DNA of 64,000 bases from Thermoanaerobaculia bacterium (GTDB lineage Bacteria > Acidobacteriota > Thermoanaerobaculia > Multivoradales > Multivoraceae): positions 804 through 64,803 of the forward strand of contig DATKBT010000076.1 in NCBI GenBank assembly GCA_035546295.1, given 5' to 3'. This document shows, in pieces, positions 1-64,000 of the stretch (position 1 is the stretch's first letter; each line of letters opens with the position of its first letter). The position numbers and the translations under genes were made by a program. The notes below the pieces were generated by a model, which saw only the letters and a list, made by a program, of their open reading frames with translations, searched no databases and was not told where the DNA came from.

Positions 1-412
1 TCTCGGTCCGAGCCTGTGCGCCGGGAAGGTGGATCAGGAAGAGCAGCGCGTGGAACAGGACGGCGGCGGCGATCGCGCGACGCAGCAGCCGATCGTCGCC
101 CGTCGCCGCGCAGAGGTAGGGAGCGAGCCGGTCGTCGATCCCGGCCGAGGGGTCGCACGAGCCGGCTTTGGCGGGGCCGGGATCGGGGTCAGACGAGCGC
201 CTGGAATCGGACGGAGGACGGTTCATGTCGAGGCTCCTTGGCAACCCGCGACGGCGCATCGCCGCAGGGGTCACAGGGGCTCGAGCCCGGCGCGGACGGC
301 ACACGCCGCCGCCCGTCGCTGACTCGAGGTTTCCGAGGCCTCGGTCCTCCTTTCGACCGCCGAACCCTTCGTCGGGTTCCCGGCCACCCTGGCGGCTATC
401 ATCCGAGTCATC

Positions 413-1099
413 ATGAAGGACCGCATCGCCGAACAGCCCGTCCTGCTCCAGATCCACGCCGGCCCGATGGGCAACTGCCTCTACATCGTCGGCGACCCGG
501 CGACCCGGCGAGCGGTGGTGGTCGATCCGGCGTTCGAGCCGCTCGAGCTGATGGCGCGCGCCGAGAGCGAAGGGTTCGAGGTCGAGGCCGTGTTCGCGAC
601 GCACACCCATCCCGACCACGTCGGGGGCGCGCTGATGGGGTTCGAGATCCCGGGCATCGCCGAGCTCCTGGCGAGCCGCGACCTGCCGGTCTACATCCAC
701 GATGTCGAAGCGGAGCACATGATCCGCCAGACCGGGGTGGGCGAGGCCTCGGTCCGTCGCTACCGGGACGGCGACGTCCTCGAGATCGGCGCACTCACCG
801 CCCGAGTCCTGCACACACCGGGGCACTCGCCGGGCTCGAGCGGCCTGCTCGTCGGCCACAAGCTGATCGCTGGCGATACCCTGTTCGTCCAGGGGGTCGG
901 GCGGATCGATCTCCCCGGCTCCGATCCGGAGGCGATGTTCCACTCCCTGCGACGCCTCGCCCAGCTCCCGCCCGAGACCGAGATCTACCCCGGCCACGAC
1001 TACGGACCCGCCCCCTCGTCGACGATCGCCCAGGAGCTCGCGCGCAACCCCTACCTCCGACCCCAGACGCTCGAGCAGTGGCGGACGATGATGGGGTGA
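413..1099 (+). CDS. MBL-fold metallo-hydrolase (glyoxalase II / hydroxyacylglutathione hydrolase-like)
   Basis: 228 aa ORF with the THTHPDHVGG metal-binding motif, downstream HTPGHSPGS and GDTLF motifs; protein-like composition; ATG at 413. Confidence 0.8.
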   Translation: MKDRIAEQPVLLQIHAGPMGNCLYIVGDPATRRAVVVDPAFEPLELMARAESEGFEVEAVFATHTHPDHVGGALMGFEIPGIAELLASRDLPVYIHDVEAEHMIRQTGVGEASVRRYRDGDVLEIGALTARVLHTPGHSPGSSGLLVGHKLIAGDTLFVQGVGRIDLPGSDPEAMFHSLRRLAQLPPETEIYPGHDYGPAPSSTIAQELARNPYLRPQTLEQWRTMMG

Positions 1100-1439
1100 T
1101 CGTCGGCGTCCGGCCTCTACCGCAGCGGCCCATGCGCGGTTCGGGCGACGAGCGAGCCGCGGGGTCGGTCGCGCTCGAGCGAGCGACCGGGCTTCGATGC
1201 CCCGAGCGGCGCCCCACTCCTGGAGTGGGCGCCTTGCGAGGCTCCCCTTGAGAGGGTCGGGGAGAAGATCGCTAGCTCCAGAAATGGTATCCAGCGTTTC
1301 CAGGAGCTCGTGTCCGAGGATTTTCGGGATCCGGTTCTACGGCTGTCCGCGGCGACGCGCCGAAGGCGCATGGAGCCGCGAGCAGTCAGCTAGCCGGAGA
1401 TCTGCTATCGCGCGCGCAGCGCGCCCAGCAGATCGGAGG

Positions 1440-1850
1440 CTAGCCCGCCAGGACGTGGACCCAGACGCGGCGTCGCTTCGGCGACGTCCGGTGCTCCCAG
1501 AGGTAGATGCCCTGCCAGGTCCCGAGCCCGAGGCGGCCGCGCTCGATCGGGATCGACAGCGACGTGGCGGTGAGCGCGGCCTTGATGTGCGAGGGCATGT
1601 CGTCCGGCCCCTCGGCGGTGTGGGTGAAGTGCGGATCGTGCTCGGGCACCAGCCGCTCGAGGAACTGCTCGAGGTCGTGACGGGCGCTGGGGTCCGCATT
1701 CTCCTGGATGACCAGGCTCGCCGAGGTGTGGCGAACCATCACCGTACACAGCCCCTCCTCGATCCCGGCCTCGCGCACCACTTCGGCGACCGCCGCCGTG
1801 ATCTCCTCGAGCCCGCGCCCGCGGGTGGCGACGCTGAGCTCACGCAGCAT
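1440..1850 (-). CDS. YjbQ/UPF0047 family protein (secondary thiamine-phosphate synthase-like)
   Basis: C-terminal 136 aa of the long 1440..2750 ORF match the UPF0047 pattern (CTVMVRHTSASLVIQENADP ... GTWQGIYLWEHR); start MLRELSV; ATG at 1850 checked in the sequence; the rest of the ORF is Arg-rich noise. Confidence 0.75.
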   Translation of the reverse strand: MLRELSVATRGRGLEEITAAVAEVVREAGIEEGLCTVMVRHTSASLVIQENADPSARHDLEQFLERLVPEHDPHFTHTAEGPDDMPSHIKAALTATSLSIPIERGRLGLGTWQGIYLWEHRTSPKRRRVWVHVLAG

Positions 1851-1876
1851 CTCGGCTCCATCCCCGGCGGTCCACC

Positions 1877-2737
1877 TCAGGCTCCGGCGTGGAAGCGCCA
1901 GCGATCGCCGTCGCGCACCACCTTGCCCACCGAGGGCGTCGCGAAGTGGGTGCCGATGACCAGCACCGGCGAGTCGCTGTAGCGCTCGAGGAAGGAACGC
2001 CGCGTGGCTCGCGCCTGCTCTGGATCGCTGTCGGCGACGCACGCCCACTCCGGGTGCGCGCACTGGACCGGATGGTGCATCAGGTCGCCCGTGATCACCG
2101 CCTCCTCGCCGCGCGACGAGATCCGCACACTGACGTGCCCGGGGGTGTGCCCCGGGCTGGGCTCGAGCCGGATCTCGGAGGTCACCCGGTGATCGCTCTC
2201 CACCAGGTCGTGGAGGCCGCGATCGACGATCGGCCACACCGAGTCGCCGAGGTGCTCGCGCCGCCGGCCGGCGTCGACCGCTTCCCAGTGCTCCCACTCC
2301 AGGCGCCCGAAAAGATAGCGCGCGTTGGGGAAGGTCGGCAGCCACCGTCCGTCCTCGAGCCTGGTGTTCCACCCGACGTGATCGACGTGCAGATGCGTGC
2401 ACAGGACGCGGTCGATCGACTCCGGAGGATGCCCAGCGTCGCTCATCCGCTCGAGGAACGGCAGGTCGAGCAGGTTCCAGAACTCCATGCTCCTCGCCTT
2501 GTCGTTGCCGACGCAGGTGTCGACCACGATCTTGGCGCCCTCCGACTCGACCACGAAGCTCTGGATCGCCATCTGGATCAGGCCCCGCTTCTCGGCCAGG
2601 AAGTGCGGCTCCAGCCAGGAGCGATAGGGATCGAACGCTTCCGGCGTCATCTCCGCGTAGAGCCACCGTGGGTTGGTGGGGGTCTCGATCTCGACGATGC
2701 GCGTGATGCTGACATCGCCGATCTGGAAGCGGTCCAT
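1877..2737 (-). CDS. MBL-fold metallo-hydrolase, N-acyl-homoserine-lactonase-like
   Basis: 286 aa; motif CTHLHVDHVGW (HxHxDH), downstream HTPGH and GDLMHH; start MDRFQIGDVS, ATG at 2737 checked; only the 3-prime 861 nt of the 984-aa minus ORF is protein-like. Confidence 0.75.
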   Translation of the reverse strand: MDRFQIGDVSITRIVEIETPTNPRWLYAEMTPEAFDPYRSWLEPHFLAEKRGLIQMAIQSFVVESEGAKIVVDTCVGNDKARSMEFWNLLDLPFLERMSDAGHPPESIDRVLCTHLHVDHVGWNTRLEDGRWLPTFPNARYLFGRLEWEHWEAVDAGRRREHLGDSVWPIVDRGLHDLVESDHRVTSEIRLEPSPGHTPGHVSVRISSRGEEAVITGDLMHHPVQCAHPEWACVADSDPEQARATRRSFLERYSDSPVLVIGTHFATPSVGKVVRDGDRWRFHAGA

Positions 2738-3136
2738 CCGAGCTCTCCATCTGTCACGCCAAACCTCGGGCGAACCATGGTACCGCGGCGTCCGGGCGTG
2801 CCGCGCGCCGGACCCGAGTGGGCCTCCCGTCCTGCCACCGCGGGTCCCGGCTCGCCGGCGCCGAGATCGCCGAGCAGGATCGACAGTGCTGGGCCCGACG
2901 ATCGGCGCTCCTGTCTCGCCCCGCGGGAGCTCGAACGCGAGCCGCGAGCCTGCTCCGGGGCCGCAGCAGCAGCCACCACCTCGCCTCGCTCCACCTCCCG
3001 GAACGGTCACGAGTCTCAGGGGATCCCGACCAGCCGCGATCTTGTTCCGCTCGGCGGCACTCTGACACACTGCGACAGCCCCTCCAGAGGCCGTCGCACG
3101 GCCCGCGCCGCGTCGCGGGGGCGCCCTCACGCCGGA

Positions 3137-4843
3137 ATGAGAGCTCTGCACACCCGGGTCTCCCCTCGCCTCGTCGCACCCGTCATCCTCTTGGCCGCCA
3201 GCATCACCACCCCCACCACCGGCTGCCGTGAGCCCGCCGGCGACGCCACCTACCTGATCGAGAACGCCAGCGTCTTCACCGCCGACCCGGATCGCCCCTG
3301 GGCGGAGGCGATCGCGATCGAGGGGGATCGGATCCTGGCCGTCGGCACGGCCGAGGAGGTGGCCGCGCACGCCGGTCCCGGCACCGTGCGCATCGACGCG
3401 GCAAAGGGACTGCTCACGCCCGGTTTCGTCGACGCTCACGTCCACTTCCTCGAAGGGGGTTATCGTCTCTCCTCGGTCCAGCTCCGCGACGCCGCCACGC
3501 CGGAAGCCTTCGGCCGGCGCATTCGAGACTTCGCGGTGACCGTCGACCCCGGCACCTGGATCACGGGCGGCGACTGGAACCACGAGAACTGGGGCGGCGA
3601 GCTTCCCGATCGCGCCTGGATCGATGCCCTGACGCCCGAGAACCCGGTGTGGGTGCACCGCCTCGACGGTCACATGGCGCTCGCCAACACCATGGCGCTC
3701 GAGGCTGCCGGCCTGCCCACCGGCGACGACGGGGCCGAGGTCCCGGTGGTCGACGGCGGCACGCTGGTCGCCGACGCGAGCGGCCGCCTCACCGGCGTGC
3801 TCAAGGACAACGCGATGAGCCTGGTGGCGGCAGCGATGCCCGAGCCGCCGTCCGAGCTCGAGGACCGCGCGCTCGACGCCGCGATGACTCATGTCTCCCG
3901 TTTCGGCGTCACCAGCGTCCACCACGTGGGCAGCTGGGACGACCTCGAGGTCTTCCGGCGAGCGCACGATGCCGGCCGCCTGAAAACCCGCATCTACGCC
4001 GCCGTCCCTCTCGAGAGCTGGCCGCGCCTCGACGAGCACGTCGCGCGGGAGGGGCGCGGCGACGAGTGGCTGCGCATCGGCGGGCTCAAGGGCTTCGTCG
4101 ACGGCTCGCTGGGCTCCCACACGGCGGCCTTCTTCGAGCCCTTCACCGACGCGCCCGAAGACCGGGGGCTGTTGGTCAACAGCCACCAGGACCTGAAGTC
4201 GTGGATCGAAGGCGCCGACGCCGCCGGCCTGCACGTCATCGTGCACGCGATCGGCGACCGTGCCAACGCCGACCTGCTCGACCTCTACGAAGGTGCGATC
4301 ACGGCCAACGGCCCGCGCGAGCGCCGCTTTCGCATCGAGCACGCTCAGCATCTGAGATCCGCGGAGCTGCCGCGCTTCGCCGAGCTCGGCGTCATCGCCT
4401 CGATGCAGCCCTACCACGCGATCGACGACGGAAGCTGGGCGGAGCGCGTGATCGGTCCCGAGCGCTCCCGCACCACCTACGCCTTCCGATCGCTGATCGA
4501 CGCCGGCGCCACCCTGGCCTTCGGCAGCGACTGGTTCGTCGCGCCGCCGATCCCGGCCGCGGGCATGTACGCCGCGATCACCCGGCGCACCCTCGCCGGC
4601 GCTCACCCGCAGGGCTGGGTGCCGGAACAGAAGATCTCTCTGACCGAATCCCTCATCGCCTACACCCGAAACGGCGCCTACGCGTCGTTCGAGGAGGGGA
4701 TCAAGGGCACGCTCGCGCCGGGCATGCTCGCCGACCTCGTGCTCTTCGAGCGCGACCTGCGAGTCCTCGATCCGGTCGAGCTCGAAGACGCCCGCGTCCT
4801 GCTCACCATGGTCGGCGGACGCATCGTGCACGACGCGAGGTGA
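3137..4843 (+). CDS. amidohydrolase family protein (YtcJ-like metal-dependent hydrolase), probable lipoprotein
   Basis: 568 aa; VDAHVHFLEGG metal-binding motif and HAIGD ... FGSDW core; N-terminal signal peptide with lipobox-like TTGC; ATG at 3137 is in frame with the 1889..4843 ORF, whose first 416 codons lie antisense to the upstream genes. Confidence 0.8.
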   Translation: MRALHTRVSPRLVAPVILLAASITTPTTGCREPAGDATYLIENASVFTADPDRPWAEAIAIEGDRILAVGTAEEVAAHAGPGTVRIDAAKGLLTPGFVDAHVHFLEGGYRLSSVQLRDAATPEAFGRRIRDFAVTVDPGTWITGGDWNHENWGGELPDRAWIDALTPENPVWVHRLDGHMALANTMALEAAGLPTGDDGAEVPVVDGGTLVADASGRLTGVLKDNAMSLVAAAMPEPPSELEDRALDAAMTHVSRFGVTSVHHVGSWDDLEVFRRAHDAGRLKTRIYAAVPLESWPRLDEHVAREGRGDEWLRIGGLKGFVDGSLGSHTAAFFEPFTDAPEDRGLLVNSHQDLKSWIEGADAAGLHVIVHAIGDRANADLLDLYEGAITANGPRERRFRIEHAQHLRSAELPRFAELGVIASMQPYHAIDDGSWAERVIGPERSRTTYAFRSLIDAGATLAFGSDWFVAPPIPAAGMYAAITRRTLAGAHPQGWVPEQKISLTESLIAYTRNGAYASFEEGIKGTLAPGMLADLVLFERDLRVLDPVELEDARVLLTMVGGRIVHDAR

Positions 4844-6093
4844 CGGTGGCCGTCGACCCGGACTCCGCCGCGGCCGGCCTGCTCTCGGGGCTTCGCGTGA
4901 TCGACGCGGCGACCATGGTCATGGTCCCCTCGGCGGCCTTGGTAATGGCCGACTACGGCGCCGAGGTCATCAAGGTCGAGGCGCTCTCCGGCGACGCCAA
5001 CCGCTTCGGGCACCTGATCCCGGGGATGCCCGATCATCAGCGCGACTACTGCTTCTTCCAGGACAACCGGAACAAGAAGAGCCTGGCGATCGACCTCAAG
5101 CACCCCGACGGTCTCGCCCTGTTCTATCGGCTGGTCGAGACCGCGGACGTGTTCTTCACCAACCTCCGCGCTCGCGCCCTCGACGCGTTGCGAATCGACT
5201 ACGCCAGCCTGCGCGAGAGGAACGGGCGCCTGATCTACGCGCACGGGACCGGCTACGGCGACGCCGGCCCGGAGGCGTGCAAGCCGGGCTACGATGCCGT
5301 CTGCTACTGGTCGCGCTCGGGGCTCGAGCACAGCATGTTTCCGCTCGACGGCTGGCTCGGTCCGATCCCTTACGGCTCGGGCGACCACCCCAGCGGCATG
5401 TCGCTGTTCGCGGCGGTGATGATGGCGCTCTACCGCCGCGAGCGAACCGGCGAGGGCTCGCGCGTGAGCACCTCGCTGATCGCCAACGGCGCCTGGAGCA
5501 ACGCGACCGTGATCCAGGCCCGGCTGCTCGACGCCACCTTCCACGAGCGGCGCCCGCGCGAGCGTCCGCTCAACTTCGCCGCGGTCTACTACGTTGCGGG
5601 CTGCGGGCGGAAGTTCAAGTTCACGATCATCGAGCACCAGAAGAAGTGGCCGGCGCTGTGTCGCTGCATCGGCCGCGAAGACCTGATCGACCACCCGCGC
5701 TACGCGACCGTCGAGGCGCGGGCGCGGGTCACCGGCGAGCTGGTGTCGCTGTTCGACCGCCAGTTCGCTGAGCGTCCGCTCGACGACTGGAAGGGGCGCT
5801 TCGAAGAGAGCGACGTACCGTTCTCGATCCTCTCCGACTACGACGACGTCGCAAGCGACGAGCAGATGCGCGCCAACGGGGTCTTCGTCGAGATCGAGGA
5901 CGAGTTGCTCGGCCGCGTGCGGTCGGTCAACAGCCCGCTCGTGCTCGAGCACGATCCGCCGGTCCGGCCGCGGCGCGCCCCCCACGTCGGCGAGCACACG
6001 CGCGAGATCCTCGCCGCCCTCGGCGAGCCCGAGGAGAGCATCGAGGACCTGATCCGGCGCGGCGTGGTGGGCGGCGGACCGACCCGTCCCTGA
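4840..6093 (+). CDS. CoA-transferase family III (CaiB/BaiF-like)
   Basis: N-terminus LSGLRVIDAATMVMVPSAALVMADYGAEVIKVE is typical of family III CoA transferases; GTG at 4840 overlaps the amidohydrolase TGA (GTGA), suggesting translational coupling. Confidence 0.8.
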   Translation: MTVAVDPDSAAAGLLSGLRVIDAATMVMVPSAALVMADYGAEVIKVEALSGDANRFGHLIPGMPDHQRDYCFFQDNRNKKSLAIDLKHPDGLALFYRLVETADVFFTNLRARALDALRIDYASLRERNGRLIYAHGTGYGDAGPEACKPGYDAVCYWSRSGLEHSMFPLDGWLGPIPYGSGDHPSGMSLFAAVMMALYRRERTGEGSRVSTSLIANGAWSNATVIQARLLDATFHERRPRERPLNFAAVYYVAGCGRKFKFTIIEHQKKWPALCRCIGREDLIDHPRYATVEARARVTGELVSLFDRQFAERPLDDWKGRFEESDVPFSILSDYDDVASDEQMRANGVFVEIEDELLGRVRSVNSPLVLEHDPPVRPRRAPHVGEHTREILAALGEPEESIEDLIRRGVVGGGPTRP

Positions 6094-6108
6094 GGACGAT
6101 CCGTCGCG

Positions 6109-7056
6109 TCACCCCAGCTCCCGCAGATCCTTCTCGGCCCGTTCCAGCACTGCGCGGGCCTGCGCCTCGGCGAAGCGGGCACGCTCGATCGCGCTCTTCA
6201 CGCGCACGAGCTCCTTCTCCACCTCGCCCAGCTTCGAGCGCTCCCGCTCCAGCCTCTCCTCGGCGAGGCGGACGGTGCGCGAGAGGCGTTCCGCCTGGCG
6301 CCGGAGGCCTCCCTCCTCGCGCCCGGCGCGCGCTCGTCGCGACGACGCCTCCTGGACCCCCTCGCGCGCCTGCTCGACGGCACGGCGGGCGGCCGCGCGC
6401 TGCGCGGCCGTGGCCTCGGGATCGCGCTTCGGCTTCGCCGAGCCCTGCGTCGCGCTCGCTCTCTCGGCGGCCGGGGCTTCGGAGGACTTCTTCGCTCGCG
6501 CCGGCGGCTTCCCGCTCGTGGCCGGCTCCGAAGGCACTCGCCGCGGACCGCCGCTCGGCAGGACACCCATCAGGACCTCGAAGCCCGGCGGCTCGACGTC
6601 GCCCTCGAGCCGGCCGGGCGGAGGGTCCGGGGAATGTGCGGAGCCCCAGGCGGCGAGCGCGTCGAGGGTCGAGCGGATGCGCCGGGCGACCGCCTCGGAG
6701 GCGGCGCTCCCCTGCCCCGCCACCTGCTCGAGGGCGAGCTCGAGCAGTCTCGACACCGCCGCCTTCCGCTCTGCGGTCGCCTCTCGCAGCGAGCTCGCGT
6801 CGCCGGTCCGCTGCGCCTCGCGCACAGCGTCGCCAGCCGCGAGCAGCTCCGCGAACGCCTCCTCGTGCTCGAGCGCGAGCCGGTTGACGGCCCAAGCCGA
6901 GATCGCGGGCTTGGTCAGCTTGCGGATCACGCCCGCCGCCTCGGCCTCGCCCTGCGCCTTCAGGGCCTTCGCCAGCTCGTTGCGCCGGGCGACGAACTCG
7001 GCGACGGGCGCGCTGTAGAGGGCGTCGAGGTCGTTTTCGCTGGGCGCCTTGGACAT
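6109..7056 (-). CDS. hypothetical protein with Lys/Glu/Ala-rich coiled-coil C-terminus
   Basis: 315 aa with balanced composition (MSKAPSENDLDALYSAPVAEFVARRNELAKALKAQGEAEAAGVIRKLTKPAISAWAVNRLA), unlike the Arg/Gly-rich overlapping frames; no family recognised. Confidence 0.5.
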   Translation of the reverse strand: MSKAPSENDLDALYSAPVAEFVARRNELAKALKAQGEAEAAGVIRKLTKPAISAWAVNRLALEHEEAFAELLAAGDAVREAQRTGDASSLREATAERKAAVSRLLELALEQVAGQGSAASEAVARRIRSTLDALAAWGSAHSPDPPPGRLEGDVEPPGFEVLMGVLPSGGPRRVPSEPATSGKPPARAKKSSEAPAAERASATQGSAKPKRDPEATAAQRAAARRAVEQAREGVQEASSRRARAGREEGGLRRQAERLSRTVRLAEERLERERSKLGEVEKELVRVKSAIERARFAEAQARAVLERAEKDLRELG

Positions 7057-7120
7057 GAGAGGGTCGTGCGGAACGCCGAGGCGCGCCCGGCAACGCTGCA
7101 GGCGGTCGCCCTAATCCGGA

Positions 7121-7741
7121 CTAATCGAAGTAGAGCGTGTACGCGATGTCGCTGAGCTCCGCGACCTCGCCACCCTGCATGCCGGTGACCATCACCGTGA
7201 TCACCGAGTCGCCCTGGATCGTCCCCAGGACGAAGCTCTGGAGCGGAAATCCCTGGAAGCTCCAGTCGATCACGGCCTCGATCGCGGGGGTCACCTCGTC
7301 GCGCAGCTTCGTCTCACGCGACTCCTTGACCGTCGCCTCGCCGCCGCCGAGCTGACCGAGGCTCTCGGCGAGCGCCGGCAGCACGTCCTCCAGCGCGACG
7401 TCCGGGCCCGCCGGCGAGCGGCTGACATCGAGACGAGGAACCTGCATCGGCGATGCCGCCGTGAACAGGCTGCCGTCCTGCGGCGGCTGCTCGGCGAAGT
7501 CCGTTGGGTAGTGCACGCTGAAGCCCAGCTCCTCGTTCTGGTAGACGCTGGCTTCCCACGCCGGTGGCTCGAACGGCTTCTTCGCCGGAGCGGCCGGGGC
7601 CGCCGGGGGGACGTCGGCGGGAGCGCCGGCGGCTGCGCCGCCCGACGCGCAGCCGGCGAGCAGGAGCGCGCCGAGGATCGCCGCGGCCGTGAGCGCGGAC
7701 CAACGATTGCCGGAGAGGGTTCGGACGATCGATCGGGTCAT
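7121..7741 (-). CDS. lipoprotein, unknown function
   Basis: 206 aa; signal peptide with lipobox LLLAGC (MTRSIVRTLSGNRWSALTAAAILGALLLAGCASG); ATG at 7741 checked; the upstream 476 codons of the ORF are Arg/Gly noise. Confidence 0.6.
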   Translation of the reverse strand: MTRSIVRTLSGNRWSALTAAAILGALLLAGCASGGAAAGAPADVPPAAPAAPAKKPFEPPAWEASVYQNEELGFSVHYPTDFAEQPPQDGSLFTAASPMQVPRLDVSRSPAGPDVALEDVLPALAESLGQLGGGEATVKESRETKLRDEVTPAIEAVIDWSFQGFPLQSFVLGTIQGDSVITVMVTGMQGGEVAELSDIAYTLYFD

Positions 7742-7929
7742 GCGAGGCTCCTGAGGACGATGCGCGGTGCTGGATTCGTACGAAGTCGAGCCGCCGACGA
7801 GCGCTCGCTGCCTGCCAAGCAACGGAGACGCTAGCACTGTAGCGGGCTCGTGGTCGTCACCACGCCCCAACGAGCCGGAGAGATCGGCGGCCGCCACGAC
7901 CGGCCGCTCGAGCCTCGCCCGGATGAGCC

Positions 7930-9333
7930 TCAGATCTCGAGCGCCGGGGCCGGCTCCTCCGCCACCGGCGCCGCCGGTTCGGCGGGCGAATCGTCCAACA
8001 ACGAGTGCACCCAGCGCGACCCGCGATAGCGGATCTCCAGCAGCAGCGTCATCAACGCGACGTGGATCACCAGGCACCACCAGGCGCCGACGAGTCCAAA
8101 ACGTGGCGTCGCGTACAGCGTCGCCGGCACGAACACCAGCCAGGCGCTGCCGATGGTGACCAGCATGCTGTAGGTGGTGTCGCCCGCTCCCCTCAGCGCA
8201 CCCGCGAGCAGGTTGAAGCGCAGGTCGAAGAACAGGCAGATGACCACGACCGTGAACAGCGGCCGCGCGAACGGCAGCAGGGCCTCGGCCTCCCCCTCGC
8301 GCACGAACAGCCGGATCAGCCATTCGGGCGCAGCGAGGTAGAGCACCGAGATCATGGCCGTCAGCCACAGACCGAGCCGCATGATCCGAGACGTCGCCTG
8401 CCGTGCCTTCGGCACGTCGCCGGCGCCCAGACACTGGCCCACCAGCGTGGTGGCGCCGACCGAGAGCGCCAAAGCGCTCATGAACGCCAGGCTCCACGCC
8501 TGGATCACGGCATTGGTGACCGCCATCTGAGCCTCGCCGAGGCGGGCGACCACCGCGCTGAACACGCTGATCCCGCCCATCTCGAGAAAGGTCTGGGTCG
8601 CGATCGGCAGGCTGACCAGCGACATGGAGCGCAACACCGCGCGATCCGGGCGCCAGCCCGCGCCCAGCGCGTACTCGCGACGGAAGTAACGGCTGCCCAC
8701 GATGGTGGCGAACAGGAGACCGCCGATGACCAGCTGCGCGATCGAGGTGCCCAGCGCGGCGCCACGCACGCCCATCGCAGGCAGCCCCGCCTTGCCATAG
8801 ATCAGCAGGTAGTTGAGGCCGCAGTTGAGGACGAGCTGGCTGATCGCGCACAGCATCGGCACGTTGGTGCGCCCCAGCCCGCGGTAGAAGTTGTCCGACA
8901 CCAGGAGCAGGCACAGCCCGAGGCCGCCGAGCAGGCGGATCTGCGAATACTCGGTGGCGAGCCGCTGCAGCCCCTCGCCGGCGCCGGTCCAGCCGAACAC
9001 CGTCGGAGCGACCGGCCAGCACAGACCGATCACCACCGCCGACGCAGCGGCCAGGTAGACGCCCTGCCAGAACACCACGCCGACCCGCGAGCGATGACCC
9101 GCGCCCACCGCCTGTGCGACGAACGCGCTGACGCCGGAGAGCAGGCCGAAGAAGAAGCTCAGGAACCACCAGGTGAGCAGGTTGCCCAGCCCGACCGCGC
9201 CGAGCTCGAGCACGCCGAGACGGCCGACCATCATCGTGTCGATGGCGCCCATCGCGGTATAGGAGAGCTGAGTGACCAGGACCGGCGCAGTGACTCGAAC
9301 GATCCTTTGGTAGGAGATATCGATGGCGTTCAT
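7930..9333 (-). CDS. MATE family efflux transporter
   Basis: 467 aa polytopic membrane protein; N-terminus MNAIDISYQRIVRVTAPVLVTQLSYTAMGAIDTMMVGRLG is canonical for MATE; ATG at 9333 checked. Confidence 0.8.
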   Translation of the reverse strand: MNAIDISYQRIVRVTAPVLVTQLSYTAMGAIDTMMVGRLGVLELGAVGLGNLLTWWFLSFFFGLLSGVSAFVAQAVGAGHRSRVGVVFWQGVYLAAASAVVIGLCWPVAPTVFGWTGAGEGLQRLATEYSQIRLLGGLGLCLLLVSDNFYRGLGRTNVPMLCAISQLVLNCGLNYLLIYGKAGLPAMGVRGAALGTSIAQLVIGGLLFATIVGSRYFRREYALGAGWRPDRAVLRSMSLVSLPIATQTFLEMGGISVFSAVVARLGEAQMAVTNAVIQAWSLAFMSALALSVGATTLVGQCLGAGDVPKARQATSRIMRLGLWLTAMISVLYLAAPEWLIRLFVREGEAEALLPFARPLFTVVVICLFFDLRFNLLAGALRGAGDTTYSMLVTIGSAWLVFVPATLYATPRFGLVGAWWCLVIHVALMTLLLEIRYRGSRWVHSLLDDSPAEPAAPVAEEPAPALEI

Positions 9334-9407
9334 CTGTCGGTTCCTCTTCGTTTCACCTTCGCTCACGATCCTCTGGATCGCCGTGATCCGATCGGGATCT
9401 CTGCTGC

Positions 9408-9440
9408 CTCTCGCCTGTCTCTCGCCTGTCTCTCGCGGCG
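9408..9440. repeat. tandem direct repeat, 11-bp unit TCTCTCGCCTG x2 plus degenerate third copy
   Basis: ctctcgcctgtctctcgcctgtctctcgcggcgg read directly; lies about 75 bp upstream of the MATE start codon. Confidence 0.5.
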
Positions 9441-9895
9441 GTGGAACCGGTCGCCCTGGCGCTGGGGATCGGGTGGGCCCCCAGCCTGGATCCGAGGGGG
9501 CCAAAACGCCGAGAGCCCCGGTCCGCTTTCGCGTTCCGGGGCTCTCGGCTCGCTCGCTCTGCTGAGGAATCAGCGCGGCGAGTGGTGCGATGTTGGCTCG
9601 TGATCTACGTCGATACGGCCACCAGACCCCTGGAACACGGCACGAAATCGGCCGGACGAATCCGGACGAGTCGCGCGGTGATGTCGAAGGAGTCGGTTCG
9701 CATGGGTCTTTTGCCTCGTCGGCGCAAGCTACAGGGAGCGCAAGAAAAGGTCAACCCCCGAGCCTTCGATTCGTCGCGGAGGCGTCGGCTCGGACGGCGG
9801 CGGCCACGACGCCGTCGCGAGCGGGGTCGCGGTTCGCTTTGCGGCGCATCCGCCGTCGCCCTGCACGTCGCGTCGGCCACTCGGGACGCCGGCCG

Positions 9896-10627
9896 CTACG
9901 CCGGGAGACGCCGGAAGGCTTCGGCGAAGCGGGCCGCGAGACGAGGGCCGGCGCCCTCGTCCTCGTGCTTGAAGAACACGTAGGCCTCGTCCCACGCCTG
10001 CTCGCGTACCCTGCGGGCCCAGGACTCGAGCGCCGCCTGGTCGTAGGACTCGCGCCGCAACCGCAGGTAGCCCCAAGAACTGGTCGACACCAGCTCGGGC
10101 TCGGCCTGATCGTCCTCTGCGTCTTTGACCTGATGGGGATCCGCCAGGCACAGCGCGGCGCCAGCGCCGCGCAGCGTCTCGAACACCTCCTCGTCGAACC
10201 AGCTCGCGTGCCGAAACTCGAACGCGGCGCGCGCCGCCTGCGGCCACTCGTCGAGGAAGCGGGCGAGACGGGCCACGTCCTTGCGCAGGAAGGGCGGGAG
10301 CTGCACCAGGAACGGTCCACGCCGGGAGCCGAGCTGCTCCGAGGTCTCGACCAGGTAGCGCACCGCGTCCTGCGCCCCCTCGAGCCGTTGCCGGTGGGTG
10401 ATCCGCTGCGACGCCTTGAGCACGAATCGGAAGCCCTCGGGAACCGCGTCGCGCCACTTGGCGAGCATCTCGGCCTTGGGCAGCCGATAGAAGGTGTTGT
10501 TGATCTCCACCGCCGGCAGCCGGCTCGAGTAGAACTCGAGCATCTTCGACGCGGGCAGGTCCTCCGGATAGAACGGACCCTTCCACTCCTTGTACGAGAA
10601 CCCGGAGGTGCCGCAGAAGAGCTTCAA
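9896..10627 (-). CDS. DUF72 (UPF0759, YecE-like) family protein
   Basis: 243 aa; MKLFCGTSGFSYKEWKGPFYPEDLP is the hallmark DUF72 N-terminus. Confidence 0.8.
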   Translation of the reverse strand: MKLFCGTSGFSYKEWKGPFYPEDLPASKMLEFYSSRLPAVEINNTFYRLPKAEMLAKWRDAVPEGFRFVLKASQRITHRQRLEGAQDAVRYLVETSEQLGSRRGPFLVQLPPFLRKDVARLARFLDEWPQAARAAFEFRHASWFDEEVFETLRGAGAALCLADPHQVKDAEDDQAEPELVSTSSWGYLRLRRESYDQAALESWARRVREQAWDEAYVFFKHEDEGAGPRLAARFAEAFRRLPA

Positions 10628-10715
10628 GGGGTGCTCAGGCCTTGCCGCCAGCTCGAAGGCCGCCGCGCCTCGTGATCCCCGCCCTGGGAATCGGGGCAGG
10701 CGCGGCGCGAGTGCC

Positions 10716-10775
10716 CGCTACAGAGACTTCCGCTACAGAGACTTCCGCTACAAACACTTCCGCTACAGATAAGTC
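10716..10775. repeat. tandem direct repeat, 15-bp unit CGCTACAGAGACTTC x4 (two exact, two degenerate)
   Basis: cgctacagagacttc cgctacagagacttc cgctacaaacacttc cgctacagataagtc read directly; in the 88-nt spacer between the FHA-EAL stop and the DUF72 start; the last copy overlaps the FHA-EAL stop codon. Confidence 0.7.
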
Positions 10776-11869
10776 TCGACCGGCGCCGGCCGGCCGAACA
10801 GGTAGCCCTGGGCGAGCTCGAAGCCGAGCTCGCCGCACACCTGCGCCTCCCCCGCCGTCTCCACCCCTTCCGCCAACGTCGCGATGCCGAGCTCGGAGAC
10901 CATGCTGACCAGCCGCCCCACCATGTCGCGACGGCCCGCGGTCGCCAGGTCGAGACCCGCGATCATCTTGCGATCGAACTTCACCACGCACGGCTCGAGA
11001 TCGGCCAGCTCCAGCAGGCGCGAGCGGCCGTTCCCGAAGTCGTCGAAGGCCAGCTTGACGCCGAGCTCCGACAGGTCCCGGTGCAGCCTCTTCAGCACCT
11101 CGACGTCGGTCAGTGCCAGCTCGTGGATCTCGAGCACGATCTCACGAGCGGGGAGCAGCTCGAGGATCGCGCGCGCCGAGTCGAGCAGGGAGTCGGGCTC
11201 GTCGAGCTCGACCGGGTGGAGGTTGAAGTAGAGAGTGGCCTCTGGCGAGAGCCGGCGCGCCTCGTGCGCTCCGCGCAGACGGAACATGTGGCTGAGGCGC
11301 ATCTCGAGACCGAGCGTCTCGGCGAGCAGCAGCAGGGCGGTCGGCTCGACCGGGAGGTCGTCGCGCAGCCCACGGCTGAGGATCTCGAAGCCGACCCGAT
11401 GCCCGTTGCCCAACCTCACCACCGGCTGGAACACGGTGGCGACCTGCTCCCTCTCGATCAGCTCGGTCATCTCGCGCCGCAGGCCGAGCGCCTGCCGCGC
11501 CCTTCGGACCTCCTCCATGTCCAGGGTCAGCGTGGTCGAGAACGAGGAGTCTTCGGAGTCGAGCTCGATCAGCCGGAACTCGTGCTCACCGAGCTCGAGG
11601 ACATCCCCCTCGCGCAGGCTTCGTTCTCCTTCGAGCCTCTCGCCGTTGACGAAAGTGCCGTTCTTGCTGCCCGCGTCGCGAATCACCAGGCCGTCGTCCA
11701 CCTGGACGATCTCGGCGTGCAGACCCGAGATCCCGGGGGTGAAGAGCTGGAGGTCGCAACCGTCCTGGCGGCCGATCCGAAATGGCGTCACGACGCGAGT
11801 ACGCCAGTCGTTCGCCGACTCGTCGACGAAACCTTCGAGAAACCAAGCCCTCGAGATCTGTGTGCTCAC
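10763..11869 (-). CDS. FHA domain - EAL domain protein (putative c-di-GMP phosphodiesterase with phosphothreonine-binding module)
   Basis: N-terminal FHA signature (TPFRIGRQDGCDLQL ... GSKNGTFVNGERL), C-terminal EAL domain (FQPVVRLGNGHRVGFEILSRG ... DDFGNGRSRL ... EGVET ... QGYLFGRP); GTG at 11869 preceded by GAAGAGGAT; start uncertain. Confidence 0.7.
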   Translation of the reverse strand: MSTQISRAWFLEGFVDESANDWRTRVVTPFRIGRQDGCDLQLFTPGISGLHAEIVQVDDGLVIRDAGSKNGTFVNGERLEGERSLREGDVLELGEHEFRLIELDSEDSSFSTTLTLDMEEVRRARQALGLRREMTELIEREQVATVFQPVVRLGNGHRVGFEILSRGLRDDLPVEPTALLLLAETLGLEMRLSHMFRLRGAHEARRLSPEATLYFNLHPVELDEPDSLLDSARAILELLPAREIVLEIHELALTDVEVLKRLHRDLSELGVKLAFDDFGNGRSRLLELADLEPCVVKFDRKMIAGLDLATAGRRDMVGRLVSMVSELGIATLAEGVETAGEAQVCGELGFELAQGYLFGRPAPVETYL

Positions 11870-11989
11870 CGCCCAGACATCCTCTTCGAAGCGGTGAGCG
11901 TAGCACCTTTCGCTGAGCCCCGAGCCGTCGGCGAAGCCGGTGCGACGGGCTCGTGGCGCGGCTACACTCCGCCGCCGAGGAGAACTCCG

Positions 11990-12811
11990 ATGAGGATCGC
12001 GCTCGCTCAGCACCACGCAACCGAAGATCCTGCGGCCAACCGCGAGCGCGGCCTCGAAGCGGTGGCGACCGCGGCCGCCGGAGGCGCGGAGCTGGTGGCC
12101 TTCGCCGAGCTCGCCTTCGATCCGTTCTACCCCCAGGACGAGGCCCGCCCGGAGAGCCTGGCGGCCGCCGAGCCGATCCCAGGGCCGACCGTCGAGGCCT
12201 TCGCCGAGGCCGCTCGGCGGCACGGCGTCGTTCTGGTGCTCAACCTGTTCGAGCGCGCCGGTGAGCGGACCTACGATTCCTCGCCCGTGATCGACGCCGA
12301 CGGCTCCCTGCTCGGCGTCACCCGCATGATCCATATCACCGACTACCCCTGTTTCCGTGAGCAGGGGTACTACGCCCCCGGCGACACCGGAGCCCCCGTC
12401 TACCGGACCCGCGTCGGACCCATCGGCGTGGCGATCTGCTACGACCGCCACTACCCCGAGTACATGCGAGCGCTCGCGATCGCGGGCGCCGAGCTAGTGG
12501 TGGTGCCGCAGGCCGGCGCCGTCGGCGAGTGGCCGGAGGGGCTGTTCGAGGCCGAGATGCGCGTCGCCGCCTTCCAGAACGGCTACTACACCGCGCTGGT
12601 CAACCGGGTCGGCGAGGAGCGGCGGCTCACCTTCGCCGGCGAGTCGTTCGTCTGCGACCCGGAGGGCCGGGTCGTCGCGCGCGCAGGGACAGGAACCGAC
12701 GAGATCCTCTACGCCGACCTGGACCTCTCCGCCAGCGAGCGATCTCACGCTCGGCGGCTGTTCTTCCGGGATCGACGTCCCGAGCTCTACGCCGGCTGGC
12801 TGGCGCGCTGA
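11990..12811 (+). CDS. carbon-nitrogen hydrolase (nitrilase superfamily)
   Basis: 273 aa; MRIALAQHH start, catalytic-region motifs GVAICYDRHYPE and LVVVPQA; ATG at 11990 in frame. Confidence 0.8.
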   Translation: MRIALAQHHATEDPAANRERGLEAVATAAAGGAELVAFAELAFDPFYPQDEARPESLAAAEPIPGPTVEAFAEAARRHGVVLVLNLFERAGERTYDSSPVIDADGSLLGVTRMIHITDYPCFREQGYYAPGDTGAPVYRTRVGPIGVAICYDRHYPEYMRALAIAGAELVVVPQAGAVGEWPEGLFEAEMRVAAFQNGYYTALVNRVGEERRLTFAGESFVCDPEGRVVARAGTGTDEILYADLDLSASERSHARRLFFRDRRPELYAGWLAR

Positions 12812-12999
12812 GCCGACGGGCCGGGTCGGTCGCCGGCGCGACCGTGGCCTCCGGCAGCCGTGGCCGGCCGCGACAGTGCGCCAGGCTAGTCGCAAGCCCC
12901 GACCGCCGACGCACTCGACGTCTCGTTAACCAATCCCGGGCTCTCGGCGTCTCCTCCCTGAACGGCCGACCTCCTCCGACGGCCCCAGGAGCCCCGCCC

Positions 13000-15474
13000 A
13001 TGGACAGCCTCCGCCGCCTCCTCCGCACCTCGCTGCGCCGTCTGCGCGCGCGCCCAGGATTCACCGCCGTCGCCGTGCTCTCCCTCGCGCTGGGCATCGG
13101 CGCCAACACCGCGATGTTCAGCGTGGTCGACGCGGTCGTGCTGCGCAGCCAGCCGTACGCCGATCCGGAGTCGCTGGTCGAGATCTACATCGACGGCAAG
13201 AGCTTCGAGTACGAGCCGCTGTCGTACCCGGACTTCCTCGACGTGCGCCGCGTCACGGGTGACCTGCTCGAAGGCGTCACCGGCGCCGGCTACACCCTGG
13301 CGCAGGCCGACAAGCGGGGAGGCGGCGTCGAGATGCTCGCCGGTGAGCTGGTGCCAGCGAACTACTTCCGGCTGCTCGGCATCGAGCCGCCGTTGGGACG
13401 CGGCTTCGAGGAGGGCGAGGACGTCGGCGAGGGGGCCTCGCCCGTCGTGGTGCTGAGCTGGGACCGCTTCGTCCAGGCGCACGGCGGCGAGCGCTCGATC
13501 GTCGGCCGCGAGATCCGGCTCAGCGGACGCGCCTACACCGTCGTCGGCGTCGCGCCGCAGAGCTACCACGGCTCGGTGCGCGGCCTGGCTCCCGACTTCT
13601 ACGCGCCCATCACCATGGATGGCGCCTTCTCCCCCGACGACCGGGGGCGTCTCCAGTCGCGCACCTCCCACTGGTTCTTCGTGCGCGGCAGGCTCGCCGA
13701 CGGCGTCGAGCGGGCGGCGCTCGATACCCGTCTCGCGGCCCTCGCCGCCGAGCTGAAGCAGAACGAGCCCGGCAGCTGGGACACGGCGAACGGCTTCACC
13801 ACGGTCCCCACCCGGCAGGTCGTCATGAACCCCATGATCGACAAGTTCCTGTATGCCGGAGGAGCTCTCCTGATGGCGCTGGTCGTAATGGTGCTCACCA
13901 TCACCTGCGCCAACCTCGCCAGCTTCCTGCTCGCACGCGCCGCCGATCAGCGCAAGGAGGTCGCGATCCGCTCGGCGCTCGGCGCGACCCGACGCCAGCT
14001 CGTCGCACAGCAGATGGCCGACGCCGCGATCCTCGCCCTGCTCGGCGGGTCGATCGGCGTCACCGTCGCTTCGGCGCTGGTCTCCCTGCTCGGCTCTCGA
14101 CCGCTACCGGTGGCCATCCCGATCCGCCTCCAGGCCGCGGTCGATGCCCGGATGCTGATCTTCAGCCTCGCCGTCACGCTGCTGTCGGCGCTGCTCTTCG
14201 GCCTGGCCCCGGCGCTCCAGTCGACGCGGGTCGAAGCGGCGCCGGTGCTCAAGGACGAGGGGACCGGCGGCGGCTCGAAGAAGCAGCGGCTGCGCTCCGG
14301 GCTGGTGATCGGCCAGGTCGCGCTCTCGACGCTGCTGCTGGTGGTGGCCGGACTGTTCCTGCGCAGCCTGAGCGCGATGCAGGAGGTCGATCCCGGCTTC
14401 GCCCAGGCGCCGACCGCCATCCTCAACTTCGGCATCCCCCACAGCCATGGCGACGCCGCGCAGCGCCGAGCCTTCATCGACTCGCTCGTCGCCGAGGTCG
14501 CCTCGATGCCCGAGGTCGAGGCGGTCGGGACCATCGACAACCTCCATCTGAACGTCACCAACACCCAGTCCGTCCGGTTCAACATCGACGGACTCGAGCC
14601 TCCGGAAGGTGCCGAAGCCCACCTCGCCGACTACGCCTGGGCCGACGGGGGCTTCTTCGACGCGGCCGGAGTGCGCATCGTCGAGGGACGCCCCTTCGAC
14701 AGCCGCGACCGCAGGACCCTCGAGGAGGGCGAGCGCGAGGCCGCCACCGTCGCCGTCGTTTCCCAGGCGTTCGTCGATCGCTACCTCCCGGATCGCCCCG
14801 CGCTCGGCCAGGTCCTCCATCGGCCGGACAGGGGCGACGTCGAGATCGTGGGCGTCGCCAGCGACACCATGGTGCGGCTGCTGGGCGAAGAACCCCGGCC
14901 CTTCGTCTATCTCTCCGCCGAGCAGGCGGACCAGGTCAACACGACGCTGGTGGCGCGCACCGGCGGCGACGCGACGGCGCTGGTCGCGCGGATTCTCACC
15001 CGCGCCCGGACGCTCGAGCCCGAGCTGATGGTCCTCGAGAGCCGCACGGTCGAGGACCACCTCGCGACCCAGCTCTTCCCCTCGCGCGCGCTCGCCGCCG
15101 CCTTCGTCGTCTTCGGAGCACTGGCGCTGATGATCGCGGCGATCGGTCTGTACGGCGTGGTGAGCTTCACCGTGGCGGCGCGGGCGCGCGAGATCGGCAT
15201 CCGCATGTCGCTCGGCGCCTCCGCCGGCTCGGTCGTCCGGCTGCTGATGCGCGGGGGAGCGGCCCTGGTGCTGCTCGGCGGCGTGACCGGCATCGTCCTG
15301 GCGCTGGTGGTCAGCCGCGTCGCCGGCAGCCTGCTGTTCCGCATCGACACGCAGGATCCGCTGGTCTTCTTCTCGGTGCCCGCGATCCTGCTCCTGGTGG
15401 CCGGTGTCGCGACGTTGCTGCCCACGCTCCGCGCCCTGCAGGTCAGCCCGTCGAGCACGCTGCGCGCGAGCTAG
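13000..15474 (+). CDS. MacB/FtsX-like duplicated permease (ADOP-type ABC transporter permease), no adjacent PadR
   Basis: 824 aa; N-terminal TM right after LRRLRARPGFTAVAVLSLALGIGANTAMFSVVDAVVLR, two FtsX-like 4-TM modules, periplasmic MacB-like domains; same architecture as the three PadR-linked permeases below. Confidence 0.8.
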   Translation: MDSLRRLLRTSLRRLRARPGFTAVAVLSLALGIGANTAMFSVVDAVVLRSQPYADPESLVEIYIDGKSFEYEPLSYPDFLDVRRVTGDLLEGVTGAGYTLAQADKRGGGVEMLAGELVPANYFRLLGIEPPLGRGFEEGEDVGEGASPVVVLSWDRFVQAHGGERSIVGREIRLSGRAYTVVGVAPQSYHGSVRGLAPDFYAPITMDGAFSPDDRGRLQSRTSHWFFVRGRLADGVERAALDTRLAALAAELKQNEPGSWDTANGFTTVPTRQVVMNPMIDKFLYAGGALLMALVVMVLTITCANLASFLLARAADQRKEVAIRSALGATRRQLVAQQMADAAILALLGGSIGVTVASALVSLLGSRPLPVAIPIRLQAAVDARMLIFSLAVTLLSALLFGLAPALQSTRVEAAPVLKDEGTGGGSKKQRLRSGLVIGQVALSTLLLVVAGLFLRSLSAMQEVDPGFAQAPTAILNFGIPHSHGDAAQRRAFIDSLVAEVASMPEVEAVGTIDNLHLNVTNTQSVRFNIDGLEPPEGAEAHLADYAWADGGFFDAAGVRIVEGRPFDSRDRRTLEEGEREAATVAVVSQAFVDRYLPDRPALGQVLHRPDRGDVEIVGVASDTMVRLLGEEPRPFVYLSAEQADQVNTTLVARTGGDATALVARILTRARTLEPELMVLESRTVEDHLATQLFPSRALAAAFVVFGALALMIAAIGLYGVVSFTVAARAREIGIRMSLGASAGSVVRLLMRGGAALVLLGGVTGIVLALVVSRVAGSLLFRIDTQDPLVFFSVPAILLLVAGVATLLPTLRALQVSPSSTLRAS

Positions 15475-15494
15475 CTGGTTTTCTTCCCCCCCAA

Positions 15495-15529
15495 CCCCCA
15501 AGGGGGAGCCTCGCAAGGCGCTTCGCGCC
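15495..15529 (+). terminator. candidate intrinsic terminator: two short GC hairpins
   Basis: CCCCC-AA-GGGGG and GGCGC-TTC-GCGCC about 20 nt after the permease TAG; no U-tract. Confidence 0.25.
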
Positions 15530-15806
15530 GCTCGGGGCATCGACGAGTGGCGACACGTTCGATCGAGATCCGGCGACATGGTGCGCATGGACGCCCGGCT
15601 TCCGGCAGCTCATCGGCCGCAATCGTCGGACAGGCTGCTGCTAAGCGTCTGACGTGCCGAGCGCTGCGGCGAGCCGACACCGGGAAGCACCTCACGGCTG
15701 CGATCGGCCCTGCCGGCTCGCTCGCGCAGGATCCCTCCCGTCGCGCGGATGGACCGGCTCGCTCCATCCCGCGAACCCCAAGGTGGAAGATTTCGTATCG
15801 GCGAGC

Positions 15807-17006
15807 ATGACGCCACGATCCCGCCCGCATCTCCCCATCCGCCCGTCTGCGCGAATCGACAGAGCCTCGCTTCGTCGAGTCCCGCTTCTCCTCGTCCCCT
15901 TTCTCCTCCTCCTCCCGACGCTCCTGGCGGCGAGCACCGCCCTCGCCGAGCCGGTCGAGGTTCCCTTCGATTCGCCTCGCTGGACGATCACAGGCGAAGG
16001 CTGGCGGGTCGAGGAGCACCTCGGGCGTCAGAGCCTCTTCCTGCCCCAGGGCATGGCCTGGCTCGACGACGTCGAGATCCTCGACGGCGCGATCGAGTTC
16101 GACGTCGCGTTCACGCCTCAGCGCGGCTTCTGCGGCGGCCTCTTCCGTCTCCAGGACCGCGGCGACTACGAGCACTTCTACCTGCGACCCCACCAGTCCG
16201 GCATGCCCGACGCCAATCAGTACACGCCGGTCTTCGACGGCGTCTCGGGCTGGCAGCTCTACCACGGCGAAGGCTACGCAGCGCCGACCAGCTACCCGTA
16301 CGATCAATGGATCCACGTGCGCATCGTGTTCGACGGGAATCGCGCCGAGGTGTTCATCGACAGCGACGAGCCGGTGCTGTTCGTCGACGAGCTCAAGCGC
16401 GAGCCGCGCGCCGGCGGGGTCGGCATCGACAACAGCCTCTCTGAGGCGCACTTCTCGCGGTTCCGCTACGAGCGCATCGACCGACCGGAGCTCCGCGAGA
16501 TCGCGCCTCCGGATCGTCCCGCGCCCAACGGCGCCGTCATGGGCTGGGAGGTGTCGAGCCCCTTCGAGGAGGAGCGTCTCGAGGGACGCAGCGATCTCCC
16601 CGGCGACCTCCCGGCGTCGCTCGAGTGGTCGACCCTCGCGGCCGAGCCGACCGGGATCACCAACCTGGCGCGGCTGACCGGCACGCGGCCGGGCGCGAAC
16701 ACCGTGATCGCGCGCATCCGCGTGCGCGCCGCCCGAGGCGTCACGCTGCCGGTGCGCTTCGGCTACAGCGACCGCGTCCGCATCTACCTCGACGGTCGAG
16801 GGCTCTACTCCGGCGACAACGGCTACCAGTCGCGCGATTACCGCTACCTGGGCACCATCGGCCTGTTCGACGTCGTCTGGCTGCGGCTCGAGCCGGGTGA
16901 GCACGAGTTGGCGTTCGCGGTCAGCGAATCGTTCGGCGGCTGGGGCATCCTGGCCGCACTGCCCACCGCAGCGGCCGGCGAGGTCGAGATCCTGCCGCCG
17001 CAGTAG
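15807..17006 (+). CDS. secreted protein, possible concanavalin/LamG-like beta-sandwich domain (DUF1080-like is a guess)
   Basis: 399 aa; signal peptide (RRVPLLLVPFLLLLPTLLAASTALAEP) after ATG at 15807; protein-like composition; weak resemblance to DUF1080-type folds. Confidence 0.55.
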   Translation: MTPRSRPHLPIRPSARIDRASLRRVPLLLVPFLLLLPTLLAASTALAEPVEVPFDSPRWTITGEGWRVEEHLGRQSLFLPQGMAWLDDVEILDGAIEFDVAFTPQRGFCGGLFRLQDRGDYEHFYLRPHQSGMPDANQYTPVFDGVSGWQLYHGEGYAAPTSYPYDQWIHVRIVFDGNRAEVFIDSDEPVLFVDELKREPRAGGVGIDNSLSEAHFSRFRYERIDRPELREIAPPDRPAPNGAVMGWEVSSPFEEERLEGRSDLPGDLPASLEWSTLAAEPTGITNLARLTGTRPGANTVIARIRVRAARGVTLPVRFGYSDRVRIYLDGRGLYSGDNGYQSRDYRYLGTIGLFDVVWLRLEPGEHELAFAVSESFGGWGILAALPTAAAGEVEILPPQ

Positions 17007-17055
17007 CCAGGGCGTGCGCTCCTCCTTGCGGGCGAGATTCTTGCGGCCAAGGGGC

Positions 17056-20706
<3,651 letters not shown>

Positions 20707-21124
20707 GGCGTTGGCCGTCGACTCCTCCGCAGACGTCCCGTTCTGGTCGGCGCCTCCGCCGACGCGGATCCCCGAGTCCCCGGATCTTACCGGCCGACGA
20801 ACGGCGAGCTCGACCCCTGCCAGCCCGTTTGCCAGAAGCCCGAGGCCGAGCGTTCCCCATCGATCGATCGCGCCTCGCTCGGTCGTCGGCCTGGCCAGAG
20901 TCCCCCGCCACGAGGCCTTCCGAACCGGGAACCTGGGCCTCGTCTGCCAGCAGCCGGAGCGCGCGGCTTCGCCATCGCGCCGCACGGGCGGCTGCTCATC
21001 GTCCGCGGCGCCCGCGAGGCCGGGGCCGGAGCGGCCGCATCCGCGTGGCGGTGGGCTGGACGAGCGAGCAGGCGCTCGATCCGGGCAGCCGCTGAGAGGA
21101 CCGACGAGAGCGCGCGAGAGTGCG

Positions 21125-21146
21125 AAGGGCGGCTCGGGCCGCCCCC
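21125..21146 (-). terminator. candidate terminator hairpin downstream of rpoD
   Basis: GGGCGGC-N4-GCCGCCC stem about 45 nt after the rpoD TAA on the minus strand, followed by TT. Confidence 0.35.
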
Positions 21147-21188
21147 TCAATCTCGTGCCGGGCCGCGACGCTCGGGCGCCGCAGTGAG

Positions 21189-22916
<1,728 letters not shown>

Positions 22917-23238
22917 CGGACTCTCCCGTAACGAGAAGTGTCTGCGCGCGGCACGGCAGGCCGCCCGCTGGCGGGCTCTGGAGCTAGACGCTGGAACCGA
23001 GGAGTTTCTTTCACGCGCCGAACGGCCCGCTGTCGCTCGGCCTCCGGTCGGCGTCTGGGGTCGAGCGCTACCGAAGGGATGGGCGTCATCGGTGGATCCG
23101 AAGGGTCAGGCACTTCGAGCATGAACAGGCAAGGACTTGGCAAAGGGTCGTGCGGTTCTGGGCGAGGACCGCGCCGGTGGACGCGAACCGCGAGCGAACT
23201 CTCCGTGGGAGACCAAGGCGACGGCACCGCCCCTCTCT

Positions 23239-23272
23239 GTCAAACGAGGAACGATGTCAAACGAGGAACGAT
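23239..23272. repeat. tandem direct repeat, 17-bp unit GTCAAACGAGGAACGAT x2
   Basis: gtcaaacgaggaacgat gtcaaacgaggaacgat read directly; about 320 bp upstream of rpoD inside a 930-bp region with no convincing ORF. Confidence 0.6.
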
Positions 23273-23846
23273 CGATCTCACCGCCATGTGCAACTGCTCG
23301 CGGTGCGGCCCGATCGCGCCCGCTCTCGTCTGAACGCCCGCACCCAATCGCGTTCCGACGATCGACCCCCGCCGACACGACCCACTGGTCGCCGACGGCG
23401 ATCTGCTCATGTCCTCGAGGCGCCTGCCTGGGCCGCTCGTCGCTCGCGAGCCCCGTACGACGGGGTGTGCGTCCTGCGGTGCCTTCGAGGTCATCAGGAG
23501 GGCGTCGCGTCCGACACCCTGACCCTACGAACCCGCTCCCGAGGCCGCCTATTCCGCTTCCAGCACGAGCAACCGGCCGGCCGGCCAGCCCGCTCCGCGA
23601 TGATCTTAGCACGACTGGTTCCAGCTCCGGAAGACGGAGCCGGCAGGGGCTGACGTTCTCCCGGCTCCACCTCGAGCTGAGGAGCGCGCCAAGCGCGCGA
23701 GCCGAAGCGAGAGACGTTGAGGCGCGCTGAGCCTGCGATGCGGGCCCAGCCCAGCGCCTTCGGCGCGCGCGGGAACCGCCGTAGAACCGGATCCCGAGGA
23801 CCCGGACAGCCTCCTCGCCTCGAAGATGCGACCAGCACGTTCAGAG

Positions 23847-25508
23847 CTAGGCCGGCAAGGCGCGCTCGAGGATCGCTTCGAGATCGCTGCCCTCCGGCAA
23901 CGTCCCGAACAAGCGTCCTCCCTCCCCCAGCCGCGCCGCGCAGAAGGCATCGGCGATCGCCGCCGGGGCGAAGCGCACCAGGAGCGACGCCTGCAGCGCC
24001 AACGCCATCCTCTCCACCAGACGCCTCGCCCCCGCCTCGAGGTCGCCGGGGGCCTCGAGCTCCCGCCGCAGCCCGTCGACCTCCCGGTCCAGCCGGGAGT
24101 CGCTCCCGCCCGCGCGTTCGAGCTCGGCGAGCAGAGCCTCTCCGGTCTCCGGCTCGCGCGCGAGCGCCCGCAGCACGTCGAGGCAGACGACGTTGCCCGA
24201 GCCCTCCCAGATGGCGTTGACGGGCGCCTCCCGGTAGAGCCGCGCGAGGTTCGCCTCCTCGACGTAGCCGTTGCCGCCGAGGCACTCCATCGCCTCGCCG
24301 ATCATCTGCGGCGCGCGCTTGCACACCCAGTACTTGCCCACCGCGGTGGCCAGCCGTGCGAACGCGCGCTCCTCACCGGCGCTGGCGGTCTCGCCCGCGC
24401 CGGCGTCGAAGGCCTGAGCGAGCCGCAGCATCAGAGCGGTCGCGGCCTCCGACTCGAGCGCCAGGTCGGCGAGGACTCGCCGCATCAACGGCTGCTCGAC
24501 CAGCCGCCGCCCGAACGCTGCACGGTGGCGCGCATGGTGCATCGCCTGCAGGAGCGCCTGGCGCATCAGCCCGGTGCTGCCGCTCACGCAGTCGAGACGG
24601 GTGTGGTGGACCATCTGAACGATCGTGGGAATGCCCCGATCCTCGGGACCCACCCGGCGGGCCCAGGCCCCGCGGTACTCGATCTCGCTCGACGCGTTCG
24701 AGCGGTTGCCGAGCTTGTCCTTGAGCCGCTCGAGGTGCAGCGCGTTGCGGCTGCCGTCGGGACGCCGGCGCGGCACCAGAAAACAGGTCGGCGGTGCCCC
24801 CTCCCGCGTCTTCGCCAGAGTCAGGAAGGCGTCGGACATCGGCGCCGAGCAGAACCACTTGTGGCCCATCAGCTCGTACTCGTCTCCGCCGATCTTGCGC
24901 GCCCGCGTGGTATTGGCGCGCACGTCGCTGCCCCCCTGCTTCTCGGTCATCGCCATGCCCACGGTCGCCGAGCGCTTGTCGGCGGCCGGCAGCGGGCGGG
25001 GGTCGTACTCGGTCGAGTGCACGCGCGGCTCCCACTCGGCGGCGACCGGGGGCTCGGCGCGTAGCGTGGGCACGCACGCGTAGGTCATGCTGATCGGGCA
25101 GCCGTGCCCCGCCTCGACCTGCGAGAGGATCGAGTGCATGGCGCTGCGCGCCGCCTGAGCGCCCGAGCGCGGCTCGATCCAGGGGAGGGCGTGGACCGCG
25201 TGCGCCATCGAGAGCGACATCAGCTCGTGCCAGGCCGGATGGAACTCGACCTCGTCGATGCGGTGGCCGAACCGGTCGAAGGCGCGCAGCTCGGGCTCGT
25301 GCCGATTGGCCTCGCGCCCGAGACTCATGGCGCGTTGGGTCCCCATGTCCAACGCGTAGCCGCGCACCCGGCCCTCGGCCCAGGCGGCTCCGGCGCGCTC
25401 GAGCCCCTCGCGCAACGCCAGGTCGCACTCGAAGAGATCGAGGTCGCCGAGCGGCGGCGGCTGGTTGGTCACCTGGTGGGTCACCTCGCCGCTCGCGTCG
25501 GTGACCAT
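23847..25508 (-). CDS. acyl-CoA dehydrogenase family protein, AidB-like
   Basis: 553 aa; N-terminus MVTDASGEVTHQVTNQPPPLGDLDLFECDLALREG is typical of AidB; acyl-CoA dehydrogenase middle and C-terminal domains (GMAMTEKQGGSDV, YREAPVNAIWEGSGNV); ATG at 25508 checked. Confidence 0.8.
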   Translation of the reverse strand: MVTDASGEVTHQVTNQPPPLGDLDLFECDLALREGLERAGAAWAEGRVRGYALDMGTQRAMSLGREANRHEPELRAFDRFGHRIDEVEFHPAWHELMSLSMAHAVHALPWIEPRSGAQAARSAMHSILSQVEAGHGCPISMTYACVPTLRAEPPVAAEWEPRVHSTEYDPRPLPAADKRSATVGMAMTEKQGGSDVRANTTRARKIGGDEYELMGHKWFCSAPMSDAFLTLAKTREGAPPTCFLVPRRRPDGSRNALHLERLKDKLGNRSNASSEIEYRGAWARRVGPEDRGIPTIVQMVHHTRLDCVSGSTGLMRQALLQAMHHARHRAAFGRRLVEQPLMRRVLADLALESEAATALMLRLAQAFDAGAGETASAGEERAFARLATAVGKYWVCKRAPQMIGEAMECLGGNGYVEEANLARLYREAPVNAIWEGSGNVVCLDVLRALAREPETGEALLAELERAGGSDSRLDREVDGLRRELEAPGDLEAGARRLVERMALALQASLLVRFAPAAIADAFCAARLGEGGRLFGTLPEGSDLEAILERALPA

Positions 25509-25743
25509 CGCCGCACGTGCTCCCCGCTCGCTTCGCGAGCCGAGCTCGCTGTCGACGCGCACCATGTGGAGGAGTCTAGCCCGGACGACTCACGAGGATC
25601 GTCGCGAGGGCGCGCCATCGCACTCCTGGCCATGCACGACGGGTTCCGGCCGGGACGACGACAGGGCGGCGCCGAAGCGATAGAATCTCCCGATTCCGTC
25701 GACCTGCGAAGCTGACCGAGCCTCGGAAGAGATCTCGAACGCC

Positions 25744-27336
25744 ATGACGTCCAGGGAGGACCTCGAGCGGGAGCTCGCCGAAACACGCGAGCACGTTCGG
25801 ACGCTGCGACGGGCCCTGGCCCGGCGGGGGGATCCGCCCGACACCGAGCTGCGGGGCGGGGTCTCGGTGGGACTCTCCGAGCGAGAGGCCCTGCTCGCCG
25901 ACGCCGAGCGCATCGCCCACCTCGGGAGCTGGGTCTGGAACGTCGGTCCCGACACCGTGTTCTGGTCCAACGAGCTGTTCAGGATCCTGGGCTACCACCC
26001 GGACCGCGACGAGGCTTCGAGCCAGGCGTTCTTCGCTCGCGTGCACCCCGATGACCTCGAGCGAGTCACCGAGACCGCGCAGCGCGGGGTCGAAACGGGC
26101 ATCGCCGAACGGATCCACTACCGCGTCCTGCACCCCGACGGCAGCATCCGACACGTGCAGATGGACGGCGCCATGATCTTCGACCACGACGGCTCGTTGC
26201 GCCGGGCCGTCGGCACCGTCCTCGACGTCACCGAGCAGGTGCGCCTGCAACAGCGTCTCGCCAGCGCCGAGAAGCTGGAGGCGATCGGACGGCTCGCCGG
26301 CGGCGTTGCGCACGATCTCAACAACCTGATGATGGTGGTGTCGGCGATCAGCTCTCAGCTCGAGCGCGAGGCTCCCGCCGCGGCCGGCGAGCTCCAGCAC
26401 GCAGTCGAGGCGGCGAGCCTCCTCACCCAGCGGCTGCTCTCGGTGAGCGGGCGCGCTCAGCTCGAGCCGCAGCCGATGGCCTGCAACGACCTGGTCGCCG
26501 AAGCGCTCGAGAAGATGGTCGTCCTGCTCGGCGATCGGGTGGCGCTGGTGGATGACCTGCAGGCGGAATCGGCCGAGCTCGAGGTCGACTCCCATCAGAT
26601 GGAGCTGGCGTTGCTGAACCTCCTGATCAACGCGCGAGACGCGGTGACGGACGGCGGCACCATCGTCGTGCGGACGCGGCTCCTGGACCAAGACGAGGTC
26701 GAGATCGGCATCGAAGACGACGGCGCGGGAATGAGCGCCGACGTCGAGGCTCGGGCGTTCGAACCGTTCTTCACCACCAAAGGAGAGGGGCGCGGAACCG
26801 GACTCGGGCTGGCCCTGGCGCGCGGCACCGTCGAGCGGCACGGCGGCGCGATCACCCTCGACACGCGACCGGGGTGCGGGACCCGGATCACGATCCGGTT
26901 GCCTTGCCGGCGGTTGGCGAAGTGCGAGGGTGCGAAGTCTGTTCGGGAACAGGAGTCCGCCGCGCGGCTGCGGGTCCTGATCGTGGACGACGAGCCGTTG
27001 GTCCGCGGCGCGCTCCGCCGGCTGCTCGAGGCCGAAGGGCATTCGGTCGAGGAGGCCTCCTGCCCATCGGAGTGCCTGGCGCTCGCCGCGCACCACTCGC
27101 GGTCTCTCGACCTCCTGGTCTGCGACCTGGTGATGCCCGAGATGCTCGGACCGGCTCTGGTCGCCGAGCTCCGCGAGCGGCGCACCTGCCCCGGCCGCGT
27201 CCTCTTCGTCACCGGCTACGGCTCGTCCGCCGAGTCGATGCTGCAGCCGGGCGACGTCGTCCTGGCCAAGCCGTTCCGGCCTCAGGACCTGCGCTCCGCG
27301 ATCGTGGAGACGACGGCGGCGGCGCGGGAGCGATAG
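25744..27336 (+). CDS. cytoplasmic hybrid sensor histidine kinase (PAS - HisKA - HATPase_c - receiver)
   Basis: 530 aa; H-box LAGGVAHDLNNLMMV; N/G boxes LNLLINARDA ... GTGLGLA; receiver LRVLIVDDEPLVRG ... CDLVMPEM; no TM segment. Confidence 0.8.
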   Translation: MTSREDLERELAETREHVRTLRRALARRGDPPDTELRGGVSVGLSEREALLADAERIAHLGSWVWNVGPDTVFWSNELFRILGYHPDRDEASSQAFFARVHPDDLERVTETAQRGVETGIAERIHYRVLHPDGSIRHVQMDGAMIFDHDGSLRRAVGTVLDVTEQVRLQQRLASAEKLEAIGRLAGGVAHDLNNLMMVVSAISSQLEREAPAAAGELQHAVEAASLLTQRLLSVSGRAQLEPQPMACNDLVAEALEKMVVLLGDRVALVDDLQAESAELEVDSHQMELALLNLLINARDAVTDGGTIVVRTRLLDQDEVEIGIEDDGAGMSADVEARAFEPFFTTKGEGRGTGLGLALARGTVERHGGAITLDTRPGCGTRITIRLPCRRLAKCEGAKSVREQESAARLRVLIVDDEPLVRGALRRLLEAEGHSVEEASCPSECLALAAHHSRSLDLLVCDLVMPEMLGPALVAELRERRTCPGRVLFVTGYGSSAESMLQPGDVVLAKPFRPQDLRSAIVETTAAARER

Positions 27337-27712
27337 CGTCGCGCGTCGCGCGTCGCCCGCCGGCCCCGCTCGGTTCCGCATCTCGGCCGCCCCGGCTCGT
27401 GGTCGATCCACGCTGGCAGGCGTCGAGCGCGTGGAACCGGCGCGAGCTCCACGGCGGCCCGAACCCTCGCGGCGGTTCGGATCGTGCCTGCACCGTCGCC
27501 ACGTCGACGAATGGCGGCCGTCTCGACCAGCTCACCCGACCCTCCGCCCTGATCCCGAACCACCGGCCAGCCGCGGTGCGCGGACGATTCGGGCCCCGCT
27601 GTTGCGATCTACACGACTCGCGTAGGCTCCTCTCGACGACGCAGTGGGTATCGTTCTCGACGGATCGTGCTTCACGGAAATCCTCACAGACGCGACCCTA
27701 AGGGGCATCGAA

Positions 27713-28240
27713 ATGCCGACCGACCTCCGCAGGGCCTTCGCCTCGACGTCCGCCGGCTCGCGACGCGGCCTCCTCGCCGTCTCGATCGCCCTGCTGCCGA
27801 TCTCTCCAGCCGCCGCACAGACTGCGCAGGAGCCTCGGGACGCAGGGCGGCCCGCCCAGCTCCTCGCGGTCCGAGACCACCTCGAGTCGCTCGGCTACGA
27901 CGCGTCCTTCGACCGGGACGGCGACGTCGCCGCCGAGCACGAGGAGCACTGGAACTCCTACGTCAAGGAGTACCGTGGCGGGCTTCTGATGCTCGCGCTG
28001 ATCGACGTCGGGGCGACCGAGGACCGGATGAGCGCGTGTCACCGTTGGGCCAACGCGCTGAACTCCGAAGCGCGGCTGGCGCGTTTCTACTTCAACGACA
28101 GACGATCTCTCGTGCTCGAGGCCTGGCTGGGGGGCGAGTACGAGAAGAGCGCCTTCGGCACGTTCGTCGAGGCGTGGCAGGAGGACGGCGCCCTCGTCGG
28201 GCTCTCGCACGAAGCGGCGGATGGCTGTCGCGGGGACTGA
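27713..28240 (+). CDS. secreted hypothetical protein (possibly YbjN-like domain)
   Basis: 175 aa; signal peptide (RRGLLAVSIALLPISPAAAQ); AAGGGG RBS before ATG 27713; family assignment is tentative. Confidence 0.5.
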   Translation: MPTDLRRAFASTSAGSRRGLLAVSIALLPISPAAAQTAQEPRDAGRPAQLLAVRDHLESLGYDASFDRDGDVAAEHEEHWNSYVKEYRGGLLMLALIDVGATEDRMSACHRWANALNSEARLARFYFNDRRSLVLEAWLGGEYEKSAFGTFVEAWQEDGALVGLSHEAADGCRGD

Positions 28241-28298
28241 GGCGGCGGCTGCCCGAGAGCGAGAGCGAAAGAGAGACCGAGAGAGACGAGCGAGCAAG

Positions 28299-29075
28299 AT
28301 GAGCGAGAGCGACGACGATCCTCGCCCCGAGCCCGCCGCCGGGCCCTACACCGACGAGGAGATCGACCGCGAGTTCCTGCGCACCCAGAGGTCGGACGCG
28401 CTGCACGTCATCACCCGGCTGGCGATGCTGACGCTGGTCTTCTGGTTCATGGGGCGCGGAATCCTGGTCCACGATCTGAGCGCCGGGTTCCTGCTGCTGC
28501 CCCTCGCGTTGGAGCTGCTGCTGGTCATGTGGGTCGGCCTCCTGCTGAGCCGGCTGGTGGTCGACTGCGAGCTCTTCGCCGCGACCGCGAAACCGGGTCT
28601 GGTCGTGTTCTGGACGGTGCTGATGTTCGCGATCATCTCCATCGTCCTGGCCGTGGACTCTGGCACCTTCAGCCTGGCCAGGATCGGACCGGGCTGGCTC
28701 TCCGGCTGGCGGACCGTGTTGGAGACCGGGCTGATCTGGGCCCTGGTCGTGGAGGTGTTGGGGCTGGTGCTCGCGACCGTGCCCGAGGTCCGGCGCTGGC
28801 GTCGGGTCGGCGGACCGTTCGTCTGGACCTCCGTCTTCGATGTCGGCGTTCGCTTCGCCGTCGTGCTCCTGATCGGCTTCGTCGCGTTCTTCCTGATGGT
28901 GATCCTGGCCGACGGACCCGGCGAATGGCTGCTCGACGAGCCCCGGCGCACTGCCTGGTTCGTCTGGGGCTTCCTGCTGTGCGTCGAGCTCGGCGGGCTT
29001 GTCCTCGGCGTCAAGATGCACCAGGACCTCAAGCGAAAGGCGCTGGAGCCCGCCCAAGCTCCGGCCGCCGCCTGA
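28299..29075 (+). CDS. polytopic membrane protein, unknown function
   Basis: 258 aa; acidic N-terminus then about 6 hydrophobic helices; start codon embedded in a 60-nt GA-rich purine tract; its TGA overlaps the next ATG (TGATG). Confidence 0.6.
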   Translation: MSESDDDPRPEPAAGPYTDEEIDREFLRTQRSDALHVITRLAMLTLVFWFMGRGILVHDLSAGFLLLPLALELLLVMWVGLLLSRLVVDCELFAATAKPGLVVFWTVLMFAIISIVLAVDSGTFSLARIGPGWLSGWRTVLETGLIWALVVEVLGLVLATVPEVRRWRRVGGPFVWTSVFDVGVRFAVVLLIGFVAFFLMVILADGPGEWLLDEPRRTAWFVWGFLLCVELGGLVLGVKMHQDLKRKALEPAQAPAAA

Positions 29076-29878
29076 TGACGATGCCGGGAGCCACTCGATC
29101 CGACGTTGAGCGAGGCGTCAGGACGCCCGCCTTCGTCGTCGGCATCCTGGTTCCTCTGGCCGCGGCCGCCGCGCTCGCCGGGCAGCCGGACGCCCCCCGC
29201 CGCTCGACCGGCGCCGTTCCGGCGCTCACCCCGGAGGTCCAGACCGCCGAGTGGGCCCAGAGCTGGTGGATGCGACGGCACGAGCAGAAGCTGGCGGATC
29301 TCGCGGCCAGGGCGGAGGTCGAGCTCGTGATGATCGGCGACTCGATCGTCCACGGCTGGGAGGAGGCCGGGCAAGACGTCTGGGAGCAGTACTACGGCGA
29401 CCGCAAGGCCTTCAATCTCGGCTTCGCCGGGGACCGTACCGAGCAGGTCCTCTGGCGGCTCGCGAATGGCGCCGTCGGCGGCATCCAGCCGAAGCTGATC
29501 GTCCTCATGATCGGCACCAACAACACGGGGCATCGCCAGGATCCTCCGGCACAAACGGCAGCCGGGATCCGCTCGATCCTCGACGACCTGCAACGACGCC
29601 TGCCGTCGGCCCGGATCCTGCTGCTCGCGATCTTCCCGCGAGAGGCGAACGCCAGCCAGGAGCTGCGCAGGCTCAACGACGAGGTGAACCGGGAGATCGC
29701 GCGCTACGAGGACGGCGAGAGGATCTTCTTCCTGGACCTGAACGACGCCTTCCTGGACGCCGACGGCACGCTCTCGGAGGAGATCATGCCCGACCTGCTG
29801 CACCCCAACGAACGGGGTTATCGGCTCTGGGCGGAGGCAATGGAGCCGACGATCCAGCGTCTGCTCGGCGAACGCTAG
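29075..29878 (+). CDS. SGNH/GDSL hydrolase family protein (secreted)
   Basis: 267 aa; signal peptide; block I VMIGDSIVHGW (GDS), block III LMIGTNN, block V LHPNERGY (DxxH-like); translationally coupled to the upstream membrane protein. Confidence 0.75.
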   Translation: MTMPGATRSDVERGVRTPAFVVGILVPLAAAAALAGQPDAPRRSTGAVPALTPEVQTAEWAQSWWMRRHEQKLADLAARAEVELVMIGDSIVHGWEEAGQDVWEQYYGDRKAFNLGFAGDRTEQVLWRLANGAVGGIQPKLIVLMIGTNNTGHRQDPPAQTAAGIRSILDDLQRRLPSARILLLAIFPREANASQELRRLNDEVNREIARYEDGERIFFLDLNDAFLDADGTLSEEIMPDLLHPNERGYRLWAEAMEPTIQRLLGER

Positions 29879-29944
29879 GCTTCCACGGAATCGGGTGCGG
29901 CTGGTCCAGGTGGTCGCGAACCTCCGCGGCGCGCCGGAGCGGCT

Positions 29945-31042
29945 TCAGTACCGCAGGAGCGCTGCCACGTTGCCGGCCCGCACCAGCCCCTCGATCGGGT
30001 CGACGAAGTCGACCGAAGCGCCCGTGAGCTGTGCCTGCTCGACCAGCTTCTCGACCAGGTCGAGCCGGAACAGGCTGTCGCCGTTCGTCTCGCAGTAGCG
30101 GCAGGCGTCCAGCTCGCCGGGCATCACGTTGTCGCACTCGCGGCAGTGGACGCCCGGCAGCGTGACGTCGCGGATCACGGCGATCGTCTCGACCCTGCCG
30201 TCCTGCAGCGCGGACCAGACCTCCTCGCCGCCGATCGCGGCCAGATCGTGCGCCAAGGCGTCGCCACAGATGCGCGTCCAGAGGTCGGCCTCCTCCTGCC
30301 GCTCCCGCTCGAAGAAGAGGCGGAACGCCTCCTCCATCAGCTGCTCCTCACCCTCCTTCACGCTCACCTGCTCCTCGCCCACCACCTTCTCGGCGACGCT
30401 CGAGGGCAGTTGCTCCCGGATCTCCCGCAGCGCTTCGGCCGAGCCGAGGAGTACCACGCGCGAGAACTCGACCTCCTTCTCGAGCCTGGCGAGCGCCTCC
30501 CCCACCTCCTTGGCGTAGTGGAGCAGCTCGTTGTCGCGACGGCGCTGATAGCGCTTCTGCGACCAGCCGCCGACCTTGACCCGGTTCTTCACGTCGGCGC
30601 GCACCGAGTCCTCTTCGCGCGGGGTGCCGTCGGCGACCAGGAAGACGCGCGCCCCGCTGTTGTCGGCGGCCACGACCACGAAGGTCTCGTATTCTTCCTG
30701 GAGCTCCGCGAGCGGGCGAATGTAGGGGCAGTCCCCCACCCGCACCAGATCGGGCGGCGACACGTCCAGGGGATACCCCTCGAAGAAGTCGAGGGCGTAC
30801 GAGGCGAACACCGCGAGCCCTTCGGAGTCGAAGGTGTGCGATTCCAGGGAGCGTTCGATGAGCGCGAGGCTCTGCTCGAAATTCTCGAGCTCCTCGGGCC
30901 GGTCGCGGAGGAAGTTGCGCACGCGCTCGGCCCGATCGTCGATCTTGCACATCGACTCGGGGCTCGAGAGGTAGAGGCTGACGAAGGCGCGTTCGGGGCA
31001 CTGGCGCTCGGCGAGCTTGCGCAGATCGATCTTCTGGAGCAA
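29945..31042 (-). CDS. bacterial eRF1/Pelota-like protein (baeRF family) with C-terminal zinc ribbon
   Basis: 365 aa; N-terminal LLQKIDLRKLAERQCPERAFVSLYL, central eRF1-domain-like region, C-terminal CRECDNVMPGELDACRYCE (CxxC ... CxxC); proposed TTG start at 31042 with AGGAG 5 nt upstream; the further upstream ORF extension is Arg-rich noise. Confidence 0.65.
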   Translation of the reverse strand: MLQKIDLRKLAERQCPERAFVSLYLSSPESMCKIDDRAERVRNFLRDRPEELENFEQSLALIERSLESHTFDSEGLAVFASYALDFFEGYPLDVSPPDLVRVGDCPYIRPLAELQEEYETFVVVAADNSGARVFLVADGTPREEDSVRADVKNRVKVGGWSQKRYQRRRDNELLHYAKEVGEALARLEKEVEFSRVVLLGSAEALREIREQLPSSVAEKVVGEEQVSVKEGEEQLMEEAFRLFFERERQEEADLWTRICGDALAHDLAAIGGEEVWSALQDGRVETIAVIRDVTLPGVHCRECDNVMPGELDACRYCETNGDSLFRLDLVEKLVEQAQLTGASVDFVDPIEGLVRAGNVAALLRY

Positions 31043-31282
31043 GGGAACTCCTGGTTCGGGCGAACGTGGTCGGGAGATCGAGACGGAGCCGGCAGCGCGG
31101 CCACACCGGCGACCGACGAGGAAGCAAGCCGCACGCCAACCCGCCGTGCGCGGCGGCTTCCGCGCGCCGTCCGTGGAGCCGGCGGGGTCGGGCAACCCGC
31201 CCGCGGCCTCCGACTCGCGCCTCGCCCGCGGCGCTCGTTGGAGAGTGGTGACCACCACGAGCCCGCTACGTCTCGAAGGCTC

Positions 31283-32134
31283 TCAGAACTGCATCATCTC
31301 GCTGGCCGCGATCTTCCATCGCTTGCGGCTCACCCGCTCTGCGACCATTTCGGTGGTCGCAGCATCCTCGCCTTCGCCGAAGCGGACGACGAGGGTGGCG
31401 CGGTCCTTGCCGTCCGCGCGCACTTCGGTGACGGCGGCAGTGCGCGGCATCTGGGCGATGGCCCAGTCGACGAAGAGGCCAAGCGCCTTCTGGTCGCCAG
31501 CCATCTCGGTTTTCCAGGATGTCAGGAGCTCGCCGTTCATCGAGTCCTCGAGCGCCTGCCAGTCGCAGCCGGCGAGCGCCTCGTAGAAGGTGCGAAACGC
31601 GTCGAGCGGTCCTCCCGGCTCGCCCGACACCGTGACCGGGCCGAGGTCCGTGCAGGGGTCGAACCTCTGGGCGTCGACCTGGAGATCGAAGGAGACGGTG
31701 TGACCCTCGATCTCGGTAGCAACCATCGAGATCCGCCCGACGGCTCGACTCTCGTCCAGGGTCTCCATCTCCACCACCATCGCCTCGGGCTCGAGCTCAC
31801 CCCCGAAATTGGGCGGATAGTGGGAGTGCAGGAGGCGGCTGATCCACTCCCTGGCCGCCTTGCCGGTCTTCGGGTCGAGCGCCAGGAAGAGCCCGGCGCC
31901 CTCCTCCTGAAAGAGCGCGTAGACGGTCTCCGCGTCGGCCGGCGCGGTGGCCACCGTCAGCCACATCTCGCGCACGCCTTCCTCGTAGTGGGCGTGCGAC
32001 AGCGCGAGCTCCTCGCCGTCGATGGTCACCGTGCCGGAGACGGTGCTCGGACCCGCCGCGACGGCGCTCGCAGACAACCAGGCCATCGCGACGACGGTGA
32101 CCGCAGGACCCGCGGGGCGTCGGGGGAATCTCAT
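31283..32134 (-). CDS. secreted hypothetical protein
   Basis: 283 aa; signal peptide MRFPRRPAGPAVTVVAMAWLSASAVAAGP; AAGGAGAG RBS before ATG 32134; acidic, Thr/Glu-rich mature region. Confidence 0.55.
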   Translation of the reverse strand: MRFPRRPAGPAVTVVAMAWLSASAVAAGPSTVSGTVTIDGEELALSHAHYEEGVREMWLTVATAPADAETVYALFQEEGAGLFLALDPKTGKAAREWISRLLHSHYPPNFGGELEPEAMVVEMETLDESRAVGRISMVATEIEGHTVSFDLQVDAQRFDPCTDLGPVTVSGEPGGPLDAFRTFYEALAGCDWQALEDSMNGELLTSWKTEMAGDQKALGLFVDWAIAQMPRTAAVTEVRADGKDRATLVVRFGEGEDAATTEMVAERVSRKRWKIAASEMMQF

Positions 32135-32231
32135 GTCGCTCTCCTTGCCGAGGCCGATGACTGCGGCTCTCGGATCGTTCGTGTCTCTCGGAGGAGCCCA
32201 ACGTGTCGCGGGAGGTTCTGCGCACACCCTA

Positions 32232-32267
32232 CATTGCCTCGGACATTGCCTCGGACATTGCCTCGGC
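32232..32267. repeat. tandem direct repeat, 12-bp unit CATTGCCTCGGA x3
   Basis: cattgcctcgga cattgcctcgga cattgcctcggc read directly; in the divergent intergenic region between the secreted protein (start 32134) and PadR (start 32395). Confidence 0.7.
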
Positions 32268-32394
32268 GACGACCGTTCCACGGGGTCGCCACCTCCGCAC
32301 ACGCGCTGCAACCCGGCCCCGGCGGCGCCGTATACTGTTGTTCCTAGGTATAGAATCAACGGCGTCGAGCACGACGCGTGGACAGGGAGACAGG

Positions 32395-32781
32395 ATGGAG
32401 ATCTTCGAGGAGGGCGAGAGCGAGACGCCGAGCTCGTCCCGCCGCACACAGGTCGACTCGCTGCAGGGCACTCTCGGCGCGATGGTCCTCAAGTCCCTGT
32501 CGCGCGGCCCGCTCCACGGCTACGCCATCGCACGGTGGATCGAGGGGATCGCGGGGGACCAGCTCCTGGTCGAGGAGGGTTCGCTCTACCCCACGCTGCG
32601 CCGGCTCGAGCAGCGGGCCTGGGTGACCTCGCGCTGGGCGGTGTCCGAGACCGGCCGCAAGGTGAAGCTCTACCGGCTGACGACCGACGGCGCGCGTCAG
32701 CTCGACGCCGAGGTGACGCGCTGGCGCAGCTTCGCGGCGGCAGTGAGCCGCGTGCTCGAGGAACCGGGAGGTGCCACGTGA
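32395..32781 (+). CDS. PadR family transcriptional regulator
   Basis: 128 aa; winged-helix signature LKSLSRGPLHGYAIARWIE ... EGSLYPTLRRLEQRAWV; GGGAGACAGG RBS. Confidence 0.85.
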   Translation: MEIFEEGESETPSSSRRTQVDSLQGTLGAMVLKSLSRGPLHGYAIARWIEGIAGDQLLVEEGSLYPTLRRLEQRAWVTSRWAVSETGRKVKLYRLTTDGARQLDAEVTRWRSFAAAVSRVLEEPGGAT

Positions 32782-35417
32782 AGCACGACGAGGAGCGCCC
32801 CACGTACGAGGAGCGTGGCGACGCCGACGCGGAGCTGGAGTTCCACCTCGCGATGAGCGAACGCCGGCTGCGTGAAGAGGGCCTCGACCCGGCCGCCGCC
32901 GCCCGCGAGGCGCGTCGCCGGTTCGGCGATCGGGACCGGGTGCTGTCCGAGTGCCGCCGGCTGGACCGCCGGCTGGCGCGCAGCGAGCGCCGCAACGACG
33001 CCCTGACGGATCTCCGAGGCGACGTCCGTTGCGCGCTGCGCTCGCTGCATGCGAGCCCCGGCTTCACCGTGACCGTCGTCGTCACCCTGGCGCTCGCCAT
33101 CGGCGCCACCACTGCGCTGTTCTCGCTGGTGCGCGGTGTCCTGCTGCAACCGCTCGACTACCGGGAGCCGGGCTCGATCGCGCTGCTGTCGAGCACCTAT
33201 CCCGAGCGCGGCTGGAGCGGGATGCCGCTGCCCCAGGGCCTGTTCCAGGAGCTGCGCGAAGGCGGCGAGGCGATCGAAGAGCTCGCCGTCTACCGATCCC
33301 AACGCGCCACGTTGCTGTCCTCGCTCGAGCCGCGGCGACTGCGCACTGCGGCGGTCTCGCAGAACCTGCTGCGTGTTCTCGGCGTCGAGCCCGCCCTCGG
33401 CCGCGGGTTCCAACCCGACGACTCGTCGAGCGACGGCGGACCGTGCCTGATCAGCCACCGCCTCTGGCGCAGCGAGCTGGGCGGCGATCCCGGGGTGCTC
33501 GGGCGCACCCTCCGGCTCGAAGGAGACGTCGGCCCCTGCCAGGTGATCGGCGTGCTGCCCTCGGGTTTCGCGTTCCCCGAGGCGGAGACGGATCTCTGGC
33601 GGCTCTACCGTCTCGACCCCGGAGAGGATCTCTGGAGCTCGTGGTTCCTCACCGGGGTGGCCCGCATCGCCCCCGGCGCCGATCTGGCGGGCGCACGCGA
33701 GGCCGCCCAGGCCGAGCTCGACCGGCTGACCGAGGGCTGGCGCGACCGTCTCCCCTTCGGCGGCGGCTGGAGTTTCGTGCTGACGCCGATCACCGAGACG
33801 GTGGTCGGCGAGGTCGCGCCGGCGCTGTGGGTGCTGTTCGGGGCGGTCGCGATGGTCCTGCTGATCGCATGCATCGACCTCGGCGGCCTGCTGCTGGCCC
33901 GCACCATCCAGCGCGCAGACGACCTGGCGGTGCGCTCGGCGCTGGGCGCCAGCCGCTGGCGCCTCGCCCGCCAGCTCCTCGTCGAGATCCTGGCGGTCTG
34001 CGGCCTCGGGGGCGCGGCCGGCCTGGTCCTCGCCCACCTCGCCGTGCGCACCTTCCGGGCGCGGCCGCCGGTCGACCTGCCCCGCCTCGAGGAGGTGAGG
34101 ACGGACCCCTGGGTTCTCGGGTTCGCGCTCTCGGTCACGATCCTCTGCGCCCTGCTCGCCTGGATCGCTCCGCTGATCCAGACGCTGCGCGGCCGGATGC
34201 GCTGGAGCTCACGCAGCGGCGTGGCCGGCTCACGCACTCGCTCCCGCCTGCGCGCCTCGTTGGTGGTCGTCGAGGCGGCGCTGACGGTGGCGCTGCTGGT
34301 GGGCACCGGCCTCCTCACGCGCAGCTTCCTCGCCCTCGCCGCCGTCGACCCGGGTTTCGACGTGGGCGGTCGCACCGCGGTCCGGCTCGAGCTGCCGCCG
34401 GCGCGCTACGACGGCGAGGACGCGCAGCGCGACTTCTATGCGCAACTGCTCGAGCGGGTCGCGGCGCTGCCGCCGGTCGCGGCCGCCGGCCTCACCACCG
34501 GGCTGCCGCTGCGAGGCGTGGCCATCATCGACCGTCTCGCGATCGAGGAAGAGGGGGCAGGAGGCGACGACGAGCACCGCCCCGAAGTGGCGATCGACGC
34601 GGTCTCGCCCGGCTACTTCGAGACGATCGGCGTGCCGCTGCTGGAGGGGCGGATGTTCGACGCGCAGGATCGCTCCGGTGGGTCCCGCGTGGCGATCGTC
34701 AACGACGAGATCGCACGCCGGCACTTTCAGGGCGCCTCACCGATCGGCCGGCGGCTGCTCGGCGCCGACGACGAGACGCCGCTCACCATCGTCGGCGTCG
34801 TCGGCTCCGTCAAGCAGTACGGGCTGCGCAAGGAGACGCCGCTCGAGTACTTCGTGCCGTTCGCGCAGCAGCCGCAGGCGAGCGCCCACCTGGTGGTGCG
34901 CAGCGAGCTCGACGCCGAGGCGCTCTCCGCGGGTCTGAAGAGCGTGATCGCCGACCTCGATCCGGCGCTGCCGGTACCCGAGGTCATCGCGCTCGAGCGC
35001 GCGCTCTCGGACTCCGTCGGCCGCGAGCGCTTCTATGCTCTCGCCATGGGTGCCTTCGCCACCCTCGCGGCCGTGCTGGCGACCCTGGGGCTGTACGGCC
35101 TGATCGCGTTCGCGGTCGAGCAGCGACGACGCGAGCTCGGGATCCGCCTGGCGCTGGGCGCGCGCCGCTCGAAACTGTTCCGTTCCGTGGTCGCCGGCGG
35201 CATGGCGCTGGGCGCCGCCGGCGTCGTTCTCGGGCTGGCCGCCGCCCTGCTGCTGGCACGCTCGCTCGGCGGGCTGTTGTTCGGAGTCGGAGCCGCCGAC
35301 CCGGTCGCGATCGCGGCAGCAGCCCTCCTCGTCCTGGTGATCGCGGGGGCTGCTTCGAGCCTGCCGGCGCGGCGGGCGATCCGAGTGGATCCCGCGCGCG
35401 CCTTACGCGGGGACTAA
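32778..35417 (+). CDS. MacB/FtsX-like duplicated permease (ADOP-type), coupled to PadR
   Basis: 879 aa; GTG at 32778 overlaps the PadR TGA (GTGA); N-terminal cytoplasmic helix-rich segment, then TM (FTVTVVVTLALAIGATTALFSLV), two FtsX-like modules. Confidence 0.8.
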   Translation: MKHDEERPTYEERGDADAELEFHLAMSERRLREEGLDPAAAAREARRRFGDRDRVLSECRRLDRRLARSERRNDALTDLRGDVRCALRSLHASPGFTVTVVVTLALAIGATTALFSLVRGVLLQPLDYREPGSIALLSSTYPERGWSGMPLPQGLFQELREGGEAIEELAVYRSQRATLLSSLEPRRLRTAAVSQNLLRVLGVEPALGRGFQPDDSSSDGGPCLISHRLWRSELGGDPGVLGRTLRLEGDVGPCQVIGVLPSGFAFPEAETDLWRLYRLDPGEDLWSSWFLTGVARIAPGADLAGAREAAQAELDRLTEGWRDRLPFGGGWSFVLTPITETVVGEVAPALWVLFGAVAMVLLIACIDLGGLLLARTIQRADDLAVRSALGASRWRLARQLLVEILAVCGLGGAAGLVLAHLAVRTFRARPPVDLPRLEEVRTDPWVLGFALSVTILCALLAWIAPLIQTLRGRMRWSSRSGVAGSRTRSRLRASLVVVEAALTVALLVGTGLLTRSFLALAAVDPGFDVGGRTAVRLELPPARYDGEDAQRDFYAQLLERVAALPPVAAAGLTTGLPLRGVAIIDRLAIEEEGAGGDDEHRPEVAIDAVSPGYFETIGVPLLEGRMFDAQDRSGGSRVAIVNDEIARRHFQGASPIGRRLLGADDETPLTIVGVVGSVKQYGLRKETPLEYFVPFAQQPQASAHLVVRSELDAEALSAGLKSVIADLDPALPVPEVIALERALSDSVGRERFYALAMGAFATLAAVLATLGLYGLIAFAVEQRRRELGIRLALGARRSKLFRSVVAGGMALGAAGVVLGLAAALLLARSLGGLLFGVGAADPVAIAAAALLVLVIAGAASSLPARRAIRVDPARALRGD

Positions 35418-35612
35418 GCCCGCGCCTTGCTCGTGCGAAGTACGAGAGGGAGGTCCGAACGCGGCGAGGGATCGGCGAGCGCTCCCGCCGGGTGGTATCC
35501 TGCCGGCAGCCGCTGAGAACGAGAGGACGGACGCGGGCGTTGCCCAGACGACCGTCGTGGCGATGTCGCGAGTGGCCGCGGCTGGCGCTCGCCGAGCGTG
35601 CGAGAGTCGTCG

Positions 35613-36638
35613 ATGAAAGTCACCTATCTGCAGCTCGGGGACAACCAGGATCCCTTCTACGGGAAGATGGCCGCGTTCATGCGCTGTGCCGCCGAGGACC
35701 TCGGTGTCGAGCTCGAGGTCATCGAGTGCTTCCGGGACTCGGCCCGAATCCGCAGCGAAGGCGAGGCGCTGATCGGCCGCGCGAAGAAGCCCGACCTCCT
35801 CCTGCTGCCCAACCACAAGGGGCTGGCGATCGACCTCGTCCCGAAGGCCGACGCCGCCGGGATCCGGGTGTTCCTCGTCAACGAGGGGCTGCTGGTGGGA
35901 GAGAAGGGCACGCTCGGCGAGCCCGGCGGGAAGTACCCTCGATGGCTCGGCGAGCTGGTTCCGGACGAGCGGGAGTACGGCCGACTCCTGGCGAGCTACC
36001 TGATCGGGGAGGCGCGGCGACGCGGTCTGGTCGCCGGCGACGGCAGGATCCACATGTGCGCGTTGACCGGAGGGTTCACGTTCGCGTCGATCTCACGGAG
36101 GAGCGGGCTGCAGGCGGCGGTGAGTGGACAACCGGACGTCCATCTCGCATCCGTGCTTCCGGCGGACTGGGAGCGGCACCGGGCCCGTGAGCTCATGGCC
36201 CAGTCCCTGGCCTCGAATCCAGAGACCTCCATCGTCTGGTCGGCCAGCGACGACATGCTCCTCGGGGCCGTCGAGGCGATCGAGGCTGCCGGCAGGCGTC
36301 CCGGGCGCGACGTCCTCCTGGGCGGCGTGGATTGGGCTCCCTTCGTGCCGGATCGGATCCGGGAAGGCCTCTTCACCGCGTCGGTGGGCGGGCACTTCAT
36401 GGACGGCGCCTGGGCTCTGGTGATGGCGTTCGACCACCACCAGGGCGTCACTGCCGACATCTCCCACGCCAGGTCGAAGCCGGCGCTGCTGACGCGCGAG
36501 ACGCTCGACGACTTCGCGATGTTCTTCGACGAGCGGCGGTGGTCGGCTGTCGACTTCGACCGCTTCTCCAGGTCCCGCAACCCGGGGCTCCAGCGCTACG
36601 ACCTCACGGTCGAGGCGGTCCGGCGATCGACCAGGTAG
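35613..36638 (+). CDS. periplasmic-binding-protein-fold (LacI/sugar-binding type) domain protein, no signal peptide detected
   Basis: about 341 aa; Peripla_BP-like alternating beta-alpha pattern (KVTYLQLGDNQDPFYGKMAAFMRCAAEDLGVELEV ... LVNEGL ... IVWSASDDMLLGAVEAIEAAG); exact start uncertain (ATG 35613 or GTG 35598). Confidence 0.6.
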   Translation: MKVTYLQLGDNQDPFYGKMAAFMRCAAEDLGVELEVIECFRDSARIRSEGEALIGRAKKPDLLLLPNHKGLAIDLVPKADAAGIRVFLVNEGLLVGEKGTLGEPGGKYPRWLGELVPDEREYGRLLASYLIGEARRRGLVAGDGRIHMCALTGGFTFASISRRSGLQAAVSGQPDVHLASVLPADWERHRARELMAQSLASNPETSIVWSASDDMLLGAVEAIEAAGRRPGRDVLLGGVDWAPFVPDRIREGLFTASVGGHFMDGAWALVMAFDHHQGVTADISHARSKPALLTRETLDDFAMFFDERRWSAVDFDRFSRSRNPGLQRYDLTVEAVRRSTR

Positions 36639-36672
36639 CGCAGGGACCCGACTCGATCGCCTCCATGAGCGT

Positions 36673-37400
36673 TCAGGTCCCCGTCCGCGCCGCTCTGCTC
36701 AGGTACTTCATGCCGGTGTCGCAGAGGATCGTCACGATCGTGCGGTCAGGCCCGAGCTGTTCGGCGAGCCGCAATGCGGCGACGACGTTGGCGCCGGTCG
36801 ATGTTCCCGCGAACAGGCCCTCTTCCCAGGCGAGGCGCGCCGCCATGGCCGCCGCCTCCCCGGTCGAGACCCGCTCGATCTGATCGGCGACCCCGTCGTG
36901 CCAGAGCGGTACGACGAAGCCGGCGCCGACGCCGTCGATCCTGTGGGCGCCTGAGGCACCGCCCGAGAGCACCGGAGACTCCTGGGGGTTCGACCGCCAC
37001 GATCCTGATCCGATCGTCGAGATCACGCAGCCTCTCCCCGTTCGCCCTCAGCGAAGCTGCAGTCCCCACGCTCTGGACGAACCCGTCGACCACTCCCCCG
37101 GTCTGCCGCCAGATCTCGTCCGCCATCGCATGGTAGGCGGCGAGCTGGTCGGTGTTGTTGAGCTGATCGGTCCAGAAGCTCCCCGGCTCGGCGGCGATCC
37201 GCCGCGTCTCCTCGATCATCCGACGGGTCAGCGCTCCGGTCATCCGGCCAGCCTCGCTCGGCACGACGTGGAGCTCGGCGCCAAAGGCCCTCATGTGATC
37301 GGCGCGCCGGGCCGGCAAGGCCCGATCGGGGTTCTCGGAGAGCCTACCGCTGTCGCGGGCGTCGGCCCCGCCGCCAGCGCAAGACCAAGCAGGGGTGAGG
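36673..37400 (-). pseudogene. cysteine synthase (CysK/CysM-like) remnant: frameshifted and 5-prime truncated
   Basis: Two minus-strand frames carry consecutive CysK segments (FGAELHVVP ... DEIWRQTGGVVDGFVQSVGTAASL ... IVAVEP, then ESPVLSGGASGAHRIDGVGAGFVVP ... LFAGTSTGANVVAAL ... ILCDTGMKYLS). The frames switch inside a G5/C5 homopolymer at about 36985-36989. The N-terminal ~90 aa (PLP-lysine region) is absent because the sensor kinase gene starts at 37442. Confidence 0.55.
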
Positions 37401-37441
37401 ACGTTCGGTGCTGTTAGCATCCCGAGAACCTCCACGTCGGG

Positions 37442-40400
37442 ATGGAGGACTTGGGGGAGGGCCGAGGGCTGCTTTCTGAAAGGTCCGCGAGCGCCACCAT
37501 TGGATACGCAGTCGCCGTGCTGGCGACCGCGCTGGCGGTGGGGCTCCGCTGGGTGATGGATCCCTGGCTGGGCTCCGAGCTCGGCCTGGTGACCTCGTTC
37601 GCAGCGGTCGCCGCCGTGGCATGGCTCGGCGGGCGCGGCCCCGCGATCCTGGCGACCGTCGCCGGCTACCTCGCCTGCGACCTCCTGTTCATCGAGCCGC
37701 GGGGAGCCATCGGCCCTGCCGACCCGTCCCACCTTCTCGGGCTGTTCGCCTACCTCCTCTCCTGCTCCCTGATCATCGTCCTGGCCGAGGCCTATCGCCG
37801 CTACCGAAGGGACACCCTGGACCGACAGAGGCTTCTGACCGTGACCCTGGCCAGCATCGGCGACGCGGTGGTGACCACCGATCCCCTCGGGCGGGTGACG
37901 AACCTCAACCCGGTCGCGGTCTCGCTGACCGGATGGCCCGTCGCCGAGGCGATCGGCAAGCCGCTCGAGACGATCTTCCGGGCGCTCGACGAGCAGACCC
38001 GACGGCCGATCGACAACCCCGCACTCAGGGCGCTGCGCGAAGGCGCCATCGTGGGCCTCGCCAACCACACGGTGCTCATCGCCAAGGACGGCGTCGAGCG
38101 CGCGATCGACGACAGCGCAGCTCCGATCGTCGGCGATGACGGGAAGGTCGAAGGCTGCGTGCTGGTGTTTCGTGACGTCACCGAACGCCGGCGGGCGGAG
38201 CAGGCGGTGGCGCGAAACGAGCGGGAGCTCGCCGACTTCTTCGAGCACGCGCCGATGGCCATGCACTGGGTGGGAGCGGACGGGGTCATCCTGCGGGCGA
38301 ACCGCGCAGAGCTCGAGCTGCTCGGCTACAGCCGGGAGGAGCTCGTCGGCCGTCCGGTCGCGGACTTCCACGTCGACCGTCCGACGATCGAAGGCGTGCT
38401 CGAGGATCTGCGCGCCGGCAAGACGGTGACCGGTCAGGCCGCCCGGCTGCGCTGCAAGGACGGGTCCGTCCGCGACGTGATCATCCACTCGAGCCCCTTG
38501 ATCGAGAACGGCGTGTTCCTGCACTCCCGATGCCTGACCGTCGACGTGACCGGCCCCAGGCAGCTCCAGGAGACCCAGGCGCGGCTCGCGGCGATCGTCG
38601 CAGATTCGGACGACGCGATCGTCAGCAAGACGCTCGAGGGCGTCATCCAGAGCTGGAACGAGGGCGCCGAGCGGCTGCTCGGCTACAGCGCAGACGAGGT
38701 GCTGGGCCAGTCGATCAACCTGATCGTCCCCCCCGAGCTGCGCGACGAAGAGAAGACGATCCTCGAGCGACTCCGCCGGGGTGAGCGGATTCATCATTTC
38801 GAGACCGTCCGGGTCAGGAAGGACGGCCGGAGGATCGACATCTCTCTCACCGTGTCGCCGGTGCGTGACGAGGAGGGACGCGTCATCGGCGCCTCCAAGG
38901 TGGCGCGTGACATCACGCAGCGCAAGCGCTCCGAAGAAGCGCTGCGCGACAGCCGGGAGCGAGAGCGGGAGAGGGTGCGGGAGCTCGACGCCGTGCTGCG
39001 CACGACGCCGGTTGCGATCATGATCGCTCACGACCCGGGCTGCGAGGTGGTCACCGGGAATCCGACCGCCCACGAGCTGCACCGGCTGGCCGAGGGCGAG
39101 AATCTGTCGGCCGCCTCGGCAGCACCGGATCGCCTGCCCTTCTTCGAGGACCGGAAGGGCGAGCCCCTGCGGTCGGAGGAGATGCCGCTGCGAATCGCGG
39201 CGAGTCGTGGGATCGAAGTCCGTGACGTCGAGCTGGACCTGGTCTTCGAGGAGGGAGCTCGCCGCCACATCTACGGCAATGCGGCGCCGCTGCGAGCCGC
39301 GGACGGAACGCCGGTGGGCGCGGTCGCGGCTTTCATGGACATCACGGCGCTCGAAGAGGCGCAGCGGGCGCTCAACGAGGCCGATCGGCGCAAGGACGAG
39401 TTCCTGGCGACGCTCGCCCACGAGCTGCGCAACCCGCTGGCGCCGATTCGGAGCTCCCTCGAGATCCTCGGACGCGGCGACCTCGCTCCCGAGCGCGCCG
39501 AGGAGGCGCGCGAGACGATCGATCGGCAGGTTTCCCATCTGGTGCGCCTCGTCGACGACCTGCTCGACGTCAGCCGGATCACGCGCGGCAACCTGCGCCT
39601 GCGCAAGGCCCGAGTCGAGCTCGAGCCGCTGATCCGACAGGCGATCGAGACCTGCCGGCCCCTGCTCGACTTCGCGAGGCAGACGGTCGAGATCGTCCTC
39701 CCCGAGCGTCCGCTGTACCTGGAGGCCGACCCGGTGCGGCTGACCCAGGTGTTCGGCAACCTGCTGCAGAACGCCTGCAAGTACAGCGAGGAAGGGGCGA
39801 GCATCACGATCGCCGCAGAGGTGAGGAGCAGCCGGATCGCGATCTCGGTCACCGACCGCGGCGTCGGCATCCCGGCGGACAAGCTCGACGTCATCTTCGA
39901 GATGTTCTCGCAGGTCGGCGAGGCGGCTGAGGACCCGCGTGGCGGTCTCGGCATCGGTCTCACCCTGGTGAAGCGTCTGGTCGAGCTCCACGGCGGTGTC
40001 GTCTCGGCGCACAGCGAGGGGCAGGGTCGCGGCAGCGTCTTCGTCGTCGAGCTCCCGCTCGCCCGAGCGCCAGCGTCCACGCCGGCGCCCGCACCGGTGC
40101 CCACGCGGGAGAAGCGCGGAACGGCGAAACGTCGGATCCTGGTGGTCGATGACAACCGCGACAGCGTACGCTCGCTGGCCACGCTCCTCGACATCGAGGG
40201 TCACGAGATCTTCACCGCTTACGACGGCCTCGAAGCGGTCGAGCAGGCGGAGCGCGCCCGTCCTGGTGTCATTCTGCTGGACGTCGGGCTCCCTGGGATC
40301 AACGGCCACGAAGCGTGTCGCCGCATCCGCGAGCAACCCTGGGGACACGACATGGTGATCATCGCGATCACCGGCTGGGGGCAGGACAACGACCGGCGCC

Positions 40401-40561
40401 GATCGCAGGAAGCGGGGTTCGATCACCACCTGGTGAAGCCGATCGATGTCGGCTTTCTCCTCGAGCAGCTCGGCTCCTCGGCACTGACCCGTGACAGCAG
40501 CTGGATGCGCGGCGCCACCTCGCGCCGCCAGGGCGCCCGGGAGGCGACCCCGGAGAGCTGA
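37442..40561 (+). CDS. membrane-associated multi-PAS hybrid sensor histidine kinase (DUF4118-like N-terminus, 4 PAS, HisKA, HATPase_c, receiver)
   Basis: 1039 aa; N-terminal hydrophobic KdpD-type TM module; repeated PAS blocks; H-box LATLAHELRNPLAPI; G-boxes GGLGIGLTLVKRLVELHGG; receiver ILVVDDNRDSVRSL ... LDVGLPGINGHE. Confidence 0.8.
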   Translation: MEDLGEGRGLLSERSASATIGYAVAVLATALAVGLRWVMDPWLGSELGLVTSFAAVAAVAWLGGRGPAILATVAGYLACDLLFIEPRGAIGPADPSHLLGLFAYLLSCSLIIVLAEAYRRYRRDTLDRQRLLTVTLASIGDAVVTTDPLGRVTNLNPVAVSLTGWPVAEAIGKPLETIFRALDEQTRRPIDNPALRALREGAIVGLANHTVLIAKDGVERAIDDSAAPIVGDDGKVEGCVLVFRDVTERRRAEQAVARNERELADFFEHAPMAMHWVGADGVILRANRAELELLGYSREELVGRPVADFHVDRPTIEGVLEDLRAGKTVTGQAARLRCKDGSVRDVIIHSSPLIENGVFLHSRCLTVDVTGPRQLQETQARLAAIVADSDDAIVSKTLEGVIQSWNEGAERLLGYSADEVLGQSINLIVPPELRDEEKTILERLRRGERIHHFETVRVRKDGRRIDISLTVSPVRDEEGRVIGASKVARDITQRKRSEEALRDSRERERERVRELDAVLRTTPVAIMIAHDPGCEVVTGNPTAHELHRLAEGENLSAASAAPDRLPFFEDRKGEPLRSEEMPLRIAASRGIEVRDVELDLVFEEGARRHIYGNAAPLRAADGTPVGAVAAFMDITALEEAQRALNEADRRKDEFLATLAHELRNPLAPIRSSLEILGRGDLAPERAEEARETIDRQVSHLVRLVDDLLDVSRITRGNLRLRKARVELEPLIRQAIETCRPLLDFARQTVEIVLPERPLYLEADPVRLTQVFGNLLQNACKYSEEGASITIAAEVRSSRIAISVTDRGVGIPADKLDVIFEMFSQVGEAAEDPRGGLGIGLTLVKRLVELHGGVVSAHSEGQGRGSVFVVELPLARAPASTPAPAPVPTREKRGTAKRRILVVDDNRDSVRSLATLLDIEGHEIFTAYDGLEAVEQAERARPGVILLDVGLPGINGHEACRRIREQPWGHDMVIIAITGWGQDNDRRRSQEAGFDHHLVKPIDVGFLLEQLGSSALTRDSSWMRGATSRRQGAREATPES

Positions 40562-40633
40562 TCGTAGGGTGAAAGCTGCGCGGATCAGGGCCTCGAGGAA
40601 CCCGAACTCGGCGCCTCGAGGGAGCCCTTCAGC

Positions 40634-43315
40634 CTACGGAGCGGACGCGATCGCCGGCAGCCCCAGACTGCGCACGCCAGATCGGAACGCCGGCTCCTCG
40701 CGGACCGAGTCGAAGACCGGATCGGAAAGCATGTCGAGCACCAGCCGGTTGCGTTCGCCGAAGGCCTTTTCGATCCAGTGCAGGGCGGCATCGCGGGAGC
40801 CCGATCGCAGAGACTGCCGGGCCAGATGATAGGCCGGCACGTACTCGCCCCGCTGCGCGCGAGCCGTCAGATCGTCTCGTCTCGTCCGGGCGTAGGCGCC
40901 GGTGGCGGCGTCGAGCCCGCCTGCGCGGTAGGTCTCGTCGAGCGTGGCCGCCTGCTCGGTGCGGCCGGTCAGGATCAGCGCCTGATGCCAGGCCGAAACC
41001 GCCTCGTGGGCGCGTCCCAGCTCGAGGTAGACGTCGGCGAGACCTTCCACCGTCGCGACATCGTCGGGGTCGAGCTCGAGCGCGCGGCGGTAGAGGCTCG
41101 CCGCCCTCTCGTAGCGACGATCGAGGTACTCCCACCGTGCGGCGAAGGTGTAGGTGCGCGCGGAGCCCGGATCCTGGTCGAGCGCAACCTGGCGGATGCG
41201 CCGGGCCTCCTCCCGACGACCGAGGCCTGCGAGGATCGAGGAGTAGTGGAGGGTGGCTTCCGGGAAGACCCTCACCGCCCGCTCCATCATTCGCTCTCCG
41301 TCGGCCCAGTCGCGACGCCAGTAGATTGCGATCGAGGCCTGCAGCGAGGCCAGCTCCGGCAGGTCCGGATCGAGCTCGAGCACACGCTCGGCGGCACGCT
41401 CGGCCTGCGGCCAGTGCTCGGCCGGGTTCCCCAGACCGTTGGCGGCGGCGAACCCGTGGTAGTGCCCGAGCCCGGTCCAGGCGAGGGCATACCGTGGATC
41501 GACCGCGATCGCACGCTCGAAGGCGCTCCGGCTGCGCAGGTAGTCGCTGCGCGACAGCTTGTTCCAGTAGTAACGGCCCTCGAGGTAGAGCCGGTACGCC
41601 TCGACGTCGTCGGTGTGGAGCTGCGCCACGCGCTCCTGCTCGGCCCCGCTGAGGCTGCGATGGAGGTGGTCGAGGACGTCGGCCGTGACCTCTTCGTGGA
41701 GCGACGTGAGCTCCGAGAGGCCGAGCTCGTAGCGGCGTCCCCACAGGTGGGAGTCGTCTCGCGCATCGACCAGCTCGACGCTCATCGTCAGGCGATCGCC
41801 CCGGCTCTCGAGACGGCCCGTCAGCACGCTGCGCACGTCGAGCTCACGTCCGATCTCGCGCGAGGTCGACAGCGGCCGCCCCTTGTACCGGAAGACCGCG
41901 GCCCGAGAGACGACGCGCAAGCCGCCGGACTGAGCGAGACTTTGGATGAGGCTCTCGGTCACGCCGTCGCTGAGGTAGTCGAGCTCGGGGTCGCTGCTCC
42001 CGTTGTCGAGCGGCAGCACTGCGATCGAGTCGATCCGCGATAGACCCCAGAGCCCCAGCAGGCGCCAGGAGCCGAGCAGCGCAGCCACCACGACGAGCGC
42101 CAGCCCGGCCATCCCCGCTGGCGATCGCGCGCGCGGGCGGATCGTCCCCCGGGAGCTCGTTGCGCGGGGAGGCGAGCGCGGAGTCGACAGAGCTCCGGCG
42201 CCGTTGCGCTCGCGCCAACCGGTCGCCCCTCGAGCCGACCGCCACTCCCCGCGTCGCTGCTTCAGCTCCAGCGCGAGGGTCGCCGCGTCCGAGAATCGGT
42301 CGGCGCGGTCCTTGGCCAGGATCCGAGCCACCAGCTCGTCGACGCCGGCGGGCAGCCCCGACCGGCGGCGGCTCGGCGGCTCGGGCGCCGCCAGCAGGAT
42401 GCTCGCCAGCAGATCGGACGGCGTCTCGGCTTCGAACGGACGGCTGCCGGTGACCATCTCGTAGAGCACCACGCCGAGGCTCCAGAGGTCGCTGCGGGCG
42501 TCGATCGGCCGTCCGCGCGCCTGCTCCGGGGACATGTAGGCGAGGGTGCCCAGCACCGCGCCCTCGAGCGTGGCGCTGGGCCCCGCGGGCTCGCCGCCGA
42601 GGGCCGATGGACGCAGGCTCTTGGCGATCCCGAAGTCGAGGATCTTGACCAGTCCGTCCGGGCGCAGCATCACGTTCTCGGGCTTGATGTCGCGATGGAC
42701 GAGGCCGGCTCGATGAGCCGCAGCCAGCCCCAGGGCGATCTGAGCGGCGACGTCGAGCGCAACGTCGATCTCGAGGGGCCCCCGTTCGAGGCGCTGCCTG
42801 AGGCTCTCGCCTTCGACCAGCTCGGTGACCAGCAGGTCGAAGTCGTCGTGCTCTGCGATCTCGTGGACCGTGACGATGTTCGGATGGTTGAGCGCCGAGG
42901 CGGCGAGCGCCTCGCGGCGGAATCGCCGGCGCCGATCGAGATCCTCACGCAGGTGGGCGGGAACCAGCTTGAGCGCCACCGCACGCTCGAGGAGCGGATC
43001 GCGAGCCCGGTACACCTCGCCCATGCCGCCGGTGCCGATGCGCGCCTCGACCTCGAATCGTCCCACTCGCCCGCCGACCAGGCTCGATCCCGCTCCGCGA
43101 GCGATCAGCCGGGCGGCCTCCGGCACCACGTCCTCCTCGAGGAAGCCGTCCTCCCGGTCATGCGCCAGCAGCAGCTCGACCTCGCGGCGCAGCCCCTCGT
43201 CGCCCGCGCACTCGCGATCGAGGAAGCGCCGGCGGTCTCCCTCGCCGAGACCGAGCGATGCGTTGAACAGCTCGTCGATCCGCCGCCAGCGCTCCGGGCT
43301 CATGGAGGGGTTCAT
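40634..43315 (-). CDS. Ser/Thr protein kinase with TM segment and periplasmic TPR-like repeats, ECF-sigma-associated
   Basis: 893 aa; N-terminal MSPERWRRIDELFNASLGL ... REVELLLAH motif; kinase GTGGMGEVYRARD ... HRDIKPENVML ... DFGIAK ... SPEQ; TM (LALVVVAALLGSWRLLGLW); C-terminal TPR-like repeats; ATG overlaps the sigma stop (ATGA). Confidence 0.8.
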   Translation of the reverse strand: MNPSMSPERWRRIDELFNASLGLGEGDRRRFLDRECAGDEGLRREVELLLAHDREDGFLEEDVVPEAARLIARGAGSSLVGGRVGRFEVEARIGTGGMGEVYRARDPLLERAVALKLVPAHLREDLDRRRRFRREALAASALNHPNIVTVHEIAEHDDFDLLVTELVEGESLRQRLERGPLEIDVALDVAAQIALGLAAAHRAGLVHRDIKPENVMLRPDGLVKILDFGIAKSLRPSALGGEPAGPSATLEGAVLGTLAYMSPEQARGRPIDARSDLWSLGVVLYEMVTGSRPFEAETPSDLLASILLAAPEPPSRRRSGLPAGVDELVARILAKDRADRFSDAATLALELKQRRGEWRSARGATGWRERNGAGALSTPRSPPRATSSRGTIRPRARSPAGMAGLALVVVAALLGSWRLLGLWGLSRIDSIAVLPLDNGSSDPELDYLSDGVTESLIQSLAQSGGLRVVSRAAVFRYKGRPLSTSREIGRELDVRSVLTGRLESRGDRLTMSVELVDARDDSHLWGRRYELGLSELTSLHEEVTADVLDHLHRSLSGAEQERVAQLHTDDVEAYRLYLEGRYYWNKLSRSDYLRSRSAFERAIAVDPRYALAWTGLGHYHGFAAANGLGNPAEHWPQAERAAERVLELDPDLPELASLQASIAIYWRRDWADGERMMERAVRVFPEATLHYSSILAGLGRREEARRIRQVALDQDPGSARTYTFAARWEYLDRRYERAASLYRRALELDPDDVATVEGLADVYLELGRAHEAVSAWHQALILTGRTEQAATLDETYRAGGLDAATGAYARTRRDDLTARAQRGEYVPAYHLARQSLRSGSRDAALHWIEKAFGERNRLVLDMLSDPVFDSVREEPAFRSGVRSLGLPAIASAP

Positions 43316-43884
43316 CCGGACTCGATCTCGCGTCTCAGGAACGCCCTTGCGCCGCGCCAGTCGCGAGTGACCGTGTCAGGGTGCACCCCGAGCACCTCGG
43401 CGGTCTCCTCGACGCTCAACCCGCCGAAGTAGCGCATCTCGACGACGCGGCTCTTCCTGAGGTCGACTCGCGACAGAGACCGCAGGGCATCGTCGAGCGC
43501 CACCAGCGCGTCGGCGCGTCGATCGTCGAGGACGCAGGCCTCGTCGAGCGGCAGAGGACGAATGCCGCCACCGCGTTTGGCGAAGGCGACCCGGCGTGCG
43601 TGATCGACCAGGATGCGACGCATCACGGTGGCCGCGATCGCGAAGAAGTGGGCGCGGTTCTGCCATTCGACGCGCTGGCGCACGAGCTTCAGGTAAGCCT
43701 CGTTGACCAGCGCGGTGGTCTGCAGCGTGTGGCCGGGGCGCTCGCGACCGAGATAGCCGTGAGCCAGACGGTGGAGCTCCGCTTCGACCAGGGGCAGCAG
43801 CCGGTCGAATGCGCCCTGGTCGCCGCCGCCCCAGGCCTGGAGCAACTCGGTGACGTCCTCGGTCGAGGATCTGGCCTCGCTCAA
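43312..43884 (-). CDS. ECF-family RNA polymerase sigma factor (kinase-associated subgroup)
   Basis: 190 aa; sigma-70 region 2 (LVNEAYLKL ... AHFFAIAATVMRRILVDHAR) and region 4 (EMRYFGGLSVEETAEVLGVHPDTVTRDWRGARAFL). Confidence 0.85.
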   Translation of the reverse strand: MSEARSSTEDVTELLQAWGGGDQGAFDRLLPLVEAELHRLAHGYLGRERPGHTLQTTALVNEAYLKLVRQRVEWQNRAHFFAIAATVMRRILVDHARRVAFAKRGGGIRPLPLDEACVLDDRRADALVALDDALRSLSRVDLRKSRVVEMRYFGGLSVEETAEVLGVHPDTVTRDWRGARAFLRREIESG

Positions 43885-44302
43885 CGCCGCGGCTCCGACC
43901 GGGACGACGCCCGGCTCGGCGCGGCCGGCGCCCCGACCTCCGGCGGTCGGCGAGCCCGAACCGGAGTCGCTGCGGTCGAAGGCTGCGGAGGGGGCATGCG
44001 CGTTGGAAGGCCGGCTCGTCCGCTGGCGGGCCGGATCCGGGCGAATCGGCTGTGCCGAGACCCCGGCTGCCGGTCTCCGTCTCCGGGTGAGAGGAGTCTA
44101 CGGCGTTCGGTCGGCAATGCGCCAGGGAGGGGGCCTGGATGCCTGCTGCACGGAGGCGCAGCCTCTTCCCCGCGCGACCCGATGGCGCTCCCCCCACCGC
44201 GAAGGCGAGCCGGAAATCTCGATGCCGGCTGTCGCGGCGCGATCGCGCGTGTCAGGAGAACGACCTCGCGCGAGAGAGCGCGAGACCGAAAGGAGTCTCG
44301 AG

Positions 44303-44851
44303 ATGACGACTTGCGATTGGACCCCCTCCACCCGCCCGGCCCGGACCGCGGCGGCCCTGCTGTCGATCCTGCTCGCGGCGCCGCTGGCGGCGCTCGCGGC
44401 CGAGGCCAGGACGCTCGAGCGAGCAGACGACCAGGGCCGGGTCGCCAGTGGGCGACTGGTCGGCACCTGGGAGTTCCAGGTCACCTTCGTGCAGTGCGAC
44501 ACCGGCACGCCGGTGGCTCCGACGTTCACCTCGCTGCACACCTACCTGCCCGGCGGGTCCGCACTCGAGCAGGGCAGCACCGCCGGCCGCTCGCCCGCCA
44601 TCTCGCGGACCGTGGGTCAGGGGGTGTGGGAACGGGAGAGCCCCGGTCTCTTCCACGCCATCTTCAAGTTCTTCACCTTCGACGTGAACGGGCAGGTGGT
44701 CTCCCGCGTCGAGATCGACGAGCTGGTCGAGTTCCAGAGCGGCGACGAGATCATCCACTACGGCGTCGGACGGGTCTTCAGCCCCACCGGGGTCGAAGTC
44801 GCCAGCAACTGCTTCACGGGCACCGGCGTGCGGATGGAGCTCCCGGAGTAG
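44303..44851 (+). CDS. small secreted hypothetical protein
   Basis: 182 aa; AAAGGAG RBS 8 nt before ATG 44303; signal peptide (AAALLSILLAAPLAALAAEA); the in-frame upstream extension to 43850 is Arg/Ala-rich and rejected. Confidence 0.55.
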   Translation: MTTCDWTPSTRPARTAAALLSILLAAPLAALAAEARTLERADDQGRVASGRLVGTWEFQVTFVQCDTGTPVAPTFTSLHTYLPGGSALEQGSTAGRSPAISRTVGQGVWERESPGLFHAIFKFFTFDVNGQVVSRVEIDELVEFQSGDEIIHYGVGRVFSPTGVEVASNCFTGTGVRMELPE

Positions 44852-44892
44852 CCAGTTCGACGCGGGATCAGAAGACCAAGTTCGAGGGAACC

Positions 44893-44932
44893 CGACGAAC
44901 GTCGGCCCCGGCGTCCTGTGCCCGCCGGGGCC
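44893..44932 (+). terminator. candidate terminator: perfect 10-bp GC stem with 8-nt loop
   Basis: GGCCCCGGCG-tcctgtgc-CGCCGGGGCC about 50 nt after the stop at 44851, preceded by a small CGACG-AA-CGTCG hairpin; no U-tract. Confidence 0.4.
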
Positions 44933-45169
44933 GCGCGATCGTCAGAAGCTGACGGGTCGACTCGTCCAGCGTTTCCGAATTCTCGCGATTCGTCGCGCGC
45001 GATCCCTGACCATCCCTGAACCGATGCGCACCCGCTGCGCGCGAGCTGCGGGCGGCGCGGCGGTCGAGCTCCGATCTTCCGGGCGACCTCGTAGACTCGG
45101 AGCGCGCAAGCGCGAACCCGCCGGAGATCCCAGATCCCACAGGACCTGCCCTTCCACCTCGTCGCGCTC

Positions 45170-46213
45170 GTGACCATGCTTCTCGCGGCCCTCGTCGCGC
45201 TTCGAGCTGGCGGTCGCCGGAGCCACTGGTCGGCCGCCATCGCGGCCGGCGACGCGATCCTGCTGGGGGCGGCCGTGCTGCTCGCTCGCGAGCTCTTCCA
45301 CTTCTCCCGCCTCTGCGCGTGGCTGCTCTTCCTCTACCTGCCGTTCCAGCTCCTGGCGGTCGGCCTGCTCCCTCGGCCCGCGCGGCGGATGACGCCAGTG
45401 CTCGCGCTGCTGGCCGTCGGGCTGTGGACGGTCGCGGTCGACGCGTTCCTGATCGAGCCCCGGTGGCTCGAGGTGACCACGATCGAGCTCGCCTCGCCGC
45501 GCGTCGCGGAGCCGACCCGGGTGGTCGTCCTGGCGGATCTCCAGACCGACCGGATCGGCCACTACGAGCGGGCGGTGTCGGCTCGGCTGCGCGCGCTCGA
45601 GCCTGACCTCCTCCTTCTGACCGGCGACTACCTGCAGCTCGACGGTGAAGCGCGAAGACGGCAGACGCCCGGCTTTCGATCGCTCTTCCAGGACCTCGAT
45701 CCGGCGCTCGGCGCCTTCGCCGTCCGGGGCAACGTCGATGCCGAGGGCTGGGACGGTCTTTTCGAGGGAACGCCCGTGATCCCTCTTGCCCAAACACAGT
45801 CGCGCCACGTCTCGCCGTGGCTGACGATGACCGGCCTCGGCCTCCGGGACTCCTTCGACGTCGCGCTGCGCTTGCCGCGTCCCGGCGCGGGATTCCACGT
45901 CGTGTTCGGTCACGGGCCGGACTTCTCCCTCGGCGAGGTCGAGGCCGATCTGCTCGTCGCAGGCCACACCCACGGCGGCCAGGTCCGCCTGCCCCTGATC
46001 GGCCCGCTGGTCACGTTCTCGGCCATTCCGCGAAGCCAGGCGGCCGGGATCAGCGAGCTCTCCGGGGGGCGCACCCTGGTCGTCTCGCGCGGCGTGGGGA
46101 TGGAGCGCGGGAGCGCTCCTCGGCTCCGCTTCCTCTGCCGGCCCCAGCTCGTCGTGATCGACCTCGTGCCCGGCGGGCGCGCGACGGCCGTGGACGACGA
46201 GCCCGAGCAGTAG
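45170..46213 (+). CDS. membrane-anchored metallophosphoesterase (calcineurin-like)
   Basis: 347 aa; N-terminal TM helices; phosphoesterase motifs VLADLQTD, LTGDY, GNVD, VAGHTHGGQVRLP. Confidence 0.7.
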   Translation: MTMLLAALVALRAGGRRSHWSAAIAAGDAILLGAAVLLARELFHFSRLCAWLLFLYLPFQLLAVGLLPRPARRMTPVLALLAVGLWTVAVDAFLIEPRWLEVTTIELASPRVAEPTRVVVLADLQTDRIGHYERAVSARLRALEPDLLLLTGDYLQLDGEARRRQTPGFRSLFQDLDPALGAFAVRGNVDAEGWDGLFEGTPVIPLAQTQSRHVSPWLTMTGLGLRDSFDVALRLPRPGAGFHVVFGHGPDFSLGEVEADLLVAGHTHGGQVRLPLIGPLVTFSAIPRSQAAGISELSGGRTLVVSRGVGMERGSAPRLRFLCRPQLVVIDLVPGGRATAVDDEPEQ

Positions 46214-46238
46214 CCTGCCCTTGCCGTGCGCACGGTCC

Positions 46239-46285
46239 ATCTGTAGACTGCCTTTATCTGTAGACTGACAGATATCAGTCATCCG
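46239..46285. promoter_or_regulatory. AT-rich promoter island with direct repeat ATCTGTAGACTG x2 and inverted repeat GACTGA-N6-TCAGTC (candidate PadR operator)
   Basis: catctgtagactgcctttatctgtagactgacagatatcagtc read directly, ending 13 nt upstream of the PadR ATG at 46298; strongly AT-biased relative to the surroundings. Confidence 0.4.
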
Positions 46286-46297
46286 ACCGACACCGAG

Positions 46298-46687
46298 ATG
46301 GACCCGACCGATCACCTGCCTCTCGCGCCCCGCGACCTCCTCATCCTCGCCGTGCTCTCCGAGGGGCCAACGCATGGCTACGGCCTGATCAAGTCGGTCG
46401 AAGCGCGATCGCGTGCGGGGGTCCTGCTCGACCCCGCGAACCTCTACCGGGTGCTCCGGAGGATGCGCAACGACGGATGGATCCGCCAGACCCGGAGCGA
46501 GGCGACCCCGACCGAGGCGACCCCAACCGCGGCGAACCCGCGGGGCATCGCCGAGACCGATGGGAACGACGGCGCGCGCCGCCGCACCTACGAGATCACG
46601 TCCGAGGGTCGCTCGATTCTCGCGGCCGAGCTGTCCCGGCTCGAGCTGCTGCTCGAGCAGGCGCGGTCCACGGCGAGCCGAACGTGA
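46298..46687 (+). CDS. PadR family transcriptional regulator
   Basis: 129 aa; LAVLSEGPTHGYGLIKSVE ... PANLYRVLRRMRNDGWI; contains a short EATPT EATPT duplication. Confidence 0.85.
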   Translation: MDPTDHLPLAPRDLLILAVLSEGPTHGYGLIKSVEARSRAGVLLDPANLYRVLRRMRNDGWIRQTRSEATPTEATPTAANPRGIAETDGNDGARRRTYEITSEGRSILAAELSRLELLLEQARSTASRT

Positions 46688-49341
46688 AGGAATCACCCGC
46701 GCTCGCCGTCCGCCTCTACGCGGCGGCGCTGCGACTCCTGCCGCCCGTCGTCCGAAGTGAGGACGAGGGGGAGATGCTTCACGCGTTCGAGTCGATGTGG
46801 CAGGAGCGGAGAGGACCGGCCGCGCGCCTCGCGCTCGTCGGCCGGCTGTTCGGCCGACTGCCGCTCGCGGTGGCGGCCGAATGGCTCGACGTACTGGGGG
46901 AGCTGGTCAGCGACATCAGGAGAGGAGCGACCATGGACGCCATCTTTCACGACCTCGGCCAGGCCTTGCGCGCAGTGCGCAGAGACCTCAGCCTCTTCGT
47001 CTTCGCCAGCGCGGTCGTCGGGCTCGGCGTCGGAGCCGCGACCGCGGTGTTCAGCGTCATGAGCCCGCTGATGCTCCGGCCGCTTCCCTTCGAGGAGCCG
47101 GAACGGCTCGTCTGGATCGCCAACGAGCACCCCGAGCTCGGTCTGTCCGGAGTGACCTCGCGCACCGGCAACCTCCGCGACTTCCGTGAGCTGAGCGACT
47201 CCTTCGCAGGACTCACCGGCTACTTCGCCTTCTTCGAGGGCAACAGCGAGAACCTCGTCGCCGACGGCGAGCCCGAGAGCGTCGTCGGCGTCGGCGTGGC
47301 TCACGACTTCCTCGACGTGCTCGGCGTCCAGCCGGTGATCGGCCGGAGCTTCCTACCGGAGGAGGGTCTCGACGAGGGGCGCCGGGTCGTCCTGCTCTCC
47401 CACGGCTTCTGGACGCGCCGCTACGCCAGCGACCCGAGTCTCGTCGGCCGCGCGATCACGCTCGACGGACGGCCGCACGAGGTCGTCGGTGTCCTCCCGG
47501 CGTCCTTCGACTTCGCCGGCCTCTTCGCTCCCGGGGCCCGCGTCGACTTTCTCCGGCCGTTCCCGATCACCAGCGAGACCGATCGGTGGGGCAATACGCT
47601 CGCCATGATCGGACGCCTGGCGGCGGGCGCGTCGGCGGCGAGCGCGCAGGCCGAGCTCGACCGCGTCATCGAGGCGCTCGAGCAGGCGGACTCCGAACGC
47701 TGGGGGCTGGGGGCGGTGGTGTCGCCGCTCGACCAGCACATCGCCGGTCCGTTCCGCACCGGCTTCCTGCTGCTGGCGCTGGCGGCCGGCGGCATGGTGC
47801 TGATCGTCAGCGTCAACCTCTCGAACCTGCTGCTGGCGAGAAGCCCGCGTCGGATCCAGGAGATGGCCGTGCGCAACGCTCTCGGCGCCGGTCGCGGGCG
47901 GCTGGTTCGCCAGCTCGTCTTCGAGAGCCTGGTGACTTCCGCCTCCGGAGCCATCGTCGGGATCGTGATCGCGGCGATCGCGGTCGAGCTGGTGACCGTC
48001 AGCGGCATCCCCATCCCCCTGCTGCGCACCGCCTCGATCGACGCGCCGGTGCTCGTCTTCAGTGTCTCCGTTGCGGCGGTGACCGGCCTCCTGATCGGCG
48101 TGCTGCCCGCCATCCTGGTCACCCGGCGCGGCGGCCTCGCGGCGGCCGTCCCCGGCCGCAGCGCCGGCGGCGGCAGACGCACCCGCCGTCTGCGCGAGGC
48201 TCTGGTGCTGAGTGAGATCGCGCTCGCGTGCGTGCTGCTGATCAGCGGGGGCCTCCTCCTCCGCAGCTTCCAGCGCGTGCTGGACGTCGACCTCGGCTTC
48301 GAGCCCGACGGCGCGATCGCCTGGGAGATCGCACCCACCCGCGGGTTCGAGAACCTGCAGGCCAAGAACGCCTACTTCGACCAGCTCGCGCAGCGCGTGG
48401 CGGCAGTGCCGGGGGTCGACGCCGTCGGCCTCAGCGACGCGCTGCCGATGGTGCGCAACCGCTCGTGGGGCGTGCGCGCCGCCGACCTCGAACGGCGGGA
48501 GGACGACCAGAACGAGGCCTTCCCCCACCTCGTCGACCACCGTTACATCGGCGCCCTCGGCATTCCCGTGATCAGCGGGCGCTCGTTGAGCCCAGACGAC
48601 ACCGCGAAGACCGAACGGGTCGCGGTGATCAACGAGACCGCGGCGAGAGTGCTGTTTCGCGATCCCGCGCCGATCGACCGGATGCTGATCGCCGGGCCGG
48701 AGTGGCGGGTGGTGGGCGTGGTCTCGGACGTCCGTCACCTGTCGCCCGAGGAGCAGGCCGGACCCGAGGTCTATTTTCCGTACACTCAGCACGGCGACTT
48801 CGACTCGATGGCCCTGGTCGTGCGCTCGAGGCTCGCGACCGAGGTCCTGACGCCCAGCGTCGGCGCCGCCATTCGAGCCTTCGATCCCGCCCTACCCTCC
48901 CGCGAGTACCAGACCCTCGGCGCGATCGTCGACCGTTCGTTGTCACCGCGCCGGTTCACGACCTCGCTGCTCGCCGCCTTCGCGGCGGCCGCCCTCCTGC
49001 TCGCGGCGGTCGGCATCTACGGAGTTCTCTCCTACGCGGTGACCGAGCGGACCGCCGAGATCAGCATCCGCATCGCTTTGGGCGAGTCGGCGGGCGAGGT
49101 GTGGCGGCGGGTCGTCGGCCGCTCGCTGCTGCTCGCTCTCTTCGGTGTCGGAGCCGGGCTGGCGCTCTCGTTGCTCCTTTCACGGTGGATCGGCTCGCTG
49201 CTCTACGGAGTCGACTCGACGGACCCGCCGACGATCGTCGCAATGACGAGCACCCTGCTCGCGACCGCCCTGCTCGCGGGGGCGCTGCCGGCACGCCGGG
49301 CCTCGCGGATCGATCCCGCCCGCCTGCTGGCGCAGAGCTGA
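46684..49341 (+). CDS. MacB/FtsX-like duplicated permease (ADOP-type), coupled to PadR
   Basis: 885 aa; GTG at 46684 overlaps the PadR TGA (GTGA); TM after LRAVRRDLSLFVFASAVVGLGVGAATAVFSVM; two FtsX-like modules. Confidence 0.8.
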   Translation: MKESPALAVRLYAAALRLLPPVVRSEDEGEMLHAFESMWQERRGPAARLALVGRLFGRLPLAVAAEWLDVLGELVSDIRRGATMDAIFHDLGQALRAVRRDLSLFVFASAVVGLGVGAATAVFSVMSPLMLRPLPFEEPERLVWIANEHPELGLSGVTSRTGNLRDFRELSDSFAGLTGYFAFFEGNSENLVADGEPESVVGVGVAHDFLDVLGVQPVIGRSFLPEEGLDEGRRVVLLSHGFWTRRYASDPSLVGRAITLDGRPHEVVGVLPASFDFAGLFAPGARVDFLRPFPITSETDRWGNTLAMIGRLAAGASAASAQAELDRVIEALEQADSERWGLGAVVSPLDQHIAGPFRTGFLLLALAAGGMVLIVSVNLSNLLLARSPRRIQEMAVRNALGAGRGRLVRQLVFESLVTSASGAIVGIVIAAIAVELVTVSGIPIPLLRTASIDAPVLVFSVSVAAVTGLLIGVLPAILVTRRGGLAAAVPGRSAGGGRRTRRLREALVLSEIALACVLLISGGLLLRSFQRVLDVDLGFEPDGAIAWEIAPTRGFENLQAKNAYFDQLAQRVAAVPGVDAVGLSDALPMVRNRSWGVRAADLERREDDQNEAFPHLVDHRYIGALGIPVISGRSLSPDDTAKTERVAVINETAARVLFRDPAPIDRMLIAGPEWRVVGVVSDVRHLSPEEQAGPEVYFPYTQHGDFDSMALVVRSRLATEVLTPSVGAAIRAFDPALPSREYQTLGAIVDRSLSPRRFTTSLLAAFAAAALLLAAVGIYGVLSYAVTERTAEISIRIALGESAGEVWRRVVGRSLLLALFGVGAGLALSLLLSRWIGSLLYGVDSTDPPTIVAMTSTLLATALLAGALPARRASRIDPARLLAQS

Positions 49342-49560
49342 GAACGCTTCGTGTAGCATTCCCGAGATCGAGGCTCGCCGCGGTCGATCGGCTCGACTCA
49401 GCTCGGCTCCGGTCAGCTCGGCTCCGCGCATCGGACGGTATCCGCACGCCCGGGTCGAAGCGGTTTCGGAGGCCGTGCGGAGCTGGAGACAGCGACCCCG
49501 AGGCCGCGCCGAGGAGCGGCGAGACCGCATCGCCACCACGGACCCCACTTCCGCCCGAGC

Positions 49561-51213
49561 TTGTCATCCGCACGCCCTAGGAGCCGCCGCAAGGGAAGCG
49601 GACAGAAGCAGGCACGGCGCGCGCGCGCGGCGACCGGGGCGTCTTCGCGCGGGGCCCTTTCGGCGCCGCTGGCGCTGACCGCCGCGCTCGTCCTGCTGTC
49701 GTTCGCGCCGCGCGTCGCCGACAGCGCCGCGCTCGCCCGCTCCTTCTGGGGCGCGGCCCTAGCGCTCCTGGTCTGGCAGGTCGTCCTGCTGGCGCATCTG
49801 AAGCGCTCGCAGCGGGGGCGCTCGTTCCAGAGGGTCCTGCGCCCCCAGCACTACCTGCAGGCGACGGTGCAGCTCGCGGTGTTCGCCTACTGGGGATACT
49901 TCTGGCGACCGGTCTACGACTTCGCTCCGTTGCTGCTCGGGCAGCTGCTGTTCGCCTATGCCTTCGACATGCTGCTGGCGTGGTCGCGGCGCGACAGCTA
50001 CGTCCTGGGGTTCGGCCCGTTCCCCATCATCTTCAGCATCAACCTGTTCCTCTGGTTCCGGGACGACTGGTTCTATCTCCAGTTCCTGATGATCGCGGTC
50101 GGCTTCCTGGGCAAGGAGCTCGTGCGCTGGCGGCGGGAGGGCCGGCTGACGCACGTCTTCAATCCATCGGCGTTCGCACTGGGCGCCTTCTCGCTGGTGC
50201 TGATCGCGACCGGCTCGACCGAGCTGACCTGGGCGCAGGAGATCGCGACCACGCTCACCCGCGCTCCCCGCATCTATCTGTTCCTGTTCCTCCTCGGCCT
50301 GGTGGTCATGGCTTTCTTCTCGATCACGCTGGTGGCGGGCTCGGCCGCGCTCGTCCTGTTCACGTCCAGCGCGCTCTACTCGGCGACGACCGGAGTCCCC
50401 TTCTTCGTCGACTCCGAGATCCCGGCGGCCGTCTTCCTCGGGCTCCACCTGCTGGTCACGGATCCCTCCACCTCGCCGAGGACGCCGCTTGGCAAGGCGC
50501 TGTTCGGCGGCCTTTACGGGCTCGGCGTGCTCGGCCTCTACGCCCTGCTGGGCGCGATCGGCGCACCCACGATCTACGACAAGCTGCTGTGCGTACCCCT
50601 GCTCAACCTCAGCGTGAAGTGGATCGACGCCGTGTCGCGCTGGCTGGAGCGCCTCCCGGCGCTCGGCCGGTGGGGAGCCTGGGCGCCCGCTCGCGCCAAC
50701 GCCGCTCACATGGGGCTGTGGATCCTGTTCTTCGGCGCGATGACGGCTCTCGGATCGACCGACGGAACCCACCGCGGCGAGACCCTGCCGTTCTGGCAGC
50801 GGGCGTGCGCCGAGGGACGGCACAACGCCTGCCGTCGCCTGGTCCAGATCGAGTCCGCGTACTGCGGCGACAACTCGGCGTGGGCCTGCAACGAGCTCGG
50901 CGCCCACCTCGAAGCCGGGGCGGTCGTCGCGCGCGACCCGGACGGAGCCTGGCGCGCGTTCGCACAGGCTTGCGAGCTCAGATACCTGCCCGCCTGTTTG
51001 AACCTGCTCGACCTCGGTGCGCAAGCGGGTGACCGCCGGGAGAGCGAGCCGCCGAGCGCAGACGGTTTCAGCCGCACCGATCCGCGCATCCTCGACCTGA
51101 GGCTCCTGCTGCGCGAAGGAGGACCCAATTTGCTCGAGATGCCGGAGCGGGACCTGCTCGCTCGCGCCTGTCGGCACGGCTGGTCGTTCGCCTGCGAAGG
51201 AGGCGCGCGATGA
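49561..51213 (+). CDS. polytopic membrane protein with C-terminal cysteine-rich Sel1-like repeat region
   Basis: 550 aa; about 10 hydrophobic helices, then a soluble Cys-rich tail (ACAEGRHNACRRL ... AWACNELGAHLE ... AQACELRYLPACLNL); start ambiguous; its stop overlaps the next ATG (ATGA). Confidence 0.55.
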   Translation: MSSARPRSRRKGSGQKQARRARAATGASSRGALSAPLALTAALVLLSFAPRVADSAALARSFWGAALALLVWQVVLLAHLKRSQRGRSFQRVLRPQHYLQATVQLAVFAYWGYFWRPVYDFAPLLLGQLLFAYAFDMLLAWSRRDSYVLGFGPFPIIFSINLFLWFRDDWFYLQFLMIAVGFLGKELVRWRREGRLTHVFNPSAFALGAFSLVLIATGSTELTWAQEIATTLTRAPRIYLFLFLLGLVVMAFFSITLVAGSAALVLFTSSALYSATTGVPFFVDSEIPAAVFLGLHLLVTDPSTSPRTPLGKALFGGLYGLGVLGLYALLGAIGAPTIYDKLLCVPLLNLSVKWIDAVSRWLERLPALGRWGAWAPARANAAHMGLWILFFGAMTALGSTDGTHRGETLPFWQRACAEGRHNACRRLVQIESAYCGDNSAWACNELGAHLEAGAVVARDPDGAWRAFAQACELRYLPACLNLLDLGAQAGDRRESEPPSADGFSRTDPRILDLRLLLREGGPNLLEMPERDLLARACRHGWSFACEGGAR

Positions 51214-52175
51214 GGCGACGCAGAGCGTCGGGAGAGCAGCCGATCGCGGTTGGCGTGCTCGCCGTCTGCCTCGCCGTCTACCTCGCTGTCTGCCTCGCCG
51301 CTTTCCTCACCGCCTGCCTGCCGCCTGCCTCCGGCGTCCGAGCCGAGGGCGGGGGCGAGCTCCCGCCGACGGCAACGCCGACCGAGACCCCGGGGTTCCG
51401 CAGCGACGCCGGATACCTGCCCGACGACGAGCTGCTCGGCTTCGTCGAGATCCCGGCCGGCGAGCTCTCCATGGGAAGCGATGCGGCTCTCGATCGCCTT
51501 GCGTACGACAACGAGCGTTGGAACGTCGAGCAGCCCCAGGGCACGGTCGACCTGCCCGCTTTCTTCATCGGTCGTTACGAGGTCACGGTGGCGCAGCTCC
51601 GCGCCTTCGTGGAGGCGACCGGCCACCCGATCGACCCGCAGGCCCTCCAGGCGCCGCCCGACCATCCCGCGGTCCACGTGTCGTGGCCGGACGCGCTCGC
51701 CTACTGCCGGTGGCTGGAATCCGCGCTCGAGAGCTGGCCGGCCACGCCGCCGGCGTTGCGGCAGGCGTTGCGCGACGGGTGGCGGGTCGGGCTTCCGAGC
51801 GAGGCCCAATGGGAGAGGGCGGCACGCGGTGGCGACGCTCGGATCTACCCGTGGGGCGATGCGCCGAGGCGAGACCGTGCCAACTACCGAGCCACCTCGA
51901 CGATGCCGGTGGGCAGCTTCGAGTGCCCCGAGTGTCCCTTCGGCCTCTCCGACATGAGCGGCAACGTCTGGGAGCTCACCCGCAGCCGCTACCAGCCGTA
52001 CCCGTATGACGAGAGCGACGACCGCGGCGATCTCGAATCGGAGGCCCTCTGGGTCATGCGGGGCGGGCACTTCGGCGATCCGGAGAGGAACGTTCGGGCA
52101 TCCGTTCGAGGCGGGGTCGACCCCGGCGCCCGGCGGCCGTTCATCGGCTTCCGGGTCACCATCTCACGCTTCTGA
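51210..52175 (+). CDS. FGE-sulfatase (formylglycine-generating enzyme) domain lipoprotein
   Basis: 321 aa; lipobox LTAC; SUMF1/FGE motifs (VSWPDALAYCRWL, RLPSEAQWERAARGG, YPWGD, MSGNVWELT, RGGHFGD). Confidence 0.75.
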   Translation: MRRRRASGEQPIAVGVLAVCLAVYLAVCLAAFLTACLPPASGVRAEGGGELPPTATPTETPGFRSDAGYLPDDELLGFVEIPAGELSMGSDAALDRLAYDNERWNVEQPQGTVDLPAFFIGRYEVTVAQLRAFVEATGHPIDPQALQAPPDHPAVHVSWPDALAYCRWLESALESWPATPPALRQALRDGWRVGLPSEAQWERAARGGDARIYPWGDAPRRDRANYRATSTMPVGSFECPECPFGLSDMSGNVWELTRSRYQPYPYDESDDRGDLESEALWVMRGGHFGDPERNVRASVRGGVDPGARRPFIGFRVTISRF

Positions 52176-52294
52176 GCCCCGGTCTCGCTGATCCGCCGGA
52201 CACCTCGAAGCGTCGACAGGCGAGAGGGCGTCGCTGGGTTCGTGGCAACTGCCGTGCCCGCTCGAGGAGCCCTGTCCCGCCGACGGGCTGACGG

Positions 52295-53335
52295 TCAGGC
52301 GGTGGCGGAGCCGGGCTCCGTGATCCGCCGGCGCCGCCGAGCGCGGCTGGCGAGGATGCTGGCGACTCCGCCCAGAATGCAGAGCATGGCGGCCGCCGTG
52401 CGCGCGTCGAGGGACTCGCCGGCGAGCAACCATCCGAGCGCCACCGCGACCGCCGGGTTGACGAATGCGTAGGTGCCGACGGCCGCTGCGCTCACTCGCC
52501 GCAGCAGGTAGAGGTAGGCGGAGTAGCCGATCACCGAACCGAACAGGACCAGATACGCCATCGCCAGCAGCGACCGAGAGGAGACCTGGGAGGGCTCGAA
52601 GGTGCGCCATTCCCCCAGCGCGGCCGACGCGACCAGCATGAAGCCGGAGCCGCAGATCATCTGGAGCGCCGAGACCATGAGCGGCGAGCTCGGCAGCGGC
52701 AGCCGTCTCGACGCGAGTGATCCGTAGGCCCAGGAGACCGCCGCGAGCAGGAGCAGCAGCGAGCCCAGCGTCTGATCGTGCCGCACCGACAGCCGCGCCG
52801 GCCCGACGAGCAGAAGCACGCCGGTGAGCCCGAACAAGAGCCCGAGCCAGGTCGCTCGCCCCGGCGGGGGGCCCGCGAACAGACCGCGCTCGAGCACGAT
52901 CATCCACAGCGGGACGGTGGCGATGAACAGTGCCGCGACGCCCGAGGGAACGCTGAGCTCGGCATAGGTCACCAAGCCATTGCCGCCGAAGATCATCAGC
53001 AGCCCCAACACCAGCGACGACAGCCACTGTCGTCGATGGGGCGCAGGCACGCCGCTCAGGCGCAGCGCAACGTAGAGCGGCACTCCCGCGATCAGGAAAC
53101 GGGCGCCCGCCATCAGGAACGGAGGCACGCTCTCGATGGCGACCGCGATGCCCAGGTAGGTGGAGCCCCAGATCAGGTAGACCGCGGCGAAGGACAGCGG
53201 CACCAACCATCGCCCCGGGGAGTCGCGGGCGCCGCCATTCGTCGCGCCGCCGTTCGTCGCACCGACACCGGCGGCACCTACACCGGCGGCCACCGCCACG
53301 CTTCGAACACTCGACGTTGCCTGCTGCGTGCTCAC
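52295..53335 (-). CDS. EamA/DMT superfamily transporter
   Basis: about 346 aa with 10 TM helices in two EamA halves; start set at GTG 53335 (GAGGGAG 7 nt upstream), alternative ATG 53440; N-terminus encoded by short tandem repeats (AAGVGAAGVGATNGGATNGGA). Confidence 0.7.
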   Translation of the reverse strand: MSTQQATSSVRSVAVAAGVGAAGVGATNGGATNGGARDSPGRWLVPLSFAAVYLIWGSTYLGIAVAIESVPPFLMAGARFLIAGVPLYVALRLSGVPAPHRRQWLSSLVLGLLMIFGGNGLVTYAELSVPSGVAALFIATVPLWMIVLERGLFAGPPPGRATWLGLLFGLTGVLLLVGPARLSVRHDQTLGSLLLLLAAVSWAYGSLASRRLPLPSSPLMVSALQMICGSGFMLVASAALGEWRTFEPSQVSSRSLLAMAYLVLFGSVIGYSAYLYLLRRVSAAAVGTYAFVNPAVAVALGWLLAGESLDARTAAAMLCILGGVASILASRARRRRRITEPGSATA

Positions 53336-53419
53336 GTCTTCGCTCCCTCGGGGCCGAAGCTCGAGACCCCGGCCAGGCCCCCGACTCGACGAGGACTCTG
53401 GCACGCGAAGGTCAAGCAG

Positions 53420-53475
53420 TACAGATACAGAGGAAGCCATCTGTTACCATTACAGATGTCTCGAGCTTCATCTGT
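53420..53475. promoter_or_regulatory. two inverted repeats ACAGAT-N12-ATCTGT spaced 6 bp apart (candidate MocR operator) in the EamA/MocR divergent intergenic
   Basis: tacagatacagaggaagccatctgttaccattacagatgtctcgagcttcatctgtg: ACAGAT at 53422 and 53452, ATCTGT at 53440 and 53470; centres 30 bp apart. Confidence 0.45.
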
Positions 53476-53518
53476 GCCTCCCCTGGCGAACCTGCCGCGC
53501 CATCGACCCGCGACGCTC

Positions 53519-55069
53519 ATGACCGCTCCTGCTCTCACCCTGCCGTCGCTCGAACCGGCTCCTGCCGTCCTGCTGTACGAGCAGGTCGCCGAGCGCCTCC
53601 AGACCCTGATCGAGGGTGGGGGTCTGCAGCCCGGCGACCGCGCTCCCTCGGTGCGACGGCTCAGCCGCGACCTGGGCGTGAGCATCAGCACCGTCGTGCA
53701 GGCCTACCGGCTGCTCGAGGATCGGGGGCTGGTCGAGGCGCGAGCGAAGTCGGGTTTCTTCGTCTCGGCGCGACCGCTCGCGCCCCCGCCTCCCGCCAAG
53801 ACCCGCAGCGCCCGCCGCGCCACCGTGCCCGAGACGGTGGAGCTGATCCTGCGCGTGCGCCGGCTCGCCAACGCGCGTGACCTGGTTCCCTTCGGCGCAG
53901 CGGTCGCGAGCTCGTCGTTCCTGCCGATCCAGCCCCTGCATCGTGCGTTGGCGCGGGCCGTTCGCGAGCACCCGGAGGAGGCCAACGCCTACGACGACCT
54001 CGCCGGCTGCCCGCAGCTGCGGCGCCAGCTCGCGCGACGGGCGATGGCGGCGGGCTGCACCCTGTCCCCCGACGAGATCCTCACGACGAGCGGAGCCCAG
54101 CAGGCGGTCGCGCTCTGCCTGCGTGCGGTGACCCGGCCGGGCGACGTGGTGGCGGTCGAGTCTCCCACCTACTTCGGGCTCCTCGAAGCGTGCGCGGCTC
54201 TGCACCTCAAGGCGCTCGAGATCGCCACCGACCCCCGCGACGGCATCTGCCTCGACGAGCTCGAGGCCGCGCTGCGGCGCCGACGGGTCGCCGCGGTAGC
54301 CCTGGCGCCGAGCTTCGGCAATCCGCTCGGGCACTGCATGCCGGCGAGCCACCGCCGGCGCCTGGTCGAGCTCGCGGTCGAACACGACGTGCCGATCGTG
54401 GAAGACGATGTGTACGGCGACCTCCACTTCTGCGAGCGCCGGCCGGCTTCGATCAAGTCCTTCGACCGCGACGATCGGGTGATGCTCTGCTCCTCATTCA
54501 GCAAGACCCTCGCGCCCGGCTACCGGGTCGGCTGGACCGCCCCTGGCCGCTATCGGGCGCTGGTGGAGCGGATCAAGAACGCCAGCTCGGTGGCCGCCGC
54601 CACCGCTCCCCAGCTCGCCGTGGCCCGTTATCTGGAGCGCGGCGGCTACGACCGGCAGCTCCGGAAGCTGCGCCGCGTCTACCGCGACCTCGCCACCCGG
54701 ATCGCCTGTCACGTGGGCGAGGCGTTTCCGGCCGGCACGATGGTCAACCTGCCGCAGGGCGGGCACGTGCTCTGGGTGGTGATGCCCGAGCCGGTGAGCT
54801 CGGTCGAGCTCTTCGAGCGCGCGCTCGAGCAGGGCATCGGAGTCGCGCCCGGTCCGGTGTTCTCGGCCAGCGGCCGCTATCGCAACTGTCTGCGCCTCAA
54901 CATCGCGCTCGAGTGGTCGCCGGGTGTGGAGCAGGCGATCCTCCAGCTCGGCCGTCTCGCGAAGCGCCAAATGGAACCGCCCACGCGGCCGGCGGCATCG
55001 ACCGCCACGCCGACTGACCGAGCACGCCATTTGGCCGGCACGTCATTTGAAAGGTGTCCTCTTCGTTGA
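53519..55069 (+). CDS. MocR/GabR-type GntR family regulator with aminotransferase-like domain
   Basis: 516 aa; N-terminal wHTH (LYEQVAERLQTLIEGGGLQPGDRAPSVRRLSRDLGVSISTVVQAYRLLEDRGLV) and class-I aminotransferase fold domain (SFSKTLAPGYRVGW with the PLP lysine context). Confidence 0.8.
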   Translation: MTAPALTLPSLEPAPAVLLYEQVAERLQTLIEGGGLQPGDRAPSVRRLSRDLGVSISTVVQAYRLLEDRGLVEARAKSGFFVSARPLAPPPPAKTRSARRATVPETVELILRVRRLANARDLVPFGAAVASSSFLPIQPLHRALARAVREHPEEANAYDDLAGCPQLRRQLARRAMAAGCTLSPDEILTTSGAQQAVALCLRAVTRPGDVVAVESPTYFGLLEACAALHLKALEIATDPRDGICLDELEAALRRRRVAAVALAPSFGNPLGHCMPASHRRRLVELAVEHDVPIVEDDVYGDLHFCERRPASIKSFDRDDRVMLCSSFSKTLAPGYRVGWTAPGRYRALVERIKNASSVAAATAPQLAVARYLERGGYDRQLRKLRRVYRDLATRIACHVGEAFPAGTMVNLPQGGHVLWVVMPEPVSSVELFERALEQGIGVAPGPVFSASGRYRNCLRLNIALEWSPGVEQAILQLGRLAKRQMEPPTRPAASTATPTDRARHLAGTSFERCPLR

Positions 55070-55085
55070 AGCGAGAAGACCGGCG

Positions 55086-55988
55086 ATGAGGCACCAGCAG
55101 GCGACCCCCCGAACCATGCTCGGGAAATTCGTGCGAGCCTGCGCGCGCATGGCCCGGCGCCGGCGCGAGCTGCTCGCCCTGCTGTCCCTGCTGGCAGCGT
55201 CCGGAGGGATGGCCCTGTTCTTCGCGATCGCGGACGTCGCCGACGAGGGCGAGCCGCACGCCCTCGACACCGAGCTCTTGCTCGCTCTACGCGCGCCGGG
55301 CGATCCCTCGGATCCGCTCGGCCCGGTCTGGGTCGAGGAGCTGGCGCGCGACGTGACGGCGCTCGGCGGAATCGGCCTCCTCACGTTCTGGACGTTGGCG
55401 GTGGCCGGCTTCCTCTTTCTCGATCGCAAGCCGCACGCCGCCTGGCTGGCGCTGGTGTCGGCGTTCGGCGGCATGGCGCTCGTCTTCGGGCTCAAGGGCG
55501 CCTTCGACCGGCCTCGCCCCGACCTCGTCTCCCACGGCACCGAAGTCCTGAGCGCGAGCTTCCCGAGCGCCCACTCGATGATGTCGGCGGTCGTGTACCT
55601 CACGCTCGGTGCGCTGCTGGCGCGGCTCCGGCGCAGCTGGGTGCTCCGCTTCTATCTGATCGGCGTCGCGCTGGTCCTGACGCTCGCCGTCGGGTTCAGC
55701 CGCGTCTATCTGGGCGTGCACTGGCCGACCGACGTCCTGGCCGGGTGGTCGGTCGGCGCCGCCTGGGCGCTCGGCTGCTGGACGGTCGCGCGCTGGTTGC
55801 AGCATCGGGGCGACGTCGAGGACGCGAGCGACGTGGATGCCGACGATCTCGCCTTCGACGACACTCGAGACGACCGGGGGATCGACCCGCAAGGCACCCG
55901 GCAGCGCGCGCACGGGCGGGCGAGACGGGCAGGCGGCGAACAAGCGACAGCCCGGCGAGTCGAGGCGTCGCGGGAACCGCGGACCTGA
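55086..55988 (+). CDS. PAP2 family phosphatase (membrane)
   Basis: 300 aa; acid-phosphatase motifs KGAFDRPRP, SFPSAHS, SRVYLGVHWPTDV. Confidence 0.75.
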   Translation: MRHQQATPRTMLGKFVRACARMARRRRELLALLSLLAASGGMALFFAIADVADEGEPHALDTELLLALRAPGDPSDPLGPVWVEELARDVTALGGIGLLTFWTLAVAGFLFLDRKPHAAWLALVSAFGGMALVFGLKGAFDRPRPDLVSHGTEVLSASFPSAHSMMSAVVYLTLGALLARLRRSWVLRFYLIGVALVLTLAVGFSRVYLGVHWPTDVLAGWSVGAAWALGCWTVARWLQHRGDVEDASDVDADDLAFDDTRDDRGIDPQGTRQRAHGRARRAGGEQATARRVEASREPRT

Positions 55989-56157
55989 TTGCACGATGAC
56001 GGCCGCAGGGCTCGGCGCCAATGCCGCGCTCGCGTCGTCGCTCCGGCCTGAGCTCAGCGACCCGAGCGCCGCTCGGGCGTGAGTCCCGAAGGGCAGATCG
56101 GAGCTCGGATCGGCGGCCGAGTCGGGCTTCGAGCCTCAGGCCGAGTCTGCGAGCCTC

Positions 56158-56622
56158 TCAGGCCGGGGCCGGGTACTCGTGCCGGCGCTGCTCGCTGCCG
56201 TCGGCCTTGTGGATCACCAACTCGCTCGGGGCACGCTCGCGGGCGAGCTCGCGCCCGGCCTCGACCGCTTCCTTCTTGAGCTCGAACGTCCCGCTCGGGC
56301 GCTGGTTGCCCGAGACCTTGACCTGCCAGCCGTTCGCGTTCGGCGCGACGTCGATCGTGGTGTCGGCGCGCGCCGACATCTTCTTCTTCACCACCACCCC
56401 GGCGATCGCGGCCGCCGCGGTGACTCCCGCAGCCGTCGCGACTCTCGCTGGCGTGAGCTTGTCGAGCACGCCCTTCACCCTCTGCTTCGGCGTTTGCTTC
56501 GGCGTTTGCTTCGGCGTTTGCTTCGACTTCTGCTTCGACCTCTGCTCCAGAGACTTTCTCTGAGCGCTCTGGGAAGGGGTGGCGCCCCCACTCGCGGTTT
56601 TCCGATTCGTCGTGCTCGGCAT
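56158..56622 (-). CDS. DUF2188-like protein with N-terminal Lys/Gln/Thr/Pro repeat
   Basis: 154 aa; C-terminal VAPNANGWQVKVSGNQRPSGTFELKKEAVEAGRELARERAPSELVIHKADGS resembles DUF2188; N-terminal KQTPKQTPKQTPKQ encoded by the 12-bp tandem repeat TTGCTTCGGCGT x3 at about 56490-56525. Confidence 0.6.
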   Translation of the reverse strand: MPSTTNRKTASGGATPSQSAQRKSLEQRSKQKSKQTPKQTPKQTPKQRVKGVLDKLTPARVATAAGVTAAAAIAGVVVKKKMSARADTTIDVAPNANGWQVKVSGNQRPSGTFELKKEAVEAGRELARERAPSELVIHKADGSEQRRHEYPAPA

Positions 56623-57011
56623 CGCTTCTTCCTCCGTGGGTCCGGAAGAACCCGGGGTCGTTCTCGCGTCGACCGGTCGCTCCCTATGCGCGATCCGGTC
56701 GATCTCCCTATTGAAGCAAGAGCCGAGCCAGGTGCGACGCGCGCTCGGACCCCTCCGGGCCTCGCCGTTTCGTCGGCCCCGGCCGCTGACCGGCGCGGAG
56801 GCGACGGGAGAGGCGGGAGCAAGACGAGACGTGCCTCACCGGGCTCACCGGGCGAAGGACGCGGCCTGGGACGCCGGTCGCTCGAACCCGCCCGTAGAGG
56901 AGACTCCCGGGCTGCTCACCGGGCAACTGCTGACTCCGTTCGACTTACCGACCGAGGGGAGGAAACTACAAAGATTTCGCGAGATCGCAACAGCCAGCTC
57001 GGCTCGGCGAG

Positions 57012-57306
57012 CATGCGCTTCCGCTTCGACTGCTCCGGCCGCTACCAATCCAGAGTGCGGCTGTTCCTCGGGACGATGAGGGTGCGTGAGGCAGGGGAGT
57101 TCCGCGCCTCCGACGGCGTGCTCCACCTGAGTCGCGCCGACGGGTCCCTCACCGCCTGGAGGTACCGTTTCGACGGCTCGATCCTGCGCCTCGAGGAGGC
57201 GCCGGGAGAATGGCACGACTACCGGCGCCTTGCCGTCGCGGCCTGCGCTCGACCGGCGAGCCCTCGAGACGCACGGCTCGAGTCGGCGGCGAAGCAACCT
57301 CTATGA
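57012..57306 (+). CDS. small hypothetical protein (97 aa), low confidence
   Basis: MRFRFDCSGRYQSRVRLFLGTMRVREAGEFRASDGVLHLSRADGSLTAWRYRFDGSILRLEEAPGEWHDYRRL has an alternating hydrophobic, protein-like pattern and high GC3; it is the tail of a longer noise ORF; ends 22 nt before the PadR start. Confidence 0.3.
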
Positions 57307-57327
57307 AAGAAACTCGTATAGTGCAGC

Positions 57328-57687
57328 ATGCCGCCTGGCCGCCCCCCGACGCCCGCTGCGCTCAAGCCCGTCGATCTCCACGTCCTGCTCGCGCTGCGAG
57401 CGGGTGATCGCCACGGCTACGGGCTGGTCCAGGACCTCGAGGAGCAGAGTGCCGGACGACTGCGCCTGGCGCCCGCGAGCCTCTACACGGTCCTGCAGCG
57501 GCTGCTCGACTGGGGCTGGATCGAAGAGGCCGACGTCCCGCTGGTCGCCTCGGCCGGTCCGCCGCGACGTCTCTACCGGCTGACCGGCGCCGGGGCGGCC
57601 GCGCTCGGGGCGGAGACCGAGCGCCTGCGCGACCTGCTGGCGCGCCTGGACTCGGGATCCTTCGCCGATCCGGAGCGCGCGCGGTGA
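57328..57687 (+). CDS. PadR family transcriptional regulator
   Basis: 119 aa; LHVLLALRAGDRHGYGLVQDLE ... PASLYTVLQRLLDWGWI. Confidence 0.85.
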   Translation: MPPGRPPTPAALKPVDLHVLLALRAGDRHGYGLVQDLEEQSAGRLRLAPASLYTVLQRLLDWGWIEEADVPLVASAGPPRRLYRLTGAGAAALGAETERLRDLLARLDSGSFADPERAR

Positions 57688-60404
57688 GCCCGTCGTTCGA
57701 TGGTCTGGCGAGGAGCCTGCACCGCCTCGCGCTGGCGCTCTATCCGCGCAGCTTCCGCGAGCGCTTCGGCGAGGAGCTCGACTCCTGCCTCGCCGACCTG
57801 CTCGCGGACGCGCGGCGGCGCGGGCGCCTGGCGCGCCTCACCGCCGCGCTCGGCGCGCTCCTGCGCGCCCTGCTCGCCGCACCGCGCGCCTGGCGCCAGG
57901 CTCGCGGCCGACCGGCTCCCAGCCCTTCTCCCGAACGCCCCGAGACCCCGGAGGATCGCATGCACCGACTCCTACGAGACCTTCGATTCGCCGCCCGCCG
58001 CCTCGCGCGAGCGCCCGGCTTCGTGCTGCTGGCGGTGACCTCCCTCGCGATCGGCGTGGGCGCGAACACCAGCATGCTGTCGACCGTCGATGGTCTGATC
58101 TGGCGGCGCTTGCCGGTGCCGGAGGCGGAGCGTCTCGTCCGCGTGGCAGAGGTCAACGAGTACGGTGCCCGCAACACCGCCTACGGCAACTACCGGAGTC
58201 TGGCCGAGGAGGCGGGCGAAGTGTTCGAGGGGGTCTCGGTCCAGGACCTCGAGACTTTCGCGATCGCCGTCGGCGACTCGCTCGAGCTCACCTTCGGAGA
58301 GCTGGTCTCGGCCGACTACTTCGAGACGCTCCGGCTCGAGCCCGCGCTGGGCCGCTTCTTCTCGCCCGCCGACGCCGAGGCGCCGGCTGAGCCCCTGGTG
58401 ACGGTGCTGTCCCACCACCTGTGGCAGCGAGCATTCTCGGCCGATCCCGGCGTCGTCGGCCGGACGATCCGGATCAACGACCAGCCGGCGACGGTGGTCG
58501 GGGTCGCTCCCGCGAGCTTCGAGGGCACCAAGTTCGCGCTCGGCATGGATCTGTGGGTGCCGGCGCGCCCCTGGGGGCGGACCCAGGGCTGGGGAGAATG
58601 GGAGAGCGTGCGCGACAGCGCCTCGTGGAACGTCTTCGCCCGGCTGCGCCCGGACACCTCGATCGGGCAGGCTCAGTCCTCGCTCGACGTGCTCGCCGCG
58701 CGTCTCGCCGAGCAGCACCCGGAGACCAACGCCTCGACCCGCTTCCTGATCGTCGACGAGCGGGTGGGGAGGATCACGCCCGATAGCGGACCCCTCCTCG
58801 GCCTGATCGCGGCGGTGGCGATCGGAGCGTCGTCACTGGTGCTGCTGGTGGCGGCCGCCAACGTCGGCGGGCTCCTGCTGACGCGCGCCGTCGCGCGCCG
58901 GCGCGAGCTCGGGCTGCGCGCGGCGCTCGGCGCTCGACGCTCGCGGCTGGCCGGCGAGCTGCTGGGCGAGGGCGCGATCCTCGCCCTGCTCGGCGGCGCC
59001 CTCGGCGTCGCCGCCGCCTTCGTGACGCCGCGCTTGATGCTCGACCTCCTGCCGTCGCTCCCCTACCGTTTCGCGCTCGACCTGCGCCCGAGCCCGGCGG
59101 TGATCGCCGGCGCGCTCGGCGCGTCCCTGCTCGCGGTCCTGCTCGGGGCGCTGGCGCCCGCGATGCGCGCCAGCCGCATGGAGCCGGCGAGCGCGCTCGG
59201 CGACCGCACCCCGCGCGGTCGGCGCGGTCGTGGTCTCGACCTCGTCGTCGTGGCGATGACGGCGATCGCCTTTCTCTCGCTCACCCTCGGAACGCTCTTC
59301 ATCCGCTCACTGTCCTCGGTACGCGAGATCGATCCCGGGTTCGCCACCGAGCAGCGCCTGCTCGCCTCCTTCGACGTCGGCCTGGCGGGAAACTCCGGGC
59401 TCGAGAGCGCGGACTACGCGCAACGCCTCGTCGAGCGGGTGTCGGCCCTGCCCGGGGTCGAGCGCGCCGCCGTCAGCTCGTTGATGCCGCTCGGTGACAG
59501 CAGCAACAGCACCTACCTGTTCGCCGCCGACCGCTCCTACCCCGACGATCAGCCCGGCGAGCGGACCTGGTACGCGGCGGTCACCCCCGAGTGGCTCGCC
59601 ACCGCCGGGACCTCGCTGCTCGAGGGTCGCGGCATCACGTCCGCGGACGAAGCCGGCACGCCCCCGGTCGCCGTGATCAACCGCACTCTGGCGGAGCGGC
59701 TCTGGCCGGAGGGCGACTGGATCGGTCGCCGCCTGCGTTTCGGTCGCGATCCCGGGGCGAGGACGTCCGAAGTGGTGGGCGTGATGGAGGAGGGCCGGTA
59801 CGAGCAGGCGAACGAACGACCGCTCGCCGCAGCGTTCGTTCCCTTCGCCCAGTCGCCGTGGGAGAACGCCGTGATCCTGGTCCAGGCCGACGGCGTTCCT
59901 CCCGAGTCGCTCGCCGCGAGCCTGCGAAGCGCCGCCCGCGAGATCGATCCCCGCGTCCCGCTGTTCGGACTGCGCACGGTCGACGCCCACGTCGCGAGCT
60001 CGCTCTGGCTCTTCCGTACGGCCGCCGGCCTGTCGTCGGCGCTCGGCGTCCTCGCGCTGCTGCTCGCGACCGCGGGCGTCTACGGTGTGATCTCGTACCG
60101 CGTCGGACAGCGTACCCGCGAGTTGGGCGTGCGGCTCGCCATCGGCGCCCAGACGCCGCAGCTCTTCGGCCTGGTGCTGCGCGGCGGCTTGGTGCTGTGC
60201 GCGAGCGGGCTTGCGGTCGGCTCGGTGCTGGCGCTCGTCATCGGCGGCGCCCTGGGCGGTCTGCTGATCGGCGTCGACCCCCACGACGCGCGAATCTACC
60301 TGACGGTCGCGTCGCTGCTCGCGCTGGTCACCGTCGTGGCCGCTCTACGCCCGGCGTCGAGGGCTGCCCGCATCGACCCGGTCCGCTCGCTGCGGGTGGG
60401 TTGA
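57684..60404 (+). CDS. MacB/FtsX-like duplicated permease (ADOP-type), coupled to PadR
   Basis: 906 aa; GTG at 57684 overlaps the PadR TGA (GTGA); TM after LRDLRFAARRLARAPGFVLLAVTSLAIGVGANTSMLSTV; two FtsX-like modules. Confidence 0.8.
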   Translation: MSPSFDGLARSLHRLALALYPRSFRERFGEELDSCLADLLADARRRGRLARLTAALGALLRALLAAPRAWRQARGRPAPSPSPERPETPEDRMHRLLRDLRFAARRLARAPGFVLLAVTSLAIGVGANTSMLSTVDGLIWRRLPVPEAERLVRVAEVNEYGARNTAYGNYRSLAEEAGEVFEGVSVQDLETFAIAVGDSLELTFGELVSADYFETLRLEPALGRFFSPADAEAPAEPLVTVLSHHLWQRAFSADPGVVGRTIRINDQPATVVGVAPASFEGTKFALGMDLWVPARPWGRTQGWGEWESVRDSASWNVFARLRPDTSIGQAQSSLDVLAARLAEQHPETNASTRFLIVDERVGRITPDSGPLLGLIAAVAIGASSLVLLVAAANVGGLLLTRAVARRRELGLRAALGARRSRLAGELLGEGAILALLGGALGVAAAFVTPRLMLDLLPSLPYRFALDLRPSPAVIAGALGASLLAVLLGALAPAMRASRMEPASALGDRTPRGRRGRGLDLVVVAMTAIAFLSLTLGTLFIRSLSSVREIDPGFATEQRLLASFDVGLAGNSGLESADYAQRLVERVSALPGVERAAVSSLMPLGDSSNSTYLFAADRSYPDDQPGERTWYAAVTPEWLATAGTSLLEGRGITSADEAGTPPVAVINRTLAERLWPEGDWIGRRLRFGRDPGARTSEVVGVMEEGRYEQANERPLAAAFVPFAQSPWENAVILVQADGVPPESLAASLRSAAREIDPRVPLFGLRTVDAHVASSLWLFRTAAGLSSALGVLALLLATAGVYGVISYRVGQRTRELGVRLAIGAQTPQLFGLVLRGGLVLCASGLAVGSVLALVIGGALGGLLIGVDPHDARIYLTVASLLALVTVVAALRPASRAARIDPVRSLRVG

Positions 60405-60414
60405 GGGTGCGAGC

Positions 60415-62316
<1,902 letters not shown>

Positions 62317-62554
62317 CGGGAGCTTGGATCGGAGCGACACCGCTCGCCGGCGCGCGAGCAGGTCGGCGAAGTGTAGTGCCCCAGGCTGCCGGTCACGATC
62401 GGGCTCGACCCCAGGCACCGTCGAAGACGAGCGCACGCTCCTGCTGCGCCTCTCGCCCCGGAGATCGGGGGCGCACATGGGATGCCGATCGCGCCGGCGC
62501 CGAGGATCCTCGGTCCTTCGCCGTGCCGCCGCGGCGATCCTGCTGGCCGCCTCC

Positions 62555-63223
62555 TCAGACTGCGAGCAGGCGCTCGAAGAACGACCGGTAGCGCCGGAGT
62601 GTGACGCGCAGATCCTCGGTCGTCACCTCCTCGCCGCGATCCCAGATCCCCTCGAGCTGACGGCGGTCACGCTCGAAGCACTGGTGCAGCGAATCGGTCG
62701 CCTCGCGCACCAGGGCGTCGGCGTCTCCCACCGCCCGCCTCGGCGCGTCGACGAACGAGGCCTGGATCTCGTCCCAGCGGGAGCGGAAGCGTCGGCTCTG
62801 CTCGTCGCCGAGCAGGCTGGCGCCCGTCCCGTCCGAGGTCACGACCACCGCGCTCTCTGCGCCCCGCATCCCGTGCGGCTCGGGCGGCGCCGTCAAGGGC
62901 GGCGGCTCAGGAGGCGGCGTGGTCTCGTCGCCCGACTCCCAGGCTCCGCGGCCGTCCGGGCCGGCGGCGGCGCTCTCGCGCGACCTCGAGGCGGAGACGG
63001 CCGCGGCTTCCCGAGGCTCACGACCGGCGTCTGCGCTGTGACGCTCCGCGTGAGGATCGTCCGCCGGCGCGGCCGCGCGCCCATCCCGCCGCAGCTCCGG
63101 TGACAGCATGCCGTCTCTCGCCTCCGGCGAGCGCGGCTTCTCCCTCGCCGCCTCGTGCTCTCGACTCCTGCGGGCTCTGCCTTGCTCGCGGTCCGAAGAC
63201 GGGGTGTCTACAGAACGGCTCAT
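62555..63223 (-). CDS. hypothetical protein, paralog of the upstream gene, with disordered Arg/Glu/Pro-rich N-terminus
   Basis: C-terminal about 90 aa (SRWDEIQASFVDAPRRAVGDADALVREATDSLHQCF ... LRVTLRRYRSFFERLL) is clearly homologous to the 63220..63786 product (ARWRELQKGFVERPSEAVARATALIDEAM ... LREAMVNYRVLFDHLL); start overlaps the upstream stop. Confidence 0.5.
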   Translation of the reverse strand: MSRSVDTPSSDREQGRARRSREHEAAREKPRSPEARDGMLSPELRRDGRAAAPADDPHAERHSADAGREPREAAAVSASRSRESAAAGPDGRGAWESGDETTPPPEPPPLTAPPEPHGMRGAESAVVVTSDGTGASLLGDEQSRRFRSRWDEIQASFVDAPRRAVGDADALVREATDSLHQCFERDRRQLEGIWDRGEEVTTEDLRVTLRRYRSFFERLLAV

Positions 63224-63786
63224 GATGCGATCTCCCTTCGAGGTTCGTAGCCGTTGCCGAGCAGGTGATCGAACAACACGCGATAGTTGACCATCGCCTC
63301 GCGCAGCTCTTCGGTCGTCGCGTCGCCGCGACGGCTGCGCTCGGCCACCGTGCCCGCCTCGCGATACGCCTGGACCTCGCGGGGGTAGTGCACCGACAGG
63401 TCGGCGTCCTTGTGCCGGATCTCGCCGAGCGGATAACCGCGCCTCTCCATCGCCTCGTCGATCAGAGCCGTAGCTCGCGCCACCGCTTCGCTCGGCCTCT
63501 CGACGAAACCCTTCTGCAATTCCCGCCAGCGAGCTGTAAGTTCTTCTTTGTCCGCCGGCGTCAGCGCGCGCAACTCGTAGCTGGCGACCCGCCTGCGCCG
63601 CGCCTCCAGCTCGTCCACCGCCCGCGCCCGGCTCCCCGAGACGGCGACCTCACGCTCATACTCCGGCCCGAACTGGCCCCGAAGCCTCTTGCGCTCGCGC
63701 CAGCGGCCGATCCAGAGGACGGGAATGATGACGGCCAGGATTACCGCCAGGCCGATCGCGATCATCGTCCATTCGTTCAGGATCAT
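63220..63786 (-). CDS. membrane-anchored hypothetical protein (single N-terminal TM), paralog of the downstream gene
   Basis: 188 aa; MILNEWTMIAIGLAVILAVIIPVLWIGRW TM anchor; AAGGAGGG RBS 7 nt before ATG 63786; ATG checked. Confidence 0.6.
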   Translation of the reverse strand: MILNEWTMIAIGLAVILAVIIPVLWIGRWRERKRLRGQFGPEYEREVAVSGSRARAVDELEARRRRVASYELRALTPADKEELTARWRELQKGFVERPSEAVARATALIDEAMERRGYPLGEIRHKDADLSVHYPREVQAYREAGTVAERSRRGDATTEELREAMVNYRVLFDHLLGNGYEPRREIAS

Positions 63787-64000
63787 CGTCGTCGTCCCTC
63801 CTTCGCTGGGCAGCTGCTCGCAAGCGGCGTGCCCGGCCCCTACGGCGCGAGGCACGCGAACGCCGCGCGCGGTTGGGCCGGCTCGCCTGCGCGTACGAGC
63901 TCGTTCGTCGGCTCGCTCGCGGTCTCGACGAGCCGCGTCGCGCGCGGTCTCGCGCTGCCGGGTCCGGCCTCCTCACCTGCCGCCGGTGCTCCCTAACGCG

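What the first reader, a model, noticed from the sequence alone, without database searches (positions are those of the whole stretch)
29945..31042. eRF1/Pelota-like (baeRF) protein with a C-terminal zinc ribbon and a probable TTG start
The product has the N-terminal LxKIDLRKLAE ... AFVSLYL pattern and overall length of the bacterial eRF1/Dom34-like proteins predicted to act on stalled ribosomes, and ends in a C4 zinc ribbon (CRECDNV ... CRYCE). It is convergent with the membrane-protein / SGNH-hydrolase operon, and a secreted protein follows it on the same strand. The only in-frame start with a Shine-Dalgarno (AGGAG-N5) is TTG at 31042; the annotated-style ATG far upstream would add about 70 Arg-rich residues. 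baeRF proteins remain experimentally uncharacterised.
Basis: partly seen in the sequence, partly recalled or inferred. Interest (0 to 1): 0.6.

Follow-up and report, generated by a model that had tools for sequence, protein, structure and literature searches.

The report
Bacterial eRF1-like factor, family 10
This is a real gene for a bacterial relative of the archaeal/eukaryotic release factor eRF1 that keeps a catalytic-type loop and a zinc ribbon, but it belongs to a family already described in 2019 and already annotated in public databases, whose activity has never been tested.

Summary
The gene is real: 29945..31042, minus strand, 365 aa. The TTG start at 31042 is correct. Codon composition switches to a coding pattern exactly there. 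AGGAG lies 5 nt upstream. 61 orthologs start at or near the same position. In the two closest orthologs CAGGAG is invariant, the start is GTG or TTG, and the upstream region has frame-breaking indels.

The product is a typical member of Pfam PF18854 (baeRF-1 family 10). It has a three-domain aeRF1 fold; its nearest solved structures are the Balon hibernation factors and archaeal aRF1.

The zinc ribbon (C300, C303, C314, C317) is not a C-terminal tail. It is the ancestral aeRF1 insert within the C-terminal domain.

The GGQ position carries an invariant GGWSQ. This GGxSQ form is the Vms1/VLRF-1 type. It is among the most conserved features across 110 diverse relatives. The N-domain hairpin tip, where eRF1 carries NIKS, is variable.

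Most likely role: codon-independent cleavage of peptidyl-tRNA on stalled ribosomes. A Balon-like non-catalytic role is the main rival.

No gene neighbour is conserved across phyla. An identical protein is already in NCBI, and family 10 was flagged as potentially catalytic in 2019. The finding is correct but already known.

The parts
29945..31042 (-). Coding sequence of the baeRF-1 family 10 protein (365 aa plus stop codon at 29945-29947)
   Evidence: ORF. GC3 0.93 and GC2 0.39. Pfam PF18854 at 92 bits. Identical 365-aa protein P0001 in NCBI.
31040..31042 (-). TTG start codon
   Evidence: Sequence. Codon-position composition switches here. A start codon lies at or near the equivalent position in 61 orthologs. 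The closest orthologs use GTG and TTG at this position.
31048..31052 (-). Shine-Dalgarno AGGAG, 5 nt before the start codon
   Evidence: Sequence. CAGGAG is invariant in the three closest loci, while the spacer varies (5, 7 and 7 nt).
31043..31282 (-). Non-coding leader and intergenic region. The in-frame GTG at 31258 is not the start.
   Evidence: GC1/GC2/GC3 of about 0.75/0.75/0.78, so no coding signature. Indels that are not multiples of three and loss of identity in the ortholog alignment. No sigma-70 consensus promoter found.
30728..31042 (-). N-terminal domain (residues 1-105), short and similar to Balon's. Its helical hairpin (helices 28-44 and 49-67) has a variable tip.
   Evidence: Secondary structure of the AF2 model. 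Sequence aligns with the Rv2629 Balon N-domain from residue 14. Mean column identity 0.36, and 0.27 at the tip.
30308..30727 (-). Middle domain (residues 106-245, eRF1 domain 2 type), matched by PF18854
   Evidence: Pfam match over residues 106-239. Ungapped alignment with the eRF1 M domain around the loop.
30557..30571 (-). GGWSQ loop (G158 to Q162) at the position of eRF1's GGQ, followed by the basic helix KRYQRRR
   Evidence: Invariant in 27 of 27 and 61 of 61 orthologs. G158, G159, S161, Q162, R164 and R167 are among the most conserved positions in 110 diverse representatives. Aligns with GGQS-ALRFARLR of eRF1.
29948..30307 (-). C-terminal domain (residues 246-365, eRF1 domain 3 / Pelota type), ending in GNVAALLRY
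   Evidence: Weak Pfam eRF1_3 match. The family profile aligns to the C domains of aRF1 4af1 and Balon through to the last residue. pLDDT 84-92.
30092..30145 (-). C4 zinc ribbon inserted in the C-terminal domain (C300-R-E-C303 ... C314-R-Y-C317)
   Evidence: All four Cys invariant. Present in 59 of 61 orthologs. 93-98% conserved in 110 representatives. The second CxxC aligns with CSDCG of the archaeal aRF1 zinc ribbon, while Balon has a Cys-free segment at this site.

Best explanation
The gene encodes a stand-alone, three-domain bacterial aeRF1-type factor of baeRF-1 family 10, in a Thermoanaerobaculia (Acidobacteriota) genome.

Shown: it has the aeRF1 fold. It keeps a strictly conserved GGxSQ loop (GGWSQ) and the basic helix that in eRF1 and Vms1 reaches the peptidyl-transferase centre. 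It keeps the ancestral Cys4 zinc ribbon of the C-terminal domain. Its N-terminal domain is short, aligns with that of Balon, and has no conserved codon-reading motif.

Inferred: the protein enters the A site of stalled or obstructed ribosomes without reading a stop codon. It uses Gln162 to release the nascent chain from peptidyl-tRNA, either by ester hydrolysis as eRF1 does or by cutting the tRNA 3' end as reported for ANKZF1. The C-terminal domain, with the zinc ribbon at the site where Balon's hairpin contacts EF-Tu, would mediate the interaction with a translational GTPase.

Identity is near-certain. The catalytic mechanism is an inference at roughly even odds.
For: Identity: PF18854 at 92 bits against a cutoff of 27. 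Foldseek matches Balon at TM 0.71 and E = 6e-22, aRF1 4af1 at 2e-20 and eRF1 at 1e-19. The family profile against PDB gives Balon 9e-16, aRF1 1e-12 and eRF1 4e-11.

Catalytic loop: GGWSQKRYxRRR is invariant in 27 of 27 and 61 of 61 orthologs. Across 110 representatives from 50%-identity clusters, the most conserved positions are G158, G159, S161, Q162, R164 and R167, together with G200, the four Cys and the C-terminal LR motif. The loop aligns without gaps to eRF1's GGQS-ALRFARLR. [quoted passage not shown] Yeast Vms1 has GGSQ (a 'GxxQ' motif), and both the residues and their spacing are essential for release activity (PMC5989216).

Codon independence: the N-domain is the least conserved part (0.36), its hairpin tip scores 0.27, and there is no NIKS-like motif. 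Only Balon's N-domain aligns with it by sequence.

Not a hibernation operon: no HPF/RaiA gene and no other conserved neighbour in 81 loci.
Against: No member of family 10 has been tested experimentally. The closest characterised relatives by sequence and fold (Balon, Rv2629, MSMEG_1130) are non-catalytic A-site blockers. In register with eRF1, the Gln lies two residues after the canonical position (GG-W-S-Q), so whether it can reach the ester bond in a 70S ribosome is unproven. The loop has low model confidence (pLDDT 57-66). The lack of conserved gene context gives no independent functional clue.
Confidence: 0.55

Rival explanations
1. It is a Balon-type ribosome hibernation factor. It occupies the A site of idle or paused ribosomes under stress, does not cleave peptidyl-tRNA, and the conserved GGxSQ loop and basic helix serve only to bind 23S rRNA.
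For: The best matches in PDB by both sequence and fold are Balon proteins. The best NCBIfam hits are the three ribosome-hibernation-factor models. The N-domain aligns with Rv2629. The Balon study counted bacterial aeRF1 homologues broadly as Balon homologues.
Against: All three NCBIfam hibernation-factor scores are far below their cutoffs: 93 vs 320, 66 vs 480 and 45 vs 330. Balon is defined partly by lacking GGQ, and baeRF-1 families without the Gln show unconstrained loops; here the loop is one of the most constrained parts of the protein. A Cys4 ribbon replaces Balon's EF-Tu-binding hairpin. No RaiA/HPF or stress-gene neighbour was found in the loci with Pfam-annotated gene calls, and no neighbour of any kind is conserved across the 81 loci.
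Confidence: 0.3
2. It works as a tRNA 3'-end (CCA) endonuclease on peptidyl-tRNA held in split 50S subunits. That would make it a bacterial analogue of Vms1/ANKZF1 in ribosome-associated quality control, rather than an ester hydrolase on 70S ribosomes.
For: The loop is of the VLRF-1 type (GGxSQ), not a strict GGQ. PGAP names the identical protein a Vms1/Ankzf1 family peptidyl-tRNA hydrolase. Pfam acVLRF1 scores 58 bits. That ANKZF1 is a nuclease is from my own knowledge of the literature and was not checked here.
Against: The protein keeps full aeRF1-type N and C domains, which VLRF-1 proteins have lost or replaced, and these suggest binding to a 70S A site. The NCBIfam acVLRF1 model scores 37 against a cutoff of 125. 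No RqcH/NEMF-like gene lies nearby in the loci with Pfam-annotated gene calls, and no neighbour is conserved across the 81 loci.
Confidence: 0.15
3. It is a stop-codon-specific class I release factor of archaeal type that supplements RF1/RF2, for example for one stop codon or under particular conditions.
For: It keeps the complete three-domain aeRF1 architecture, including the zinc ribbon. Burroughs and Aravind note that full-length baeRF-1 versions could in principle recognise stop codons.
Against: The N-domain is about 105 residues, against about 140 in aeRF1, and does not align with the aRF1/eRF1 N-domain by sequence. There is no NIKS-like motif, and the hairpin tip is the most variable segment. 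TIGR03676 aRF1_eRF1 scores 58 against a cutoff of 235. baeRF-1 proteins have never displaced RF1/RF2.
Confidence: 0.05

Closest known systems
baeRF-1 family 10 (Pfam PF18854; Burroughs and Aravind 2019, PMC6514570)
   Same: Best Pfam match, well above the cutoff. Three-domain aeRF1 architecture. Conserved catalytic-loop Gln. Bacterial, with a patchy distribution across phyla. The identical protein is already in NCBI.
   Different: Nothing of substance; this is a typical member. The study here adds that the Cys4 ribbon and GGxSQ are nearly universal in the family, and that the gene has no conserved neighbour.
Balon ribosome hibernation factors (P. urativorans Balon, Rv2629, MSMEG_1130; PDB 8rd8, 8v9k, 8v9j)
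   Same: Closest solved structures (TM about 0.7). Similar length. The N-domain is related by sequence. The C-terminal GxxAxLR[YW] motif is shared. Both are bacterial members of the aeRF1 superfamily.
   Different: Balon lacks a GGQ-type Gln and has a lasso loop and a bL27 trap. It has a Cys-free beta-hairpin where this protein has a Cys4 ribbon. It is often encoded next to raiA or stress genes. This protein falls far below the NCBIfam hibernation-factor cutoffs.
Archaeal/eukaryotic class I release factor aRF1/eRF1
   Same: Same fold and domain order. The catalytic loop has the same length and the same GG position. The R-[FY]-x-R-x-R helix is retained. A zinc ribbon is inserted at the same site in the C-terminal domain.
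   Different: The Gln is displaced by two residues (GGWSQ against GGQ). The N-domain is shorter, with no NIKS, YxCxxxF or GTS motifs. The host is a bacterium.
Vms1/ANKZF1 and the VLRF-1 clade
   Same: A GxxQ/GGxSQ-type catalytic loop with conserved basic residues. Action predicted to be independent of stop codons.
   Different: VLRF-1 proteins lack the aeRF1-type C-terminal domain and carry other modules (treble clef, ankyrin repeats, VIM). acVLRF-1 has lost the N-domain. This protein keeps both flanking aeRF1 domains.

Membership tests
baeRF-1 family 10 (PF18854) | Score above the Pfam gathering threshold, and the best-scoring family among the aeRF1-related models | tested here: met
   92.1 bits against 27.1. 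The next best are baeRF_family2 at 65 and acVLRF1 at 58.
baeRF-1 family 10 (PF18854) | Well-conserved Gln in the catalytic loop (PMC6514570) | tested here: met
   GGWSQ is invariant in 27 of 27 and 61 of 61 orthologs. Q162 is 88% and S161 93% conserved in 110 diverse representatives.
baeRF-1 family 10 (PF18854) | Standard three-domain aeRF1 architecture | tested here: met
   The AF2 model (pLDDT 82) aligns over its full length to Balon, aRF1 and eRF1.
Balon / ribosome hibernation factor (NCBIfam NF052289, NF052288, NF052287) | Score above the curated equivalog cutoff | tested here: not met
   93 vs 320, 66 vs 480 and 45 vs 330.
Balon / ribosome hibernation factor | No GGQ-type catalytic motif; lasso loop in its place | tested here: not met
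   An invariant GGWSQ is present. Balon sequences aligned at this site read ERAGQMREQ and VTAGWNGYGDFQ.
Balon / ribosome hibernation factor | Cys-free beta-hairpin insert in the C-terminal domain that contacts EF-Tu(GDP) | tested here: not met
   A Cys4 ribbon occupies the site. MSMEG_1130 has no Cys there.
Balon / ribosome hibernation factor | Binds the A site of hibernating ribosomes | not testable with these tools
   Needs ribosome binding assays or cryo-EM.
Classical aeRF1 class I release factor | Strict GGQ motif | tested here: not met
   GGWSQ: W occupies the canonical Q position and the Gln lies two residues later.
Classical aeRF1 class I release factor | Stop-codon recognition motifs in the N-domain (NIKS and others) | tested here: not met
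   No such motif. The hairpin tip (residues 44-50) has mean identity 0.27. The N-domain does not align with aRF1/eRF1 by sequence.
Classical aeRF1 class I release factor | Zinc ribbon inserted in the Pelota-type C-terminal domain | tested here: met
   CxxC-x10-CxxC at residues 300-317. The second knuckle aligns with CSDCG of aRF1 4af1. Metal binding itself was not tested.
Classical aeRF1 class I release factor | TIGR03676 equivalog cutoff | tested here: not met
   57.6 against 234.7.
Vms1/ANKZF1 (VLRF-1 clade) | GxxQ / GGxSQ catalytic loop | tested here: met
   GGWSQ.
Vms1/ANKZF1 (VLRF-1 clade) | VLRF-1 domain architecture (N-domain lost or replaced; no aeRF1 C-domain) and the NCBIfam acVLRF1 cutoff | tested here: not met
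   Both aeRF1-type flanking domains are present. NF041024 scores 37 against 125.
Vms1/ANKZF1 (VLRF-1 clade) | Peptidyl-tRNA hydrolase or CCA-nuclease activity | not testable with these tools
   Needs biochemical assays.

The most novel reading that the evidence does not exclude
Family 10 proteins are catalytically active aeRF1-type factors working on bacterial ribosomes. That would be an archaeal-style system for releasing nascent chains, independent of stop codons, that runs alongside RF1/RF2, ArfB and Pth. It may be escorted by EF-Tu through a C-terminal domain that still carries the intact zinc ribbon. If so, the family would be the functional intermediate between true release factors and the non-catalytic Balon hibernation factors.
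Probability: 0.4. Interest if true: 0.6.

Novelty: already known. Interest (0 to 1): 0.3.

Why it matters
The bacterial relatives of eRF1 that have been studied (Balon) turned out to be non-catalytic hibernation factors. Family 10 is the branch that still looks catalytic, and nobody has tested it. If it is active, bacteria would have an archaeal/eukaryotic-type peptidyl-tRNA release activity. The family would also show how a release factor was converted into a hibernation factor.

This locus adds no new biology beyond a clean example with a verified non-ATG start. However, the ortholog survey found cultured hosts in which the question could be tested: Aeoliella sp. SH292, Rubrivirga litoralis F394 and Candidatus Laterigemmans baculatus JC640.

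Tried and rejected
1. Long GTG-31258 start (437 aa): rejected. The extension has no coding composition, orthologs start at the TTG position, and the closest loci show frame-breaking indels upstream.

2. Downstream ATG-30952 start: rejected, because it would remove the conserved N-terminus IDLRxLA...PERAFxSLY.

3. Conserved operon partner: searched six homolog contigs with Pfam-annotated gene calls and clustered all ORFs within 4 kb in 81 loci. This found only lineage-local synteny, at most 16 of 81 loci and all of them Acidobacteriota. The window's own neighbours are not shared.

4. Defence-system link: PADLOC gave no hits for the gene or four neighbours.

5. RNA elements and tRNAs: no Rfam hit and no tRNA in the 64-kb window.

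6. Promoter and terminator consensus scan of 29700-31500: nothing found, which is uninformative at 71% GC.

7. Placing Balon's HP motif in the sequence to compare decoding-centre contacts: failed.

8. Experimental work on Gln-retaining bacterial aeRF1 proteins: none found in the paper library.

Full report
**Observation.** The minus strand carries an ORF open from 31258 to 29945. In-frame start candidates are GTG 31258, GTG 31255, TTG 31195, TTG 31042 and ATG 30952. TTG 31042 is preceded by AGGAG (31052-31048) and a 5-nt spacer.

**Start codon.** Three independent lines support the TTG.

- Composition: from 31042 onward GC1/GC2/GC3 is 0.73/0.39/0.93, typical of coding sequence in this 71% GC window. 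The 216-nt extension upstream reads 0.75/0.75/0.78.
- Orthologs: in 80 loci from species-representative genomes, 61 have a start codon at or within a few codons of the equivalent position, most exactly there (52 ATG, 5 TTG, 4 GTG). 35 of them have a GGAG-type motif upstream. The modal protein length is 363 aa.
- Closest relatives: the loci of the two closest orthologs (90% and 82% identity) align almost perfectly after the start. CAGGAG is invariant and the start is GTG or TTG. Upstream they need indels that are not multiples of three, and identity falls away.

The NCBI record for the identical protein (P0001, 365 aa) uses the same start.

**Identity.** Pfam gives baeRF_family10 (PF18854) at 92 bits against a cutoff of 27. 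Weaker matches are baeRF_family2, acVLRF1, and sub-threshold eRF1_2 and eRF1_3. NCBIfam's best hits are the three Balon-type ribosome hibernation factor models and aRF1_eRF1, all far below their cutoffs: 93 vs 320, 66 vs 480, 45 vs 330 and 58 vs 235.

The nearest solved structures by sequence are Balon Rv2629 and MSMEG_1130, followed by eRF1 and aRF1. An AlphaFold2 model built on a 27-sequence alignment has mean pLDDT 82. Foldseek matches it over its full length to ribosome-bound Balon (TM 0.71, E = 6e-22), archaeal aRF1 4af1 (2e-20), accommodated eRF1 (1e-19) and, more weakly, Pelota/Dom34 (about 1e-10). The three-domain aeRF1 fold is therefore established.

**Catalytic-type loop.** Residues 158-169 read GGWSQKRYQRRR. 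In the ungapped HMM alignment to eRF1 (…GRGGQSALRFARLR…) the two Gly align with the GG of GGQ, W160 takes the place of the canonical Gln, and Q162 lies two residues later. R164, Y165, R167 and R169 match eRF1's R-F-x-R-x-R helix.

GGWSQ is invariant in 27 of 27 aligned homologs and 61 of 61 genomic orthologs. A profile search of 1.84 billion cluster representatives found 629 clusters at E <= 1e-30 and 4,812 at E <= 1e-3. In 110 full-length representatives scoring down to about 180 bits, all still best matched by PF18854 among those sampled, GGxSQ is present in about 90. The variable residue x is W in 69, and M, Q, C, F, S or L in the rest. G158, G159, S161, Q162, R164 and R167 are among the 26 most conserved positions of the whole protein.

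This matches the literature. Burroughs and Aravind (PMC6514570) report that most baeRF-1 families have lost the Gln and have unconstrained loops. [quoted passage not shown] Yeast Vms1 carries GGSQ ('GxxQ'); mutating G292 or Q295, or deleting S294, impairs or abolishes release activity (PMC5989216). Balon is described as lacking GGQ and keeping the peptidyl-transferase centre inert (PMC10901736).

**Zinc ribbon.** The four Cys (C300, C303, C314, C317) are invariant. They are present in 59 of 61 orthologs and 93-98% conserved in the 110 representatives. They sit in a well-predicted part of the C-terminal domain (pLDDT about 87-92). Another 48 residues follow, ending in GNVAALLRY, the C-terminal strand shared with aeRF1 and Balon.

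The family profile aligns the second CxxC with CSDCG in the C-domain insert of Halobacterium aRF1 (4af1). Balon MSMEG_1130 has a Cys-free segment at the same site. Burroughs and Aravind describe exactly this arrangement: a zinc ribbon inserted in the Pelota domain of classical aeRF-1, replaced in many baeRF-1 families by a two-strand insert that may be a degenerate ribbon. In Balon that insert is the hairpin that contacts EF-Tu(GDP). So the ribbon is an ancestral internal insert, not a C-terminal appendage.

**N-domain.** It is short, about 105 residues, with the order strand, two helices, three strands. By sequence it aligns with the N-domain of Rv2629 (ERAFVSLY against GPFASVYF) but not with that of aRF1 or eRF1. 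It is the least conserved domain (mean identity 0.36). The tip of its helical hairpin, where eRF1 carries NIKS, is the most variable stretch (0.27). Stop-codon reading is therefore unlikely.

**Context and distribution.** The host is a Thermoanaerobaculia bacterium (Acidobacteriota), according to the NCBI record of the identical protein. Relatives occur in 207 of about 185,000 species genomes. They are scattered over Acidobacteriota, Rhodothermales, Planctomycetota, Myxococcota, Desulfobacterota, Chloroflexota, Deinococcota, Vulcanimicrobiota, Elusimicrobiota, Ignavibacteria, Synergistia and Acidimicrobiia. This fits the horizontal spread described for baeRF-1.

No gene neighbour is conserved across phyla. 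The window's own neighbours are shared with none of the 80 other loci. These neighbours are the convergent YbjN-like, membrane-protein and GDSL hydrolase genes, and an upstream putative secreted protein with a weak DUF3558 match. PADLOC, Rfam, tRNA and promoter/terminator scans found nothing.

**Mechanism.** The constraint pattern is strongest on the loop that reaches the peptidyl-transferase centre, on the zinc ligands and on the C-terminal strand, and weakest on the decoding-side tip. This favours a codon-independent, catalytically active A-site factor that releases nascent chains from stalled ribosomes. The chemistry (ester hydrolysis or cleavage of the tRNA 3' end) and the substrate (70S or split 50S) remain open.

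The main rival is a Balon-like non-catalytic blocker. It is supported by overall similarity, and weakened by the failed equivalog cutoffs, the conserved Gln, the intact ribbon and the absence of hibernation or stress-gene neighbours. A role as a stop-codon-specific release factor is unlikely. None of this can be settled without experiments, and the library holds no experimental study of this family.

**Verdict.** The feature is a typical, already annotated member of a family described in 2019, so novelty is low. The residual interest lies in the untested prediction that this family is the catalytically active bacterial branch of the aeRF1 superfamily.

Noticed in passing
window 32231-32266: A perfect tandem repeat, ACATTGCCTCGG x3. 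It lies in the divergent intergenic region between the putative secreted-protein gene (31283-32125, minus strand) and a PadR-family regulator ORF, which is followed by a MacB_PCD/FtsX permease at 32781-35417. It could be an operator-like element.
   Followed up: no
L055, L056, L073, L074, L076, L085, L086 (e.g. L076:3208-5877 upstream of the family-10 gene at 6001-7092): In Rhodothermales and Rubricoccaceae the family-10 gene sits directly downstream of rpsA on the same strand. rpsA encodes ribosomal protein bS1, here with six S1 domains. The synteny is lineage-local, but it is the only translation-related neighbour found.
   Followed up: partly
P0129, P0192, P0224 (family-10 representatives): A few family members carry GGQSQ. 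That is a canonical GGQ followed by SQ, and could be an intermediate between GGQ and GGxSQ.
   Followed up: no
P0041, P0052, P0119; locus L029: One subclade has an N-terminal extension of about 40 residues (…DFxRI[NP]LQxLA) and, in L029, no start codon at the usual position. So the conserved start position does not hold for the whole family.
   Followed up: partly
P0133 (468 aa), P0134 (524 aa): Two representatives extend about 100-140 residues beyond the usual LRY C-terminus. These could be fusions or read-through gene calls.
   Followed up: no
L006:2428-3753 and L007:4530-6542: ABC-F-type proteins (ABC_tran, ABC_tran_Xtn, ABC_tran), a family that includes ribosome-associated factors, lie within 6 kb of the family-10 gene in a Kofleriaceae locus and a Caldilineaceae locus. 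This is probably coincidence.
   Followed up: no
window 25744-27336 (+): A hybrid sensor kinase with PAS, HATPase_c and receiver domains.
   Followed up: no
window 30146-32347 (+) and other long ORFs: The 71% GC content produces long spurious antisense ORFs. One example is a 733-aa ORF on the opposite strand that overlaps the family-10 gene. ORF length alone is not evidence of a gene in this window.
   Followed up: yes

Follow-up and report, generated by a model that had tools for sequence, protein, structure and literature searches.

PadR regulators paired with duplicated permeases in a Thermoanaerobaculia genome track a short N-terminal prefix of the permease

The window analyzed here, a 64-kb stretch of a Thermoanaerobaculia (Acidobacteriota) MAG, carries three cassettes in which a short PadR gene is followed by the gene for a duplicated orphan permease (ADOP), and both here and in a survey of related loci the PadR follows an N-terminal prefix of the permease, not the permease body. 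The real partner of the PadR appears to be this short cytoplasmic domain. The cassettes are further copies of the PadR and ADOP pairing already catalogued in Acidobacteria (TIGR03433/TIGR03434), and on balance, with modest confidence, we regard each of them as a two-gene unit complete in itself, of the PadR-HAAS dyad type and probably autorepressed, in which the permease would be both sensor and effector.

The initial annotation had described three PadR-permease cassettes with ADOP-type duplicated MacB/FtsX permeases, and their positions and identities are confirmed. All lie on the forward strand: PadR1 (32395-32781, 128 aa) with ADOP1 (32778-35417, 879 aa), PadR2 (46298-46687, 129 aa) with ADOP2 (46684-49341, 885 aa), and PadR3 (57328-57687, 119 aa) with ADOP3 (57684-60404, 906 aa), the three permeases having GTG starts. 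The fourth permease, ADOP4 (13000-15474, forward strand, 824 aa), has an ATG start and, as had also been reported, lacks a PadR; the gene upstream codes for a carbon-nitrogen hydrolase and ends at 12811. The three regulators match Pfam PadR (70.5, 53.8, and 58.2 bits for PadR1 to PadR3), and PadR1 is of the padR_acidobact type, exceeding the TIGR03433 cutoff (120.8 versus 101.8 bits). PadR2 and PadR3 belong to a divergent subfamily and score below that cutoff (55.7 and 56.5 bits), and in alignments PadR2 has a wing insertion of ∼25 aa with an EATPT repeat. All four permeases pass the TIGR03434 cutoff of 622.3 bits (794, 729, 713, and 743 bits for ADOP1 to ADOP4), and each has two MacB_PCD and two FtsX domains and, by hydropathy, eight TM segments. 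Their N- and C-terminal halves are detectably duplicated (BLASTP E values of 1e-3 to 3e-6). Mutual identity is 29 to 34% among the permeases and 33 to 44%, over partial alignments, among the PadRs, values that bear out the proposal of paralogs rather than recent duplicates and mark the permease copies, on alignment, as old paralogs.

The N-terminal segments of the permeases had been noted to differ, and they do, with one type in ADOP1, a second in ADOP2 and ADOP3, and none in ADOP4. These differences, earlier read solely as evidence of paralogy, are the feature that ties PadR to permease. All three PadR-linked permeases have a cytoplasmic prefix of 77 to 94 aa and the PadR-less ADOP4 has none: its core begins at residue 2 to 8 and its TM1 spans aa 24 to 42, versus ∼aa 100 to 125 in ADOP1 to ADOP3. 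The ADOP1 prefix (32778-33008, forward strand) is of type 1, matching the HAAS-related perm_prefix_1 model NF038403 above its cutoff of 30 bits (36.7 bits with the whole protein and 41.6 with the prefix alone). The prefixes of ADOP2 (46684-46938, forward strand; motif LYxxALRLLPxxxR...GEM) and ADOP3 (57684-57965, forward strand; LHRLALALYPRSFRERFGEEL) are of type 2; the former aligns with the type-2 family and the latter has three predicted helices followed by a Pro-rich linker. Neither matches NF038403 even at E ≤ 10 or has a hit in Pfam or NCBIfam, and resemblance at the sequence level to HAAS, DUF1700, or DUF1048 was not detectable; comparison of the type-2 and type-1 profiles with hhalign gave a probability of 12.8%.

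The Pfam HAAS model PF22564 is matched by 10 of 28 type-1 prefixes (best E value, 6.3e-6) and any other family by two at most, so that profile matches mark type 1 as HAAS-related at the family level; ADOP1 does not individually qualify, scoring 10.8 to 12.4 bits against a 27-bit gathering score, and the ADOP2 and ADOP3 prefixes have no PF22564 match. All three prefixes are predicted to form three helices. The AlphaFold2 models place these at aa 16 to 33, 38 to 49, and 52 to 81 in ADOP1 (pLDDT 82) and at aa 5 to 18, 22 to 46, and 48 to 75 in ADOP3 (pLDDT 80), and a Foldseek search with each model gave no significant match. In type 1, G35 is invariant within a GxxP turn and helix 3 is preceded by a near-conserved FG(D/N)(P/V); in type 2, helices 1 and 2 are separated by a YP-R motif that is likewise invariant. 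Either type may in these motifs have a counterpart of the published GxP motif of HAAS. Among 1.84 billion representatives the ADOP3 prefix has 38 homologs, which are joined either to ADOPs or to multi-TM proteins unrelated to them.

The link between PadR and prefix is evident in a survey of 136 full-length ADOPs from 80 genome loci plus the window. Of 120 homologs, the core is preceded by 2 aa in 52 and by 58 to 92 aa in ∼65. A PadR accompanies 37 of 48 prefixed ADOPs, 30 with the PadR directly upstream and 7 within PadR-headed arrays, and the remaining ∼11 have no PadR within the fetched DNA. Among prefix-less ADOPs, by comparison, 75 of 76 have no PadR, the single exception (L026) being probably frameshifted (Fisher p ∼5e-21). 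The PadR-ADOP pairing recurs in 30 other loci spanning several phyla, and the L081 ortholog retains both the pair and the overlap of its genes. We note that PadR also accompanies the prefix when the permease body is absent: the type-2 prefix is found on the unrelated membrane proteins P0130 (469 aa) and P0145 (344 aa), both with a PadR directly upstream, and in metagenomic type-2 loci with enough upstream DNA a PadR is directly upstream in 58 of 63. Among the bodies in these metagenomic loci are 10 ADOPs; a further 37 are complete membrane proteins of other kinds, for the most part of 185 to 250 aa. The type-2 prefix sits on many different membrane proteins, its start almost always overlapping the stop of a PadR gene from its own subfamily.

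The regulators also sort with the prefixes. PadRs paired with type-1 prefixes share 47% identity among themselves and 24% with those paired with type 2, and by these comparisons PadR subfamily co-varies with prefix type, giving at least two cognate PadR/prefix classes. We tentatively suggest, holding it at somewhat less than even, that the type-2 prefix (LYPRxFRxxFGxEM in ADOP2 and ADOP3) represents a second family of PadR-partner domains, as yet without a model.

Each cassette had been credited with its own AT-rich promoter island, and a scan of the 64 kb for 30-nt stretches of ≤43% GC agrees: only six were found, three of them directly upstream of the three PadR starts and none upstream of ADOP4. 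The PadR1 island (32327-32362, forward strand) includes the 30-mer with the lowest GC in the region (0.33) and holds a 26-nt block, ATACTGTTGTTCCTAGGTATAGAATC, that is conserved in the orthologous loci L081 and L001 (75% and 59% identity) while the flanks diverge. Within this block, TAGAAT reads as a putative −10 element that overlaps ATAC-N12-GTAT, a putative operator with CCTAGG at its center; a sigma-70 consensus scan upstream of PadR1 found no promoter. The PadR2 island (46239-46290, forward strand) has two copies of the direct repeat ATCTGTAGACTG and the palindrome ATCTGT-N6-ACAGAT, a putative operator, and the PadR3 island (57290-57326, forward strand) has TATAGT 6 nt before the ATG, from which a leaderless transcript may arise. 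Distinct palindromes in an AT-rich spot upstream are found for many of the PadRs.

In the model that we favor, a PadR dimer would bind the palindrome in the AT-rich island overlapping its own promoter, and so repress its own cassette. The downstream gene, entered through the overlapping GTGA, would provide an 8-TM ADOP in which two MacB-like halves are fused and two MacB_PCD domains face the periplasm, and whose cytoplasmic three-helix prefix would be the cognate protein partner of its PadR. Contact of the permease with a substrate of the envelope or periplasm would change the prefix's hold on, or release of, the PadR, and the module would be induced; the permease would thereby serve both to sense and, once induced, as the effector, a logic like that of BceAB-type flux sensing. 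ATP hydrolysis would be supplied by a MacB/LolD-class ATPase encoded elsewhere. ADOP4, of another subclass lacking prefix and PadR, would be a plain transporter subunit.

The strongest competitor is a classic ligand-sensing PadR as in LmrR/LmrCD, which would bind a toxic small molecule directly, leave its operator, and derepress an efflux-type permease; the prefix would then lie outside regulation and could serve membrane insertion, oligomerization, or ATPase docking. A bicistron of regulator and transporter with an upstream palindrome is the standard layout of drug-responsive repressors, and the solved structures closest in sequence to PadR1 are short PadRs of the LmrR type. Moreover, in the only studied PadR-HAAS pair, LftR/LftS of Listeria monocytogenes, LftR represses the transporter operon lieAB without need of LftS (PMC4517056). 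The dispensability of LftS for lieAB repression also counts against the reading of the prefix as partner. We nonetheless consider direct ligand sensing unlikely: it does not account for PadR presence following the prefix, with a single PadR among 76 prefix-less ADOPs, for PadRs preceding the same prefix where small membrane proteins of unrelated kinds carry it, or for the co-variation of PadR subfamily and prefix type.

A second alternative, which we regard as decidedly improbable, is that the ADOPs are true orphans that never work with an ATPase and move no substrate, acting as sensors or scaffolds for PadR sequestration or drawing on another energy source. The family name itself reflects a missing ATPase, and the initial annotation found no ATPase partner beside any cassette. 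This holds: the 64-kb window codes for no transporter-type ABC ATPase, and none is found beside the orthologs in L001 and L081. The sole ABC ATPase of the window (60415-62478, reverse strand) abuts cassette 3, convergent with ADOP3, and was rejected as a transporter subunit, being a Uup-like ABC-F protein (two ABC_tran domains, ABC_tran_Xtn, and ABC_tran_CTD; NF050005 Uup, 796 bits). No MacA/HlyD or TolC genes are present among 20 neighboring window ORFs scanned. Across the survey, no prefixed ADOP has its own adjacent ATPase, the one in L007 following a prefix-less ADOP. However, these absences concern, for this genome, the 64 kb covered, and ADOP arrays do adjoin genes for MacB/LolD-class ATPases in ∼8 of 80 loci, each time beside prefix-less ADOPs; an ATPase is thus never consistently adjacent in relatives, and the survey does not mark the apparent orphan status as a local artefact. 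Further, the most conserved residues of the family (R375, R386, G390, and A391 in one half and E786, R790, and G794 in the other) fall, in both halves, in the cytoplasmic loop between TM2 and TM3, which we take to correspond to MacB's coupling helix, the site at which permeases of this type touch their ATPase. This conservation argues for dependence on an ATPase, which in the favored model would act in trans.

The junctions carry less information than first thought. The stop of each PadR overlaps the start of its permease by 4 nt (GTGA) in all three cassettes (ccacGTGAagc, gaacGTGAagg, and cgcgGTGAgcc for cassettes 1 to 3), so the identical overlap of the initial annotation stands, but not as a special mark: a 4-nt overlap is present in 6 of the 18 same-strand neighbor pairs of the window, the other three being unrelated ATGA pairs, and GTGA is a generic operon overlap of this genome. 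Type-1 pairs elsewhere have NTGA in 7 of 29, with gaps of 0 to 35 nt in most others. Translational coupling of PadR and permease is nevertheless plausible, because type-2 dyad junctions overlap in 45 of 51 non-redundant cases. The GTG starts are themselves supported by several observations: the ADOP1 product is 100% identical to a protein of a Thermoanaerobaculia MAG (P0001) that is likewise 879 aa, the ADOP3 database entry (P0121) has 906 aa, the NF038403 alignment begins at ADOP1 residue 12, and GC3 in the prefix region peaks in the permease frame (0.92, 0.85, and 0.88 for ADOP1 to ADOP3). Chance adjacency of two families that are merely abundant in Acidobacteriota (7,349 ADOP hits), joined by a generic GTGA, is effectively refuted by the PadR-prefix linkage statistics, and runs counter as well to the shared order, strand, and junction of the three cassettes, the recurrence of the pairing in several phyla, and its retention with the overlap in the L081 ortholog.

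In soil Acidobacteriota, few paralogous families are larger than the ADOP permeases and their PadRs. The TIGR03433/TIGR03434 catalogue and the 2024 HAAS-PadR proposal were already known and are unchanged by these findings; what is added is a sharper, testable framing in which a 77- to 94-aa domain at the N terminus, rather than the body of the permease, appears to be the conserved partner of the PadR, and ADOPs without a prefix make up a subclass apart, unregulated and in some loci linked to an ATPase. It points experimenters to the PadR/prefix pairs worth assaying for binding and to the constructs required. If the type-2 prefix is a second partner family, each genome of the soil Acidobacteriota would hold dozens of insulated PadR circuits with ADOPs as their sensor-effectors, a membrane-tethered one-component signaling system parallel to sigma/anti-sigma pairs.

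The window permeases differ in nothing essential from the ADOP family as defined by TIGR03434, sharing a score above cutoff, two MacB_PCD and two FtsX domains, eight TM segments, the lack of a neighboring transporter ATPase, and a host from the Acidobacteriota; the family itself extends to loci of Gemmatimonadota and Verrucomicrobiota and is not always orphan (∼8 of 80 loci with an ATPase). Members of TIGR03433 occur regularly next to TIGR03434 genes according to the family description, and PadR1 fits this family, whereas PadR2 and PadR3 are of the other subfamily, which pairs with the type-2 prefix. The ADOP cassettes also invite comparison with LftR/LftS, in which LftS is a small separate protein, unfused to a transporter, and lieAB lies at an unlinked site and belongs to a different ABC class. 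Common to both are a bicistronic operon of a PadR and a small partner (DUF1048 in LftS) and, for LftR, repression of an ABC transporter operon (PMC4517056). The pairing of HAAS with a PadR-like wHTH has been proposed as an alternative two-component system with a kinked third helix and a conserved GxP motif forming an interaction groove; DUF1048 was placed in the HAAS superfamily, and HAAS fusions to FtsX-like TM and MacB/PCD domains, such as ACO32024.1, were already listed (mSystems 2024, PMC11237479). Our cassettes share with this HAAS-PadR dyad a stand-alone PadR gene directly upstream, a membrane protein with an N-terminal cytoplasmic domain of three consecutive helices as predicted for ADOP1 and ADOP3, and the genomic coupling to PadR (37/48 prefixed ADOPs and 58/63 type-2 loci versus 1/76 prefix-less); they differ in the subthreshold HAAS score of ADOP1 and in the lack of detectable HAAS similarity in the ADOP2 and ADOP3 prefixes. 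With MacB, LolCDE, and FtsEX (type VII) the ADOPs share four TM segments and a periplasmic domain per half and the conserved TM2-TM3 cytoplasmic loop, and the C-terminal half of ADOP1 aligns with the MacB structures 5GKO, 5NIK, and 5LIL (E values of 2e-16 to 2e-10), a search of solved structures having found none of an ADOP; unlike those homo- or heterodimers, the ADOP halves are fused in one chain, with no fused or adjacent ATPase. BceAB-BceRS offers an analogy only: there, a MacB-type permease is both the sensor for a transcription system and the induced resistance effector, signaling through a histidine kinase and having its own adjacent ATPase, whereas the proposed output of the ADOP cassettes would be a PadR repressor contacted by the N-terminal domain of the permease.

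The window carries three plus-strand gene pairs in which a PadR regulator is followed by a MacB/FtsX-like permease of the acidobacterial duplicated orphan permease (ADOP) type, all at the positions assigned in the initial annotation. These are PadR1 (32395-32781; 128 aa) with ADOP1 (32778-35417; 879 aa; junction acGTGAag), PadR2 (46298-46687; 129 aa) with ADOP2 (46684-49341; 885 aa; acGTGAag), and PadR3 (57328-57687; 119 aa) with ADOP3 (57684-60404; 906 aa; cgGTGAgc), and all three regulators match Pfam PadR. ADOP4 (13000-15474, plus strand; 824 aa) has no PadR, as had also been proposed, and is preceded by a carbon-nitrogen hydrolase gene. Each of the four permeases has two MacB_PCD and two FtsX domains (Pfam) and eight transmembrane (TM) segments by hydropathy. 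Pairwise identities of 29 to 34% among the permeases and of 33 to 44% (partial alignments) among the PadRs bear out the earlier view that these are old paralogs rather than recent duplicates. ADOP1-4 score 713 to 794 bits against NCBIfam TIGR03434 (ADOP family duplicated permease; cutoff, 622) and PadR1 scores 120.8 bits against TIGR03433 (padR_acidobact; cutoff, 101.8), with PadR2 and PadR3 below that cutoff; a Thermoanaerobaculia MAG encodes a protein 100% identical to ADOP1. From these NCBIfam assignments and this public match, the cassettes are real, correctly identified examples of the catalogued acidobacterial PadR-ADOP pairing. We note that PadR2 has an ∼25-aa insertion in its wing region with an EATPT-EATPT repeat (46496-46573), absent from the other PadRs aligned.

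The PadR-linked permeases are distinguished by an N-terminal cytoplasmic prefix ahead of the permease core, such that TM1 starts near residue 100 in ADOP1-3 versus about residue 24 in ADOP4. Among 120 homologs, the number of residues preceding the conserved core is bimodal, with 2 aa in 52 and 58 to 92 aa in about 65. We surveyed 80 ADOP loci from species-representative genomes (136 full-length ADOPs), using purpose-built HMMs to call the ADOP cores, PadRs, and prefixes. A PadR gene lies directly upstream of 30 of the 48 prefix-bearing ADOPs, a further 7 are in PadR-headed tandem arrays, and about 11 are without PadR; the corresponding count for prefix-less ADOPs is 1 of 76, with none in the other 75 (Fisher P ∼5e-21 for PadR presence versus prefix presence). 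The single exception, at L026, contains an in-frame stop, suggesting a frameshift, and a PadR before the second ADOP of L017 was discounted as the hit is out of frame and partial. Prefixed ADOPs also occur in arrays of two or three after a single PadR (L007, L009, L036, L045, and L080). A third prefix type is present on two tandem ADOPs at L058 (2178-7532), upstream of which no PadR was detected even with relaxed thresholds, and the database homolog P0094 has the same type.

The ADOP1 prefix (type 1) corresponds to NCBIfam perm_prefix_1. Pfam HAAS (PF22564) is matched by 10 of 28 type 1 family members (best E value, 6.3e-6), and the ADOP1 prefix itself scores only 10.8 to 12.4 bits against it; a profile search of type 1 against PDB sequences gave no significant match. 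The prefixes of ADOP2 and ADOP3 (type 2) differ in carrying the motif LYPRxFRxxFGxEM, and have no Pfam or NCBIfam match, nor did a Pfam scan of 18 type 2 members reveal any recurrent family. The PadRs follow the same division, those of type 1 prefixes being 47% identical among themselves and 24% identical to those of type 2 prefixes. Comparison of type 2 with type 1/HAAS gave an hhalign probability of 12.8%, and three helices are predicted by AF2 in each type (pLDDT of 82 and 80 for types 1 and 2); neither model has a Foldseek match in the PDB with an E value below 2. The type 2 prefix may belong to HAAS as a divergent branch or may form a domain of its own. ADOP2 and ADOP3 also have an in-frame ATG (46933 and 57960) 2 to 4 codons before the conserved core, the exact start point of prefix-less ADOPs, and a prefix-less isoform could arise from this internal start.

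The type 2 prefix is not confined to ADOPs. An exhaustive search found 38 relatives, part ADOPs and part unrelated multi-TM proteins, and a PadR is directly upstream of two of the non-ADOP proteins; a type 2 profile search of a 5.8-billion-protein set brought up 17 short proteins, none of which has a Pfam domain. A metagenome scan with an alignment of six closer sequences identified 80 loci, and the PadR gene ends at the prefix in 58 of the 63 with sufficient upstream DNA. Ten of the carriers are ADOPs; a further 37 are complete proteins of other kinds, for the most part 185 to 250 aa long with 3 to 7 TM segments. Because PadR tracks the prefix across ADOPs and non-ADOP membrane proteins, the conserved unit is PadR plus prefix, with the permease being one among several exchangeable membrane bodies. 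The commonest carrier at these loci (L085-L164) is a membrane-protein family of ∼237 to 249 aa with 4 to 7 TM segments, whose members begin at an ATG 8 nt ahead of the PadR stop codon; the two genes share 11 nt (ATGgccacTAA).

The GTGA overlap shared by the three cassettes had been read as evidence of translational coupling, a reading that is plausible for the junctions but gains nothing from the tetranucleotide. Six of the 18 same-strand neighbor pairs in the window overlap by GTGA or ATGA, and the identity of the tetranucleotide therefore carries no special information. Of 29 type 1 junctions elsewhere, 7 are NTGA, 3 overlap in other ways, and the remainder are mostly separated by 0 to 35 nt; of 51 nonredundant type 2 junctions, 45 overlap (11 nt in 32 cases and 4 nt in 12). 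The family is thus marked by tight coupling, which fits two interacting proteins being made together.

The absence of an ATPase partner beside the permeases is upheld. The sole ABC ATPase of the window (60415-62478, minus strand), convergent with ADOP3 and 10 nt past its stop, is a Uup-like ABC-F protein (796 bits to NF050005, under the 900-bit cutoff) and not a transporter subunit; no MacA/HlyD or TolC genes are among the 20 neighbor ORFs scanned in part of the window, and there is no ATPase gene at the orthologous loci L001 and L081. Nor is an ABC ATPase consistently adjacent in related genomes, with an ∼240-aa MacB/LolD/FtsE/DarD-class gene adjoining ADOP genes in about 8 of 80 loci, always beside prefix-less copies. 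The permeases could be truly independent of an ATPase, but sequence conservation across the family peaks, in each half, in the cytoplasmic loop between TM2 and TM3, the site at which MacB-type permeases dock their ATPase, and trans-encoded ATPases are therefore favored, with 64 kb of this genome examined. Prefix-less ADOPs are often in tandem arrays of three or four (L003, L023, L028, L048, L055, and other genome loci), and one or two ATPase genes of the MacB/LolD class sometimes close or interrupt the series.

Each cassette has its own AT-rich island, as initially described: the window is ∼70% G+C, and a GC content of ≤43% is reached by just six 30-nt stretches of the 64 kb, three of them immediately before the PadR1-3 starts. 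Upstream of PadR1, the 26-nt block ATACTGTTGTTCCTAGGTATAGAATC is kept at the orthologous loci L081 (75% protein identity) and L001 (59%) while its flanks diverge, and it holds a -10-like hexamer (TAGAAT/TATGAT) and an inverted repeat (ATAC-N12-GTAT). A sigma-70 consensus scan found no promoter upstream of cassette 1, and the -10 is putative, based only on the conserved hexamer. Cassette 2 is preceded by two copies of ATCTGTAGACTG and the palindrome ATCTGT-N6-ACAGAT, and at many other PadR loci the AT-rich spot likewise contains a distinct palindrome. We infer from sequence that PadR may be autorepressing. Three perfect tandem copies of ACATTGCCTCGG, with ACAT every 12 nt, are also present at 32231-32266, ∼65 nt upstream of the operator-like block, in the divergent intergenic region between PadR1 and a minus-strand secreted-protein gene (start at about 32134).

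Several other minus-strand genes are of note. A candidate fourth cassette (43312-43884 and 40634-43315) was rejected on its domains, which are those of an ECF sigma factor (PF07638) and an 893-aa Ser/Thr protein kinase with TPR repeats; the two genes overlap by ATGA, the junction type of the PadR cassettes. A single 1,560-aa ORF (17056-21738) has two protein-kinase domains and may represent either a single giant kinase or a pair of genes that the high-GC open frame has run together, and a 437-aa protein (29945-31258) has a bacterial archaeo-eukaryotic release-factor-like domain (baeRF_family10).

The catalogued pairing and the presence of these proteins in public databases are already known; what is added here is the prefix-centered view of the pairing, the recognition that cassettes 2 and 3 represent a second, unmodeled prefix/PadR class, and the division of ADOPs into prefixed and prefix-less forms. 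There are no solved ADOP structures, those of MacB being the nearest, and only passing annotation mentions of ADOPs turned up in the literature. The HAAS-PadR dyad, a pairing of the HAAS domain with a PadR-like regulator, has been put forward as an alternative to two-component systems, and proteins in which HAAS is joined to FtsX-like TM and MacB/PCD domains are explicitly named (PMC11237479). The only partly studied example is LftR/LftS of Listeria, which consists of a PadR and a DUF1048 protein (PMC4517056).
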